From Eledone cirrhosa (Eukaryota): a stretch of 64,000 bases of DNA. This document shows positions 1-64,000 of the stretch, one piece after another; position 1 is the stretch's first letter; the number at the start of each line of letters is the position of its first letter. Location of the stretch: contig OZ024741.1 in NCBI GenBank assembly GCA_964016885.1, forward strand, positions 327,112,001 through 327,176,000. The letters are read 5' to 3'. The position numbers and the translations under genes are program-made. Below the pieces are notes generated by a model. That model was not told the origin of the DNA. It searched no databases and was given only the letters and a program-made list of their open reading frames with translations.

Positions 1-210
1 GTAATTGTTCTGTTCGTAACCTTCCCCTCATTTACTTCGACGTATCTCTACTGTTCGGGTTGTTTGAATTTTGCCCCATGTTTTCCTTCGTGTTATTAAA
101 TTGGATTTATTTATCACATATTACGAAGCATTACTCTGAATTTTGGTTTTCTATACACGCACATACAAACAGTCACTTGCATTGACACACACGCACACAC
201 ACACAAAACA

Positions 211-252
<42 letters not shown>

Positions 253-320
253 ACATACATAAATGCATATATATATAAACACACACACACATATATACAT
301 GCATACATATATGTATATAA

Positions 321-389
<69 letters not shown>

Positions 390-464
390 CATACATGCAC
401 ATACACACACACACTCATATATATATATATACACACATGCATACACACACACAAACACACAAAT

Positions 465-495
<31 letters not shown>

Positions 496-759
496 AAGAG
501 ATATATATATCTTTCTTTATTTGCCTCAGGGCCGTACAAAAATGGGACATTACAAGACATGACGGCGGGGGTTTTACATAAAAATAACTTTAACATTAAT
601 AAATAACAATAAATTATATATAATAAAATAACAATTGAAATCCCCAATAGGGGGAACGTTACAGCAGGGTTGTTTTACATCCCGTGGATAGAACAACCTT
701 CAACACCAGGAACACGTTTTGTAGGTGTTCCTGTCTTCCCTCTGTTTATCTTCCTCAAC

Positions 760-3700
760 CTACAGAGAAGGCCCATTCACTGGAGCCATTTTCGCCACAT
801 TCACCCACCTTTCAGCGAATTTACTGGGGTGTAGCACCTCTCTCTCCACTCTCACCTTCCTTCTGAAGTGGTACTTAAAGAAGGGGATAAGTTGTTGTCC
901 GGAGAGAAAGGTGTTTTCCCTCAGTCCTTTTAACCTCATCCACCATATTATCTCTTTCACCATAGCCAGCACACAGAGGAAAACCGCTTCTCCTTTGTTC
1001 TTAAATGAAGGCGGCGGGATGATCCTCACGATGGACTCGGCTGACAACAGGATGCGTCTTACACGTGAAAGCAGCTGTTCGACATATTTCCACAGGTCGG
1101 TCACCCCCGGGAACTGAACAATTGCGTGCAGAAAGGTTTCGAAGTCCTGCTCGTATTTTGGACAGTTCCTTTTGGCAGGGTCTCTGCCAGGGCGTCCGTG
1201 CCTGTAGATTTTGTCTCGAACTGGTAGAGCTCCTCGGTAGCACTGCCAGGCCAGAGACCTTTGGAAGTTATCCATAGGCCCTGGACGGAAAGTCCTTCTG
1301 AACAGACTGGTCAGTTCGTCCTCCTCGCACTTATCCTCAACTAATCCCCTATAGAATGTCGAAGTGGAGTCTCCGTTGCTTGCCGATTCCGCTTGGTAGA
1401 GGGCTGTGAGCGCCTGTAGGCACTCGAGGTGCCAGGCACCCATTTTCGGTCTTCGCTTGACCCAGAACTGCAGCTCTGTTAGTGAGACGAGTTGTGGACG
1501 AGCTTGTCTCACAAACGACAGCCACACCGGGTCACCGGTCAGGAATACCTGGAGATGGCGTAGCATCAGCGCGTGTTTGCGCATCATCAGCCACGGATTC
1601 CCAGCCCTCCGTTAAAAGGGTGTTGACAGCAGATGGACCTCCTCACCAATAGAGCCTGTTTCTTCCAGAGGAACTTGAAGAGTAGGCGTTTCATTTTGGT
1701 AAGGTATTCGCGGGAGCAAGGCACGACTGTCAAGCGGTAGTAGATGACGGACGCTATGTAAGTGTTCGCCACCTCCGCTCGACCTTTCAAGGAGTGTTTG
1801 CACTCAGCCAACTTCAGGGTGAGTGACCTCGTTCCAGTTCTTGTCAACCTTACAAACCAGACCCCGAGCAATTACACCGGTCCTTCCGTCCAGCGTCCAA
1901 CGACACAGGTCGGAGGCATGGGTTTGCCTCTCCATGTGCCGAGTTGCAAACCGACAGACTTGTTTGGGTTTAGTCTTGCTCCTGTCAACGTTTCGTATTC
2001 CTGTAATAGGTTGCCGATTACCCCGATTTCCGAGGCTTTCGACACCATCACGGTTATGTCGTCGGCATAGGCTGACGCTGCTTTCCGCAGTCCTGGTTCG
2101 ATCGGGATGCTCTGCAACAGCTCCAACTTCCGCAGTAACGGCTCGAGAATCAGTACATACAGAATGGAGGAGAGATGGCATCCCTGACGGATGGAACGCA
2201 TGACTTGGAATGGCTCTGATAGGTAGCCATTCACCTTGACTGCCGAGAAGATGCTGCTGTGCATGGCAGCGATCCAGCCTCTGAAGACGGGACCGAAGCC
2301 GGCCGCCTTGAGAATTTCTTGCAAGTATTGATGGTCAACGCTATCAAATGCCTTAGACTGATCTATATTGATCAGAGCCCCACTGAAGCCAGGTTTACAC
2401 CCTACCCTCTCTATGATGTATCGCATGAGGTGGAGGTTGTCGTGTATGGACCTGGTGGGGATTGCACACGTTTGGGCTTCCCCTACCAGGTTCTCGACGA
2501 AAAGCGCCAGCCTTGCTACTAACACCTTGGCCAAAATCTTTAACTCTGTGTTGAGCAGAGTTATGGGCCTGAAATTGTTAAATCTCATCCCCCTTGTTCT
2601 CAACTTTCTTGAACAGAGTTACTACGCCTCTGTTACAGAACTGGGAATCCTCCCGTTCTGCTGCGAGTTGCAGTAGATTGCTTCGAGGACGCCAGAGAAC
2701 AAGTCTGGCATGCCTATATAAAACTCATAGGGTAGACCATCTAAACGGTGATTTTCGTTTCCTGCAGTGGCCTAGGTCATCTTATATTTCGCCCGCTGTG
2801 ATCTGCCTTTCGCAGCTCTCCGCATCCGTTCTCGAGAGTCGCGGTACGCCGTCGAGGTAGGAGCTGAAGTCCATCACCTCGCTCGATGTACCGCTTTGCC
2901 CGAACAGTTGTGCAAAATGCTGCTTGAAGGCCGTGCACATCTGCTTGGATTCAAGTATAATGTGTCCATCTTTGTCTTGCAAAGACCGAATTGTGGATTT
3001 GTTGCCACTTTTCGCCTCTGCCATTCGGGCCCATCTAACAGCTTTGGTTCCCTCGTTTCTTTGAGTACGTTTTCTACTTCTGACAATACAACCTTCGTGT
3101 TTCACGTTGAAGAACTGGTCTAGTGTCGTTCTCGCCGCTAGCACGTCAGCTGTACTGCCATTCCTAAGTGCCTCTTCTATTTTAGCTACCAGTTCCTTTT
3201 CAGTTTTGTTTTTTTCTAAAGCTACTTCCTTGCTAAATGCTATCGATTCTATTCTAATTGCTCTCTTGAGAGAGCAACACCACCTGTTGTTGACGATCGC
3301 CCCCGTCAACTGGCACGTAACTAAGGTGCTAATCCGTTTACTGTAGGCCTTACGCGCCGGGCGCGACATGTTTAGCTTCCAGTATTCGGGTCCCTGTCTA
3401 TGTATTCTATCAATGTTGACTACGCAGTTGACTAATTTGTGGTCTGAATAGGGAACCATGTGCATTTGTGGACAGCTTAATGTTTCCTTATCATTCTGTC
3501 TAATTAAAAGTCTATCTAATTACGATCTAGAAGACCCAGTGCGGTTGCTCCACGTCCACAGTGGTGCATTGGAAGTCTAGTCGATATCTATCAGCCAGTT
3601 GGAATTGGCTGATGAGATTTCTGAGGCTATTACCCCCCCCCCCCCCCCCTATTATCACAAGCTCCTACATAGTCCCAACGTGCGTCTAAGCTGCCATTCC

Positions 3701-4123
3701 AGCCCCCGCTAACACTAAGGAGCTAGACGTTCCCAGGACTGGCTCCACACGCTTGGTAGAACTCTGGTCGGGGTATATACGGCCACCAGTCTGAAAGCTC
3801 CACCTTCACTACCATTCACGTCCAAGACCACCAGGCTGCTCTCCGCGTCCAAGTAAATCGCCTGTATTTTGAGATCCAAGTTTTTTCGAAACAGAACATC
3901 ACCCCACCCCCCACCCATCCACCTCCACCTCCTGGCTGAAAGATAGATGCGTAGATCTCAAAATCATAGAACATGGTGTTAGCTGCTCCTTGTCGTGAAT
4001 CCTGGACTCGGTGATGGCTGTCACATCTATACAATGTGACCTGAGATCATTTAAAAGCTGGCCCTGTTTCCAGGACATGCCCAGGCCACGTACATTCAAA
4101 CATCCAGCTTGTATAGTCGCCAT
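760..4123 (-). pseudogene. Disrupted ORF2 (APE endonuclease - RT - Cys-rich C-terminus)
   Basis: ORF fragments 3899-4123, 3816-4034, 3715-3918, 2782-3465, 1872-2603, 1587-1871 and 760-1587 are collinear with the 1145 aa ORF2, broken by stops and frameshifts (e.g. expanded C-run near 3633-3649). Confidence 0.92.
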
Positions 4124-4163
4124 GCTGGTGAAGAAGAATTAAGGAGAGAAAAGGCAGGAACAC

Positions 4164-4859
4164 TTACCTTTTCATTTCCTGGAGGTCGGGTTGTGCGATC
4201 TCCATGTGGTGTTTGGGGAGGGAGGGAATACTTTTAGCAGGACACGGTTAAGGGGTTTTAGCAAGGGGTCCCACATCATGTGGGAAGTTCTCTTTTAAAG
4301 TTGTATACTGTAGGGTTGTTACCCTGATAAGGTTGAGGTTTGGTGGAGGGTCGTCGGTTGGGAAGCTTTTCCCTTCAGTTTGTATTGTGAGTTCCTTTCG
4401 GACAGTTTCCACGAGTTCTTTGTTTCTTGTTTTTATGTATGTGCAATGTGTTTTGTTTTTTATATGTACTGTTTCTGTTTGGAGTTTTCTTTTTGTGGTT
4501 GGGGTTTGTGATTGTGGTGGTGTGGGTGTTTGTTTTGTTTTTGAAGTGTTTGGTTGTGTTGGTGGTGATTGTGTTGTTGGTGTGTTTGTCGTTTGTGGCG
4601 GTGTGTTTATGGTGGAGTTGGGTGTGTGCGTGTTTTCTGGTCTGTGTGGTGTGGGAGTGGATGTTGCAGGTTTTTGTGTTGTGTTTGGTTTGGGGTGTTG
4701 ATGTTGGGGTTTTGGTGTTGGTAATAACACCGTGTTTGTCCTCGGTTTGTTTAAGAGAGGGCAAAAGGCCTTTAAGTGTATGGTTTTCCCACACTTATGG
4801 CACTGAGGTCTTTTCCCCTCCACTAAGATGGAGATGACATCTTCCTCAAGGACTATCAT
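4164..4859 (-). pseudogene. 3' part of LINE ORF1 (zinc knuckle, Pro/Thr linker, C-terminal domain)
   Basis: ORF 4248-4859 matches ORF1 of the tandem copies (VEGKRPQCHKCG..HLKAFCP, HCTYI, QTEG, DVGP). Confidence 0.88.
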
Positions 4860-4876
4860 TAAATCGAGGCCAATGC

Positions 4877-5112
4877 TTTACTGGTACTTTAGTTTATAGA
4901 CTGCGTATGAGTGAAAATCAAAGCTAACCTTGCCGGGATTTCAACTCAGAACATAAAGCGCCGTAACTCTATGCCCTGAAGCATATTGTCCAACGCTCTA
5001 ACGGTATTACTATTCAATCACCCTCTTATAATGTTAATAACAATTGTTTCTACTTTTAGCACAATGCCAGAAATTACTCAGTACATTACTGGTACTTTAT
5101 TTTTATGGACCC
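4877..5112 (-). mobile_element. Two tRNA-derived SINE fragments
   Basis: Reverse complement matches the SINE at 38206-38426 (B-box-like GAGTTGAAATCCC, AAGTACCAG core, TAGAAACAATT tail). Confidence 0.7.
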
Positions 5113-5172
<60 letters not shown>

Positions 5173-5501
5173 GATGGTGGTGGTAGGAGTATTATGAGGA
5201 GTATGAGGAGCGTATGAGGAGGAGTGGCGAACGGAAAGTATAAATACTGTTGAAGATCGAAAATCAACGGAAGTAATATACTCCCCACGGATTTAGCTAA
5301 GTAGCTTTCTAGAGAAGAGGATTCTGCGCCAAACGAAATGGATTGGAATGGAATAAAAAAGGCGTAAAAACGATATATTTAATGTACGTTGCTAGTTCCA
5401 GCGAAGCAGGCTTCTAACGCATCCCTGCAATATAAACTTTCTATCGGGAATATCCGCCAGGCAATTGTCCACAGTATATCCGCCGTCATTTTATCCAGGT
5501 G

Positions 5502-5533
<32 letters not shown>

Positions 5534-6443
5534 TATATATATAGAGAGAGGGGGTGTGAGAGAGTGAATGTGACAGAGTGAGAGTGTGATATATATACGG
5601 GAAGCTCATAAATATATCGGGAAACAATCATGAACGTATTTCGTTACAACTATCATTATTTCGTTGGGTTTTATTACCACTTTTTATTTGAGTTTTATGT
5701 TCTGACTGAATAACACGTACGTGCACCATTAATATCATTACATGCAATAAGCTTTCCAGATTCTTTTTAATCTGGCTTGCTTCGTATATTGAATACTACT
5801 TGAGCCAATTTAATTGTTACCATTGCTATCGGTTTAATTGAAAACGTTAAAGGTAGAGAAAAAGAAGCAAAACAAACCGAATCGGTTTACCTCAATGGAT
5901 GTTTTTCATTGAAACACATTTAGTAGAAAGCCACCATTCATTTCAACAGGATGTTAAAATTCCAATGAGTGAATTACGATCATGTGTTGTTATGTGCGAA
6001 TTGCGATGAAATTTCCTCCCATGGATTCTAGATTGTAACCAAACGAAACCAAAAACAATTAAGCCTTTGTAATGCCTTCAATGTTTAGTATAGTACATAG
6101 ATTTCCAATCAGTTGTTCCATCCTGCAATCATCCATTTACGCACATACATATACGTATGAGTACACACGAGTACGCATGCTCACCAACGACGGTACAATG
6201 ACAAAAATATACATGTATGCATGCATACGCATATATTCATATATGTTTCTATGACACTACCCTCTTTTCTCTCTCACCCACTCTCTCTCTGTATATGTGT
6301 ATATATATATATACACATACATATATATATACATATATATATATATATAATATATATATACCATATATATACATATATAATATATATATATATCTATATA
6401 TATATAATATATATATTTATATACATTTAAATATATATAATAT

Positions 6444-6472
6444 ATAATACGCATTTATATATACGCAGACAC

Positions 6473-6539
<67 letters not shown>

Positions 6540-6596
6540 ATATATATTCATATATATATATATATTCATATATATATATATATTCATATATATATA

Positions 6597-6691
<95 letters not shown>

Positions 6692-6720
6692 GTGTCTGCG
6701 TATATATAAATGCGTATTAT
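6444..6720. repeat. Perfect 31-bp inverted repeat enclosing a (TA)n tract
   Basis: ATAATACGCATTTATATATACGCAGACACGT (6444-6474) is the exact reverse complement of 6690-6720. Confidence 0.9.
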
Positions 6721-7070
6721 TTAAGTGGTTCTGCATAAAGTATATTTCATAATGATATATATATGTTTGAATAGTAGCGAAACATATACATATATATGTA
6801 TGCATGTATTTATCTATCTATCTATCTATATATAATCTAATCTAGCTGTCGTCTGTTCTACAGTGTGGATGTCATTCACTTCGCACAGAAGTTTTGTTCA
6901 AATTTATTGAGGAAATTTTGTGAGTTCAAACTTAATTTTGATACAATTGTGTAGCTTGACCCTCCGTCTGAACTGTCAGGCGGTGGGTCAGCTCATCTTT
7001 ACCCCTCCTAGAGGTGAAAAACCTGTTTTAAAAAAAATTTTGTGTAAAAAATTTCAATCGTCTAACAGAA

Positions 7071-8948
7071 ATGTTAAACGCAGCGAACGAAAATAGTGGT
7101 GGGGGGACAGCGGTAAGAGTTGTAAGCTCGCACGCTTTAGTCCTCCCTTCCTTCCCAACTAACGTCATAGAGAAGGAAGGAAAAATGAAAATAAAAACGG
7201 ACGAATCTGCGGAGGAAAAATTAAATGACGAAAACAACGAAAAAAAAAAATTTGAAAAATTGCATGACAATACTAATAACACAAACAAAGACACAACAAA
7301 CAAAAAAATAACAGTTGAAAATAACATCATATCAGAAAACAAAGCAGACGACCAGATTTCATTTGCACAGAAAACAAAGAAATCTTTGACTTATATAGCG
7401 GAAAACATTTCAGATGTGGTACGAAGGATCACGGACGCAAAACAATACATAAGTGAAGGTGAGAATGGTATTTTATTGGTAAAAATGCCTCAAGAATTCA
7501 CGAAAGACATTGAAAGCCGAACGGTCAAGTTTCGGACCATCAACAACAGTACAAAAAAACCTGAACAGCCTTCTCAAGCAGATATCAAAACAGTACTCGC
7601 AGAAGTACTGAATGAAACAACTTCCATAAGAAAAGACAGACTGTATGGAAGTCTAGCAATTATCATGAAGAACGAATCGGCGGCAAAAAAATGTGCTTTG
7701 TCACCGATTCGTTCGAAAAATTTCACCTTTTATCCATCTTATATGGGAAAAAAAACTCAACGCATATGGCTGGATGCAATGATGCCAGATGTGGACTACT
7801 GCTGGCTCCTAGCTGGCTTCATCGATCCAGTGAATGACAACGTGATTTCCATTGGGAAAACCACAGGCAATGCGTTCAGTGGAACAGGTATAGAGCTGGT
7901 AGTACAAATGAAGCCTGAACGCATCGCCCAAATACCCGACAGAATCCTATTAGAGGACCACGGGTATATAAACATTAGCGTGGAGGGGAGAAGGCTGTCC
8001 TGCCATATCTGTGCAGGCAGAGGGCACCTGAAGGCCGCTTGTCCCCAACTCAACAAAAAGAAAACCCTGCTACCAACACCAGCTCCACCACCACCACCAC
8101 AACAGATAAACAAACAACAAAACTCAGTCCCACCCAACCCGTCCCTCAGTAACACCACAACACCACCACAACACAAACAGTCACAACACATTACCCCAAA
8201 ACAAAATACAGGCCCACCCAACCTCTCACTCAATAAAACAACACAACCACCGCAGACACAACACACAACACAGTCTAACATAGTGACATCCATCTCCCCC
8301 ACAAAGAAAACCAACACGGAAACATTACCAGCAAACATACCTCTTCCCTCCAACACTGAAGATAACCCAACGAATTCGGAGGAAGAAACGGAGTCCTTCA
8401 GACAGATTAAAAGGAAAAAAAGAAAACATGTGCAAAACACACAAGGACAAACAACCCCCACCCAAATCGCAACACAATCTAACAAAACAGAAAACACCCC
8501 TCCAGCAACAAACAAAACCAAACCTGCCCCTCCCCTCTTCGAAACACTCACACCATCGGAAAAAAAGACATTACACTATACTTACATCAACAGAAACAAT
8601 AATAAATTAAATGAACTCATATACAATAATCCTTCGGTACAAACCGAAGGTGTAAACTTTGTTTCATCAGAAAACCACCCACATTTAAAACTAATAAAAA
8701 TCCCAATGAACCTCTACCAAAAACTAAAAAAGGATTTTAAGGAGGACGTAGGACCACCCTCTGTCAAACCCATAAACCGCGTCCTACTAAAAAGCTTTCC
8801 CCCTCCCCTTCCCCTCCCCAACACAACTCCAAACACCCCAACCCCACCACACACCGACGACCCCACACCACCACAAGACACCCCTTCACCCAACACCCCC
8901 GACCCCATGGAAGTCGTGCAACCCGAACCTCGGGAAGCGGAAAGGTAG
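7071..8948 (+). CDS. LINE ORF1 nucleic-acid-binding protein with a CCHC zinc knuckle
   Basis: 625 aa ORF upstream of ORF2; CHICAGRGHLKAAC fits C-x2-C-x4-H-x4-C. Start could be the downstream MKIK. Confidence 0.9.
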   Translation: MLNAANENSGGGTAVRVVSSHALVLPSFPTNVIEKEGKMKIKTDESAEEKLNDENNEKKKFEKLHDNTNNTNKDTTNKKITVENNIISENKADDQISFAQKTKKSLTYIAENISDVVRRITDAKQYISEGENGILLVKMPQEFTKDIESRTVKFRTINNSTKKPEQPSQADIKTVLAEVLNETTSIRKDRLYGSLAIIMKNESAAKKCALSPIRSKNFTFYPSYMGKKTQRIWLDAMMPDVDYCWLLAGFIDPVNDNVISIGKTTGNAFSGTGIELVVQMKPERIAQIPDRILLEDHGYINISVEGRRLSCHICAGRGHLKAACPQLNKKKTLLPTPAPPPPPQQINKQQNSVPPNPSLSNTTTPPQHKQSQHITPKQNTGPPNLSLNKTTQPPQTQHTTQSNIVTSISPTKKTNTETLPANIPLPSNTEDNPTNSEEETESFRQIKRKKRKHVQNTQGQTTPTQIATQSNKTENTPPATNKTKPAPPLFETLTPSEKKTLHYTYINRNNNKLNELIYNNPSVQTEGVNFVSSENHPHLKLIKIPMNLYQKLKKDFKEDVGPPSVKPINRVLLKSFPPPLPLPNTTPNTPTPPHTDDPTPPQDTPSPNTPDPMEVVQPEPREAER

Positions 8949-8981
8949 GTCTCTACACTCTCCTTTGGCTCTGCCGCCCAC

Positions 8982-11900
8982 ATGGATGTGTTAAGAGTAG
9001 GATGTTTGAATGCACGTGGCCTGGGCTCAACTTGGAAGCAAGCAAAGCTTCTAAATGACCTCAGGTCATGTAGTATAAATGTAATGGTTATCTGTGAGAC
9101 TCGAATCAGCGTCATGCGGCAGCTGGCCCCCACCTTCGATGACTTTGAGGTGCATGCATCTCTCTGTCAACCTGGAGGTGGGGGTGGGGTTGTCGTGCTG
9201 CTGCAAAAACACCTGGGTCTTGCCGTACAGGTTGTGCACTCGGACCCGGAGGGTCGTTTGTTGGTGCTAGACGTTGGCAGTAGTGAAAGTGCGGCCTTGA
9301 GACTGGTCGCCGTCTACTCCCCTTTCGGAGCTGAACGGCCCGACTTCTTCCAGCGTTTGGAGACTTTTCTGGGAACGTCGCGTTCCCTGCTTCTAGCGGG
9401 GGATTGGAATGACATCCTGGATGCACGTTGGGACTATGCAGGAGCATGTCCTAATAGAGGGGGGTGTAACAGCCTCAAGGGGTTACTCGACCGTTTTAAC
9501 TTGGTCGATAGATATCGACTAGATTTTCCAACTGTACCTACCTGGACTTGGAGAAACCACAGTGGTCAATCTAGATCGTACTTAGATAGATTCTTAGTTA
9601 GAAGTAAGGATAGGGACATATTAAGCTGTCCAGAAATGCGCACGGTTGGCTACACGGATCACAAATTAGTGACCTGCGTGGTCAATCTCGAGAAAACACA
9701 TAGACAGGGTCCCGGTTACTGGAAACTTAATTTGTCTTTACCGGCAAAAGAGACTTACAGAAACCGGATTAGCAGATTAGTTAAGGAGAGGTTGACGGGT
9801 GCAATCGTCAACAACCGATGGTGGGCATCTCTCAAAAGAGAGATTAGAACAGAATCAATAAGTTATAGCAAGATGTTAGCTGCCAATAGGAATAGAAACG
9901 AGAAAGAATTAACAGGTAAATTAGAAGAGGCAATCAAGAGCGAAGATGTGGCCAGAGTGCTGGCATCGAGGACGGCCTTGAACCAGTTTTTCGATGCAAA
10001 GCATGAAGGCTGCGTCATTCGAAGTAAAATACGTGCTCTAGGTAATGAGGGGGCCAAAGCCGTTGGATGGGCCCGCGTGACAGAAGCTAAAAGTGGAAAT
10101 CGATCCACCATCCGGTCGTTGCAAGACGAAGATGGACGAGTGATCCGGGAGCCTAAGCAGATGTGCGAGGCCTTTCAAAAGCACTTTGCCCGATTGTTCG
10201 GGGGAGGCGAGGGTCCGGGCCGGGGCGTGGATTTCGGTCCATACCTCGACGGCCTGCCGCGTCTCTCGAACAAAGAGGCAGAGTCCTGCGAGGGACCAAT
10301 CTCGGCTGATGAGATCGGAGATGCGCTGAGCCAATGCAGCAGACGCAAATCTCCAGGTCTCGATGGTATACCTTACGAACTTTATTTAGCAATGCCGGTC
10401 TTCTTCTCCGAACTCCTCGAAGCGGTCTACTGCAATTGGCAGCAGAACGGGAGAATTCCTTGTTCTGTAGCCAAGGGCGTAGTCACGCTGGTGAGGAAGG
10501 ACGAGAACAAGGGGGATAGTATAAATAATTTTCGGCCCATAACCCTGCTAAACACAGAGTTAAAGATTTTGGCCAAGGTGTTAGCAAAGAGGTTGGCGCT
10601 TGTCGTGGGTGGCCTGGTGGGAGATGCGCAGACATGTGCTATCCCATCCAGGTCCATTCACGATAACCTCCACCTCATGCGATACATCATAGAGAGGGTT
10701 GGCAACAAACCCGGCTTCGGTGGGGCCCTGATCAACTTGGATCAGTCTAAGGCCTTCGATAGGGTCGACCATGGTTACCTGGATGCGGTGCTAGCGGCGG
10801 CTGGGTTCGGTCCTGTTTTCAGAGGCTGGATCACTGCCCTACATAGCAACCACATCTGTTCTAGGATCAAGGTGAACGGCTACCTTTCGAAGCCGTTCGA
10901 AATCACACGATCCATTCGACAGGGGTGCCCTCTCTCCTCCCTTCTGTACGTATTGACTCTCGAGCCTTTACTGAGGAAGTTGGAGTTGTTGCAGGGTATC
11001 CCCCTGGAACCAGGATTGAGCAAAGCAGTGTCGGCCTACGCCGATGACGTAACAGTAATGGTATCAACCAACTCGGAGATCGAGGCGATCGGTACCTTAC
11101 TGGAGGAGTACGAAAGGTTGTCAGGAGCGAAACTGAACCGGGAAAAATCCATCGGGCTGCAACTCGGAACGTGGAGAGGCAAACCGATGCCTCCTGACGG
11201 TGTCGTCGGACACTGGACGGAGGGCCCGGTAAAGTTGCTTGGGGTCTGGTTTGGACCGGACCTCCAGGTGGAAAAGAACTGGAACGAGGTTACGAACAAG
11301 GTGTTTGCACTAACCCAGAAATGGGCCAAGTGTAAGCTGTCCCTAAAAGGCCGGGCGGAGGTTGCGAACATTTACATAGCGTCCGTCACTTACTACCGCC
11401 TGACTGTCGTGCCTTGCCCTAAGGAAACACTCACCACCATGGAACGCATGCTCTTCCAATTTCTTTGGAAGAAGCGTCCTCCTATGGTGAGAAGATCCAT
11501 CTGCTGCCAACAACCTTCGAAAGGAGGGCTGGGGATGCCGTGGTTGATGATGCGTAGGCACGCATTGAGGCTACGGCACCTACAGGTATTCCTCACTGGT
11601 CAACCGGTGTGGGCTCCGTTCGTGAAACGAGCCTTTCCGAGACTCGTCTCACTCACCGAGCTACAGTCCTGGGTCAAGCAAAGATCCGGAAAACTGGGAG
11701 ACTGGCACACTGAGTGTGCTCAGGCGCTCAGGGCTCTCTGGCAAGCGGGCCGGGCCATCGGTGGAGAATCCACCTCATCATTCTATAGAGGGCTGGTGGC
11801 TAGCAGGGGCGATGACACACTTGGAGAGTCGCTGGACATGGAAGAAGACGAACTGGCCAGCCTGTTCGGTAGGACTTTCGGCCCAGGACCAATGGACAAC

Positions 11901-12419
11901 TTCCAGAAGTCACTGGCCTGGCAGTGCTACCGAGGGGCTCTACCCGTTCGAGAGAGGCTCTACAGACACGGGCGCCCGGGCAGGGATCCCTCAAAAAAGA
12001 TTTGCCCTAGATGCGTGCGTCACGAAGAAACCGTGGCGCACGCATTGGTGCAATGTCCGGGCGTGGCTGATCTGTGGGGCTACGCCGAACAACTGCTGTC
12101 GCGGGTGGCGCCGATTAAATTGACCGCCGAGTCCGTGATGACAATCAAACCGCCTCCCCTCTTCACAAAGGAAGCAAAGGCGGTTTTTCTGTGCGTAATA
12201 GCCATGTTGAAAGAGGTTGTTTGGTGGACACGATTGAAAGGTCTGAGGTCAGGCAACTTCCTCTCTGGCCATAGTCTGGTCTACTTCTTCCGATATCACT
12301 TCGGAAGAAGGATAAGAATGGAGAGAGAGGTGCTTGGCCACAGGCAGTTTTATGAAAGGTGGGTGATAGTGGCGAGAATGGCTCGTGTAAATGGGCCTTC
12401 TCTGTATACCATCCTGTAG
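8982..12419 (+). CDS. LINE ORF2: APE endonuclease, reverse transcriptase, C-terminal Cys/His finger
   Basis: 1145 aa; APE motifs LNARGL, ET, GDWN, SYLDRF, TDH; RT motifs SPGLDG, RPITLLN, LDQSKAFDRV, RQGCPLS, YADD; CPRC..ETVAHALVQC. Confidence 0.97.
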   Translation: MDVLRVGCLNARGLGSTWKQAKLLNDLRSCSINVMVICETRISVMRQLAPTFDDFEVHASLCQPGGGGGVVVLLQKHLGLAVQVVHSDPEGRLLVLDVGSSESAALRLVAVYSPFGAERPDFFQRLETFLGTSRSLLLAGDWNDILDARWDYAGACPNRGGCNSLKGLLDRFNLVDRYRLDFPTVPTWTWRNHSGQSRSYLDRFLVRSKDRDILSCPEMRTVGYTDHKLVTCVVNLEKTHRQGPGYWKLNLSLPAKETYRNRISRLVKERLTGAIVNNRWWASLKREIRTESISYSKMLAANRNRNEKELTGKLEEAIKSEDVARVLASRTALNQFFDAKHEGCVIRSKIRALGNEGAKAVGWARVTEAKSGNRSTIRSLQDEDGRVIREPKQMCEAFQKHFARLFGGGEGPGRGVDFGPYLDGLPRLSNKEAESCEGPISADEIGDALSQCSRRKSPGLDGIPYELYLAMPVFFSELLEAVYCNWQQNGRIPCSVAKGVVTLVRKDENKGDSINNFRPITLLNTELKILAKVLAKRLALVVGGLVGDAQTCAIPSRSIHDNLHLMRYIIERVGNKPGFGGALINLDQSKAFDRVDHGYLDAVLAAAGFGPVFRGWITALHSNHICSRIKVNGYLSKPFEITRSIRQGCPLSSLLYVLTLEPLLRKLELLQGIPLEPGLSKAVSAYADDVTVMVSTNSEIEAIGTLLEEYERLSGAKLNREKSIGLQLGTWRGKPMPPDGVVGHWTEGPVKLLGVWFGPDLQVEKNWNEVTNKVFALTQKWAKCKLSLKGRAEVANIYIASVTYYRLTVVPCPKETLTTMERMLFQFLWKKRPPMVRRSICCQQPSKGGLGMPWLMMRRHALRLRHLQVFLTGQPVWAPFVKRAFPRLVSLTELQSWVKQRSGKLGDWHTECAQALRALWQAGRAIGGESTSSFYRGLVASRGDDTLGESLDMEEDELASLFGRTFGPGPMDNFQKSLAWQCYRGALPVRERLYRHGRPGRDPSKKICPRCVRHEETVAHALVQCPGVADLWGYAEQLLSRVAPIKLTAESVMTIKPPPLFTKEAKAVFLCVIAMLKEVVWWTRLKGLRSGNFLSGHSLVYFFRYHFGRRIRMEREVLGHRQFYERWVIVARMARVNGPSLYTIL

Positions 12420-12884
12420 GTAAAGAAGTAAAGGAGAGGGGAGCACCTTCTCCATGTGCTCCCCGGGCAAAGGATTGCACACTTTTTCGGGGGTGTGTGC
12501 AACCCCCATCACGTCCCCTCCCTTTTGAGGTTATTTTCGATTATTTTCATGTTACACCCTTTTTACTCGATCATATGTAAACTCCCCCTTTGTATTTGTC
12601 CCTTCTTTTTATGCCTTTATGGTAAATAAAGAAATCTATCTATATATAATCTAATCTAGCTGTCGTCTGTTCTACAGTGTGGATGTCATTCACTTCGCAC
12701 AGAAGTTTTGTTCAAATTTATTGAGGAAATTTTGTGAGTTCAAACTTAATTTTGATACAATTGTGTAGCTTGACCCTCCGTCTGAACTGTCAGGCGGTGG
12801 GTCAGCTCATCTTTACCCCTCCTAGAGGTGAAAAACCTGTTTTAAAAAAAATTTTGTGTAAAAAATTTCAATCGTCTAACAGAA

Positions 12885-14762
12885 ATGTTAAACGCAGCGA
12901 ACGAAAATAGTGGTGGGGGGACAGCGGTAAGAGTTGTAAGCTCGCACGCTTTAGTCCTCCCTTCCTTCCCAACTAACGTCATAGAGAAGGAAGGAAAAAT
13001 GAAAATAAAAACGGACGAATCTGCGGAGGAAAAATTAAATGACGAAAACAACGAAAAAAAAAAATTTGAAAAATTGCATGACAATACTAATAACACAAAC
13101 AAAGACACAACAAACAAAAAAATAACAGTTGAAAATAACATCATATCAGAAAACAAAGCAGACGACCAGATTTCATTTGCACAGAAAACAAAGAAATCTT
13201 TGACTTATATAGCGGAAAACATTTCAGATGTGGTACGAAGGATCACGGACGCAAAACAATACATAAGTGAAGGTGAGAATGGTATTTTATTGGTAAAAAT
13301 GCCTCAAGAATTCACGAAAGACATTGAAAGCCGAACGGTCAAGTTTCGGACCATCAACAACAGTACAAAAAAACCTGAACAGCCTTCTCAAGCAGATATC
13401 AAAACAGTACTCGCAGAAGTACTGAATGAAACAACTTTCATAAGAAAAGACAGACTGTATGGAAGTCTAGCAATTATCATGAAGAACGAATCGGCGGCAA
13501 AAAAATGTGCTTTGTCACCGATTCGTTCGAAAAATTTCACCTTTTATCCATCTTATATGGGAAAAAAAACTCAACGCATATGGCTGGATGCAATGATGCC
13601 AGATGTGGACTACTGCTGGCTCATAGCTGGCTTCATCGATCCAGTGAATGACAACGTGATTTCCATTGGGAAAACCACAGGCAATGCGTTCAGTGGAACA
13701 GGTATAGAGCTGGTAGTACAAATGAAGCCTGAACGCATCGCCCAAATACCCGACAGAATCCTATTAGAGGACCACGGGTATATAAACATTAGCGTGGAGG
13801 GGAGAAGGCCGTCCTGCCATATCTGTGCAGGCAGAGGGCACCTGAAGGCCGCTTGTCCCCAACTCAACAAAAAGAAAACCCTGCTACCAACACCAGCTCC
13901 ACCACCACCACCACAACAGATAAACAAACAACAAAACTCAGTCCCACCCAACCCGTCCCTCAGTAACACCACAACACCACCACAACACAAACAGTCACAA
14001 CACATTACCCCAAAACAAAATACAGGCCCACCCAACCTCTCACTCAATAAAACAACACAACCACCGCAGACACAACACACAACACAGTCTAACATAGTGA
14101 CATCCATCTCCCCCACAAAGAAAACCAACACGGAAACATTACCAGCAAACATACCTCTTCCCTCCAACACTGAAGATAACCCAACGAATTCGGAGGAAGA
14201 AACGGAGTCCTTCAGACAGATTAAAAGGAAAAAAAGAAAACATGTGCAAAACACACAAGGACAAACAACCCCCACCCAAATCGCAACACAATCTAACAAA
14301 ACAGAAAACACCCCTCCAGCAACAAACAAAACCAAACCTGCCCCTCCCCTCTTCGAAACACTCACACCATCGGAAAAAAAGACATTACACTATACTTACA
14401 TCAACAGAAACAATAATAAATTAAATGAACTCATATACAATAATCCTTCGGTACAAACCGAAGGTGTAAACTTTGTTTCATCAGAAAACCACCCACATTT
14501 AAAACTAATAAAAATCCCAATGAACCTCTACCAAAAACTAAAAAAGGATTTTAAGGAGGACGTAGGACCACCCTCTGTCAAACCCATAAACCGCGTCCTA
14601 CTAAAAAGCTTTCCCCCTCCCCTTCCCCTCCCCAACACAACTCCAAACACCCCAACCCCACCACACACCGACGACCCCACACCACCACAAGACACCCCTT
14701 CACCCAACACCCCCGACCCCATGGAAGTCGTGCAACCCGAACCCCGGGAAGCGGAAAGGTAG
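12885..14762 (+). CDS. LINE ORF1 (copy 2)
   Basis: 625 aa, intact, same zinc knuckle. Confidence 0.9.
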   Translation: MLNAANENSGGGTAVRVVSSHALVLPSFPTNVIEKEGKMKIKTDESAEEKLNDENNEKKKFEKLHDNTNNTNKDTTNKKITVENNIISENKADDQISFAQKTKKSLTYIAENISDVVRRITDAKQYISEGENGILLVKMPQEFTKDIESRTVKFRTINNSTKKPEQPSQADIKTVLAEVLNETTFIRKDRLYGSLAIIMKNESAAKKCALSPIRSKNFTFYPSYMGKKTQRIWLDAMMPDVDYCWLIAGFIDPVNDNVISIGKTTGNAFSGTGIELVVQMKPERIAQIPDRILLEDHGYINISVEGRRPSCHICAGRGHLKAACPQLNKKKTLLPTPAPPPPPQQINKQQNSVPPNPSLSNTTTPPQHKQSQHITPKQNTGPPNLSLNKTTQPPQTQHTTQSNIVTSISPTKKTNTETLPANIPLPSNTEDNPTNSEEETESFRQIKRKKRKHVQNTQGQTTPTQIATQSNKTENTPPATNKTKPAPPLFETLTPSEKKTLHYTYINRNNNKLNELIYNNPSVQTEGVNFVSSENHPHLKLIKIPMNLYQKLKKDFKEDVGPPSVKPINRVLLKSFPPPLPLPNTTPNTPTPPHTDDPTPPQDTPSPNTPDPMEVVQPEPREAER

Positions 14763-14795
14763 GTCTCTACACTCTCCTTTGGCTCTGCCGCCCAC

Positions 14796-17700
14796 ATGGA
14801 TGTGTTAAGAGTAGGATGTTTGAATGCACGTGGCCTGGGCTCAACTTGGAAGCAAGCAAAGCTTCTAAATGACCTCAGGTCATGTAGTATAAATGTAATG
14901 GTTATCTGTGAGACTCGAATCAGCGTCATGCGGCAGCTGGCCCCCACCTTCGATGACTTTGAGGTGCATGCATCTCTCTGTCAACCTGGAGGTGGGGGTG
15001 GGGTTGTCGTGCTGCTGCAAAAACACCTGGGTCTTGCCGTACAGGTTGTGCACTCGGACCCGGAGGGTCGTTTGTTGGTGCTAGACGTTGGCAGTAGTGA
15101 AAGTGCGGCCTTGAGACTGGTCGCCGTCTACTCCCCTTTCGGAGCTGAACGGCCCGACATCTTCCAGCGTTTGGAGACTTTTCTGGGAACGTCGCGTTCC
15201 CTGCTTCTAGCGGGGGATTGGAATGACATCCTGGATGCACGTTGGGACTATGCAGGAGCATGTCCTAATAGAGGGGGGTGTAACAGCCTCAAGGGGTTAC
15301 TCGACCGTTTTAACTTGGTCGATAGATATCGACTAGATTTTCCAACTGTACCTACCTGGACTTGGAGAAACCACAGTGGTCAATCTAGATCGTACTTAGA
15401 TAGATTCTTAGTTAGAAGTAAGGATAGGGACATATTAAGCTGTCCAGAAATGCGCACGGTTGGCTACACGGATCACAAATTAGTGACCTGCGTGGTCAAT
15501 CTCGAGAAAACACATAGACAGGGTCCCGGTTACTGGAAACTTAATTTGTCTTTACCGGCAAAAGAGACTTACAGAAACCGGATTAGCAGATTAGTTAAGG
15601 AGAGGTTGACGGGTGCAATCGTCAACAACCGATGGTGGGCATCTCTCAAAAGAGAGATTAGAACAGAATCAATAAGTTATAGCAAGATGTTAGCTGCCAA
15701 TAGGAATAGAAACGAGAAAGAATTAACAGGTAAATTAGAAGAGGCAATCAAGAGCGAAGATGTGGCCAGAGTGCTGGCATCGAGGACGGCCTTGAACCAG
15801 TTTTTCGATGCAAAGCATGAAGGCTGCGTCATTCGAAGTAAAATACGTGCTCTAGGTAATGAGGGGGCCAAAGCCGTTGGATGGGCCCGCGTGACAGAAG
15901 CTAAAAGTGGAAATCGATCCACCATCCGGTCGTTGCAAGACGAAGATGGACGAGTGATCCGGGAGCCTAAGCAGATGTGCGAGGCCTTTCAAAAGCACTT
16001 TGCCCGATTGTTCGGGGGAGGCGAGGGTCCGGGCCGGGGCGTGGATTTCGGTCCATACCTCGACGGCCTGCCGCGTCTCTCGAACAAAGAGGCAGAGTCC
16101 TGCGAGGGACCAATCTCGGCTGATGAGATCGGAGATGCGCTGAGCCAATGCAGCAGACGCAAATCTCCAGGTCTCGATGGTATACCTTACGAACTTTATT
16201 TAGCAATGCCGGTCTTCTTCTCCGAACTCCTCGAAGCGGTCTACTGCAATTGGCAGCAGAACGGGAGAATTCCTTGTTCTGTAGCCAAGGGCGTAGTCAC
16301 GCTGGTGAGGAAGGACGAGAACAAGGGGGATAGTATAAATAATTTTCGGCCCATAACCCTGCTAAACACAGAGTTAAAGATTTTGGCCAAGGTGTTAGCA
16401 AAGAGGTTGGCGCTTGTCGTGGGTGGCCTGGTGGGAGATGCGCAGACATGTGCTATCCCATCCAGGTCCATTCACGATAACCTCCACCTCATGCGATACA
16501 TCATAGAGAGGGTTGGCAACAAACCCGGCTTCGGTGGGGCCCTGATCAACTTGGATCAGTCTAAGGCCTTCGATAGGGTCGACCATGGTTACCTGGATGC
16601 GGTGCTAGCGGCGGCTGGGTTCGGTCCTGTTTTCAGAGGCTGGATCACTGCCCTACATAGCAACCACATCTGTTCTAGGATCAAGGTGAACGGCTACCTT
16701 TCGAAGCCGTTCGAAATCACACGATCCATTCGACAGGGGTGCCCTCTCTCCTCCCTTCTGTACGTATTGACTCTCGAGCCTTTACTGAGGAAGTTGGAGT
16801 TGTTGCAGGGTATCCCCCTGGAACCAGGATTGAGCAAAGCAGTGTCGGCCTACGCCGATGACGTAACAGTAATGGTATCAACCAACTCGGAGATCGAGGC
16901 GATCGGTACCTTACTGGAGGAGTACGAAAGGTTGTCAGGAGCGAAACTGAACCGGGAAAAATCCATCGGGCTGCAACTCGGAACGTGGAGAGGCAAACCG
17001 ATGCCTCCTGACGGTGTCGTCGGACACTGGACGGAGGGCCCGGTAAAGTTGCTTGGGGTCTGGTTTGGACCGGACCTCCAGGTGGAAAAGAACTGGAACG
17101 AGGTTACGAACAAGGTGTTTGCACTAACCCAGAAATGGGCCAAGTGTAAGCTGTCCCTAAAAGGCCGGGCGGAGGTTGCGAACATTTACATAGCGTCCGT
17201 CACTTACTACCGCCTGACTGTCGTGCCTTGCCCTAAGGAAACACTCACCACCATGGAACGCATGCTCTTCCAATTTCTTTGGAAGAAGCGTCCTCCTATG
17301 GTGAGAAGATCCATCTGCTGTCAACAACCTTCGAAAGGAGGGCTGGGGATGCCGTGGTTGATGATGCGTAGGCACGCATTGAGGCTACGGCACCTACAGG
17401 TATTCCTCACTGGTCAACCGGTGTGGGCTCCGTTCGTGAAACGAGCCTTTCCGAGACTCGTCTCACTCACCGAGCTACAGTCCTGGGTCAAGCAAAGATC
17501 CGGAAAACTGGGAGACTGGCACACTGAGTGTGCTCAGGCGCTCAGGGCTCTCTGGCAAGCGGGCCGGGCCATCGGTGGAGAATCCACCTCATCATTCTAT
17601 AGAGGGCTGGTGGCTAGCAGGGGCGATGACACACTTGGAGAGTCGCTGGACATGGAAGAAGATGAACTGGCCAGCCTGTTCGGTAGGACTTTCGGCCCAG

Positions 17701-18233
17701 GACCAATGGACAACTTCCAGAAGTCACTGGCCTGGCAGTGCTACCGAGGGGCTCTACCCGTTCGAGAGAGGCTCTACAGACACGGGCGCCCGGGCAGGGA
17801 TCCCTCAAAAAAGATTTGCCCTAGATGCGTGCGTCACGAAGAAACCGTGGCGCACGCATTGGTGCAATGTCCGGGCGTGGCTGATCTGTGGGGCTACGCC
17901 GAACAACTGCTGTCGCGGGTGGCGCCGATTAAATTGACCGCCGAGTCCGTGATGACAATCAAACCGCCTCCCCTCTTCACAAAGGAAGCAAAGGCGGTTT
18001 TTCTGTGCGTAATAGCCATGTTGAAAGAGGTTGTTTGGTGGACACGATTGAAAGGTCTGAGGTCAGGCAACTTCCTCTCTGGCCATAGTCTGGTCTACTT
18101 CTTCCGATATCACTTCGGAAGAAGGATAAGAATGGAGAGAGAGGTGCTTGGCCACAGGCAGTTTTATGAAAGGTGGGTGATAGTGGCGAGAATGGCTCGT
18201 GTAAATGGGCCTTCTCTGTATACCATCCTGTAG
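14796..18233 (+). CDS. LINE ORF2 APE-RT (copy 2)
   Basis: 1145 aa, intact; PDIF where the other copies have PDFF. Confidence 0.97.
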   Translation: MDVLRVGCLNARGLGSTWKQAKLLNDLRSCSINVMVICETRISVMRQLAPTFDDFEVHASLCQPGGGGGVVVLLQKHLGLAVQVVHSDPEGRLLVLDVGSSESAALRLVAVYSPFGAERPDIFQRLETFLGTSRSLLLAGDWNDILDARWDYAGACPNRGGCNSLKGLLDRFNLVDRYRLDFPTVPTWTWRNHSGQSRSYLDRFLVRSKDRDILSCPEMRTVGYTDHKLVTCVVNLEKTHRQGPGYWKLNLSLPAKETYRNRISRLVKERLTGAIVNNRWWASLKREIRTESISYSKMLAANRNRNEKELTGKLEEAIKSEDVARVLASRTALNQFFDAKHEGCVIRSKIRALGNEGAKAVGWARVTEAKSGNRSTIRSLQDEDGRVIREPKQMCEAFQKHFARLFGGGEGPGRGVDFGPYLDGLPRLSNKEAESCEGPISADEIGDALSQCSRRKSPGLDGIPYELYLAMPVFFSELLEAVYCNWQQNGRIPCSVAKGVVTLVRKDENKGDSINNFRPITLLNTELKILAKVLAKRLALVVGGLVGDAQTCAIPSRSIHDNLHLMRYIIERVGNKPGFGGALINLDQSKAFDRVDHGYLDAVLAAAGFGPVFRGWITALHSNHICSRIKVNGYLSKPFEITRSIRQGCPLSSLLYVLTLEPLLRKLELLQGIPLEPGLSKAVSAYADDVTVMVSTNSEIEAIGTLLEEYERLSGAKLNREKSIGLQLGTWRGKPMPPDGVVGHWTEGPVKLLGVWFGPDLQVEKNWNEVTNKVFALTQKWAKCKLSLKGRAEVANIYIASVTYYRLTVVPCPKETLTTMERMLFQFLWKKRPPMVRRSICCQQPSKGGLGMPWLMMRRHALRLRHLQVFLTGQPVWAPFVKRAFPRLVSLTELQSWVKQRSGKLGDWHTECAQALRALWQAGRAIGGESTSSFYRGLVASRGDDTLGESLDMEEDELASLFGRTFGPGPMDNFQKSLAWQCYRGALPVRERLYRHGRPGRDPSKKICPRCVRHEETVAHALVQCPGVADLWGYAEQLLSRVAPIKLTAESVMTIKPPPLFTKEAKAVFLCVIAMLKEVVWWTRLKGLRSGNFLSGHSLVYFFRYHFGRRIRMEREVLGHRQFYERWVIVARMARVNGPSLYTIL

Positions 18234-18697
18234 GTAAAGAAGTAAAGGAGAGGGGAGCACCTTCTCCATGTGCTCCCCGGGCAAAGGATTGCACACTTTT
18301 TCGGGGGTGTGTGCAACCCCCATCACGTCCCCTCCCTTTTGAGGTTATTTTCGATTATTTTCATGTTACACCCTTTTTACTCGATCATATGTAAACTCCC
18401 CCTTTGTATTTGTCCCTTCTTTTTATGCCTTTATGGTAAATAAAGAAATCTATCTATCTATATATAATCTAGCTGTCGTCTGTTCTACAGTGTGGATGTC
18501 ATTCACTTCGCACAGAAGTTTTGTCCAAATTTATTGAGGAAATTTTGTGAGTTCAAACTTAATTTTGATACAATTGTGTAGCTTGACCCTCCGTCTGAAC
18601 TGTCAGGCGGTGGGTCAGCTCATCTTTACCCCTCCTAGAGGTGAAAAACCTGTTTTAAAAAAAATTTTGTGTAAAAAATTTCAATCGTCTAACAGAA

Positions 18698-20575
18698 ATG
18701 TTAAACGCAGCGAACGAAAATAGTGGTGGGGGGACAGCGGTAAGAGTTGTAAGCTCGCACGCTTTAGTCCTCCCTTCCTTCCCAACTAACGTCATAGAGA
18801 AGGAAGGAAAAATGAAAATAAAAACGGACGAATCTGCGGAGAAAAAATTAAATGTCGAAAACAACGAAGAAAAAAAATTTGAAAAATTGCATGACAATAC
18901 TAATAACACAAACAAAGACACAACAAACAAAAAAATAACAGTTGAAAATAACATAACATCAGAAAACAAAGCAGACGACAAGATTTCATTTGCACAGAAA
19001 ACAAAGAAATCTTTGACTTATATAGCGGAAAACATTTCAGATGTGGTACGAAGGATCACGGACGCAAAACAATACATAAGTGAAGGTGAGAATGGTATTT
19101 TATTGGTAAAAATGCCTCAAGAATTCACGAAAGACATTGAAAGCCGAACGGTCAAGTTTCGGACCATCAACAACAGTACAAAAAAACCTGAACAGCCTTC
19201 TCAAGCAGATATCAAAACAGTACTCGCAGAAGTACTGAATGAAACAACTTTCATAAGAAAAGACAGACTGTATGGAAGCCTAGCAATTATCATGAAGAAC
19301 GAATCGGCGGCAAAAAAATGTGCTTTGTCACCGATTCGTTCGAAAAATTTCACCTTTTATCCATCTTATATGGGGAAAAAAACTCAACGCATATGGCTGG
19401 ATGCAATGATGCCAGATGTGGACTACTGCTGGCTCATAGCTGGCTGCATCGATCCAGTGAATGACAACGTGATTTCCATTGGGAAAACCACAGGCAATGC
19501 GTTCAGTGGAACAGGTATAGAGCTGGTAGTACAAATGAAGCCTGAACGCATCGCCCAAATACCCGACAGAATGCTATTAGAGGACCACGGGTATATAAAC
19601 ATTAGCGTGGAGGGGAGAAGGCCGTCCTGCCATATCTGTGCAGGCAGAGGGCACCTGAAGGCCGCTTGTCCCCAACTCAACAAAAAGAAAACCCTGCTAC
19701 CAACACCAGCTCCACCACCACCACCACAACAGATAAACAAACAACAAAACTCAGTCCCACCCAACCCGTCCCTCAGTAACACCACAACACCACCACAACA
19801 CAAACAGTCACAACACATTACCCCAAAACAAAATACAGGCCCACCCAACCTCTCACTCAATAAAACAACACAACCACCGCAGACACAACACACAACACAG
19901 TCTAACATAGTGACATCCATCTCCCCCACAAAGAAAACCAACACGGAAACATTACCAGCAAACATACCTCTTCCCTCCAACACTGAAGATAACCCAACGA
20001 ATTCGGAGGAAGAAACGGAGTCCTTCAGACAGATTAAAAGGAAAAAAAGAAAACATGTGCAAAACACACAAGGACAAACAACCCCCACCCAAATCGCAAC
20101 ACAATCTAACAAAACAGAAAACACCCCTCCAGCAACAAACAAAACCAAACCTACCCCTCCCCTCTTCGAAACACTCACACCATCGGAAAAAAAGACATTA
20201 CACTATACTTACATCAACAGAAACAATAATAAATTAAATGAACTCATATACAATAATCCTTCGGTACAAACCGAAGGTGTAAACTTTGTTTCATCAGAAA
20301 ACCACCCACATTTAAAACTAATAAAAATCCCAATGAACCTCTACCAAAAACTAAAAAAGGATTTTAAGGAGGACGTAGGACCACCCTCTGTCAAACCCAT
20401 AAACCGCGTCCTACTAAAAAGCTTTCCCCCTCCCCTTCCCCTCCCCAACACAACTCCAAACACCCCAACCCCACCACACACCGACGACCCCACACCACCA
20501 CAAGACACCCCTTCACCCAACACCCCCGACCCCATGGAAGTCGTGCAACCCGAACCCCGGGAAGCGGAAAGGTAG
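18698..20575 (+). CDS. LINE ORF1 (copy 3)
   Basis: 625 aa, intact. Confidence 0.9.
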   Translation: MLNAANENSGGGTAVRVVSSHALVLPSFPTNVIEKEGKMKIKTDESAEKKLNVENNEEKKFEKLHDNTNNTNKDTTNKKITVENNITSENKADDKISFAQKTKKSLTYIAENISDVVRRITDAKQYISEGENGILLVKMPQEFTKDIESRTVKFRTINNSTKKPEQPSQADIKTVLAEVLNETTFIRKDRLYGSLAIIMKNESAAKKCALSPIRSKNFTFYPSYMGKKTQRIWLDAMMPDVDYCWLIAGCIDPVNDNVISIGKTTGNAFSGTGIELVVQMKPERIAQIPDRMLLEDHGYINISVEGRRPSCHICAGRGHLKAACPQLNKKKTLLPTPAPPPPPQQINKQQNSVPPNPSLSNTTTPPQHKQSQHITPKQNTGPPNLSLNKTTQPPQTQHTTQSNIVTSISPTKKTNTETLPANIPLPSNTEDNPTNSEEETESFRQIKRKKRKHVQNTQGQTTPTQIATQSNKTENTPPATNKTKPTPPLFETLTPSEKKTLHYTYINRNNNKLNELIYNNPSVQTEGVNFVSSENHPHLKLIKIPMNLYQKLKKDFKEDVGPPSVKPINRVLLKSFPPPLPLPNTTPNTPTPPHTDDPTPPQDTPSPNTPDPMEVVQPEPREAER

Positions 20576-20608
20576 GTCTCTACACTCTCCTTTGGCTCTG
20601 CCGCCCAC

Positions 20609-23600
20609 ATGGATGTGTTAAGAGTAGGATGTTTGAATGCACGTGGCCTGGGCTCAACTTGGAAGCAAGCAAAGCTTCTAAATGACCTCAGGTCATGTAG
20701 TATAAATGTAATGGTTATCTGTGAGACTCGAATCAGCGTCATGCGGCAGCTGGCCCCCACCTTCGATGACTTTGAGGTGCATGCATCTCTCTGTCAACCT
20801 GGAGGTGGGGGTGGGGTTGTCGTGCTGATGCAAAAACACCTGGGTCTTGCCGTACAGGTTGTGCACTCGGACCCGGAGGGTCGTTTGTTGGTGCTAGACG
20901 TTGGCAGTAGTGAAAGTGCGGCCTTGAGACTGGTCGCCGTCTACTCCCCTTTCGGAGCTGAACGGCCCGACTTCTTCCAGCGTTTGGAGACTTTTCTGGG
21001 AACGTCGCGTTCCCTGCTTCTAGCGGGGGATTGGAATGACATCCTAGATGCACGTTGGGACTATGCAGGAGCATGTCCGAATAGAGGGGGGTGTAACAGC
21101 CTCAAGGGGTTACTCGACCGTTTTAACTTGGTCGATAGATATCGACTAGATTTTCCAACTGTGCCTACCTGGACTTGGAGAAACCACAGTGGTCAATCTA
21201 GATCGTACTTAGATAGATTCTTAGTTAGAAGTAAGGATAGGGACATATTAAGCTGTCCAGAAATGCGCACGGTTGGCTACACGGATCACAAATTAGTGAC
21301 CTGCGTGGTCAATCTCGAGAAAACACATAGACAGGGTCCCGGTTACTGGAAACTTAATTTGTCTTTACCGGCAAAAGAGACTTACAGAAACCGGATTAGC
21401 AGATTAGTTAAGGAGAGGTTGACGGGTGCAATCGTCAACAACCGATGGTGGGCATCTCTCAAAAGAGAGATTAGAACAGAATCAATAAGTTATAGCAAGA
21501 TGTTAGCTGCCAATAGGAATAGAAACGAGAAAGAATTAACAGGTAAATTAGAAGAGGCAATCAAGAGCGAAGATGTGGCCAGAGTGCTGGCATCGAGGAC
21601 GGCCTTGAACCAGTTTTTCGATGCAAAGCATGAAGGCTGCGTCATTCGAAGTAAAATACGTGCTCTAGGTAATGAGGGGGCCAAAGCCGTTGGATGGGCC
21701 CGCGTGACAGAAGCTAAAAGTGGAAATCGATCCACCATCCGGTCGTTGCAAGACGAAGATGGACGAGTGATCCGGGAGCCTAAGCAGATGTGCGAGGCCT
21801 TTCAAAAGCACTTTGCCCGATTGTTCGGGGGAGGCGAGGGTCCGGGCCGGGGCGTGGATTTCGGTCCATACCTCGACGGCCTGCCGCGTCTCTCGAACAA
21901 AGAGGCGGAGTCCTGCGAGGGACCAATCTCGGCTGATGAGATCGGAGATGCGCTGAGCCAATGCAGCAGACGCAAATCTCCAGGTCTCGATGGTATACCT
22001 TACGAACTTTATTTAGCAATGCCGGTCTTCTTCTCCGAACTCCTCGAAGCGGTCTACTGCAATTGGCAGCAGAACGGGAGAATTCCTTGTTCTGTAGCCA
22101 AGGGCGTAGTCACGCTGGTGAGGAAGGACGAGAACAAGGGGGATAGTATAAATAATTTTCGGCCCATAACCCTGCTAAACACAGAGTTAAAGATTTTGGC
22201 CAAGGTGTTAGCAAAGAGGTTGGCGCTTGTCGTGGGTGGCCTGGTGGGAGATGCGCAGACATGTGCTATCCCATCCAGGTCCATTCACGATAACCTCCAC
22301 CTCATGCGATACATCATAGAGAGGGTTGGCAACAAACCCGGCTTCGGTGGGGCCCTGATCAACTTGGATCAGTCTAAGGCCTTCGATAGGGTCGACCATG
22401 GTTACCTGGATGCGGTGCTAGCGGCGGCTGGGTTCGGTCCTGTTTTCAGAGGCTGGATCACTGCCCTACATAGCAACCACATCTGTTCTAGGATCAAGGT
22501 GAACGGCTACCTTTCGAAGCCGTTCGAAATCACACGATCCATTCGACAGGGGTGCCCTCTCTCCTCCCTTCTGTACGTATTGACTCTCGAGCCTTTACTG
22601 AGGAAGTTGGAGTTGTTGCAGGGTATCCCCCTGGAACCAGGATTGAGCAAAGCGGTGTCGGCCTACGCCGATGACGTAACAGTAATGGTATCAACCGACT
22701 CGGAGATCGAGGCGATCGGTACCTTACTGGAGGAGTACGAAAGGTTGTCAGGAGCGAAACTGAACCGGGAAAAATCCATCGGGCTGCAACTCGGAACGTG
22801 GAGAGGCAGACCGATGCCTCCCGATGGTGTCGTCGGACACTGGACGGAGGGCCCGGTAAAGTTGCTTGGGGTCTGGTTTGGACCGCACCTCCAGGTGGAA
22901 AAGAACTGGAACGAGGTTACGAACAAGGTGTTTGCACTAACCCAGAAATGGGCCAAGTGTAAGCTGTCCCTAAAAGGCCGGGCGCAGGTGGCGAACATTT
23001 ACATAGCGTCCGTCACTTACTACCGCCTGACTGTCGTGCCTTGCCCTAAGGAAACACTCACCACCATGGAACGCATGCTCTTCCAATTTCTTTGGAAGAA
23101 GCGTCCTCCTATGGTGAGAAGATCCATCTGCTGCCAACAACCTTCGAAAGGAGGGCTGGGGATGCCGTGGTTGATGATGCGTAGGCACGCATTAAGGCTA
23201 CGGCACCTACAGGTATTCCTCACTGGTCAACCGGTGTGGGCTCCGTTCGTGAAACGAGCCTTTCCGAGACTCGTCTCACTCACCGAGCTACAGTCCTGGG
23301 TCAAGCAAAGATCCGGAAAACTGGGAGACTGGCACACTGAGTGTGCTCAGGCGCTCAGGGCTCTCTGGCAAGCGGGCCGGGCCATCGGTGGAGAATCCAC
23401 CTCATCATTCTATAGAGGGCTGGTGGCTAGCAGGGGCGATGACACCCTTGGAGAGTCGCTGGACATGGAAGAAGACGAACTGGCCAGCCTGTTCGGTAGG
23501 ACTTTCGGCCCAGGACCAATGGACAACTTCCAGAAGTCACTGGCCTGGCAGTGCTACCGAGGGGCTCTACCCGTTCGAGAGAGGCTCTACAGACACGGGC

Positions 23601-24046
23601 GCCCGGGCAGGGATCCCTCAAAAAAGATTTGCCCTAGATGCGTGCGTCACGAAGAAACCGTGGCGCACGCATTGGTGCAATGTCCGGGCGTGGCTGATCT
23701 GTGGGGCTACGCCGAACAACTGCTGTCGCGGGTGGCGCCGATTAAATTGACAGCCGAGTCCGTGATGACAATCAAACCGCCTCCCCTCTTCACAAAGGAA
23801 GCAAAGGCGGTTTTTCTGTGCGTAATAGCCATGTTGAAAGAGGTTGTTTGGTGGACACGATTGAAAGGTCTGAGGTCAGGCAACTTCCTCTCTGGCCATA
23901 GTCTGGTCTACTTCTTCCGATATCACTTCGGAAGAAGGATAAGAATGGAGAGAGAGGTGCTTGGCCACAGGCAGTTTTATGAAAGGTGGGTGATAGTGGC
24001 GAGAATGGCTCGTGTAAATGGGCCTTCTCTGTATACCATCCTGTAG
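20609..24046 (+). CDS. LINE ORF2 APE-RT (copy 3)
   Basis: 1145 aa, intact, YADD present. Confidence 0.97.
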   Translation: MDVLRVGCLNARGLGSTWKQAKLLNDLRSCSINVMVICETRISVMRQLAPTFDDFEVHASLCQPGGGGGVVVLMQKHLGLAVQVVHSDPEGRLLVLDVGSSESAALRLVAVYSPFGAERPDFFQRLETFLGTSRSLLLAGDWNDILDARWDYAGACPNRGGCNSLKGLLDRFNLVDRYRLDFPTVPTWTWRNHSGQSRSYLDRFLVRSKDRDILSCPEMRTVGYTDHKLVTCVVNLEKTHRQGPGYWKLNLSLPAKETYRNRISRLVKERLTGAIVNNRWWASLKREIRTESISYSKMLAANRNRNEKELTGKLEEAIKSEDVARVLASRTALNQFFDAKHEGCVIRSKIRALGNEGAKAVGWARVTEAKSGNRSTIRSLQDEDGRVIREPKQMCEAFQKHFARLFGGGEGPGRGVDFGPYLDGLPRLSNKEAESCEGPISADEIGDALSQCSRRKSPGLDGIPYELYLAMPVFFSELLEAVYCNWQQNGRIPCSVAKGVVTLVRKDENKGDSINNFRPITLLNTELKILAKVLAKRLALVVGGLVGDAQTCAIPSRSIHDNLHLMRYIIERVGNKPGFGGALINLDQSKAFDRVDHGYLDAVLAAAGFGPVFRGWITALHSNHICSRIKVNGYLSKPFEITRSIRQGCPLSSLLYVLTLEPLLRKLELLQGIPLEPGLSKAVSAYADDVTVMVSTDSEIEAIGTLLEEYERLSGAKLNREKSIGLQLGTWRGRPMPPDGVVGHWTEGPVKLLGVWFGPHLQVEKNWNEVTNKVFALTQKWAKCKLSLKGRAQVANIYIASVTYYRLTVVPCPKETLTTMERMLFQFLWKKRPPMVRRSICCQQPSKGGLGMPWLMMRRHALRLRHLQVFLTGQPVWAPFVKRAFPRLVSLTELQSWVKQRSGKLGDWHTECAQALRALWQAGRAIGGESTSSFYRGLVASRGDDTLGESLDMEEDELASLFGRTFGPGPMDNFQKSLAWQCYRGALPVRERLYRHGRPGRDPSKKICPRCVRHEETVAHALVQCPGVADLWGYAEQLLSRVAPIKLTAESVMTIKPPPLFTKEAKAVFLCVIAMLKEVVWWTRLKGLRSGNFLSGHSLVYFFRYHFGRRIRMEREVLGHRQFYERWVIVARMARVNGPSLYTIL

Positions 24047-24279
24047 GTAAAGAAGTAAAGGAGAGGGGAGCACCTTCTCCATGTGCTCCCCGGGCAAAGG
24101 ATTGCACACTTTTTCGGGGGTGTGTGCAACCCCCATCACGCCCCCTCCCTTTTGAGGTTATTTTCGATTATTTTCATGTTACACCCTTTTTACTCGATTA
24201 TATGTAAACTCCCCCTTTGTATTTGTCCCTTCTTTTTATGCCTTTATGGTAAATAAAGAAATCTATCTATCTATATATA

Positions 24280-24582
<303 letters not shown>

Positions 24583-24964
24583 CATGCTTATACATTCATA
24601 CACATATTACATTAGCTGCCGAATATCATTATTCTCTTAATGTATGACGGCGGATATCTGTAAATATATTCCGAAAGTATTTTGTATTTGTCTCTTCAGT
24701 TCAAATATTGTTTAACACAACTATATAGTGATAATGGAAACGGAAAAAAAATATGTATAATATTGAATAATATTTTTATAATGACGGAAACCGTTTTACG
24801 CTTCACCAAATGTTTAGCTATGTTGGTGTTCATTTTAAGCATTGAGTCGTTTCGCTTTTGTTCCCCACGTCATACCTATTAAATGATCCGTTGATCAATC
24901 ATTTATGTTACTGCAATATAACTTAAATTCCTTCCTGAAAATGTCAGCTCCCATTTACAACACA

Positions 24965-25152
24965 TACGGGCCTAGGCTGAAAAGTTCATAGGTTGAATAT
25001 GAAGGTGTGATTCTAGGGCTGTGAAATACTGGATGCCTTAATTTTAACTCTACTCATGAAGAACTGCATTCGTTTTATCCAGAAGCTATGTCAATTGTTC
25101 ATTCCATGAGAATACCTTGGTCAGCCTATGAACCGTTGAAGTGACTCTCCTA
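24965..25152. mobile_element. Degraded Tc1/mariner-type MITE
   Basis: TA-flanked imperfect terminal inverted repeats: TACGGGCCTAGGCTGAAAAGTTCATAGGTTGA ... TCAGCCTATGAACCGTTGAAGTGACTCTCCTA. Confidence 0.55.
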
Positions 25153-25239
25153 TATATCTGGGCTTCCTTTCAAGCCAGGCATTTATGAAATTATGAATCA
25201 CTGTTACTCTTGCTGTTGTAATTATTTACACTGTTGAGG

Positions 25240-26830
25240 TCAGTGGTTTGTTTGAGTCGTAAAAGCTTTGTAGTAGTATTTGTTCCAATTTTTTCTGTTC
25301 TGAGATTAAATTCCTCCGAGGTCAACTTTGCATTTCATCCTGACGAAGTCGAGGAATAAAAGTTCCAATAAACTACTGCAGTTGATATAATGGACCTCCT
25401 CCCTTCTATATATTGTTGGCCTGGTGCATAAGTTAGAAAATCATAATTAAACTGGTAATTATAGGAGCTGTTTATTGACAGGATCCTAATAGCAGCGACA
25501 ATCGATAAAACAAATTAAATACTGGATTCAAATATATTCTACTCCTCACCCCCACAAAAAAGTATGTCATTGTGTCTATATACTAGCAACTACTGTTACA
25601 CGGTGAAAGGGTGATGGAATGGTGATATCTTCAGACTGTTGATCAAATTGCTTTGCGGCATTTACATACAAATGTTTAAACTCTAATCTCAAATTTTGTA
25701 AAAGTCAAATTCTCACAGTTTCTCGGTAAAATAAATAATTGTTTCTACTTTTGGCACAAGGCCAGCAAATACCTAGTGTATTACTGGTACTTTATTTTAT
25801 CGACCCCGTAAGGATGAAAGGCAAAGTTAACCTCGGCGGGATTTGAACTCAGAATGGAAAGGGCCGTAACTCTTTGCGTCAAAGCATGGCGTCCGACACT
25901 CTACCAATACTGCCAAAAATAAATAATGGTCAAATACTGGATTCAATTTCATCGACTGACCCTTATCCTAAACTGCTGCCGATATAAGTAAATACTCTGT
26001 ACGAATGGGAATTTAACTTCTAATGGAGTCGTAATGGCGCTGTACAGAGTTACCCAGTCATTTTAAACCAGAGTCCCTGCTTCTCCAGTTCCGAATACAT
26101 TCAATTTCTTCCAAAGAAGGAGAAGGGGTAAGTGAAAACGAAATAAAGAGGAAGAATTGATTCCAGTACATCTTTTACCAATTTTGAATAGATGAAATGC
26201 AAAGGTTACCTTGTGGAATATGAACTTAGATTGCAGAGAACTGGCATGAATACCAGAAATCTTTCCAACTGACGATCTAACGACTCTTTATAAGAAACCA
26301 TTATTTCACTGGGTAGTATAAAAGAACTCGATAAAGTAAAGTAGCGCTCAAGTACAGTGGTCAATATAATCACTTTCATTTGAAATGCATAGCTTTGTGC
26401 CTATTATAGAGACGATGTTTTCACGGGAGTAAAGGATTTGAGTTGGTGGAAGCGTTAGAGCGACAATTAAAATGCTTTGACATATTTGTTTCCGATCGTT
26501 ACGCCCTCATATCACTTCCCACTGATGTGAAGTTTGCTTTGCATTTTTCCTGGGGCATTAACCTATTTCATGAATCAAGTATCGGGAATGAGAGGTCGAT
26601 TTATTGGCTGTTCCTTTCTGCCCAAATCTGCTGGCATTTGCCTCTGCTAGAAACTATTATTACAACGGTAAGGTGCTTGCTAGATTGGCAGTATCGGACG
26701 AAAGGTTTTGCCGTGTATAGGAAATACTTTCAATGTTCTGATTTCACATCAAGGTCAACTTTACCTTTCGTGCTTCTAGCGTCGATAGAATAATGCCTCA
26801 GTCAAGTATCGGATTCGATTCAATTAGCTG
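25240..26830. mobile_element. Cluster of old tRNA-SINE copies in both orientations; best preserved at 25735-25915 (minus)
   Basis: Recurrent core GAGGTCAACTTTGC.TTTCATCC near 25320, 25810 (reverse), 26200 (reverse), 26530 and 26755. Confidence 0.7.
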
Positions 26831-27149
26831 TTCCTTTGTGACACTCGTGAGCAACGGTCATTGACAAAGGTGTGTGTTTAACCGAGAGTGTCGGCAAGAA
26901 AGAACGGAGGACTTCTAAATTTTAAGACCGAGTAAAGAGGGATGGCTGTATCGCATTAAATAGGAGTCAGGTATGTGTTTTGGAGAATAGTGGAGAGAAC
27001 GAACAATAAATAGTTTTGAAAAAATTAAAATATATTATATTGGAATTTTACAATTATTTTGGATAGATCCAAATACTGTTTAAAGCATTGGTTAACACAC
27101 ACATACACACATACACATACACACACACACACACATACACACCCAGACA

Positions 27150-27261
<112 letters not shown>

Positions 27262-28064
27262 GTATATATATATTATAAACTTAGAAAAATCAAAGGACAA
27301 GAAGACAAACGGAAACAAGGCAAAACGAAAACCAATTCTTTAAAGGGTAACCCTTAAGCTATTATTGTTTGAAAATATAAATACAAACGAAAGACACAGA
27401 ACTCTAGGGTCATCGGCCGTTGAGATCGACGTTGGCAGTTTGACACCTAGCAAAGCTATAGCTGGTCAGCCCAGGGTCACAGCGCCTGGCACAAGTCAGG
27501 GCATTGCTCTATGGAGTGAGAGACGAGACAAACAGCAGCGTATAGTAGTTTGGTTATGACAAGTAAACATAATTTCTCGTGGCGACAGAGGAAATTTATT
27601 GTGCTTCTCATTTCAGGAACGAAACTGTCAGAAGTGAAACAAATGAAAGAAACGAAGAAAGAAGCAGGCAAAATATTCTTTTAATAAATGTGACCCATTG
27701 AAATTAATGGGGGGAGAAGAGAAAACACATTCGTCACATATTAATAGTGATAAACGTAGGAAAATCAGCAGATTGAGGACAAGATAACAAAAGAAAAGAA
27801 GGGAATATGAAAAATAACTTTTTAAAGGAGGGAATCTTAAAAAAAAAATATTTTGAAAATAAGATTACAAACGAAGGAAACAGAGACACTCACACACACA
27901 CATGCGAGGCGCGTGCCACACCATATATATATAGAGAGAAACCATTTCTATGTTAGATACTTATACTCTGCTATGTATTGAGTACCTTACTTGCTGTGAT
28001 TATCCACGGATTGAACACAGGATACACACACACACACACACACACAAAAAATTACCCCCCCCCC

Positions 28065-28095
<31 letters not shown>

Positions 28096-28283
28096 TAGTA
28101 TTGTTGCTCTGAAATAGCGATGTATACATGAATGTATGTATAGTATATTTGGAAATATACTGTATGTTTAATTAAAAACATTTTGAATACCATTTGCTCT
28201 GAGTTTTAAAGTAGTGACCCTGTCACTTATTTTCGGCTGAAACAAAGGGAGAGTCATCGACAGTCTGTTTCTCGCTTGTTAGC

Positions 28284-28323
<40 letters not shown>

Positions 28324-28629
28324 AGTCATAAGGAACACATATGTTTAAACATAAGCATAGATACATATATGTGTAGTTCAATGAATGAATGAATTAAATA
28401 AATAATTATTAATTAGAGCTATATTATTATAAGTTTGAAGAACAGACAATGCTACGATTAAACATTTCCATAAAATGCAAACGAAACTGTCGACAATCGG
28501 AACCAGAGGAATATTAGTAATATTTATCTAATACTTCTTCAAACTTATAGTTTAAACTTAACTCCGTTTAATTGATTATTTATTTAGTTAATTTCTACAG
28601 ACTGAGAAGAAAAATTAAGTAAATTTTAT

Positions 28630-28818
28630 CTTGACTGGAGCATTGGTAGATGGTTACATCTGACAGAACCCGCTGGAGGAAAGTGTTTGACGATTTTGTC
28701 CAACGACCTCTAATGAATACGTGGGAAAAGAAGAAGAAGAAGAAGAAGAAGAAGAAGAAGAAGAAGAAGAAGAAGAAGAAGAAGAAGAAGAAGAAGAAGA
28801 AGAAGAAGAAGAAGAAGA
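28630..28818 (+). mobile_element. 3' end of an RTE-like LINE with (GAA)n tail
   Basis: W..VTSDRTRWRKV-type C-terminal remnant followed by a long GAA run; similar organisation at 36810-37137. Confidence 0.5.
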
Positions 28819-29111
28819 ATATATATATGTATGTATGCATATGTATATGTGGTGTGTGCGTACGTCTGTGTAGTCGTTTGTGTGTATGTAGTCGTGCGCG
28901 TTGAACATTTTGGTATATGTGCGTGTGTATGAAACTGTCAATAATTAATAACTGGTTTTAAATACCAAGCCGTTTGACAGGAATATTAATATTGTTTGAT
29001 GAATATGGAAACAAAAACACATAATATAACATATTTACGAAATGGAGAGTTCAGAACTTAATATTCTATAATAACGTGAGTTGAAATTAATAACCGCCTT
29101 TATATGACGAC

Positions 29112-29251
<140 letters not shown>

Positions 29252-29295
29252 ATATATATAAATACATACATAGACACATGTATATATATATATAT

Positions 29296-29394
29296 AATTG
29301 TTTCTACTTCTGGCACAGGGCCAGCAATTATTCAGTACATTACTGGTACTTTATTTTATGGACCCCGTAAGGAGGAAAGGCAAAGTTAACCTCG
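29296..29394 (-). mobile_element. SINE 3' fragment
   Basis: Matches the core and tail of the SINE at 35715-35905. Confidence 0.75.
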
Positions 29395-29404
29395 ATATAT
29401 ATAC

Positions 29405-29437
<33 letters not shown>

Positions 29438-29459
29438 CATACATATATACATATATACA

Positions 29460-29524
<65 letters not shown>

Positions 29525-29653
29525 AAAGTTCTATTTAAAATTGTTGGGATACAACAAGTGAATATTTTTTTAACTGATATAAAGCACTCGACAAGTTTTT
29601 TGGAGTAGATATACGATATTAATAAATGGAAACTATATTTATAAAACCATATT

Positions 29654-29718
29654 TATTTCATTATACATATTTCAGGGATACCACATTAAATTATGGTATG
29701 CCTTCATCAGACAAAATA
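29654..29718 (-). ncRNA. Type I hammerhead ribozyme (inverted pLTR copy)
   Basis: Reverse complement of 32571-32635. Confidence 0.7.
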
Positions 29719-32570
29719 CAATATATAACAGTTTTACAAATAGCTTTGACATACCCTTTTAAAATGCAACCATTACTTTTGGAGGCTGTCTGGATAGTGA
29801 TTTGTTTATATTATTTTAATAAGTCATAGTGTCAAGCACAATTAGAGAAAGACGGAGAGAAAGAAAAAAAAAAGAAAAAAGACGGAGAGAGAGAAAGAAT
29901 ACCTGGAGAAATATCGGAGAGAGAGAAAAGTATGGAGAAAAGAAAGAGATAAATAAAGATAGGAGGAAACAAAAAAGAAAGAAAAATGGAAGAAATAAGA
30001 AAAACAAAGGAAAGCAACAGAGATATATCAAGTCATCATACAGATAGAAAAACTCAAGAGAGAGAAATACTATATAGAGAGAGGGGAGACAATGAAAACT
30101 TTACGTCATGTCATATTAAGTTGAGTTAACAATTTATATAAAATGAATAATAAATATATAAATATCAATATTCATGAATGGGACATAGATATATAATATG
30201 AGAAATTAAACATTGTTCAATAATGACTATATGTTTAGTTTAAAAACTTGAGATCAATATACCAAAATCTGAGTTAAATCGTTCAAAATGTACCCTTGCT
30301 ATAGAGATCAGTATCTTATGCAAAGACATACAAATATATATGTATATATATATATATATATATACACATACGCACGTCCTGAAAATAGGAAATTATGTTT
30401 ACTCAAGCCAATAATATAGCCATACAAAACTTAAATGATTTCTCTTAATCACTGCTATACATTCCTTGTGTTATAAAAAGTTCACAGTATATATACATAA
30501 ATATATACGATTAATATTCATGTCCTCATATATACGATTACCATTCATGTATTTAATATTATGCATATCTGCAACATACCTCTCACCCACATATATATAT
30601 ATACACACATATATACATACATATGTATAAATAAATATCTGCGTGCGTCCTCCACATCGCTCATGTATATATAGACATATATACAAACACAAAAAAACCT
30701 ATAACACTTTATATGCATGCTAATACACACATATGCATTTGCATAGAGATAATCAGATATCAATATATTACTAAAGGATTATAACTGGTAAATATAACTA
30801 TAACAATACAAATTTAAAATACCAAAGGAATATATTTTGGAAATACAACTATATCAGTAGTCAAAAGAAATCTAGAAATATCAAAGCATTAAATATCTTT
30901 AAAACACTATAGAGTATCTTAAATTAAAATAATGTTTTATATATTTAGTATAGAAATTTATCCTACGTATATCTCAATCAAGATATTGAAAGGGTAGACT
31001 TATGAAAGTTATGAGAAGCTATCAGAATCAAATTATGGAAATAGACTAGTGAGGTTATTGATTGGTTTAAAGAAATTAAATATAACTATAATAATAAGTT
31101 TATTCAGCTGAATATTGCTAACTACTATTCATCTATCACTCCTAATCTACTGAATAAGGCACTAAATTACGCATTTAAACATACTGACCTAACTAGCAAT
31201 GAAATGCACATTATATAATCGGCAAGGAAAACATTGATAGCATTTAATAACCAACTCTGGACTAGGGCAGATAGAAATAATAATTTCGACATAACTATGG
31301 GATCATCAGACTCAGCTCAGGTAACGGACCTTGTGGGCCTATTTATAATTAATTCGCTACATAGAAAAATACCAATTGTAACCGGAGGATTATATCGTGA
31401 TGACATGCTTTTACTTATAGAAAATAATAGCTGTGAACTAAATAGAAAAAGAAAACAAATTATACAATTTTTTAATTACCTTAATCTAAAAATAGAAATA
31501 TAGAATAACCATAGAATAGTCAATTTTCTTGATGTAACACTAAATCTCAACACATGTCTTCATTATCCATTTCACAAACTAAATGAGAACTTGAATTATG
31601 TCAACTTTAACTCTAATCACCCCAGATCTGTTAAAAATACTAGTGTGAACTCTGTTCAAGAACGAATTTCAAGAATTTCATCTAATAAAAATATATTTGA
31701 TGACAAAGCGCAGTATTACAACGAAGCGTTAGGTAGAGCTGGATATAGAAATAAAATTAAATACATCGATAATAATAATAATAAGCAAACTAACCAAAAT
31801 AATAACAATTTCAATTACGGTAACAACTTTAACAACTATAATAGAAAACATTACAATAATTCCAAAAGCCGAAAAAGAAATAGAACTAGAAATATATTAT
31901 GGTTTGCTCACCCTTTCTCACTAAATATTAAAACCCCTATTGCTAAACTATTCTTTAAAGCTCTTGACAAACGCTTCCCTAGAACACATAAATATTACTC
32001 AATTTTTAATAGACACACTATAAAATTAACTTACTCGTCCACCAAAAATTTAGCACAAAATATTAATAGAATTAATAATAGGAATTTAAAACCTAACCAA
32101 AATAACAATATTCAATTAAATAACTGTAACTGTAGAAATAAATCTAACTGTCCGTTAAATAACAACTGCTTAGCTAAAAATGTAGTGTACAATTGTAATG
32201 TTAAAACTAATTTAAATTCATTTAACTATGTTGGTTCCACCTCTACAGAATTTAAATTTCGCTTCAATAATCATAAGAATTATTTCACAGATCCAAACAA
32301 AAAATCTTCAACTTCGCTATCTAGCCTACTATGGGACCTATCTCTTTCTTTTCTCCATACTTTTCTCTCTCTCCGATATTTCTCCAGGTTTTCTTTCTCT
32401 CTTTCCGTCTTTTTTCTTTTTTTTTCTTTCTCTCCGTCTTTCTCTAATTGTGCTTGACACTATGACTTATTAAAATAATATAAACAAATCACTATCCAGA
32501 CAGCCTCCAATAGTAATGGTTCCATTTTAAAAGGGTACATCAAAGCTATTTGTAAAACTGTTATATATTG

Positions 32571-32635
32571 TATTTTGTCTGATGAAGGCATACCATAATT
32601 TAATGTGGTATCCCTGAAATATGTATAATGAAATA
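32571..32635 (+). ncRNA. Type I minimal hammerhead ribozyme
   Basis: TATTTTGT-CTGATGA-AGGCATACCA(loop)TGGTATCCCT-GAAA-T-ATGT-ATA-ATGAAATA; stems I and II pair. Confidence 0.72.
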
Positions 32636-32674
32636 AATATGGTTTTATAAATATAGTTAACATTTATTAATATC

Positions 32675-32740
<66 letters not shown>

Positions 32741-33318
32741 TAAAATATCAGATTATACAGTATATGTACATATATATATATATACACACATGCATACATA
32801 TATATATATATATATTTAATACATTAACAGAGAAAGCTTTAAGCTATACTCTGACTGGCTTCCATCTCACTCAACAAACATTAGGATATACCTTAGTATA
32901 ATCCCAATTTTACGTTTGGGGTGCTAACTATATGTATTTTGCGGATAGCCAGTTGTTTTATTTTATATGAGACATAATTAAAATACACCTCCCTTTCCAA
33001 ACAATTGTTTCATTATAAGTTTTCTACAAGTTGGGAAAAATGTGTCCAGGTTATGTAGAAGCCTACGCATAGTCCGTAGGAATATATGCAGGTGGGCACT
33101 TATAAATCATCAGTGGATGCCCGTCAAACATCAATACAAAAAAACTTTTCTTACCGATATCCAATGTTCTGCGATAGTCCCCCTCCATATCAGAATGACC
33201 GCCAAATTTGAAATTCCAGCAGTCTCAGAATGAGAAATGTCACACTGTCATCAAGCGGAAAGGGGAAGTCATCGCGAAACATAAGAAAAGAAAATAATAT
33301 GCACGCGGGTCAATATAA

Positions 33319-33395
<77 letters not shown>

Positions 33396-33479
33396 CATAC
33401 ATACATACATATATATATATACATACACACATATATATATATATACATACATACCTACATATATATATACATACATACA

Positions 33480-33536
<57 letters not shown>

Positions 33537-33643
33537 TATTTTCCGTTGTGTTGTAATATAAATATTACACACAGTAGATTATCAGCTCACGTAGAGTTTG
33601 CTCGACGGTTCCAGTTGTAGTTCCAAAAGTAATCCGGAGAAAA

Positions 33644-34356
33644 ATAGAAAGATTTGAATGGATACAGTTTAGTTGAAAGGAATTTATTGACACGTGTTTC
33701 TATAACAGTTACATAACCTAAAACAGCTATCTACAAACTTTTAGTTATGCAGACATTCAATATTTCAATGTTATTATTTACTGTCATTTCATCAGAATAA
33801 TATTACTGAGGACCTATTTAGTTTTTATAGAGAATATTAGGAGGGAGGGGTGAAGTTGTTAGAAGAATAGTTGAAGGAGTGGTTTTTCGATAGCAGTGAG
33901 AATTCTTGGTGGCAGTGAGTAATTAGATTCCCATCTGTTGTTTTGACATTTTTTATAGAATATATTATTGGTTATTTTTCTAAATCTATAGAAGGATTAG
34001 AGATAGTAAAGATATGCGTGGTTGGTTTTGTGTTTGCACTTAATTAACATTCAGACTTAAATTTTTCTTTCAAGTGTACGTATCCTTTCACCCACGCATT
34101 CACACACAAATATATTTGCACACCTCTACAAAATACATATACTCACAATTCACATATTCATACTTACATATATATACACATGCATACACATATATATACA
34201 CACATGTATTCATGTACATACATACGCGCTCATGTGTATACATTTTCGTACTCAACTTATCTTTATATACACACGTATAGACACACACATATATACATAC
34301 ATACTCTAGTCCATGTGTACACACATACACATACATACACATCCATATACACATAT

Positions 34357-34429
<73 letters not shown>

Positions 34430-35304
34430 TACACATATATACATATACACACACATACATATATATATATATATAAGCACTTTAATACATGAATACACTT
34501 ACATCTAACTATACACATCAAACATATATATATATATTTACTTATTTATATACATTTTCACATATATATACATACTTATGGACGTTTTTAGACACATTCA
34601 TTATCGCATATTTGTACCTATTCTCATCAGCATATCTTTTCATTATTAGTATGGTAATTTAAGGTTATTAATATATGTTGAGAAGAGATTGTTTTTATAT
34701 TTTTCTAACTAGATTAAGGTTTATATAGTTGGGGGATGTCCCTCTTTTATGTAATATTCGGCTTGTAGTGGGAAAAAAGGGTTTTAGTTCTGTGACGGCA
34801 GAATAATGTTCGTTCAATTCTGTTATTCGGCAGTTTCTTCTTGTGTGTGATTATGTAATAAATCTCAAGATTACACAATTTGCAGAAATTTTGGCTCCTG
34901 GAAAAGCTTTGGGTTTTAGCTAATTTTTCCCATTTTAGGGTAAACTTTTGATTGCTATCCCTGAGCGTCCAAGCTTTTTCTGCTAAAGTTGTTACATTTC
35001 TTTGGCTCTGGTGTTTTATTGAGTAAGAATGCCTATACAATCGAGATTTAAACGATGTTGCCGTTGATCCCACGTAATACCACTCGTTGCCTCCGGATTT
35101 AATGGTACACTTATAAATAATATTTTTTTCCAGGCAGTTATTGCCGAGGGGGCAGTTGTCAGGATAGGTGCAGTAAATAATAACATTGAAATATTGAATG
35201 TCTGCATAACTAAAAGTTTGTAGATAGCTGTTTTAGGTTATGTAACTGTTATAGAAACACGTGTCAATACATTCCTTTCAACTAAACTGTATCCATTCAA
35301 ATCT

Positions 35305-35310
<6 letters not shown>
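33644..35310 (-). mobile_element. 5'-truncated Penelope-like element (GIY-YIG end + 3' pLTR) with an inverted partial pLTR at 35171-35310
   Basis: Minus strand reads CPLGNNCLEKNIIYKC..YYVGSTATSFKSRLYRH..CKLCNLE..CRH; 33644-33783 is the reverse complement of 35171-35310. Confidence 0.88.
33684..33800 (-). ncRNA. Type I hammerhead ribozyme with an expanded stem II
   Basis: TTATT-CTGATGA-A-ATGACAGT...(~70 nt)...ACTGTTAT-A-GAAAC-ACGT-GTC-AATAA. Confidence 0.7.
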
Positions 35311-35343
<33 letters not shown>

Positions 35344-35714
35344 CACACACATATATATATATATATATACATACATATATATATACTTATATATATGTAT
35401 ATATACATATATATATAGATACATCTACATATATATGTGTGTGTGTGTGTGTTTATATACATGCATATACACATATAACAGAGAGGTTTTATATATTTAT
35501 GATTGCTAGTTTCTTTAGACGTATAATTATTTTCTATTTTTACAATTTTCTTTTCATAAGTCTGGTTGAAAATGGAGCATATCGGCTTCATAAAACTGTT
35601 GTCACCTAACGGTGCACGTTATGTGCGGTCTTTTTGTCAGCAGAATTTTCAACGAAGCTGCTTTAAAACATTCGTGTATAATTTGTACTGAATTTATTAA
35701 TGCGCCGGATTAAG

Positions 35715-35905
35715 GGCGGTGGATTGGCTGTATCAGTAGAGAGTCGGACACCAAGCTTTGACGCATAGAGTTACGGCCCTTTCCATTCTGAGTTCAAACC
35801 CCGCCGAGGTCAACTTTGGCTTTCATCCTTACGGGTCGATAAAATAAAGTACCAGTAATGTACTGGATATTTGCTGGCCTTGTGCCAACGGTAGAAACAA
35901 TTATT
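35715..35905 (+). mobile_element. tRNA-derived SINE (internally shorter subfamily)
   Basis: A-box-like TGGCTGTATCAG, B-box GAGTTCAAACCC, core GAGGTCAACTTTGGCTTTCATCC..GTCGATAAAATAAAGTACCAG, tail GCCTTGTGCC..TAGAAACAATTATT. Confidence 0.85.
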
Positions 35906-36809
35906 GCGCCGGATGTCCAGATATAATACACCCGGCCAGTGGGTGATGGCACGCTGTTCGTATGTCACGTTTGATGACATATATAACATGAGAGAGTAGA
36001 ATGTGAAAGAAAGAGAATTGACACATGGTTTGAAGGCGCATTATATATAATGAGAGTATCGGGAGGCTATACGTGAGCGAGATTGGCAGTGATGAACACA
36101 CATTATATTATGTTAATACTGTACACGTTTACAAACACACAAGCACATATATGAAAGCATAGATACATATATATGCACACACATATGCACAGATGTACCG
36201 TCACACATACAATCACACTCTCTCACACACGTTCCCACACAGAGACATACATACAAACATACACACAGTCACACACACGCATAGACATACATTCATATAC
36301 ACACACAACAAAGCAATTTTTACCTGCTGACTGCCCGAATTTACAGTTTTTCATCTATCATCGTTCATTTTGATGCACAGAATATGTATATATGAATATA
36401 TATATTCAATTACTCAATATCTTTCTTTCCTATATTTATATTACTCAGACTTAAACAATATCATGAATCGTTTTAGTCAAAAGCAGGCGTAGTAAACATG
36501 TTTATTCATTATTATTTATTTTCATTTATTCACATCCATTCATACACTTTTATATATTTGCCTATTTTGGGAAACGTTCCTCTCCTAAATTAGAAGTTGT
36601 TCGCTGAAGATTTCTCTATGATCGCACCAAATTTGTAATGATCTTAGTATTAAGTGATTGAATACTGCGTCTTATTCCAGTTGAAATTGAATTTTAAAAA
36701 ATTACCCATAGAAGATGACTTCATACCATGGATTAAAAATCCTAAAACACCTTTTTGTAATACTTGACTATTTAAATATATAATTCCGTAACCAGTATAG
36801 AAAATAATT

Positions 36810-37137
36810 GATATTACGGACATGCGGTTAGAACGTCTCAAGAAAGATCGCTGGAAAGATTTTACGAACAAAACGAACCGGCAGGAGACCCAGGTGTAGA
36901 CACCGAGCAGGATGGCTGGATCTCGCTTGGGGATCCAGCTTAGAGATGTTTGGAGATGTTTGCTTCTGCCCGGACCCGATTAAAGGAGTAATTGAGGACT
37001 CTGTCCCCACGAATCTTATGGAAATAAGCGTGGAAAGAAGAAGAAGAAGAAGAAGAAGAAGAAGAAGAAGAAGAAGAAGAAGAAGAAGAAGAAGAAGAAG
37101 AAGAAGAAGAAGAAGAAGAAGAAGAAGAAGAAGAAGA
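36810..37137 (+). mobile_element. 3' fragment of an RTE-like LINE with (GAA)n tail
   Basis: YGHAVRTSQER and RRPRCRHRAGWLD remnants resemble the RTE C-terminal GH..R / GRP..RW.D motif; GAA run follows. Confidence 0.55.
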
Positions 37138-37175
37138 CCAATTATACATATATCACAACAATGAATAAACAAGTT

Positions 37176-37268
37176 CGCCGGGGTTGATTTTGCCTTTCAT
37201 CCTTACGGGATCGATAAAATAAAGTACTGGGAAATTGCTGGCCTTGTGCCTAAAGTAGAAACAATTAT
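37176..37268 (+). mobile_element. SINE 3' fragment
   Basis: GCCTTTCATCCTTACGGGATCGATAAAATAAAGTAC..GCCTTGTGCCTAAAGTAGAAAC. Confidence 0.75.
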
Positions 37269-37820
37269 ATTGAATTATATGTATATCGATTTCTTCTACA
37301 TATGTCAGATCATGACTGAAAATTATAATTGAACTTCCAAGGAGTCCTCTTGAATTCTGGGGAGTAACAGCCACCATTTCGGTGTCTCCTTCATGCATAC
37401 GAACAAGCAGCTGCTTTTCTAAATATTAAACACGATCGCTTCAAGAGTCTAGATGGTTTAGGAGAAATAAGTTGATTTCAGTCTAGTATTAAAAAGAATA
37501 TCATTCGTTATAATCACGATTGTGTTATAATTTTGCATTTGCTGGCCCTTTAACATGTAATGATAATGATTATTGATTTGTACAAAGAATTATGTTTGGA
37601 GCGATGTGATTTCCCCGATTGATTTACTAATTATTGTCTGGATAATTAAATATCAACAGCTAATCATGTTCTACGATGCTGAAAGTTGATTTTTAACCAG
37701 CGGCATTCAATTCCAAATCAGAACTATACAGCAGGTATGATTGTGTAGATAAAGGTGTAGATTCGCAACCCTGTGGTTCTGGATTCAGTCCCAGATCTCT
37801 CTCTCTCTCACTCTCTCATA

Positions 37821-37944
<124 letters not shown>

Positions 37945-38205
37945 AGATATACATGCATATGTATATTCTTACATATATATATATATATATATAAACCCAT
38001 GCTAGCGTGGAAGATAGACTTTAAACGATGATGATGATGATGATATATATGATATATATAAATTTACATACATATATATAATACATGAGGTTATAACATA
38101 GTACTTCTCTATTTTCTTTGGTAAGATGAACTTTACCGTCTTCTCTCCTAGAGCAAAACAATTATTGGATGATTAACATATCTGGTTATAAAGGGCAGTT
38201 GATAG

Positions 38206-38426
38206 GGCAGTGATTTGGCAGTATCGGTAGAGCGTCAGACACCATGATTTGTAGCATAGTGTTACGGCCCTTTATGACCTGAGTTCAAATTCCGCCGAGG
38301 TTAACTTTGGCTTTCATCCTTACGGGGTCGATAAAATAAAGTACCAGTCACACATTAGGGCCGATTTAATCGAATTTCCTCTCCCCCAAAATTGTTGGCC
38401 TTGCGCCTATATAAGAAACCGTTATT
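38206..38426 (+). mobile_element. Full-length tRNA-derived SINE
   Basis: A box TGGCAGTATCGG, B box GAGTTCAAATTC, conserved central core, tail GCCTTGCGCCTATATAAGAAACC. Confidence 0.88.
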
Positions 38427-39529
38427 TAGGGATGTTTAGATAGCAGAGGATTTACATTTCAAAATTTAAATAAAGCCAGAAATAAGAAATTGTTACTTAT
38501 TCATATAACTCACGCGTTAAAACGTTCGTAGAGATGTATGAACAAAAAATAACTTATACTTGCTTATATTACAATTATGTTTATATATATGTATGCGTTT
38601 GTGTGTGCGTGTCTGATTGCCAGTGTTTATTTTCCGTAAAGTAGTGACTCGACAAAAACAGCATCGCTTAAATGAACACTAACATTGAATAAAATTATGA
38701 ACTGGGCTATATATGTGATTGACTAAATCAAGGCAAAGTTCCAGCATGGCCGCAATTTATTTTACTAAAACCACTTAATTAGGAATAAAACGACATATAG
38801 ACTGTTTTGTTTCTTTATCTAATATACCTTCCTTAATATATAATATTAAATTTCATTTTCATATTTTCAATTTGTTTCCGTTCCAATGGATTATGTACTT
38901 TATATGGATGTATTTGGCTTATAGATAATTTCAAGGTGAAATTCTCGAGTGTTGTAGTTATAATTTCTTCAAAGATTTTCAAAAGCTCCATATACTCTGT
39001 CTAAACACACTTGCATATGTATTTTCTTTCTCATAAAACAAACAATAGTTTAAACTTTAATTTACAAAATCTATCAAGCTAACATAACTAAATTTAATAT
39101 CTAAAATTCTAAAGATAATATTCCAAGAACTTTCGCTTTTCTTTCTCTGTAGCTGATACACAATATGAAGCTATACTACATTACTACCGTATGAAGTCAC
39201 CTATTCAATCTCACTCTTTCGCAAAATGCTTTTTATTATTTTTATTTCAACCTGATTTTCAATAGATTTATAAAAATACAATATATGTTTCAGTGCATTC
39301 ATTTGTTTTCCATTTCGTTAATGTTTCTGTTTACGCTATAATCATTTTAAATATATGTACACCCGGAATACATATTGTGAGAAAATAATACGGCTTTAAG
39401 AAATGCATATTACGAATAGGCAGAACTTGCGTAAAAGAAATGTAATTTAATTACAATATACACGCATTCACATAGACACATAAAGACACACACACATGCG
39501 TGCGCGCATATATATATATATATATGAGG

Positions 39530-39719
<190 letters not shown>

Positions 39720-40339
39720 TAGGTTATGCAAGAATTACTTACGATTATCCTGACTGCAGTAATGGTTAATTACTACACTAGATAGAGTCGACGTACGGTG
39801 AGGGGTAACTCAACGATGTATAAAAGACCAGTTAAAGAAACTTGCTTTTTGATTCTCTTATATTCCGGAGTGTAGATAAAGAATGACTAACAAAACAGAT
39901 AGACATCATAAAAAGGCAATTTAGTCCAGGTGTTTACAAATGTTTCTTTAGTATTTACACAGCCTAGTCATGCTATATGCAAATTAGTAATTATTAATTT
40001 GCAGATACTCAATTTTCATTGCTGCTCGTACTACCAAATCGTCAGAACGAATGGTTGCTTTATGTTTCTTAAAGGGGGTAATTGGGGAAGATAGAGTAGA
40101 AAAGGAAAAGAGAAAGTAAGGGAGACGGAGAGATAAATATGTAGGGGTAGGAGAAATGGGAGAGAGAGCTTTGAAGAATACAGATAGCTTGATCTAAATG
40201 CCATGACAGGGGTCCAACAAGAGGTTTTATTATATTGCTTACTCTCAAAGAGATAACTTAGGCATTGTGTTGATATTATCACGTTTGGAATTATTTATTG
40301 CCACAGATAAAGGACGTGCAAGTCAATCGTTTGGACGTG

Positions 40340-41190
40340 CAAGTCACTCGTTTGGATCAAACAATGAATCATATGGCTTTCGATTATGTAAACACCCACA
40401 CACAAACCCTCATCTCGATGCTTTAGAAGAGGACTTGATGAATATGGTCATGGAGATTAAGTTCAATAAACGTAGGAGGAATGCGCTGCAGAACGACATG
40501 AAAGTACTACTCGGAAGACTGCAAAATACCAAAGGAATAATTGTTAAAACAGATAAGACCTCTAATGTGTATACCTTGAATATCGATACATACAACAGTT
40601 TCATACGTAAGGAACTACATAAGAAATACAGAAAAACTAGTGAAACTGCACTAACGAACATTAATAACGAAGCATATAAAATAGTGAAACATCTCGAGAT
40701 AGACGATAGAACCGAGCCAATTATACCCGTCACCCCCATTTTAACCTGAAGGACCATAAGGTAAATTTTGATTCTAACCCTAAGACTAGACTTATATGCC
40801 CTTCTAAATCAGACATAGGAAAAACTAACAAGCATATACTAGACAGGATCATAACTCAATTGAAAAAGAAAATAGAAATTAAATTATGGGCAACACTAGC
40901 GAATCAAACCGCTGGTTTAATAATGTTAATATCAATAGTAAGTCTAAGTTTATACAATTCGGTATAGTTGAATACTACTCTTCGATCTCACCCAGTACTA
41001 AAGTAAGGCCCTATCGTTTGCCAAGGTCAATTCAGACATAACGGAGGACGAAATTAATATTATTCTAGAGGCTAGGAAAACTATTATCAAATTTGATAAC
41101 TGCTATGGGAGCGTAGGGAGTGACCCACTAACTTCGATATTACCATGGGCTCCAATGATTCGGCGGAGGTCACGGGTCTTGTGGGAATTT
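40340..41190 (+). mobile_element. Penelope-like RT fragment (decayed)
   Basis: YGF, VKTDKTSNVY, LKDHK.NF.SNPKTRLICPSKSDIGK, FDITMGSNDSAEV; same type as the element at 29610-32677. Confidence 0.85.
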
Positions 41191-41294
41191 ACATACCCCA
41201 CATACTACATGAAAAATTCAATAATATATATATATATATATGTGTATTTACATATGTGTGTATATATATATAAATATATATGAATATATATATG

Positions 41295-42642
<1,348 letters not shown>

Positions 42643-42861
42643 CCACACACACAAACCCCAAACTCCAAGCCGTTTCATTTCACATGAAACAAAATTGAAA
42701 ATTGAACAAGGTGTCCTACACGAGTGAAAGTATAGGAAAAGAAGATGAAATCGAAAATGCAACTGGAGTCCTTTTTTTAAAATATATATTTATTTGGTTC
42801 CTTTAACGGTTTCGCAGTTCTTCTGCTTTTCAAAAGTAGAATTGAGATGGAGGGTTTGTGG

Positions 42862-42951
<90 letters not shown>

Positions 42952-42954
<3 letters not shown>

Positions 42955-43067
42955 GGAACCAGTAAGACCCCGGCGGCTGAGCTCAAGCCGTTTCGACGGC
43001 TAATTCTGGACAGAATTAGCCGTCGAAACGGCTTGAGCTCAGCCGTCGGGGTCTTACTGGTTCCTAT
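42952..43067. repeat. Near-perfect palindrome (57-bp arms, 2-nt loop) made of two hammerhead 3' halves
   Basis: One mismatch between arms; right arm carries GAAAC-GGCT(tgagctc)AGCC-GTC. Confidence 0.9.
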
Positions 43068-43144
43068 TACCCACTCTACTACCCTAAGTATTGAGTACTT
43101 TGGTGCGTTATGGTCCTCCTGGTTCCTTACCACATTTCCTTCGT

Positions 43145-43177
<33 letters not shown>

Positions 43178-43528
43178 CGCTGTTAATTTTTATTTTTAAT
43201 AAATGTCCTTTCTTACTGTATGTCGGTGTGTTTTTTTATCGTGAGTGTGTGTGTATATATATGCGTATATGTGTATGTATACTGTGTATATGTATGAGTG
43301 TGCGTATGTGTATATATATATATGTGTGTTTATGTGTATATGTGGTTGACGCGATTATACTTCTATGTGAGACCGTATATGGAGGTAAGCATAGATGCGC
43401 GCATGTAATTGTACGTGTCAGTGCATGTATGTATATTTGTATGAATGTATATCTACATAAAGTTTTTTCCATTATAAGTTGAGATTTTTAATAGAAATCA
43501 ATTTCAAAACTTATATCCAAAACATAAC

Positions 43529-43602
43529 TATTTCACCTGATGAATGAGCCGGACGTTTCTGTAAAGAACGTCTAGTTTCTTGAAACCTTTGGTAATGGAA
43601 TA
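43529..43602 (+). ncRNA. Type I hammerhead ribozyme in a solo pLTR-like remnant
   Basis: TATTTCAC-CTGATGA-[GGACGTTTCT gtaa AGAACGTCT stem]-GAAACC-TTT-GGTA-ATGGAATA. Confidence 0.72.
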
Positions 43603-43853
43603 ATTATATTTTATTGTTTATTACGTAATTAAATAGCTCTGTACTATACATAGAGCACTCTTCTTTCCTTTATCTTTTCTACGGAAATACATAACACACA
43701 CACACATATATATGTATATAAATGTGTGTGTATTGGTGTGTGTTTATGGATGTGTGTATAGAAAAACCATTAAATAATAGCAGCAAATAATCACTCCGCC
43801 GTCGATTAGATCGGTAAAGCGTGCTTTTGACGTTACTAAATAAGTAATCTCTC

Positions 43854-43928
<75 letters not shown>

Positions 43929-44303
43929 ATATATATATATATATATATATTCACACACACAAATACACAAACATATACACACATATGTATATATGGGGAA
44001 AGAGATATTTGAAAATTACATGGAAGTGCTTTAATATGTTATACATACACACCATTAAATTGTGATTTAAATCGGAGAAGACTGAGCAAAAAATGTCGGG
44101 TGATTTGTGAAATAAGTTACTAGCTCAATCAATGCATCATATTGTCTAAATAGAAATCTATTCATGCAAAACTTGCAAAATACGGAATGACTTCAATGCA
44201 TTTGGCGCCATATACGTCCACAAGCACTTGTTTAATTTTGAAAACGTTTAAGTTCTATCCCTGAATGTTTTATTACTTATATATATATGATCAATGTAGA
44301 AGC

Positions 44304-44368
<65 letters not shown>

Positions 44369-44933
44369 AATAACAGATTAAAGTTTAAGCAAAGAATCTC
44401 TGCTTTCACCCTTAACGGGATCTTCTGAAACTAACAAAGTCAATCTGTGAACGCAGAAGTGGATATTTCAAAAAACGTTGCAACCGGAGGTAGACAGGAA
44501 GACGATACTTTGGTTCGTAGAAACGTTCCATGGCAAAGAACGGGAAAAAACGAATATAATACGTCATTAATTAGAGCGGTGAAAAACAATTACACGCAAA
44601 GACAGAACCACGTTTATGGTATAAAAGAAGTCGTAGACTAATATTCTCTTAGGTGGTTCATAGAGATGTTCTCTGGCAATGAACGGAAAAAATGAAGATA
44701 ATACGTCATATGTGGAGCATGGAGTACAATTGCACGCAAGGACAAAACGACGTACATGGTATAACTAAAGTCGTAGACTAAAATGCTAACTAGGAAACCG
44801 AATGATTCTCGGCTTCAGAGTAAGAATAAAGTAAATAAAATACAGAGGTAATTGAAATTAAATAGATACATACACGCATCCATATACGTACATACACAAG
44901 CATACATAGGTATACAATTACAAGCACATATAA

Positions 44934-44969
<36 letters not shown>

Positions 44970-45264
44970 ATACAAATAATTAAATAAACGTATATAAATA
45001 AATAAATACGTATATAACAAGCGCACACACATACCTACATGTAAATACACAAATGTTCGGAGACTACGTCAACCAAAAGACGAAGTACACATAAACACAC
45101 ACCCTACTTACGTACGAACCCGCATACTCACACAGACGCAAAACTCACGTATACACATAGCCAAAAGCATATGTACCAGAATATATAAAATATACGCCAT
45201 AACATATACAATCAGATATACGTACGAGAAAGTCGCTTCAAATATAGCTTTATACAATATGTGT

Positions 45265-45710
45265 AAATATTTCGTATCTCCAAAGAAATGCGGTTTTAGG
45301 AAGCCGTAGCTATGAAAACAGTGGGGGGGGGGGGGGGGCTAACGCCCTCTAGTGATGTCGAGCAGAAGCAAGAGGGACAACCGTCTATGCATTTCAGGCT
45401 TAACTGGCCTTCGTCAGGACGGTCCCTCCTTTTTTATTATAAGTTGAACCAACTTTTGCCGTTTTATATGCAAATGAGATTAATAAACTCATTTACACAG
45501 TCGAGAAAAGTATATTAACTCGCCTGTCTTCTAGTCCAGCAGTCGCAAGCGTTGGGAGGGACCGTCCTGACAAAGGCCAGTTAAGCCTGAAATTCATAGA
45601 CGGTTGTCTCCCTTGATTCTGCTGGACATCACCAGAGGATGATAGCCCCCCGATGTTTGCCTATCAACGGCTTCCTAAAACCGTATTTTCTTGGAGATAC
45701 GAAATATTTA
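45265..45710. mobile_element. Nested fold-back element with ~160 bp arms, each containing a hammerhead motif
   Basis: 45265-45430 pairs with 45553-45710. Confidence 0.8.
45380..45423 (-). ncRNA. Minimal type I hammerhead ribozyme with palindromic stem III
   Basis: ACCGTC-CTGACGA-AGGC(cagttaa)GCCT-GAAA-TGCATA-GACGGT; mirror copy at 45561-45604 has the core mutated to CTGACAA. Confidence 0.85.
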
Positions 45711-45715
45711 TACAT

Positions 45716-45808
<93 letters not shown>

Positions 45809-45972
45809 TAGTAATAATAATGTCTTCCTTCCGGTTGCAACGTTTTTTGAAATATCCACTTCTGCGTTTACAGATTGACTTTGTTAGTTTCAGAAGATCT
45901 CGTTAAGGGTGAAAGCAGCGATTCTTTGCTTAAACTTTAATCTGTTATTTTAATAAATATATATATATATAA

Positions 45973-46143
45973 AAGTGGTTACACAACAGTTAGTTCACCA
46001 TACCGAGAACAATTGTTTCATCTTAGCGGATCCTCAATTCGTAATGGACATGGTTATACGCAACATGTCCATTACGAGCTGAGGATCTGCTAAGGTGAAC
46101 AAATTGTTCTGGGTATAGTGAACCAACTGTTCTGTAACCATTT
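45973..46143. repeat. Fold-back element (~80 bp arms, 11-nt loop) with degenerate hammerheads at 46004-46041 (-) and 46075-46112 (+)
   Basis: Arm consensus CGAG-CTGAGGA-stem-GAAAC-AATT-GTT-CTCG. Confidence 0.75.
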
Positions 46144-46761
46144 CTACCTCATTCGTCCCATGGACTGAGTGCTCTACCAATACGGATATTACCTTCCAGT
46201 GTTCTACCACTATATATATATATATAAATGGAAAAAATGAAATTTCATTTCTCACTCTTAGTACGGCTGATACTTAAATATAAGTATGTATACGTACATA
46301 CATATATGTATACAGACGTACAGTAGTATGTATATACATACATACATACATGCTTACATATATATATATATATGTACCTATGGGTTTACCGAACATTTAT
46401 TATAATACTCGGTTTCTTTGTAAACAAAACAGGCCGAATTATTAGCCGTTCAGTGTTCGGCAACCATCGTTGCCATTTTGTTCAGCACTGACTCGTCGTT
46501 TGGGGTACGCCCGGCCGACTAACTCACTCGATAAATATGTATATGGGTGTATGAGTGTGTGGTCTTGATAAACGGTAACAAGCGAGAAACACACTGTCGG
46601 CCACTCACTAGTACTTTTGCCCAGATCAAGTAAGGGACATAGTCACTACTTTAACATTCATAGCAAATGGTTTCCTAAATATTTTTAATTAAACATATAG
46701 TATATTGCCAAATATACTATACATACATTCATGTATACATCGGTATTTCAGAGCACTAACA

Positions 46762-46830
<69 letters not shown>

Positions 46831-46885
46831 GCGTGCGTGCGTGTGCGTATATCTTTGTGTGCGTATGTGTGTGTGTGCCTCTCTC

Positions 46886-46917
<32 letters not shown>

Positions 46918-46920
46918 AAT

Positions 46921-46963
<43 letters not shown>

Positions 46964-46964
46964 T

Positions 46965-47079
<115 letters not shown>

Positions 47080-47130
47080 CGGGTGTGCGTGCGTATGCGT
47101 ATGTGCTTGTGCGCGCGCATGTGTGTGTGC

Positions 47131-47217
<87 letters not shown>

Positions 47218-47379
47218 AAGAGTAATTGTTCAGCTACAATGGAATCCTATGTCGCAGTATATTTTTTAAGCCAATTAACATGGAAGTCTTTGATTCATTT
47301 GTAACTTAATTAATATTCACAACTGATGAGAAAATATGGATAACAGCGGAGCGCACAATAGTATTAATTTAATTACCAT

Positions 47380-47735
47380 GAGAGTGGTGAGGATATTGAT
47401 AATGATGGTGATGCTAGTGATGCTAGGGAAGGTGGTGACAGTGATGGCAATGATGATGATGATAATAAAGCCGATGATGGTGCCGTTGACAATGGTAGTG
47501 AAGAAGATGATGCTGATGATGATAGTGGTGTTGACGCTGCTGATGATGTCGCTGCTGATGTTGACACTGATGCTGATAATGATGATGAAGTTGATATTGA
47601 TGATATAGTTGATAGTAATAGTAACGTTGATGATGATAGTGTGGATGATGTTGATGATGGTAGTGATGATAATAATAATGACAAGGATGGATATGGTAAT
47701 GATGATGATGACGTTGATGACAGAGTTGATGGAAA
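47380..47735. repeat. Degenerate (GAT)n trinucleotide repeat
   Basis: Direct reading. Confidence 0.85.
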
Positions 47736-47736
47736 T

Positions 47737-47850
47737 AATAATTGTTTCTACGTTTGGCACACGGCCAGCAATTACCCCAGTGCATTACTGGTACTTTATT
47801 TTATCGACCTCGTAAGGATGGAAGGCAAAGTTAACCTCGGCGGGATTTGA
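47737..47850 (-). mobile_element. SINE fragment
   Basis: Matches SINE tail, core and B box. Confidence 0.78.
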
Positions 47851-47974
47851 TGGTAATAATAATGATGATTATGTTGGTGATGATCATGATCACTAGAATT
47901 AATATTATTGTTATTTTTTTCTTTGCTAAATCTGTAACGCTGTATAAGTTTTATGATGCCAGCTCTTCTCTGTC

Positions 47975-48760
47975 AGTCAACTAAGGTAACGCCCCTTATT
48001 TTTCAAGCCCACTCCAGAGTATTTGTTTTTTTGCAAGTAGTGCTGTTTTCTGCAAGTGCTCCTGTCATGTTGCCACTCCTATTTGAAGAATGTACACTCA
48101 AAAACTTTACTTACTATTCCTTAGGCTCCAAATAGCATTGGTATTACCACCACGTTTTTCAGGGGACACCACTGCTTAACCTCCCAAGCCAACCTGCCAT
48201 ATAGCTCCACTTTTTCCTTCTTTAACCTATACCTTCCTATCAGCTGAACATGCGATATCTATGATCCAACACTCTTTGGTTTCTTTCACAGTTATCACAG
48301 TATCTCGTTTTATTAGCTCCATATCAGGGTTACATTGTGTCACAAAGTGCCAGGGAATTTTTGTATTGCTATTTCCGATAATGTACTCGCGTTATGTTCG
48401 TACTCTGCTCTATCAAGTCTATATGTGGCGGACCGTACTCAAATCACTATGTTTGCTACATTGATACGCCACTTATATTCTGTCCAGGCTAGTGGTGTAA
48501 ATTAACTGATAATATATCGTAAAGTTTCTCCATTTTCGCTACAAATTCTCCTCGTATCACTCTATATTGTTGTCTACACTGATATAATTGTTTTTTGGTG
48601 CTTGCTCTTAAGCAACACAGATTAAGGGTTCTGTTTAGGTTGTCTATCTATTTTAGCCACCCATAGCCACCTTTCTTCTCTATTTGTCCTACATTCAACA
48701 TCTCTATGGAATTCTTCATGGATTATCAAGTTTATACTTTTATGTTATCCTCCTTTATAT
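47975..48760 (-). mobile_element. Old 3' fragment of an RLE-endonuclease non-LTR element (R4/Dong-like)
   Basis: Minus strand translates with frameshifts to KECWIIDIACSAD, YGRLAWEVKQW, VVVIPMLFGA.GIV, HLQKTALL. Confidence 0.65.
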
Positions 48761-49890
48761 GATATTGTTTTATAGAGTAGCGCGGATATATATATATATA
48801 TTATTACATATTTCAGTAATATTTTGGTTCCACAGTGTGAAAAAAATTTCATTTGCTCCCTACGGAACATTAGGGGATATTCGTAGTTTCTATAGGAATT
48901 TTGATTAACAGAGGTAAGATAACTAATCTGGCACTTTATCCCTCCTCTCTTATCAACAGACTGAAAACCAGGTCAGTTATTTTGAGTCAATGCGGAGTGA
49001 TTAACTATGGATAGTATTGTATTGCGGGTACCTTCAGCAGCAACCAGCTCAAATCACGTTAATATTTTCAAAGCGACATTACATAACGTAATATCCGGTA
49101 TTGAGAATAAAATAAGATGATCTGAAGAAAGATTAATCCAATATCCAATATCTAAAGCAACATGTTTTTTAAAAAACTGGATATACAGTTTCCCAATTAT
49201 CTTTGAGAATTGAGTGAAATGATATAGAAAAACATGGTTTGAGGCCATAAATCCATGTTCTAGTTAAGAATCCTTCAACATACAGCGAACGATTTTGTGA
49301 AAAACGGGTATACTTTGGATAATGTATTTCCAGGTAACTATTGATGCGGTTGACATTCTATTCTGTCATTCCTGCGAATCACTTTAATATTATACGTATC
49401 TGTGAAGCCCTCGAACGTTAATTTAGCGAGTCATACATTTACTGAAACGAACAACGGAATTTACATTATCAATTTACATTACAATAGATATAAAGCAACA
49501 CGCAGCATGCCACGCCACAATGGGAGGTTGAACCACCAGGAAAATGTTGTGCAACAGCAGAATAGAACATCGCATTGGGATGTTGTCCTACAATGAAAAT
49601 GATGTACACACACTGTTATATGGGTTGTATTTTCCAGAAAACATTGAACAAATTAACGTTTTCAATTACCTCTGTCTGGTTTAATTTCTTTATTTTCTTG
49701 GTTGCTTTTGTAGATTTTCTCATCCTATAAACTGGATTATGATTGCAAATGTATAACCTTCAAACCATGGCCAGATTTAACTGGTCATTTGTCCAAGAAA
49801 GGTTACAGAATACTGGTTACTATAACAACATCCCCTGTTTTGCATGAAACCTGCCAATGCTTCTCATATCGTTGTAAGCATGTATGTATG

Positions 49891-52800
49891 TTCTTCTGGT
49901 TTTATAATTTCAATTTTTATTTCCCAGTAGAGAGATAGTTGGTTTCTAACATAGACACAAGTCTCTCTCATTAGAATTTACACAACATCAACTAGGTAGA
50001 TTGTGTATGCATGCATGTGTAGATATGGATGTTATTGTATGTGTGGATGTGTATGCTTTGGGTTGTATGTGTGCATATGTATATGCTTTGTATCTGTACA
50101 TGTGTATATACAGTTATTAGATGCAACATTTTGGAATGTTTTACATATTTTTACTGTTCCATTAATGGATTGTACTTGTAATTTACTAACTAGTGCGGTT
50201 CTTTCTGTTCCTGTCAATCCTAGCTTCTCAAGATTTGTATTGAGGCAGTTACTAACATACCCCAGTGCCCCAATAAGCAAAGGCATCAATCTGATAGTGT
50301 AATCAGGGTGGAGTATCTGCAGATTTCTCATAATTTTGCATAAATATTCTCTTTTTCGATAATGTTTGATATTATATTGGCATTTGCTGGGCAGCTAATT
50401 TCCACTACTGTGCATGCTTTCTTCTCGCTGTTCCATATCATAAAATCTGGTCTGTTATGCCTGCATTTTATTGGGGTTTTTACTGGAACATTCCACCAGT
50501 ACTCTTTCATATTATGTACATGGATATCTTCCACATTGCTGTAGCTTTTATTATCGGGGCTATCTTTTTTACGGATTGCATTGTACAGTGTTTTGGCCAC
50601 TACATCATGCCTCATAGGTAGATAGTACCGCGATGACATGTTTGGACAGCTGCTGATGACATGGGTGATATCTTCGATATTATTTCTGCAGAACATGTAC
50701 TTCTTATCACAGCTAGGTGTTATGCCTGCATCCATATCTCTTTTGTGAATCAGGTATTTCGTGTTAATCTCCTGTTCTTGGATTGCAAAGGTGTATCCTT
50801 CAAAGTGGGAGCCAATATAGCGGTCTTTGGTCCAATATAGACTACTTTCCTTATCTCACAATGGAACTTCCTGGCAACATATCTTTGCATGATTTTTTGT
50901 TGATAAGCACGCAGTTTTTCATCCATGGATTCACTGCGATACTGCTGGGCGATTTCCCTGGGTGTGAGTTTTTGATTATCACGCTGGGAATATCTCTCTA
51001 GGAGTTCTTTCCCAACTCTCATGATCTTATCTGTTTCATGCAGATAGACTTGCTCGAGAGACGGGCTCCTACGCTTCGAGGTTCATAGATATTATCGGAT
51101 GGATATGATGCGACATTCAAATGCTGTCTGGACTGATGTTACGCCTCTGCCTCCTTGCTTGCGTTTCAAGTAAAGGCGGTCTGTGTCACTGTCGATATGG
51201 AAGTTTCCGGTGTTGTTTAGTATTTTTCGAGTTCTAACATCAACTGATCGGATTTCTTCTATCCTCCAATTGAGTATTCCAAACGTTGGTGTTAGGACAG
51301 TCACAGCAAACACATTGTGAGCCACTGTTTTGTTTTGCACAGAGAGTTCCGATCACCAAATCTTTCTTAATCGGGTGTAATATTCCCTGGCTACGTGTTC
51401 CTTATTACAGATTCCATTATAGGATATGTTCTCATCTATCCCCAGGTATCTGTAGCAGTCCTCATCAGATATCGGTGAAACAGTTAGGCCATTGAAGACA
51501 ATGTTGCTAGATTGGGTTGTTGTTTTTCCCCGCTTTACAGTCATATATGAACATGTATCTTGGCCATTTATGTTAGTTAGGCCATTGATGACAAACTATC
51601 ATAAAAGAGTGGGGAACAGAATCGAAGTTTTTCCTGTAGTCCAGCCAGACTGTAGCCATATTCCTCCTAAGTTGTAGCACTACCGACATCGCAGTTTTGT
51701 TGATTAGTTGTTCAGCACATCCCCAAACCAATTTCTTTCCAGCTGCTTGTTCATCTATGATGATGTTATTATTTTCACAGTGATCTTGGAGGAATAGGTT
51801 CAGGCAGACTGTATACATCTTATAAATCAGGTTCTGGCATGCAATGGGTCGGTTTTTAGCCAAGTGCGTGTCTTTGTTCTTGGGGACCAGTAATGTTTGT
51901 GCTAATGTCAACCATTCTGGTATAAGTGTATCTCCCTTAAGAACTTGTTGATAGAGGTCAGTAAGATACCTCCGATAGAATATTAGTTTTTTGTACCAGT
52001 AGCCGACAATCATGTCTCTTCCTGGTGTTTTCTTAACTTGGAATTTTCCTATCACAGTCTCAAGGGTACCCTCACTTATGTTGTATGTTTTTGTTGTAGT
52101 GTAGGAGCAATAGTTTTTTCGGATTTCTCTTAACCACACTGCATCTTGGTTGAAATTCTTCTTTTCACCCCATATTTTGCTCCAAAAGGAATCTGTCTTT
52201 CTGACACTTATTATTTTGTTCTTCATATCTCTATAGACTGATGTTTGGTTTCGTCTGAATCTTTTATTAAGCACTTTTCTCTCATCTACCTCCTTCAGGT
52301 ATCGGCGTTTTTCGCTAACAGCTCTCAATTCTTGTTTGAGGGTGATCAGCTTATATTGATGAGTTTTGGTTCTACTGTTACCAAACATCGTCTCTATTTT
52401 ATTTTTCACTCTTTGTTGGTGAGGAGTGAGGTTCTTTTGTTTTGTTTGCATGTAAGGAGCATTGTCATATATCCTATGGTTTCTCGTAGGTCAGCAATAT
52501 TTTTTCTATTTTAGTTATATATGATGGTATCTTTGGTGGTGTTTTGTTCTTGTTAATATCTCTGCTACCACCGAGATAATGCTTCACTGTCATTGCTAAG
52601 GCATATAAATAGGCGTTGATTTGCCAAAATGTTGGGGTTTTTATCCGTCGTAAATATTCATCCCCTATTTTGCCAATAACACGCAATATTTCATTATTTG
52701 GTTTTTTATTAAATATTGTCCTTTGAATACGTTCAGCAAGAGAAATGTTTATACATGAATTAATTTCTCTCTGGAAGATTTCGTTGAGGGAAATTTTCAA

Positions 52801-53065
52801 TTGTTTATACTTTTGATTATTATCATTATCGATAGTGTTTTCCACAACAGTCGACGTAGACTCGGATGGTACACGTGGTGTCAAAATTCTTCGATTATTA
52901 TTATTATCGATAGTGTTTTCCCCAGCATTCGAGGTAGACTTAGATGGTACACGTGGTGTCAAGTTTCTTAGAGGCATATTTGCTTCAACGCGCTGTTCGA
53001 TCTGGCTGCTAGGATGTCTCGTAGCATGGCGACCAAGAGCACGTGTTGTTGATCCCATGTTTGTT
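49891..53065 (-). mobile_element. Decayed R4/Dong-like non-LTR retrotransposon (RT + zinc knuckle + RLE) with the RT core deleted
   Basis: KTPGRD..GYWYK, RPIACQN, WLDYRKNFDSVPH, YRYLG, RLYLKRKQGGRG, C..EDITHVISSC, RHDVVAK, HNRPDF..VVEISCP, IGALG; flanked by CATA/CA repeats. Confidence 0.88.
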
Positions 53066-53343
53066 GTGTATGTGTATGTATGCGTATATGTGTGTGTGTA
53101 TGTATATATATATGTGTGTGTGTGTATATATGTATATATATATTCAAATGTTTGCTTTCGTGTCAGGTTTTTCTCTCTTCTTTTTCAGACAAATGTATGT
53201 ATATATGAATGTATGTATGATATGTGCATGTATGTACGTAATGGTGGATTCATATGCATGCATATGTACCTAATGATGGATTCACAGCTGTATGCATATA
53301 TCTATATACACGGGTGTGTATGATTGTGTATAGAAGATTATAT

Positions 53344-53730
53344 TAATAAAAGGAATTCGAACCTTGTCTGAGCTACTCGTTCTACCTACAATACCTCAAC
53401 ATTACAATGGTGCTAGAATGAAATAGTATGGTAGAATACCAAATGTTAAATGTTAATTGAACAAGCACCTTCATGCTTTCGCAATCTTCAGGTTCATATT
53501 ATTTGGTGACAGTCAAGTTTGCGATTTTCAACTGTTGAAACACAGTTGAAAATTGCAAACTTGACTGTCACCACAGAATATGAGCCTGAAGATTGCGAAA
53601 GCATGAAGGTGCTTGTTCAATTAACACTTAACATTTGGTATTCTACCGTGCTATTTCATTCTAGTACCATTGTAATGTTGAGGTATTGTAGGTAGAACGA
53701 GTAGATCAGAAAAGGTTGGAATACTTTTAT

Positions 53731-53732
<2 letters not shown>
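53344..53732. repeat. Long palindrome (core arms ~165 bp, 6-nt loop at 53536-53541) with hammerhead-like motifs
   Basis: Arms pair with few mismatches; TGA(A/G)C-CTGAAGA-TTGCGAAAGCAT-GAAG-GTGC-TT-GTTCA at 53458-53496 (-) and 53581-53619 (+). Confidence 0.88.
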
Positions 53733-53765
<33 letters not shown>

Positions 53766-53783
53766 TATGGGTGTGTGTGTATG

Positions 53784-53838
<55 letters not shown>

Positions 53839-54279
53839 TTGCATGTATGTATATGTATATATGCATTCATGTGTAATATAAAAATAAGAATAAAACAAGC
53901 AAGAATTTAAAAAATATTACGTCATCATCTAATGATGGATTAGATATTTTACAAGGGTTTGGAAGGGCGCAAGTAGTAACAGCTTAGCATGGTTATAACT
54001 CAGACGTCAAGCATGCACCGGTGTCCCCCGAGAAAGTATCACCGCTAAACGGATTTCCGGTAACCAATCATTTATGTGACAAAGTAAAAAGAACAACAAC
54101 ATACCTAGCGGACAATAGACATTATTTATATTCTATATAAATATGATACCTTCTGTATTGTACACCATAAGTTAACATGGGACAAAAACATCAACGAGAT
54201 GTGTGGTGCTGGAATATACACGTAAATCTGAGGACAATGATAAGGATACAATTACAAAAACAACAACAATAATAATAAT

Positions 54280-54490
54280 GATTTATGATTTAGGTACAAG
54301 GTCAGCAATTTTAGAGGAGGGCAAAGTAGATTAAATCGATCTCAGTCCATGACTAGTACTTTATTTACCCCCGCCCCACCTCCCCCGTAAGGATGAAAGG
54401 CAAAGTTGACCGCGGCAGCATTTGAAATCAGAATGTAAAGGGTGGTAACTAGATACCGCGTTGCATATAGTACGACGCTCTGCTGATAAT
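54280..54490 (-). mobile_element. Degraded SINE
   Basis: Contains CCCCGTAAGGATGAAAGGCAAAGTTGAC and a tail remnant. Confidence 0.7.
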
Positions 54491-55074
54491 ATTTCATCTA
54501 ATATTGATACAAGACCAGCAATAGTTGAGCTGCCGAAAGACAATTAGACTGGCTTCAGTAAATCAGAATTTCATTCATACCAAAAAATATAGCAAAAATG
54601 TTCGATTCCCTAAAACGTTTTGTAAACTGAGCCTCGGTGGATTGGCGATGGCATTATATACTGAGACGTTGAGTGTTTGCATCATTGTCTTTCCATTTCT
54701 TTACCTACAACACACACACACGCACGCACAGACACACACACAGACACACACATACACAACATATATATATTTATTAAAATAACAGATTAAAGTTTAAGCA
54801 AATAATCGCTACTTTCACCCTTAACAGGATCTTCTAAATTTAAAAAAATCAGTCTGTGGAAACAGAAGTAAATATTTTGAAAAAAGTTGCAACTGAAGGT
54901 AAACAGGGTTCGTGAAGACGTTCCCTGGCAATGAACGGGAAAAAAGCAAGGATAATTACGTCGTTATGTGGGCAATGAGAATACTTTTATCAGACAAAAC
55001 CACGTTTATATGTTAAAATAATCAAATTGAATTAATTCAGCAGTTGAACGCACATAGGAATAATAGGTTGTTAC

Positions 55075-55552
55075 CAAAATGCCAGAATATTTACAAGTCG
55101 ACCCTAAATATGACTAATAGCTCTTGGAAAGCCATGAACGACATCACATCTTTTAAACTTTCATTTTGAAAGTAGTTTATAATTATCAATTTTCATTATA
55201 CGTTCTTAGCTGTCTCGGTGGCCTAGTTGGAGGAATCGTAGACGGTGGTGATCCTGGTCTGAAGTTCGATTCTGGTCGGCAGTAGGTTTCCCGGTAAACC
55301 TTTTCAGCTTTTTTTTATGGGATGTAAAATAACAACTGACAAAGATTACATGTACCTCTCGACTAGGATAGAACCCAAAACCACAGTTTCTAGTACCTAC
55401 CACTAGTCCACTGAAACAGCTATGAAAATCTACTGAAAATACATTCTTATAAACCTGCATTCAAAATGTTCAAAACAAAATGATATGTTGTCGTTCATCT
55501 CTTTCTTAATGTTATTGCTCCTACTTAAGGTCGACTTCAAAATCTTTTGGGT
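55075..55552. other. Inverted repeat carrying two convergent tRNA-like (Pol III A/B box) heads
   Basis: Plus head 55207-55285: TGGCCTAGTTGG ... GTTCGATTC; minus head 55355-55422: TGGACTAGTGG ... GGTTCTATCC; flanks also pair; partial second copy at 63113-63358. Confidence 0.6.
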
Positions 55553-55767
55553 GTTCCATAAACTACATCCTCGTTTTGTTTCTCACCTATCTAGACTATA
55601 ATTTAACCGGTAATCCACCTTCATTTCTGTTGCACCTCATTTCTACCACCATGTCTCTCTCTTTCTCTCTGTGATATTTGAATATATCTAATACGATTCG
55701 GGCTTACCTTATTCATATATATATATATGTTTTTGCTTGTTAGATTCAAACTTACAATGATTGGCAT

Positions 55768-55848
<81 letters not shown>

Positions 55849-55854
55849 CGGCGA

Positions 55855-58800
55855 TGAATTAGATTTACGAGGTTTTTTATATGAACTCGTGTGTCGAAAC
55901 AAATATTGTTATACTTGGGGAGGGTCATATTTGTGTAATATTGCCAGAATTAATAACAGAACACACTCACTGTTTGGTTGGTTTTCGCTTCTCGCTTCTG
56001 TGTCTTTTATATCGGTAATCTAACTTACTCGGTCCTCAATGTTGCCATTGACTGACCGACGGTCAAAAATAATACAGATACAGTATAGACACAAACATAT
56101 ATATATAGTTTATCATAAATCTTTCGTTGCACATCTGCAACATCGTCAGTGGTACTATCTTTTCCTCCTGTTGTACTGTATGTCTACGCCATTTTTATTC
56201 AGTCTGTCTATATATTTATTTATTTATTTGCTTGTTTGTTTATTTTATTTTGTCTTCTTTGCGCATGCGTTTGCGTGTGTGTATAGTGTTTTGCTTGCTG
56301 TGTGATGGGTGACTAGTGTGTGTTTATGTGCTTGTTGTTATTGTGCTTGTTGTTATTGTGCTTGTGTATGTGTTTATTTATTTATTTATTTATTTTATTT
56401 TATTTACTTATTTATATTTCTCTTAGGTCAGTGTTGTTTGTTTGGGTGTTGTTGTTATTCCATTCATTCTTTCTGTTTAGTCTTGGTCTTCTAAATTCTA
56501 TTTCACTGGCCTCTCTGATTTGCCTATCTGCTGGGTCATTTCTATGTTTAGATATTATTCTAATTTCTATGTTGTCTATGTTACCGTCATGTTGTTGTCT
56601 AGCATGTTCGTATAGTACTGACCCGTTTTTTCGTCATTTTAGTTTACCCCAGTGTTGGTCTATCCTTTCACCTATGCTACGAACTGTCTCACCTATGTAT
56701 GTTGTTGTCATGTTTCTGCAAGTACCCTCTGTACATCTTATGCTATAGACTACGTTTCTAGTTTTACAGTTTATCCGGGGGTTTACCTTACATATGATAC
56801 ATTTCCTATTAGTACAGTGGGTTTTCTTAAAAGGGTAGGTTTTGCTGATCAGGGATTTTATGGTGGTTCCTGGCTTTTCTACCACCTTAATGTTTAAGTG
56901 GGTCTTTCTCAGGGCCTTTCTACACTGGTTAGCTAATTTGCCTCCAGTGGTAGCGTCCACAAACATGACACTCTGGTATCTCTGGTTGTCGTACCATGAG
57001 GTGGCTTTCCTTATCTTATGTCTAGCCCTATTTAAGCTATTCCATGATTTGCTCCTGTATAACGGGCAAATTCCTTTCATGTCCAGTTCTATGAGGGTCT
57101 TATATTTCTCCATGGCTCCTTCGTATACTCTGACTCTGTCTCTTTGGTTGTAGCCAGAGAACTGCATGCGGTTGATGAAGTGTTGGATGTGTCTTTCCAT
57201 TTCTGTTCGGTCGCACATGCGGGACACATTGTTCATCATTCGTACCAAATCTGCGATCAGAATATTAAACTTAGCACTACTGGACATTGCTGAGTTTTTG
57301 AGTATCAGGTATTTGGAGGCCATGGGTTTAGCATAATTGTGAGTGGAGAATTTGGGCTCTCTCGTCTATAGTGTTAATCCAGAGTTCTGTATCTAATACA
57401 GGTAGTCTATTGTTAGGGTGTTTGGAAGGGAAGTCGATAGTTACAGTTATACTCTGGTGTATGGAATTAGCTATCTGCTGGATGCTTTCCATCGTGCTAC
57501 GTCTTAAATCAAACTTGCTAGTGCTCTCTAGTGGGGGTGTTCTTATAACTATATTGATATCGTCTACATAACGAGAGTACATGATGAGGTCTATGGAGCT
57601 CTCATTAAGGAGATATTTAAGTCTCCTTTCCCACCATACCATGAAAAGGTTGGCAACATCACCAGCTATGCTGACGCCGATGGCTGCTCCCTCATTTTGG
57701 GTGTAGATTTTCTCATTGAACTTAAATATGTGGCCCTTTAGGGTAGTTTTGATACTAGCCCCTATAGCATGTGCGACCATTTTTCTTACCTGATCAGTGT
57801 TTTGGGGGGTCCGTATAGCTTTGGTCCACCCAATCCACCTTCCTATGGGAGTCTTTTTAGCCATTGAGGTTATGGTGGGGGGTCTACCTCTTATATGTCT
57901 ACTAGGGCAGAAACATCTAAGGTCATGGCTGTCTAGGTAGTCAGTGTCGTAGGTAAGTCTAAGTAGGAGGCCCAGTTCGTCTGTGTCGACGTCGCAGAAC
58001 TCCACCTTACTCTCAATGATCATCTCCACACATCTTTTCACAGCAAAATCAATGTTAATGGATAGGTACAGTGACACCACATCCATGCTGCCTATTATGC
58101 AGTTGGATAGGTTCCTGTTTTTGTTGCACTCACTGATTCTGCTGAGGAGGTCCTCTGTACTGTCACATACAGCTGGGGACATCTTGATTATGGGGCGTAT
58201 AACCATTGAGAGGAAGTGGGAAATCCTGTAGTTACTAGCTATATTAGCTCCGCATAAGGGTCTTGTTGGTGGTCCTGTTGTCGGGTCGTCGACTGTCTTG
58301 TGGTTTTTGTTGTGTCTATCATTGATGTTGCTACATGTACTATTTCCATTATTACCACTGTGGTTATTGTTGTTGTTGTTCGTATTGTTACCGGTATTTC
58401 TACTGTGGTCGCTGCTGCTGTGTCTGTGGTTAATGTTTCTATTATTATTATTATTTTGGTTGTTGTTGTTCTGTCTATCGTTAGTATTATTACCATTATT
58501 ACTATTTCTCACTTTCCTGCTATTGTTTTGGCTGTTATTTCTATACTCAGAGTTATTGTTTATATTACTACTACCGTTATTATTGTTGTTGTTGTTGTTT
58601 ACCTTTGCATTCCAACGTATTTTTGTGAAACACTTTTCCAGCTCCGTTTTGCACTCCATAGGGTTAATCTTTTTGTAGATGGCAAATTTTGGTGGTAGCC
58701 GCAGGATTTGTTGTTCTTGTTCACTGATTAAAGTGTTTCCATACATATTTACTGTGTGGTCATTGGTAAATTCTTCCGGTAGTTTTACATCAGTCATACG

Positions 58801-58876
58801 GATATTGTTGATGTTATCTGGGTATTTTTGAGAATATTCTATTTTCCTTTCTTGTAGTTTTTTCTTATTCATCCAT
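55855..58876 (-). mobile_element. Penelope-like element, inverted arm with two internal deletions
   Basis: ORFs 57328-58917 (PPTRPLCGA, GSMDVVSLY, GAAIG, RYVDD, LPVLD) and 56634-57323 (VVYSIRC..YIGET); reverse complement of the right arm. Confidence 0.93.
56111..56154 (-). ncRNA. Minimal hammerhead motif in pLTR
   Basis: TACCA-CTGACGA-T-GTTGCA(gatg)TGCAAC-GAAA-GATTTA-TGATA; stem I has one mismatch. Confidence 0.65.
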
Positions 58877-58887
58877 TCGTGTGTCGA

Positions 58888-63093
<4,206 letters not shown>

Positions 63094-63357
63094 TATCTAT
63101 ATATATATTATCGTTTGTTAAAATAATCAAATTAAATTAATTCAACACTTAAAGGCACATGGGAATAATAAGGTTGTTTCCAAAAAGCCAGCACATTGAC
63201 AAGTCGAGCCTAAATATGATTAATAGCTCTCGTACGAAAGCCATGAACGACACCACATCTTTTTAACTTTGATTTTGAATGTAGGTTTATAATTATTAAT
63301 TTTCATTATATTTTTGTAGTTGTCTCGCTGGCCTAGTTGGAGGAATCATAGACGGTG

Positions 63358-63973
63358 GTATGCTTAACCAAATCATCATATGTATATATATATATCAAAG
63401 GTATATATTGAGTTGGGAACTCAAAATAGTCTCTTACATCAAAATAGCTCTAAGAAAGAGATATTTCCGAGCCGTATATTATAATAGAATATAAAAGAAA
63501 AACGAACACAGATATATATGTGTTCATGTGCGCTATTATATATAGCACACTATTCAGTTTCTTAATATACTTAGAAGTGTCTACGATACTAATTTATCAC
63601 CCACTGATGAGCATGAATTGGTAATTCTATTCACAATTAACATTGCGAAACAACGGCAAGTTGTCTGGGTGATTGGTAGTTACCACAATTCCGGTTTGTA
63701 TTTATTTTCTTGATTTTTGCTTAAATTGAGAAAAGCAAACCCAATTGTCTATAGTTAGTATTCTTTTCACCTTAGCGAATCTGGTCCCTTACGATTTGAA
63801 CGCATATACGTATATATCTGTTTTCGTTTTTCTTTTTCTTTTATATTCTATTATAATATATGGCTCACAAATATCTCTTTCTTAGAGCTATTTTGTTGTA
63901 AGAGACTATTTTGAGTTCCTAACTCAATATATACCTTTGATATATATACATATGATGATTTGGTTAAGCATAC
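63358..63973. mobile_element. Non-coding element with ~160 bp terminal inverted repeats around a hammerhead ribozyme
   Basis: 63358-63520 pairs with 63810-63973. Confidence 0.85.
63596..63673 (+). ncRNA. Canonical type I hammerhead ribozyme
   Basis: ATCACCCA-CTGATGA-GCA..AATTG..CAATT..TGC-GAA-ACAAC(ggcaa)GTTGT-C-TGGGTGAT; 8-bp stem I, 5-bp stem III, GUC cleavage site. Confidence 0.92.
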
Positions 63974-64000
63974 ATCGTATTTAAAATTGAGTGACACAAC

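Follow-up and report, generated by a model that had tools for sequence, protein, structure and literature searches.

The array described here consists of APE-type LINEs that were active recently, likely belong to the Tx1 clade and likely insert into (TCTA)n tracts, and that reached one site by at least two insertions, likely because insertion duplicates the target and does not use it up; we put the probability of this reading at roughly 0.65. Specifically, three elements of 5,795 nt each, all with intact ORFs, lie head to tail on the plus strand in one short TCTA repeat of the window, i.e., the whole 64,000-nt stretch of DNA analysed. The left boundary, (TCTA)4(TA)3 at 6813-6834, represents the target site or 5' target-site duplication (TSD) and is followed by an extra ATCTA (6835-6839), copy 1 (6840-12634, ending in AATAAAGAAA), a 14-nt (TCTA)2(TA)3 spacer (12635-12648), copy 2 (12649-18448, with an extra ATCTA at 12649-12653 and its core at 12654-18448), an 18-nt (TCTA)3(TA)3 spacer (18449-18466), copy 3 (18467-24261), which belongs to a separate source lineage and has no ATCTA, and the right boundary, (TCTA)3(TA)3 at 24262-24279, which continues into a TA/CA microsatellite up to 24576. 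The TCTA units number four, two, three and three in order, with (TA)3 after each, and direct repeats of 14-18 nt, the feature of a TSD, stand at all four boundaries. Each copy runs from ATCTAGCTG to AATAAAGAAA with no poly(A) at its 3' end, and every difference among the copies is a substitution, with no indels. The preliminary description had reported full-length copies with this tail-less terminus, which holds for all three, and junction lengths, 5' ends and private substitutions that differ, copy 3 being the most distinct, which is borne out (30 private substitutions in copy 3, 4 in copy 1 and 3 in copy 2). The boundary motif that it described recurs at all four boundaries, the left one being longer than it had given, and its statement that copies begin right after (TA)3 applies to copy 3 but not to copies 1 and 2, where ATCTA lies between. 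The 14-mer TCTATCTATATATA occurs four times in the window (both strands), always at the array boundaries, and in 93,002 positions outside the array TCTATCTAT is found once and TCTATATATA 11 times, so that TA is widespread background sequence, unlike the TCTA part of the motif. TA-type repeats are present throughout the window (81 rows). The TATATAA at the 5' junction was considered as a TATA box and discarded, on the reasoning that the 5' end would be lost progressively if transcription started 25-30 nt downstream.

The three-copy array is confirmed as real. Its origin in one event, by template jumping of the reverse transcriptase, or in an assembly artefact is very improbable: no spanning long read was seen and no listed piece covers even copy 1, but copy 3 derives from another source lineage, the three junction types differ, the copies show substitutions only with all ORFs open, and mis-joining of the other junctions cannot yield the 14-nt junction with ATCTA.

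All three copies keep ORF1 (625 aa) and ORF2 (1,145 aa) open, at 7071-8948 and 8982-12419 in copy 1, 12885-14762 and 14796-18233 in copy 2, and 18698-20575 and 20609-24046 in copy 3, all on the plus strand. ORF2 has the domain order of APE-type non-LTR elements of the L1/Tx1 group, with an N-terminal APE endonuclease, an RT and a C-terminal zinc knuckle (CX2CX8HX4C); it matches Exo_endo_phos and RVT_1 in Pfam, with zf-RVT at 26.9 bits, slightly below the cut-off of 27.5, and its catalytic residues are intact (APE N10, E39, D141, N143, D202 and H227; RT YADD at 686). Its best PDB match is human L1 ORF2p (8sxt), colinear over EN-RT (aa 8-855, E=8.8e-50, 172 bits), whereas the L1-like controls P0012 and P0008 reach 326 and 319 bits and fall outside the group of the element in the tree; moreover, unlike human L1, the element has an ORF1 of predicted RRM-RRM-CCHC layout and no poly(A). 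The ORF1 of the Tx1 clade carries one or more RRMs and a CCHC knuckle and differs in this from the vertebrate L1 layout. Here ORF1 gives no match in Pfam, and a structure model (copy 3, aa 112-339, pLDDT 94) has RRM proteins as its top PDB fold matches (E from 5e-5), which predicts a tandem RRM, with a single CCHC knuckle at aa 311-324 and a low-complexity P/T/Q tail, i.e., an ORF1 of the Tx1 type. The ESM Atlas returned generic RT/EN and CCHC clusters only, plus a ZCCHC3-like lead at 0.89, on whose link to ORF1 nothing was found in the literature.

The closest named homologue of the element comes from Argonauta; beyond its own clade the nearest named ones are from turtles and fish, whose proteins it joins in a quick 61-row tree (SH-aLRT 97) within a 42-row group (88) that includes a Keno-like U2-inserted element (L052) and U1-inserted elements and leaves L1-like and plant rows outside. 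The tree contains no Repbase Tx1 references, and reading the U2 and U1 elements as anchors of Tx1 is our own inference. The domain matches, the ORF1 fold and this grouping uphold the Tx1-like identity proposed earlier, and membership of the Tx1 clade is likely on these comparisons. A single-sequence ORF2 query of the genome_contigs and viral_contigs collections gave no match, and an ORF2 alignment query gave 56 loci in the former and 3 in the latter (27-30% identity). A 21-nt pattern from the 3' end, scanned against metagenomes, gave two matches (L001, L002), both rejected as chance 21-mers that share no further similarity. Around the 5' end, nothing exceeds the gathering score in Rfam, hence there is no sign of a catalogued ribozyme, and the first 130 nt form no more stable a fold than shuffled sequences do (z 0.2).

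The differences among the copies bear on the number of insertions. Between copy 3 and copies 1/2, ORF2 differs at 11 synonymous (813 sites) and 5 non-synonymous positions (2,622 sites; dN/dS 0.14, p=1.7e-4), and the differences are scattered over element positions 59-5733 without a mosaic block. Moreover, reads of the RAD run X11 that cover positions 7353, 7652 and 12572 all carry the copy 3 letter (67/67, 133/133 and 59/59), which makes the letter of copies 1 and 2 a derived state common to both. Copy 3 therefore stems from an active lineage separate from that of copies 1 and 2, which entails at least two insertions at the site. In contrast, copies 1 and 2 differ at 7 sites (99.88% identity), and their private changes are segregated, all four of copy 1 lying at 785-2091 and all three of copy 2 at 2506-5010 (p 0.037-0.057), and are not enriched for synonymous ones (3/7, p=0.21); one of the two may stem from a second insertion by a single sublineage or from unequal exchange. 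The recent activity suggested in the preliminary description is supported, and its independent insertions stand for copy 3, by the 11:5 ratio in ORF2, but not for copies 1 and 2, given their 7 clustered differences (p about 0.04-0.06). It is possible, if not the favoured account, that two insertions, copy 3 and one of the 1/2 type, were followed by recombination, copies 1 and 2 having been produced by unequal exchange or through recombination with another dimer of their type. The near-identity of copies 1 and 2, their common ATCTA and derived alleles and a mutation-free gap of 6.2 kb across their junction (p=0.037) agree with this, as does the unequal exchange seen in comparable arrays of a sister lineage described below (contig C9); nevertheless, a simple two-copy misalignment predicts a middle copy with the 5' end of copy 3 and two equal 18-nt junctions, whereas the middle copy is of the copy 1 type from the very start and lies between junctions of 14 and 18 nt. 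Such a history would not conflict with the targeting proposed in the main reading.

The target was assessed from the window and from RAD reads of the same or a closely related species (4 of 13 listed runs). In X11, three joints, taken from the 15 of 227 displayed, consist of the 3' end, a TCTA-type spacer and a 5'-truncated copy: 12643 to 11900 (244 reads, 2 starts), 12647 to 11330 (123 reads, 2 starts) and 12647 to 11310 (33 reads, with CTATCTAT in between); all three were sampled by this single run, whose read starts are fixed (2 per joint), and have sides of 26-31 nt at a likeness of 85. Contig 16 of X4 runs from 12150 into the spacer up to 12647. Among the loose read ends displayed, none falls at the 5' junction, where repeats were skipped; a further 2,438 loose ends lay beyond the display. 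The joints share only TCTATCTAT, and (TA)3 directly precedes the truncated copy in none of the three, so that the target looks like (TCTA)n and not like the TCTA/TA boundary that had been put forward as the specific target and that is not sustained; the stacking through TSDs proposed with it is backed by the array and by these tail-to-truncated-copy joints. A (TCTA)n tract is thus the likely target. TCTATCTAT begins all three 3' junctions of the window, all three displayed tail-to-interior joints and one contig, a small sample biased to tandems; in the available part of PMC4494074, a family counts as sequence-specific when more than 20% of its genomic copies have the same target flank.

As the three read joints are all tandem, TCTA could derive from the RNA tail and not from the site. 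Indeed, other LINE clades have microsatellite tails, and (TCTA)n could be the own 3' tail of a family that lands in TA-rich microsatellites with little specificity, an explanation that we regard as improbable. It would account for TCTATCTAT starting every observed 3' junction whatever comes after, and it is consistent with the window-wide TA-type repeats and with an older, broken, 5'-truncated relative on the minus strand (512-4865, 72% nucleotide identity over ORF2), which attests truncation in the window as the reads do elsewhere, and which shares the terminal AATAAAGAAA but continues with GATATATATATC rather than TCTA; this TA-type 3' flank counts against TCTA targeting. On the other hand, (TCTA)4 upstream of copy 1 lies outside any 3' end and exceeds every spacer, repeated insertion at one 18-nt site needs a preference, and in the sister lineage an exact 16-nt duplication flanks a copy on both sides (contig C18).

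As for the mechanism of (TCTA)n insertion, the junctions and known TPRT suggest that nicking by the ORF2 endonuclease would fall between two repeat units on the (TAGA)n strand. The AATAAA 4 nt from the element end, together with the absence of inserted poly(A), points to a transcript that would end some 10-25 nt past the element, inside the downstream duplication; annealing of this read-through tail to the nicked strand would let reverse transcription start precisely at the 3' end, and cleavage of the second strand 14-18 nt away, a distance given by the observed lengths, would presumably make the TSD a target again. That RNA-DNA pairing contributes to site choice appears slightly favoured; that it is the main determinant is a tentative proposal.

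The proposal draws on the sister lineage, found as long arrays in the eukaryote-derived contigs of a MAG (G001). Of its 67 3' ends (16 contigs), 63 lead through a 16-18-nt spacer into another copy, 5'-truncated in 3 of the 63. The endonucleases of eight families are 90-96% identical, with a beta-hairpin loop identical in seven of the eight, and their 17-nt spacers are unrelated, matching at a mean of 3.9/17 positions (36 pairs, 9 families); array ends match at 13-15/17 positions, and the background control for family G, whose threshold (15) exceeded the match seen (14), was discarded. In contig C9, two neighbours with one truncation point differ in 3' haplotype, with 11 mismatches over 502 nt, so that unequal exchange acts on such arrays. 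Near-identical endonucleases with unrelated spacers suggest an RNA-templated choice of target. The alternative that recognition of (TCTA)n/(TAGA)n lies with the APE domain alone, the assumption made for Kibi and Koshi, and that the RNA tail is uninvolved, is plausible although short of even odds. It accords with the published view that the endonuclease mainly sets the target (available parts of PMC4494074 and PMC3812793), and the endonuclease differences of the sister lineage cluster in surface loops (aa 63-64, 111-115 and 153-158) that align near DNA-facing residues of L1, so that protein read-out may be involved; the eight families argue against read-out by the endonuclease alone, and L1-EN requires 5 bp on the upstream and 3 bp on the downstream side (PMC1950540), fewer than the 13-15/17 array-end matches. 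More speculatively, and with odds clearly below even, a tail-less Tx1 sub-lineage (octopods plus the sister group in another animal) may pick its target mainly via its own RNA: the terminal AATAAA would place the end of the transcript within the downstream target duplication, and the resulting extension of 12-18 nt would guide insertion by pairing with the nicked strand, with a target inherited from the landing site of the founder and switched without endonuclease change, and with copies piling up in their own duplications; the (TCTA)n family would then descend from a founder that landed in a microsatellite.

Comparable systems are known in part. Kibi and Koshi are Tx1 families of the (TC)n and (TTC)n microsatellites, and the crocodilian Tx1-1/5/6_Crp and Tx1-2/3/5/8_AMi target (TTCC)n or (TTTC)n (available parts of PMC4494074 and PMC3812793). 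Like them, the element is an APE-RT LINE of the L1/Tx1 group within a short tandem repeat, but its flanks are (TCTA)n(TA)3, a unit (= TAGA/GATA) absent from the target lists in those parts, the host is probably an octopod, the junction lacks poly(A) and full-length copies are stacked; it thus resembles Kibi and Koshi in its mode of insertion without belonging to either. Re-insertion into an own TSD is a published mechanism, as far as the consulted portions of 10.1101/158386 and PMC4494074 describe it, with Drosophila R1 arrays carrying 33-nt rDNA duplications and jockey dimers in the former and SINEU-3 tandems that sandwich a TSD in the latter. Shared with these are head-to-tail copies with one TSD between, tail-to-truncated-copy junctions and later expansion by unequal exchange; the present array differs in being autonomous and Tx1-like, in its microsatellite target and in holding three intact full-length copies from two source lineages. 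In SART1Bm and R1Bm, which belong to the R1 clade and have sequence-specific endonucleases, the 3' sequence of the RNA anneals to the target and sharpens the start of reverse transcription (PMC7265360, in part); a target-like RNA 3' sequence pairing with the primer strand is likewise proposed here, with the difference that pairing may set the target itself, given the near-identical endonucleases of the sister lineage. A literature search found no TCTA/GATA-targeting LINE and no cephalopod Tx1 targets, although Repbase or earlier Tx1 surveys may list such a family.

At the least, (TCTA)n/GATA is added as a likely new repeat target, together with a cephalopod-like host, to the target-specific Tx1 elements, and three intact ORF sets constitute assayable material. 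The sister lineage offers natural pairs of endonucleases that differ by about 10 residues and have unrelated 17-nt targets. If the RNA-guide reading is true, the retargeting of an APE LINE through a short RNA extension would be relevant to retrotransposon gene-insertion tools, and how APE-type LINEs change target quickly would become directly testable.

Three copies of a Tx1-like LINE stand head-to-tail at 6840-12634 (copy 1), 12654-18448 (copy 2) and 18467-24261 (copy 3), each 5,795 nt long with ORF1 (625 aa) and ORF2 (1,145 aa) open, and they align with one another without indels. All three end in GGTAAATAAAGAAA with no A-tract, and copies 1 and 2 carry an extra ATCTA ahead of the common start. 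The array is bounded by (TCTA)4(TA)3 on the left (6813-6834) and (TCTA)3(TA)3 on the right (24262-24279), with spacers of (TCTA)2(TA)3 between copies 1 and 2 (12635-12648) and of (TCTA)3(TA)3 between copies 2 and 3 (18449-18466). TCTATCTATATATA occurs four times in the window, always at an array boundary; the 93,002 positions outside the array contain a single TCTATCTAT and 11 instances of TCTATATATA. Re-examination of the copy, ORF and boundary coordinates bears out the three-copy array of the preliminary description, including the motif at all four boundaries, with the correction that the left tract is longer and starts at 6813; the observation is genuine. Strong GC-rich hairpins (z = -5.8 against shuffles) lie in the 5' UTR at 6950-7075, a segment without an Rfam match above the gathering score.

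ORF2 matches the Pfam families Exo_endo_phos, RVT_1 and, at the borderline, zf-RVT, retains the catalytic residues, and aligns over aa 8-855 with human L1 ORF2p (172 bits). ORF1 has a confident predicted fold at aa 112-339 (pLDDT 94) that resembles tandem-RRM proteins, together with one CCHC knuckle; RRM plus CCHC in ORF1 is a criterion for Tx1. The nearest named homologue is an Argonauta hians protein (67% over the RT region), which makes an octopod the probable host. A quick RT tree of 61 rows joins the element with this protein (SH-aLRT 99), then with unnamed proteins and families from G001, a bacterial MAG with apparently eukaryote-derived contigs (100), then with turtle and fish proteins (97); the enclosing group (88) also holds elements inserted in U2 and U1 snRNA genes, and two L1-like controls (319-326 bits against human L1) fall outside it. 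The element would fit the Tx1 clade, the tree having included no curated Tx1 reference. The family is detected, among the matches listed, in nine runs from five studies under six organism labels, at 0.13-0.74 of the sampled words; reads from 4 of the 13 runs listed were mapped.

Some Tx1-like LINEs in host-derived MAG contigs have 3' ends that adjoin U1 snRNA, near nt 32-40 in L044, L051 and L053 (junctions near 9076, 6013 and 7282, respectively) and at nt 3 in L046, L050 and L058; L052 adjoins U2 at nt 35 and is Keno-like in this position. The legend to Fig. 3 of PMC4494074 does not name U1 as a target. Elsewhere in the window, minus-strand Penelope-like fragments (41837-42370 and 56634-61646) give GIY-YIG and weak RT matches, those at 56.6-61.6 kb being partly tandem, and broken minus-strand RT-like ORFs (51573-53058) resemble another non-LTR clade by eye, a 292-aa piece of them finding no Pfam or PDB sequence match. 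Three viral-collection contigs, each some 200 kb long, carry L1-like RT matches (27-30%; L059-L061).

At 30 sites distributed along the full length, copies 1 and 2 agree with each other and differ from copy 3; these sites comprise 11 synonymous and 5 non-synonymous changes in ORF2 (dN/dS 0.14, p=1.7e-4) and 3 and 8 in ORF1 (ratio 0.77). Since selection on ORF2 works through active source elements, copy 3 arrived by an insertion separate from that of the copy 1/2 type. Reads of X11, a RAD sequencing run from the same or a closely related species, agree with this: every covering read has the copy 3 letter at 7353, 7652 and 12572, and letters found only in copy 1 are not seen (other letter in 168/168 reads at 7624 and 7/7 at 7809). 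Set beside these differences, a single event or an artefact behind all three copies is very improbable. Copies 1 and 2 differ at seven sites, three of them synonymous (p=0.21), and the private changes of copy 1 all lie 5' of those of copy 2, with a 6.2-kb gap that spans the junction (p 0.037-0.057). This segregation speaks for an origin of copies 1 and 2 by recombination, a possible though less likely reading that could hold alongside part of the favoured account; a simple dimer misalignment would not yield the 14-nt junction with the copy 1-type 5' end. Two of the independent insertions proposed earlier therefore stand, and the third may be recombination instead.

The stacking mechanism is already known: 10.1101/158386 presents double insertion into a preserved TSD as a general origin of TE tandems, and PMC4494074 reads tandem SINEU-3 around one TSD as sequential insertion. 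The latter also describes Kibi on (TC)n, Koshi on (TTC)n and crocodilian families on (TTCC)n/(TTTC)n, and PMC3812793 gives ACAY, AC, TC, TTC and TAA as targets. The literature search found no TCTA/GATA-targeting LINE; Repbase, outside its scope, may describe one. What sets this element apart from other target-specific Tx1-like ones is its likely (TCTA)n target, together with an AATAAA end that lacks a tail and a host that is probably an octopod.

Three X11 joints, from the best 15 of 227 joints and the best 12 of 63 in-between rows of one run with fixed RAD starts and short sides, connect 12643 to 11900 across an intervening CT (244 reads, 2 starts), 12647 to 11330 (123 reads, 2 starts; at least 38 reads have CTCTACTAGTTC in the gap) and 12647 to 11310 across CTATCTAT (33 reads). 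Read against the element, they consist of its 3' end, 11-25 nt beginning TCTATCTAT and a 5'-truncated copy, i.e., stacking at further loci. In none of the three does (TA)3 directly precede the truncated part (two of them leave the letter at 12644 ambiguous), and their common element is (TCTA)2 or more, so that the TCTA/TA boundary first proposed as the target is not upheld. Tandem junctions do not distinguish the site from the RNA as the source of TCTA; a tail encoded by the element, with loose targeting, is improbable. An older broken relative on the minus strand (512-4865, 72% at the nucleotide level), with a terminal AATAAAGAAA like the stacked LINE, sits within a TA/CA microsatellite block and has GATATATATATC adjoining its 3' end; hence the target varies between related families of this genome.

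An alignment search found relatives with 40% ORF2 identity in the bacterial MAG G001, on contigs that appear to be of eukaryotic origin, given their AT microsatellites, clusters of tandem tRNAs and arrays of LINEs; the arrays lie on C3-C15 and C17-C19 (L003-L042, L045, L062-L074, L077-L100). Of 67 element 3' ends located by pattern search in these 16 contigs, 63 lead directly after AATAAA into a 16-18-nt spacer and the next copy (5'-truncated in three) and four into other DNA, the longest array having 13 ends on one contig. Such stacking, with a short spacer following the terminal AATAAA, characterizes the lineage. The copies sort into at least nine families, each with its own spacer (two types in family B); in 36 pairwise comparisons among nine families, the majority spacers agree at 0-7 of 17 positions, with a mean of 3.9. 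Endonuclease identity is 90-96% across eight families, the divergent family E excluded; spacers evolve far faster than the endonuclease. Of 17 positions, the four terminal flanks have 15, 13, 15 and 14 in common with the spacer of their own family and no more than 8 with those of other families; in the background, at least 13/17 is reached at 2 of 122,546 positions for family A and at none for family D. Six 5' array ends were compared: the duplication at C18 is exact over 16 nt, C6 carries 16 nt of the spacer, a near match of 18 nt lies at C17, and C19 agrees at 8 of the first 11 positions (by-eye count), while C3 and C4 have no clear spacer match. Spacer variants are mixed within some arrays, which points to recombination or mis-assembly. 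In L098 on C18, the 5' UTR of the first copy has a stretch that matches the spacer of another family, C, suggesting that target sequence may have been captured at 5' ends in the past.

From the observed spacers, lineages and read junctions, we infer that the endonuclease most likely cuts the (TAGA)n strand, that RNA terminating 10-25 nt past AATAAA, within the downstream duplication, would anneal to the primer, and that a second-strand cut 14-18 nt off would recreate the target. Poly(A) cleavage is assumed to fall 10-25 nt after AATAAA. Target-like RNA sequence anneals in SART1Bm (PMC7265360), and R1Bm requires downstream target sequence, as cited there. The endonuclease alone may instead read the target, a possible though less than probable reading that could hold alongside part of this scheme. 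The beta-hairpin loop is unchanged in 7/8 G001 families, and the differences concentrate at aa 63-64, 111-115 and 153-158, loops aligning near L1 residues such as R155, described as DNA-facing (L1-EN footprint and loop data in PMC1950540); this clustering argues against pure RNA reading, and the terminal 3' spacer matches may also be RNA-copied. Against an endonuclease-only read-out, spacers are unrelated despite endonucleases 90-96% identical. RNA-templated target choice across the lineage, argued from the arrays of another organism, is tentative (probability about 0.3), and the G001 arrays would be a candidate for RNA-templated targeting.
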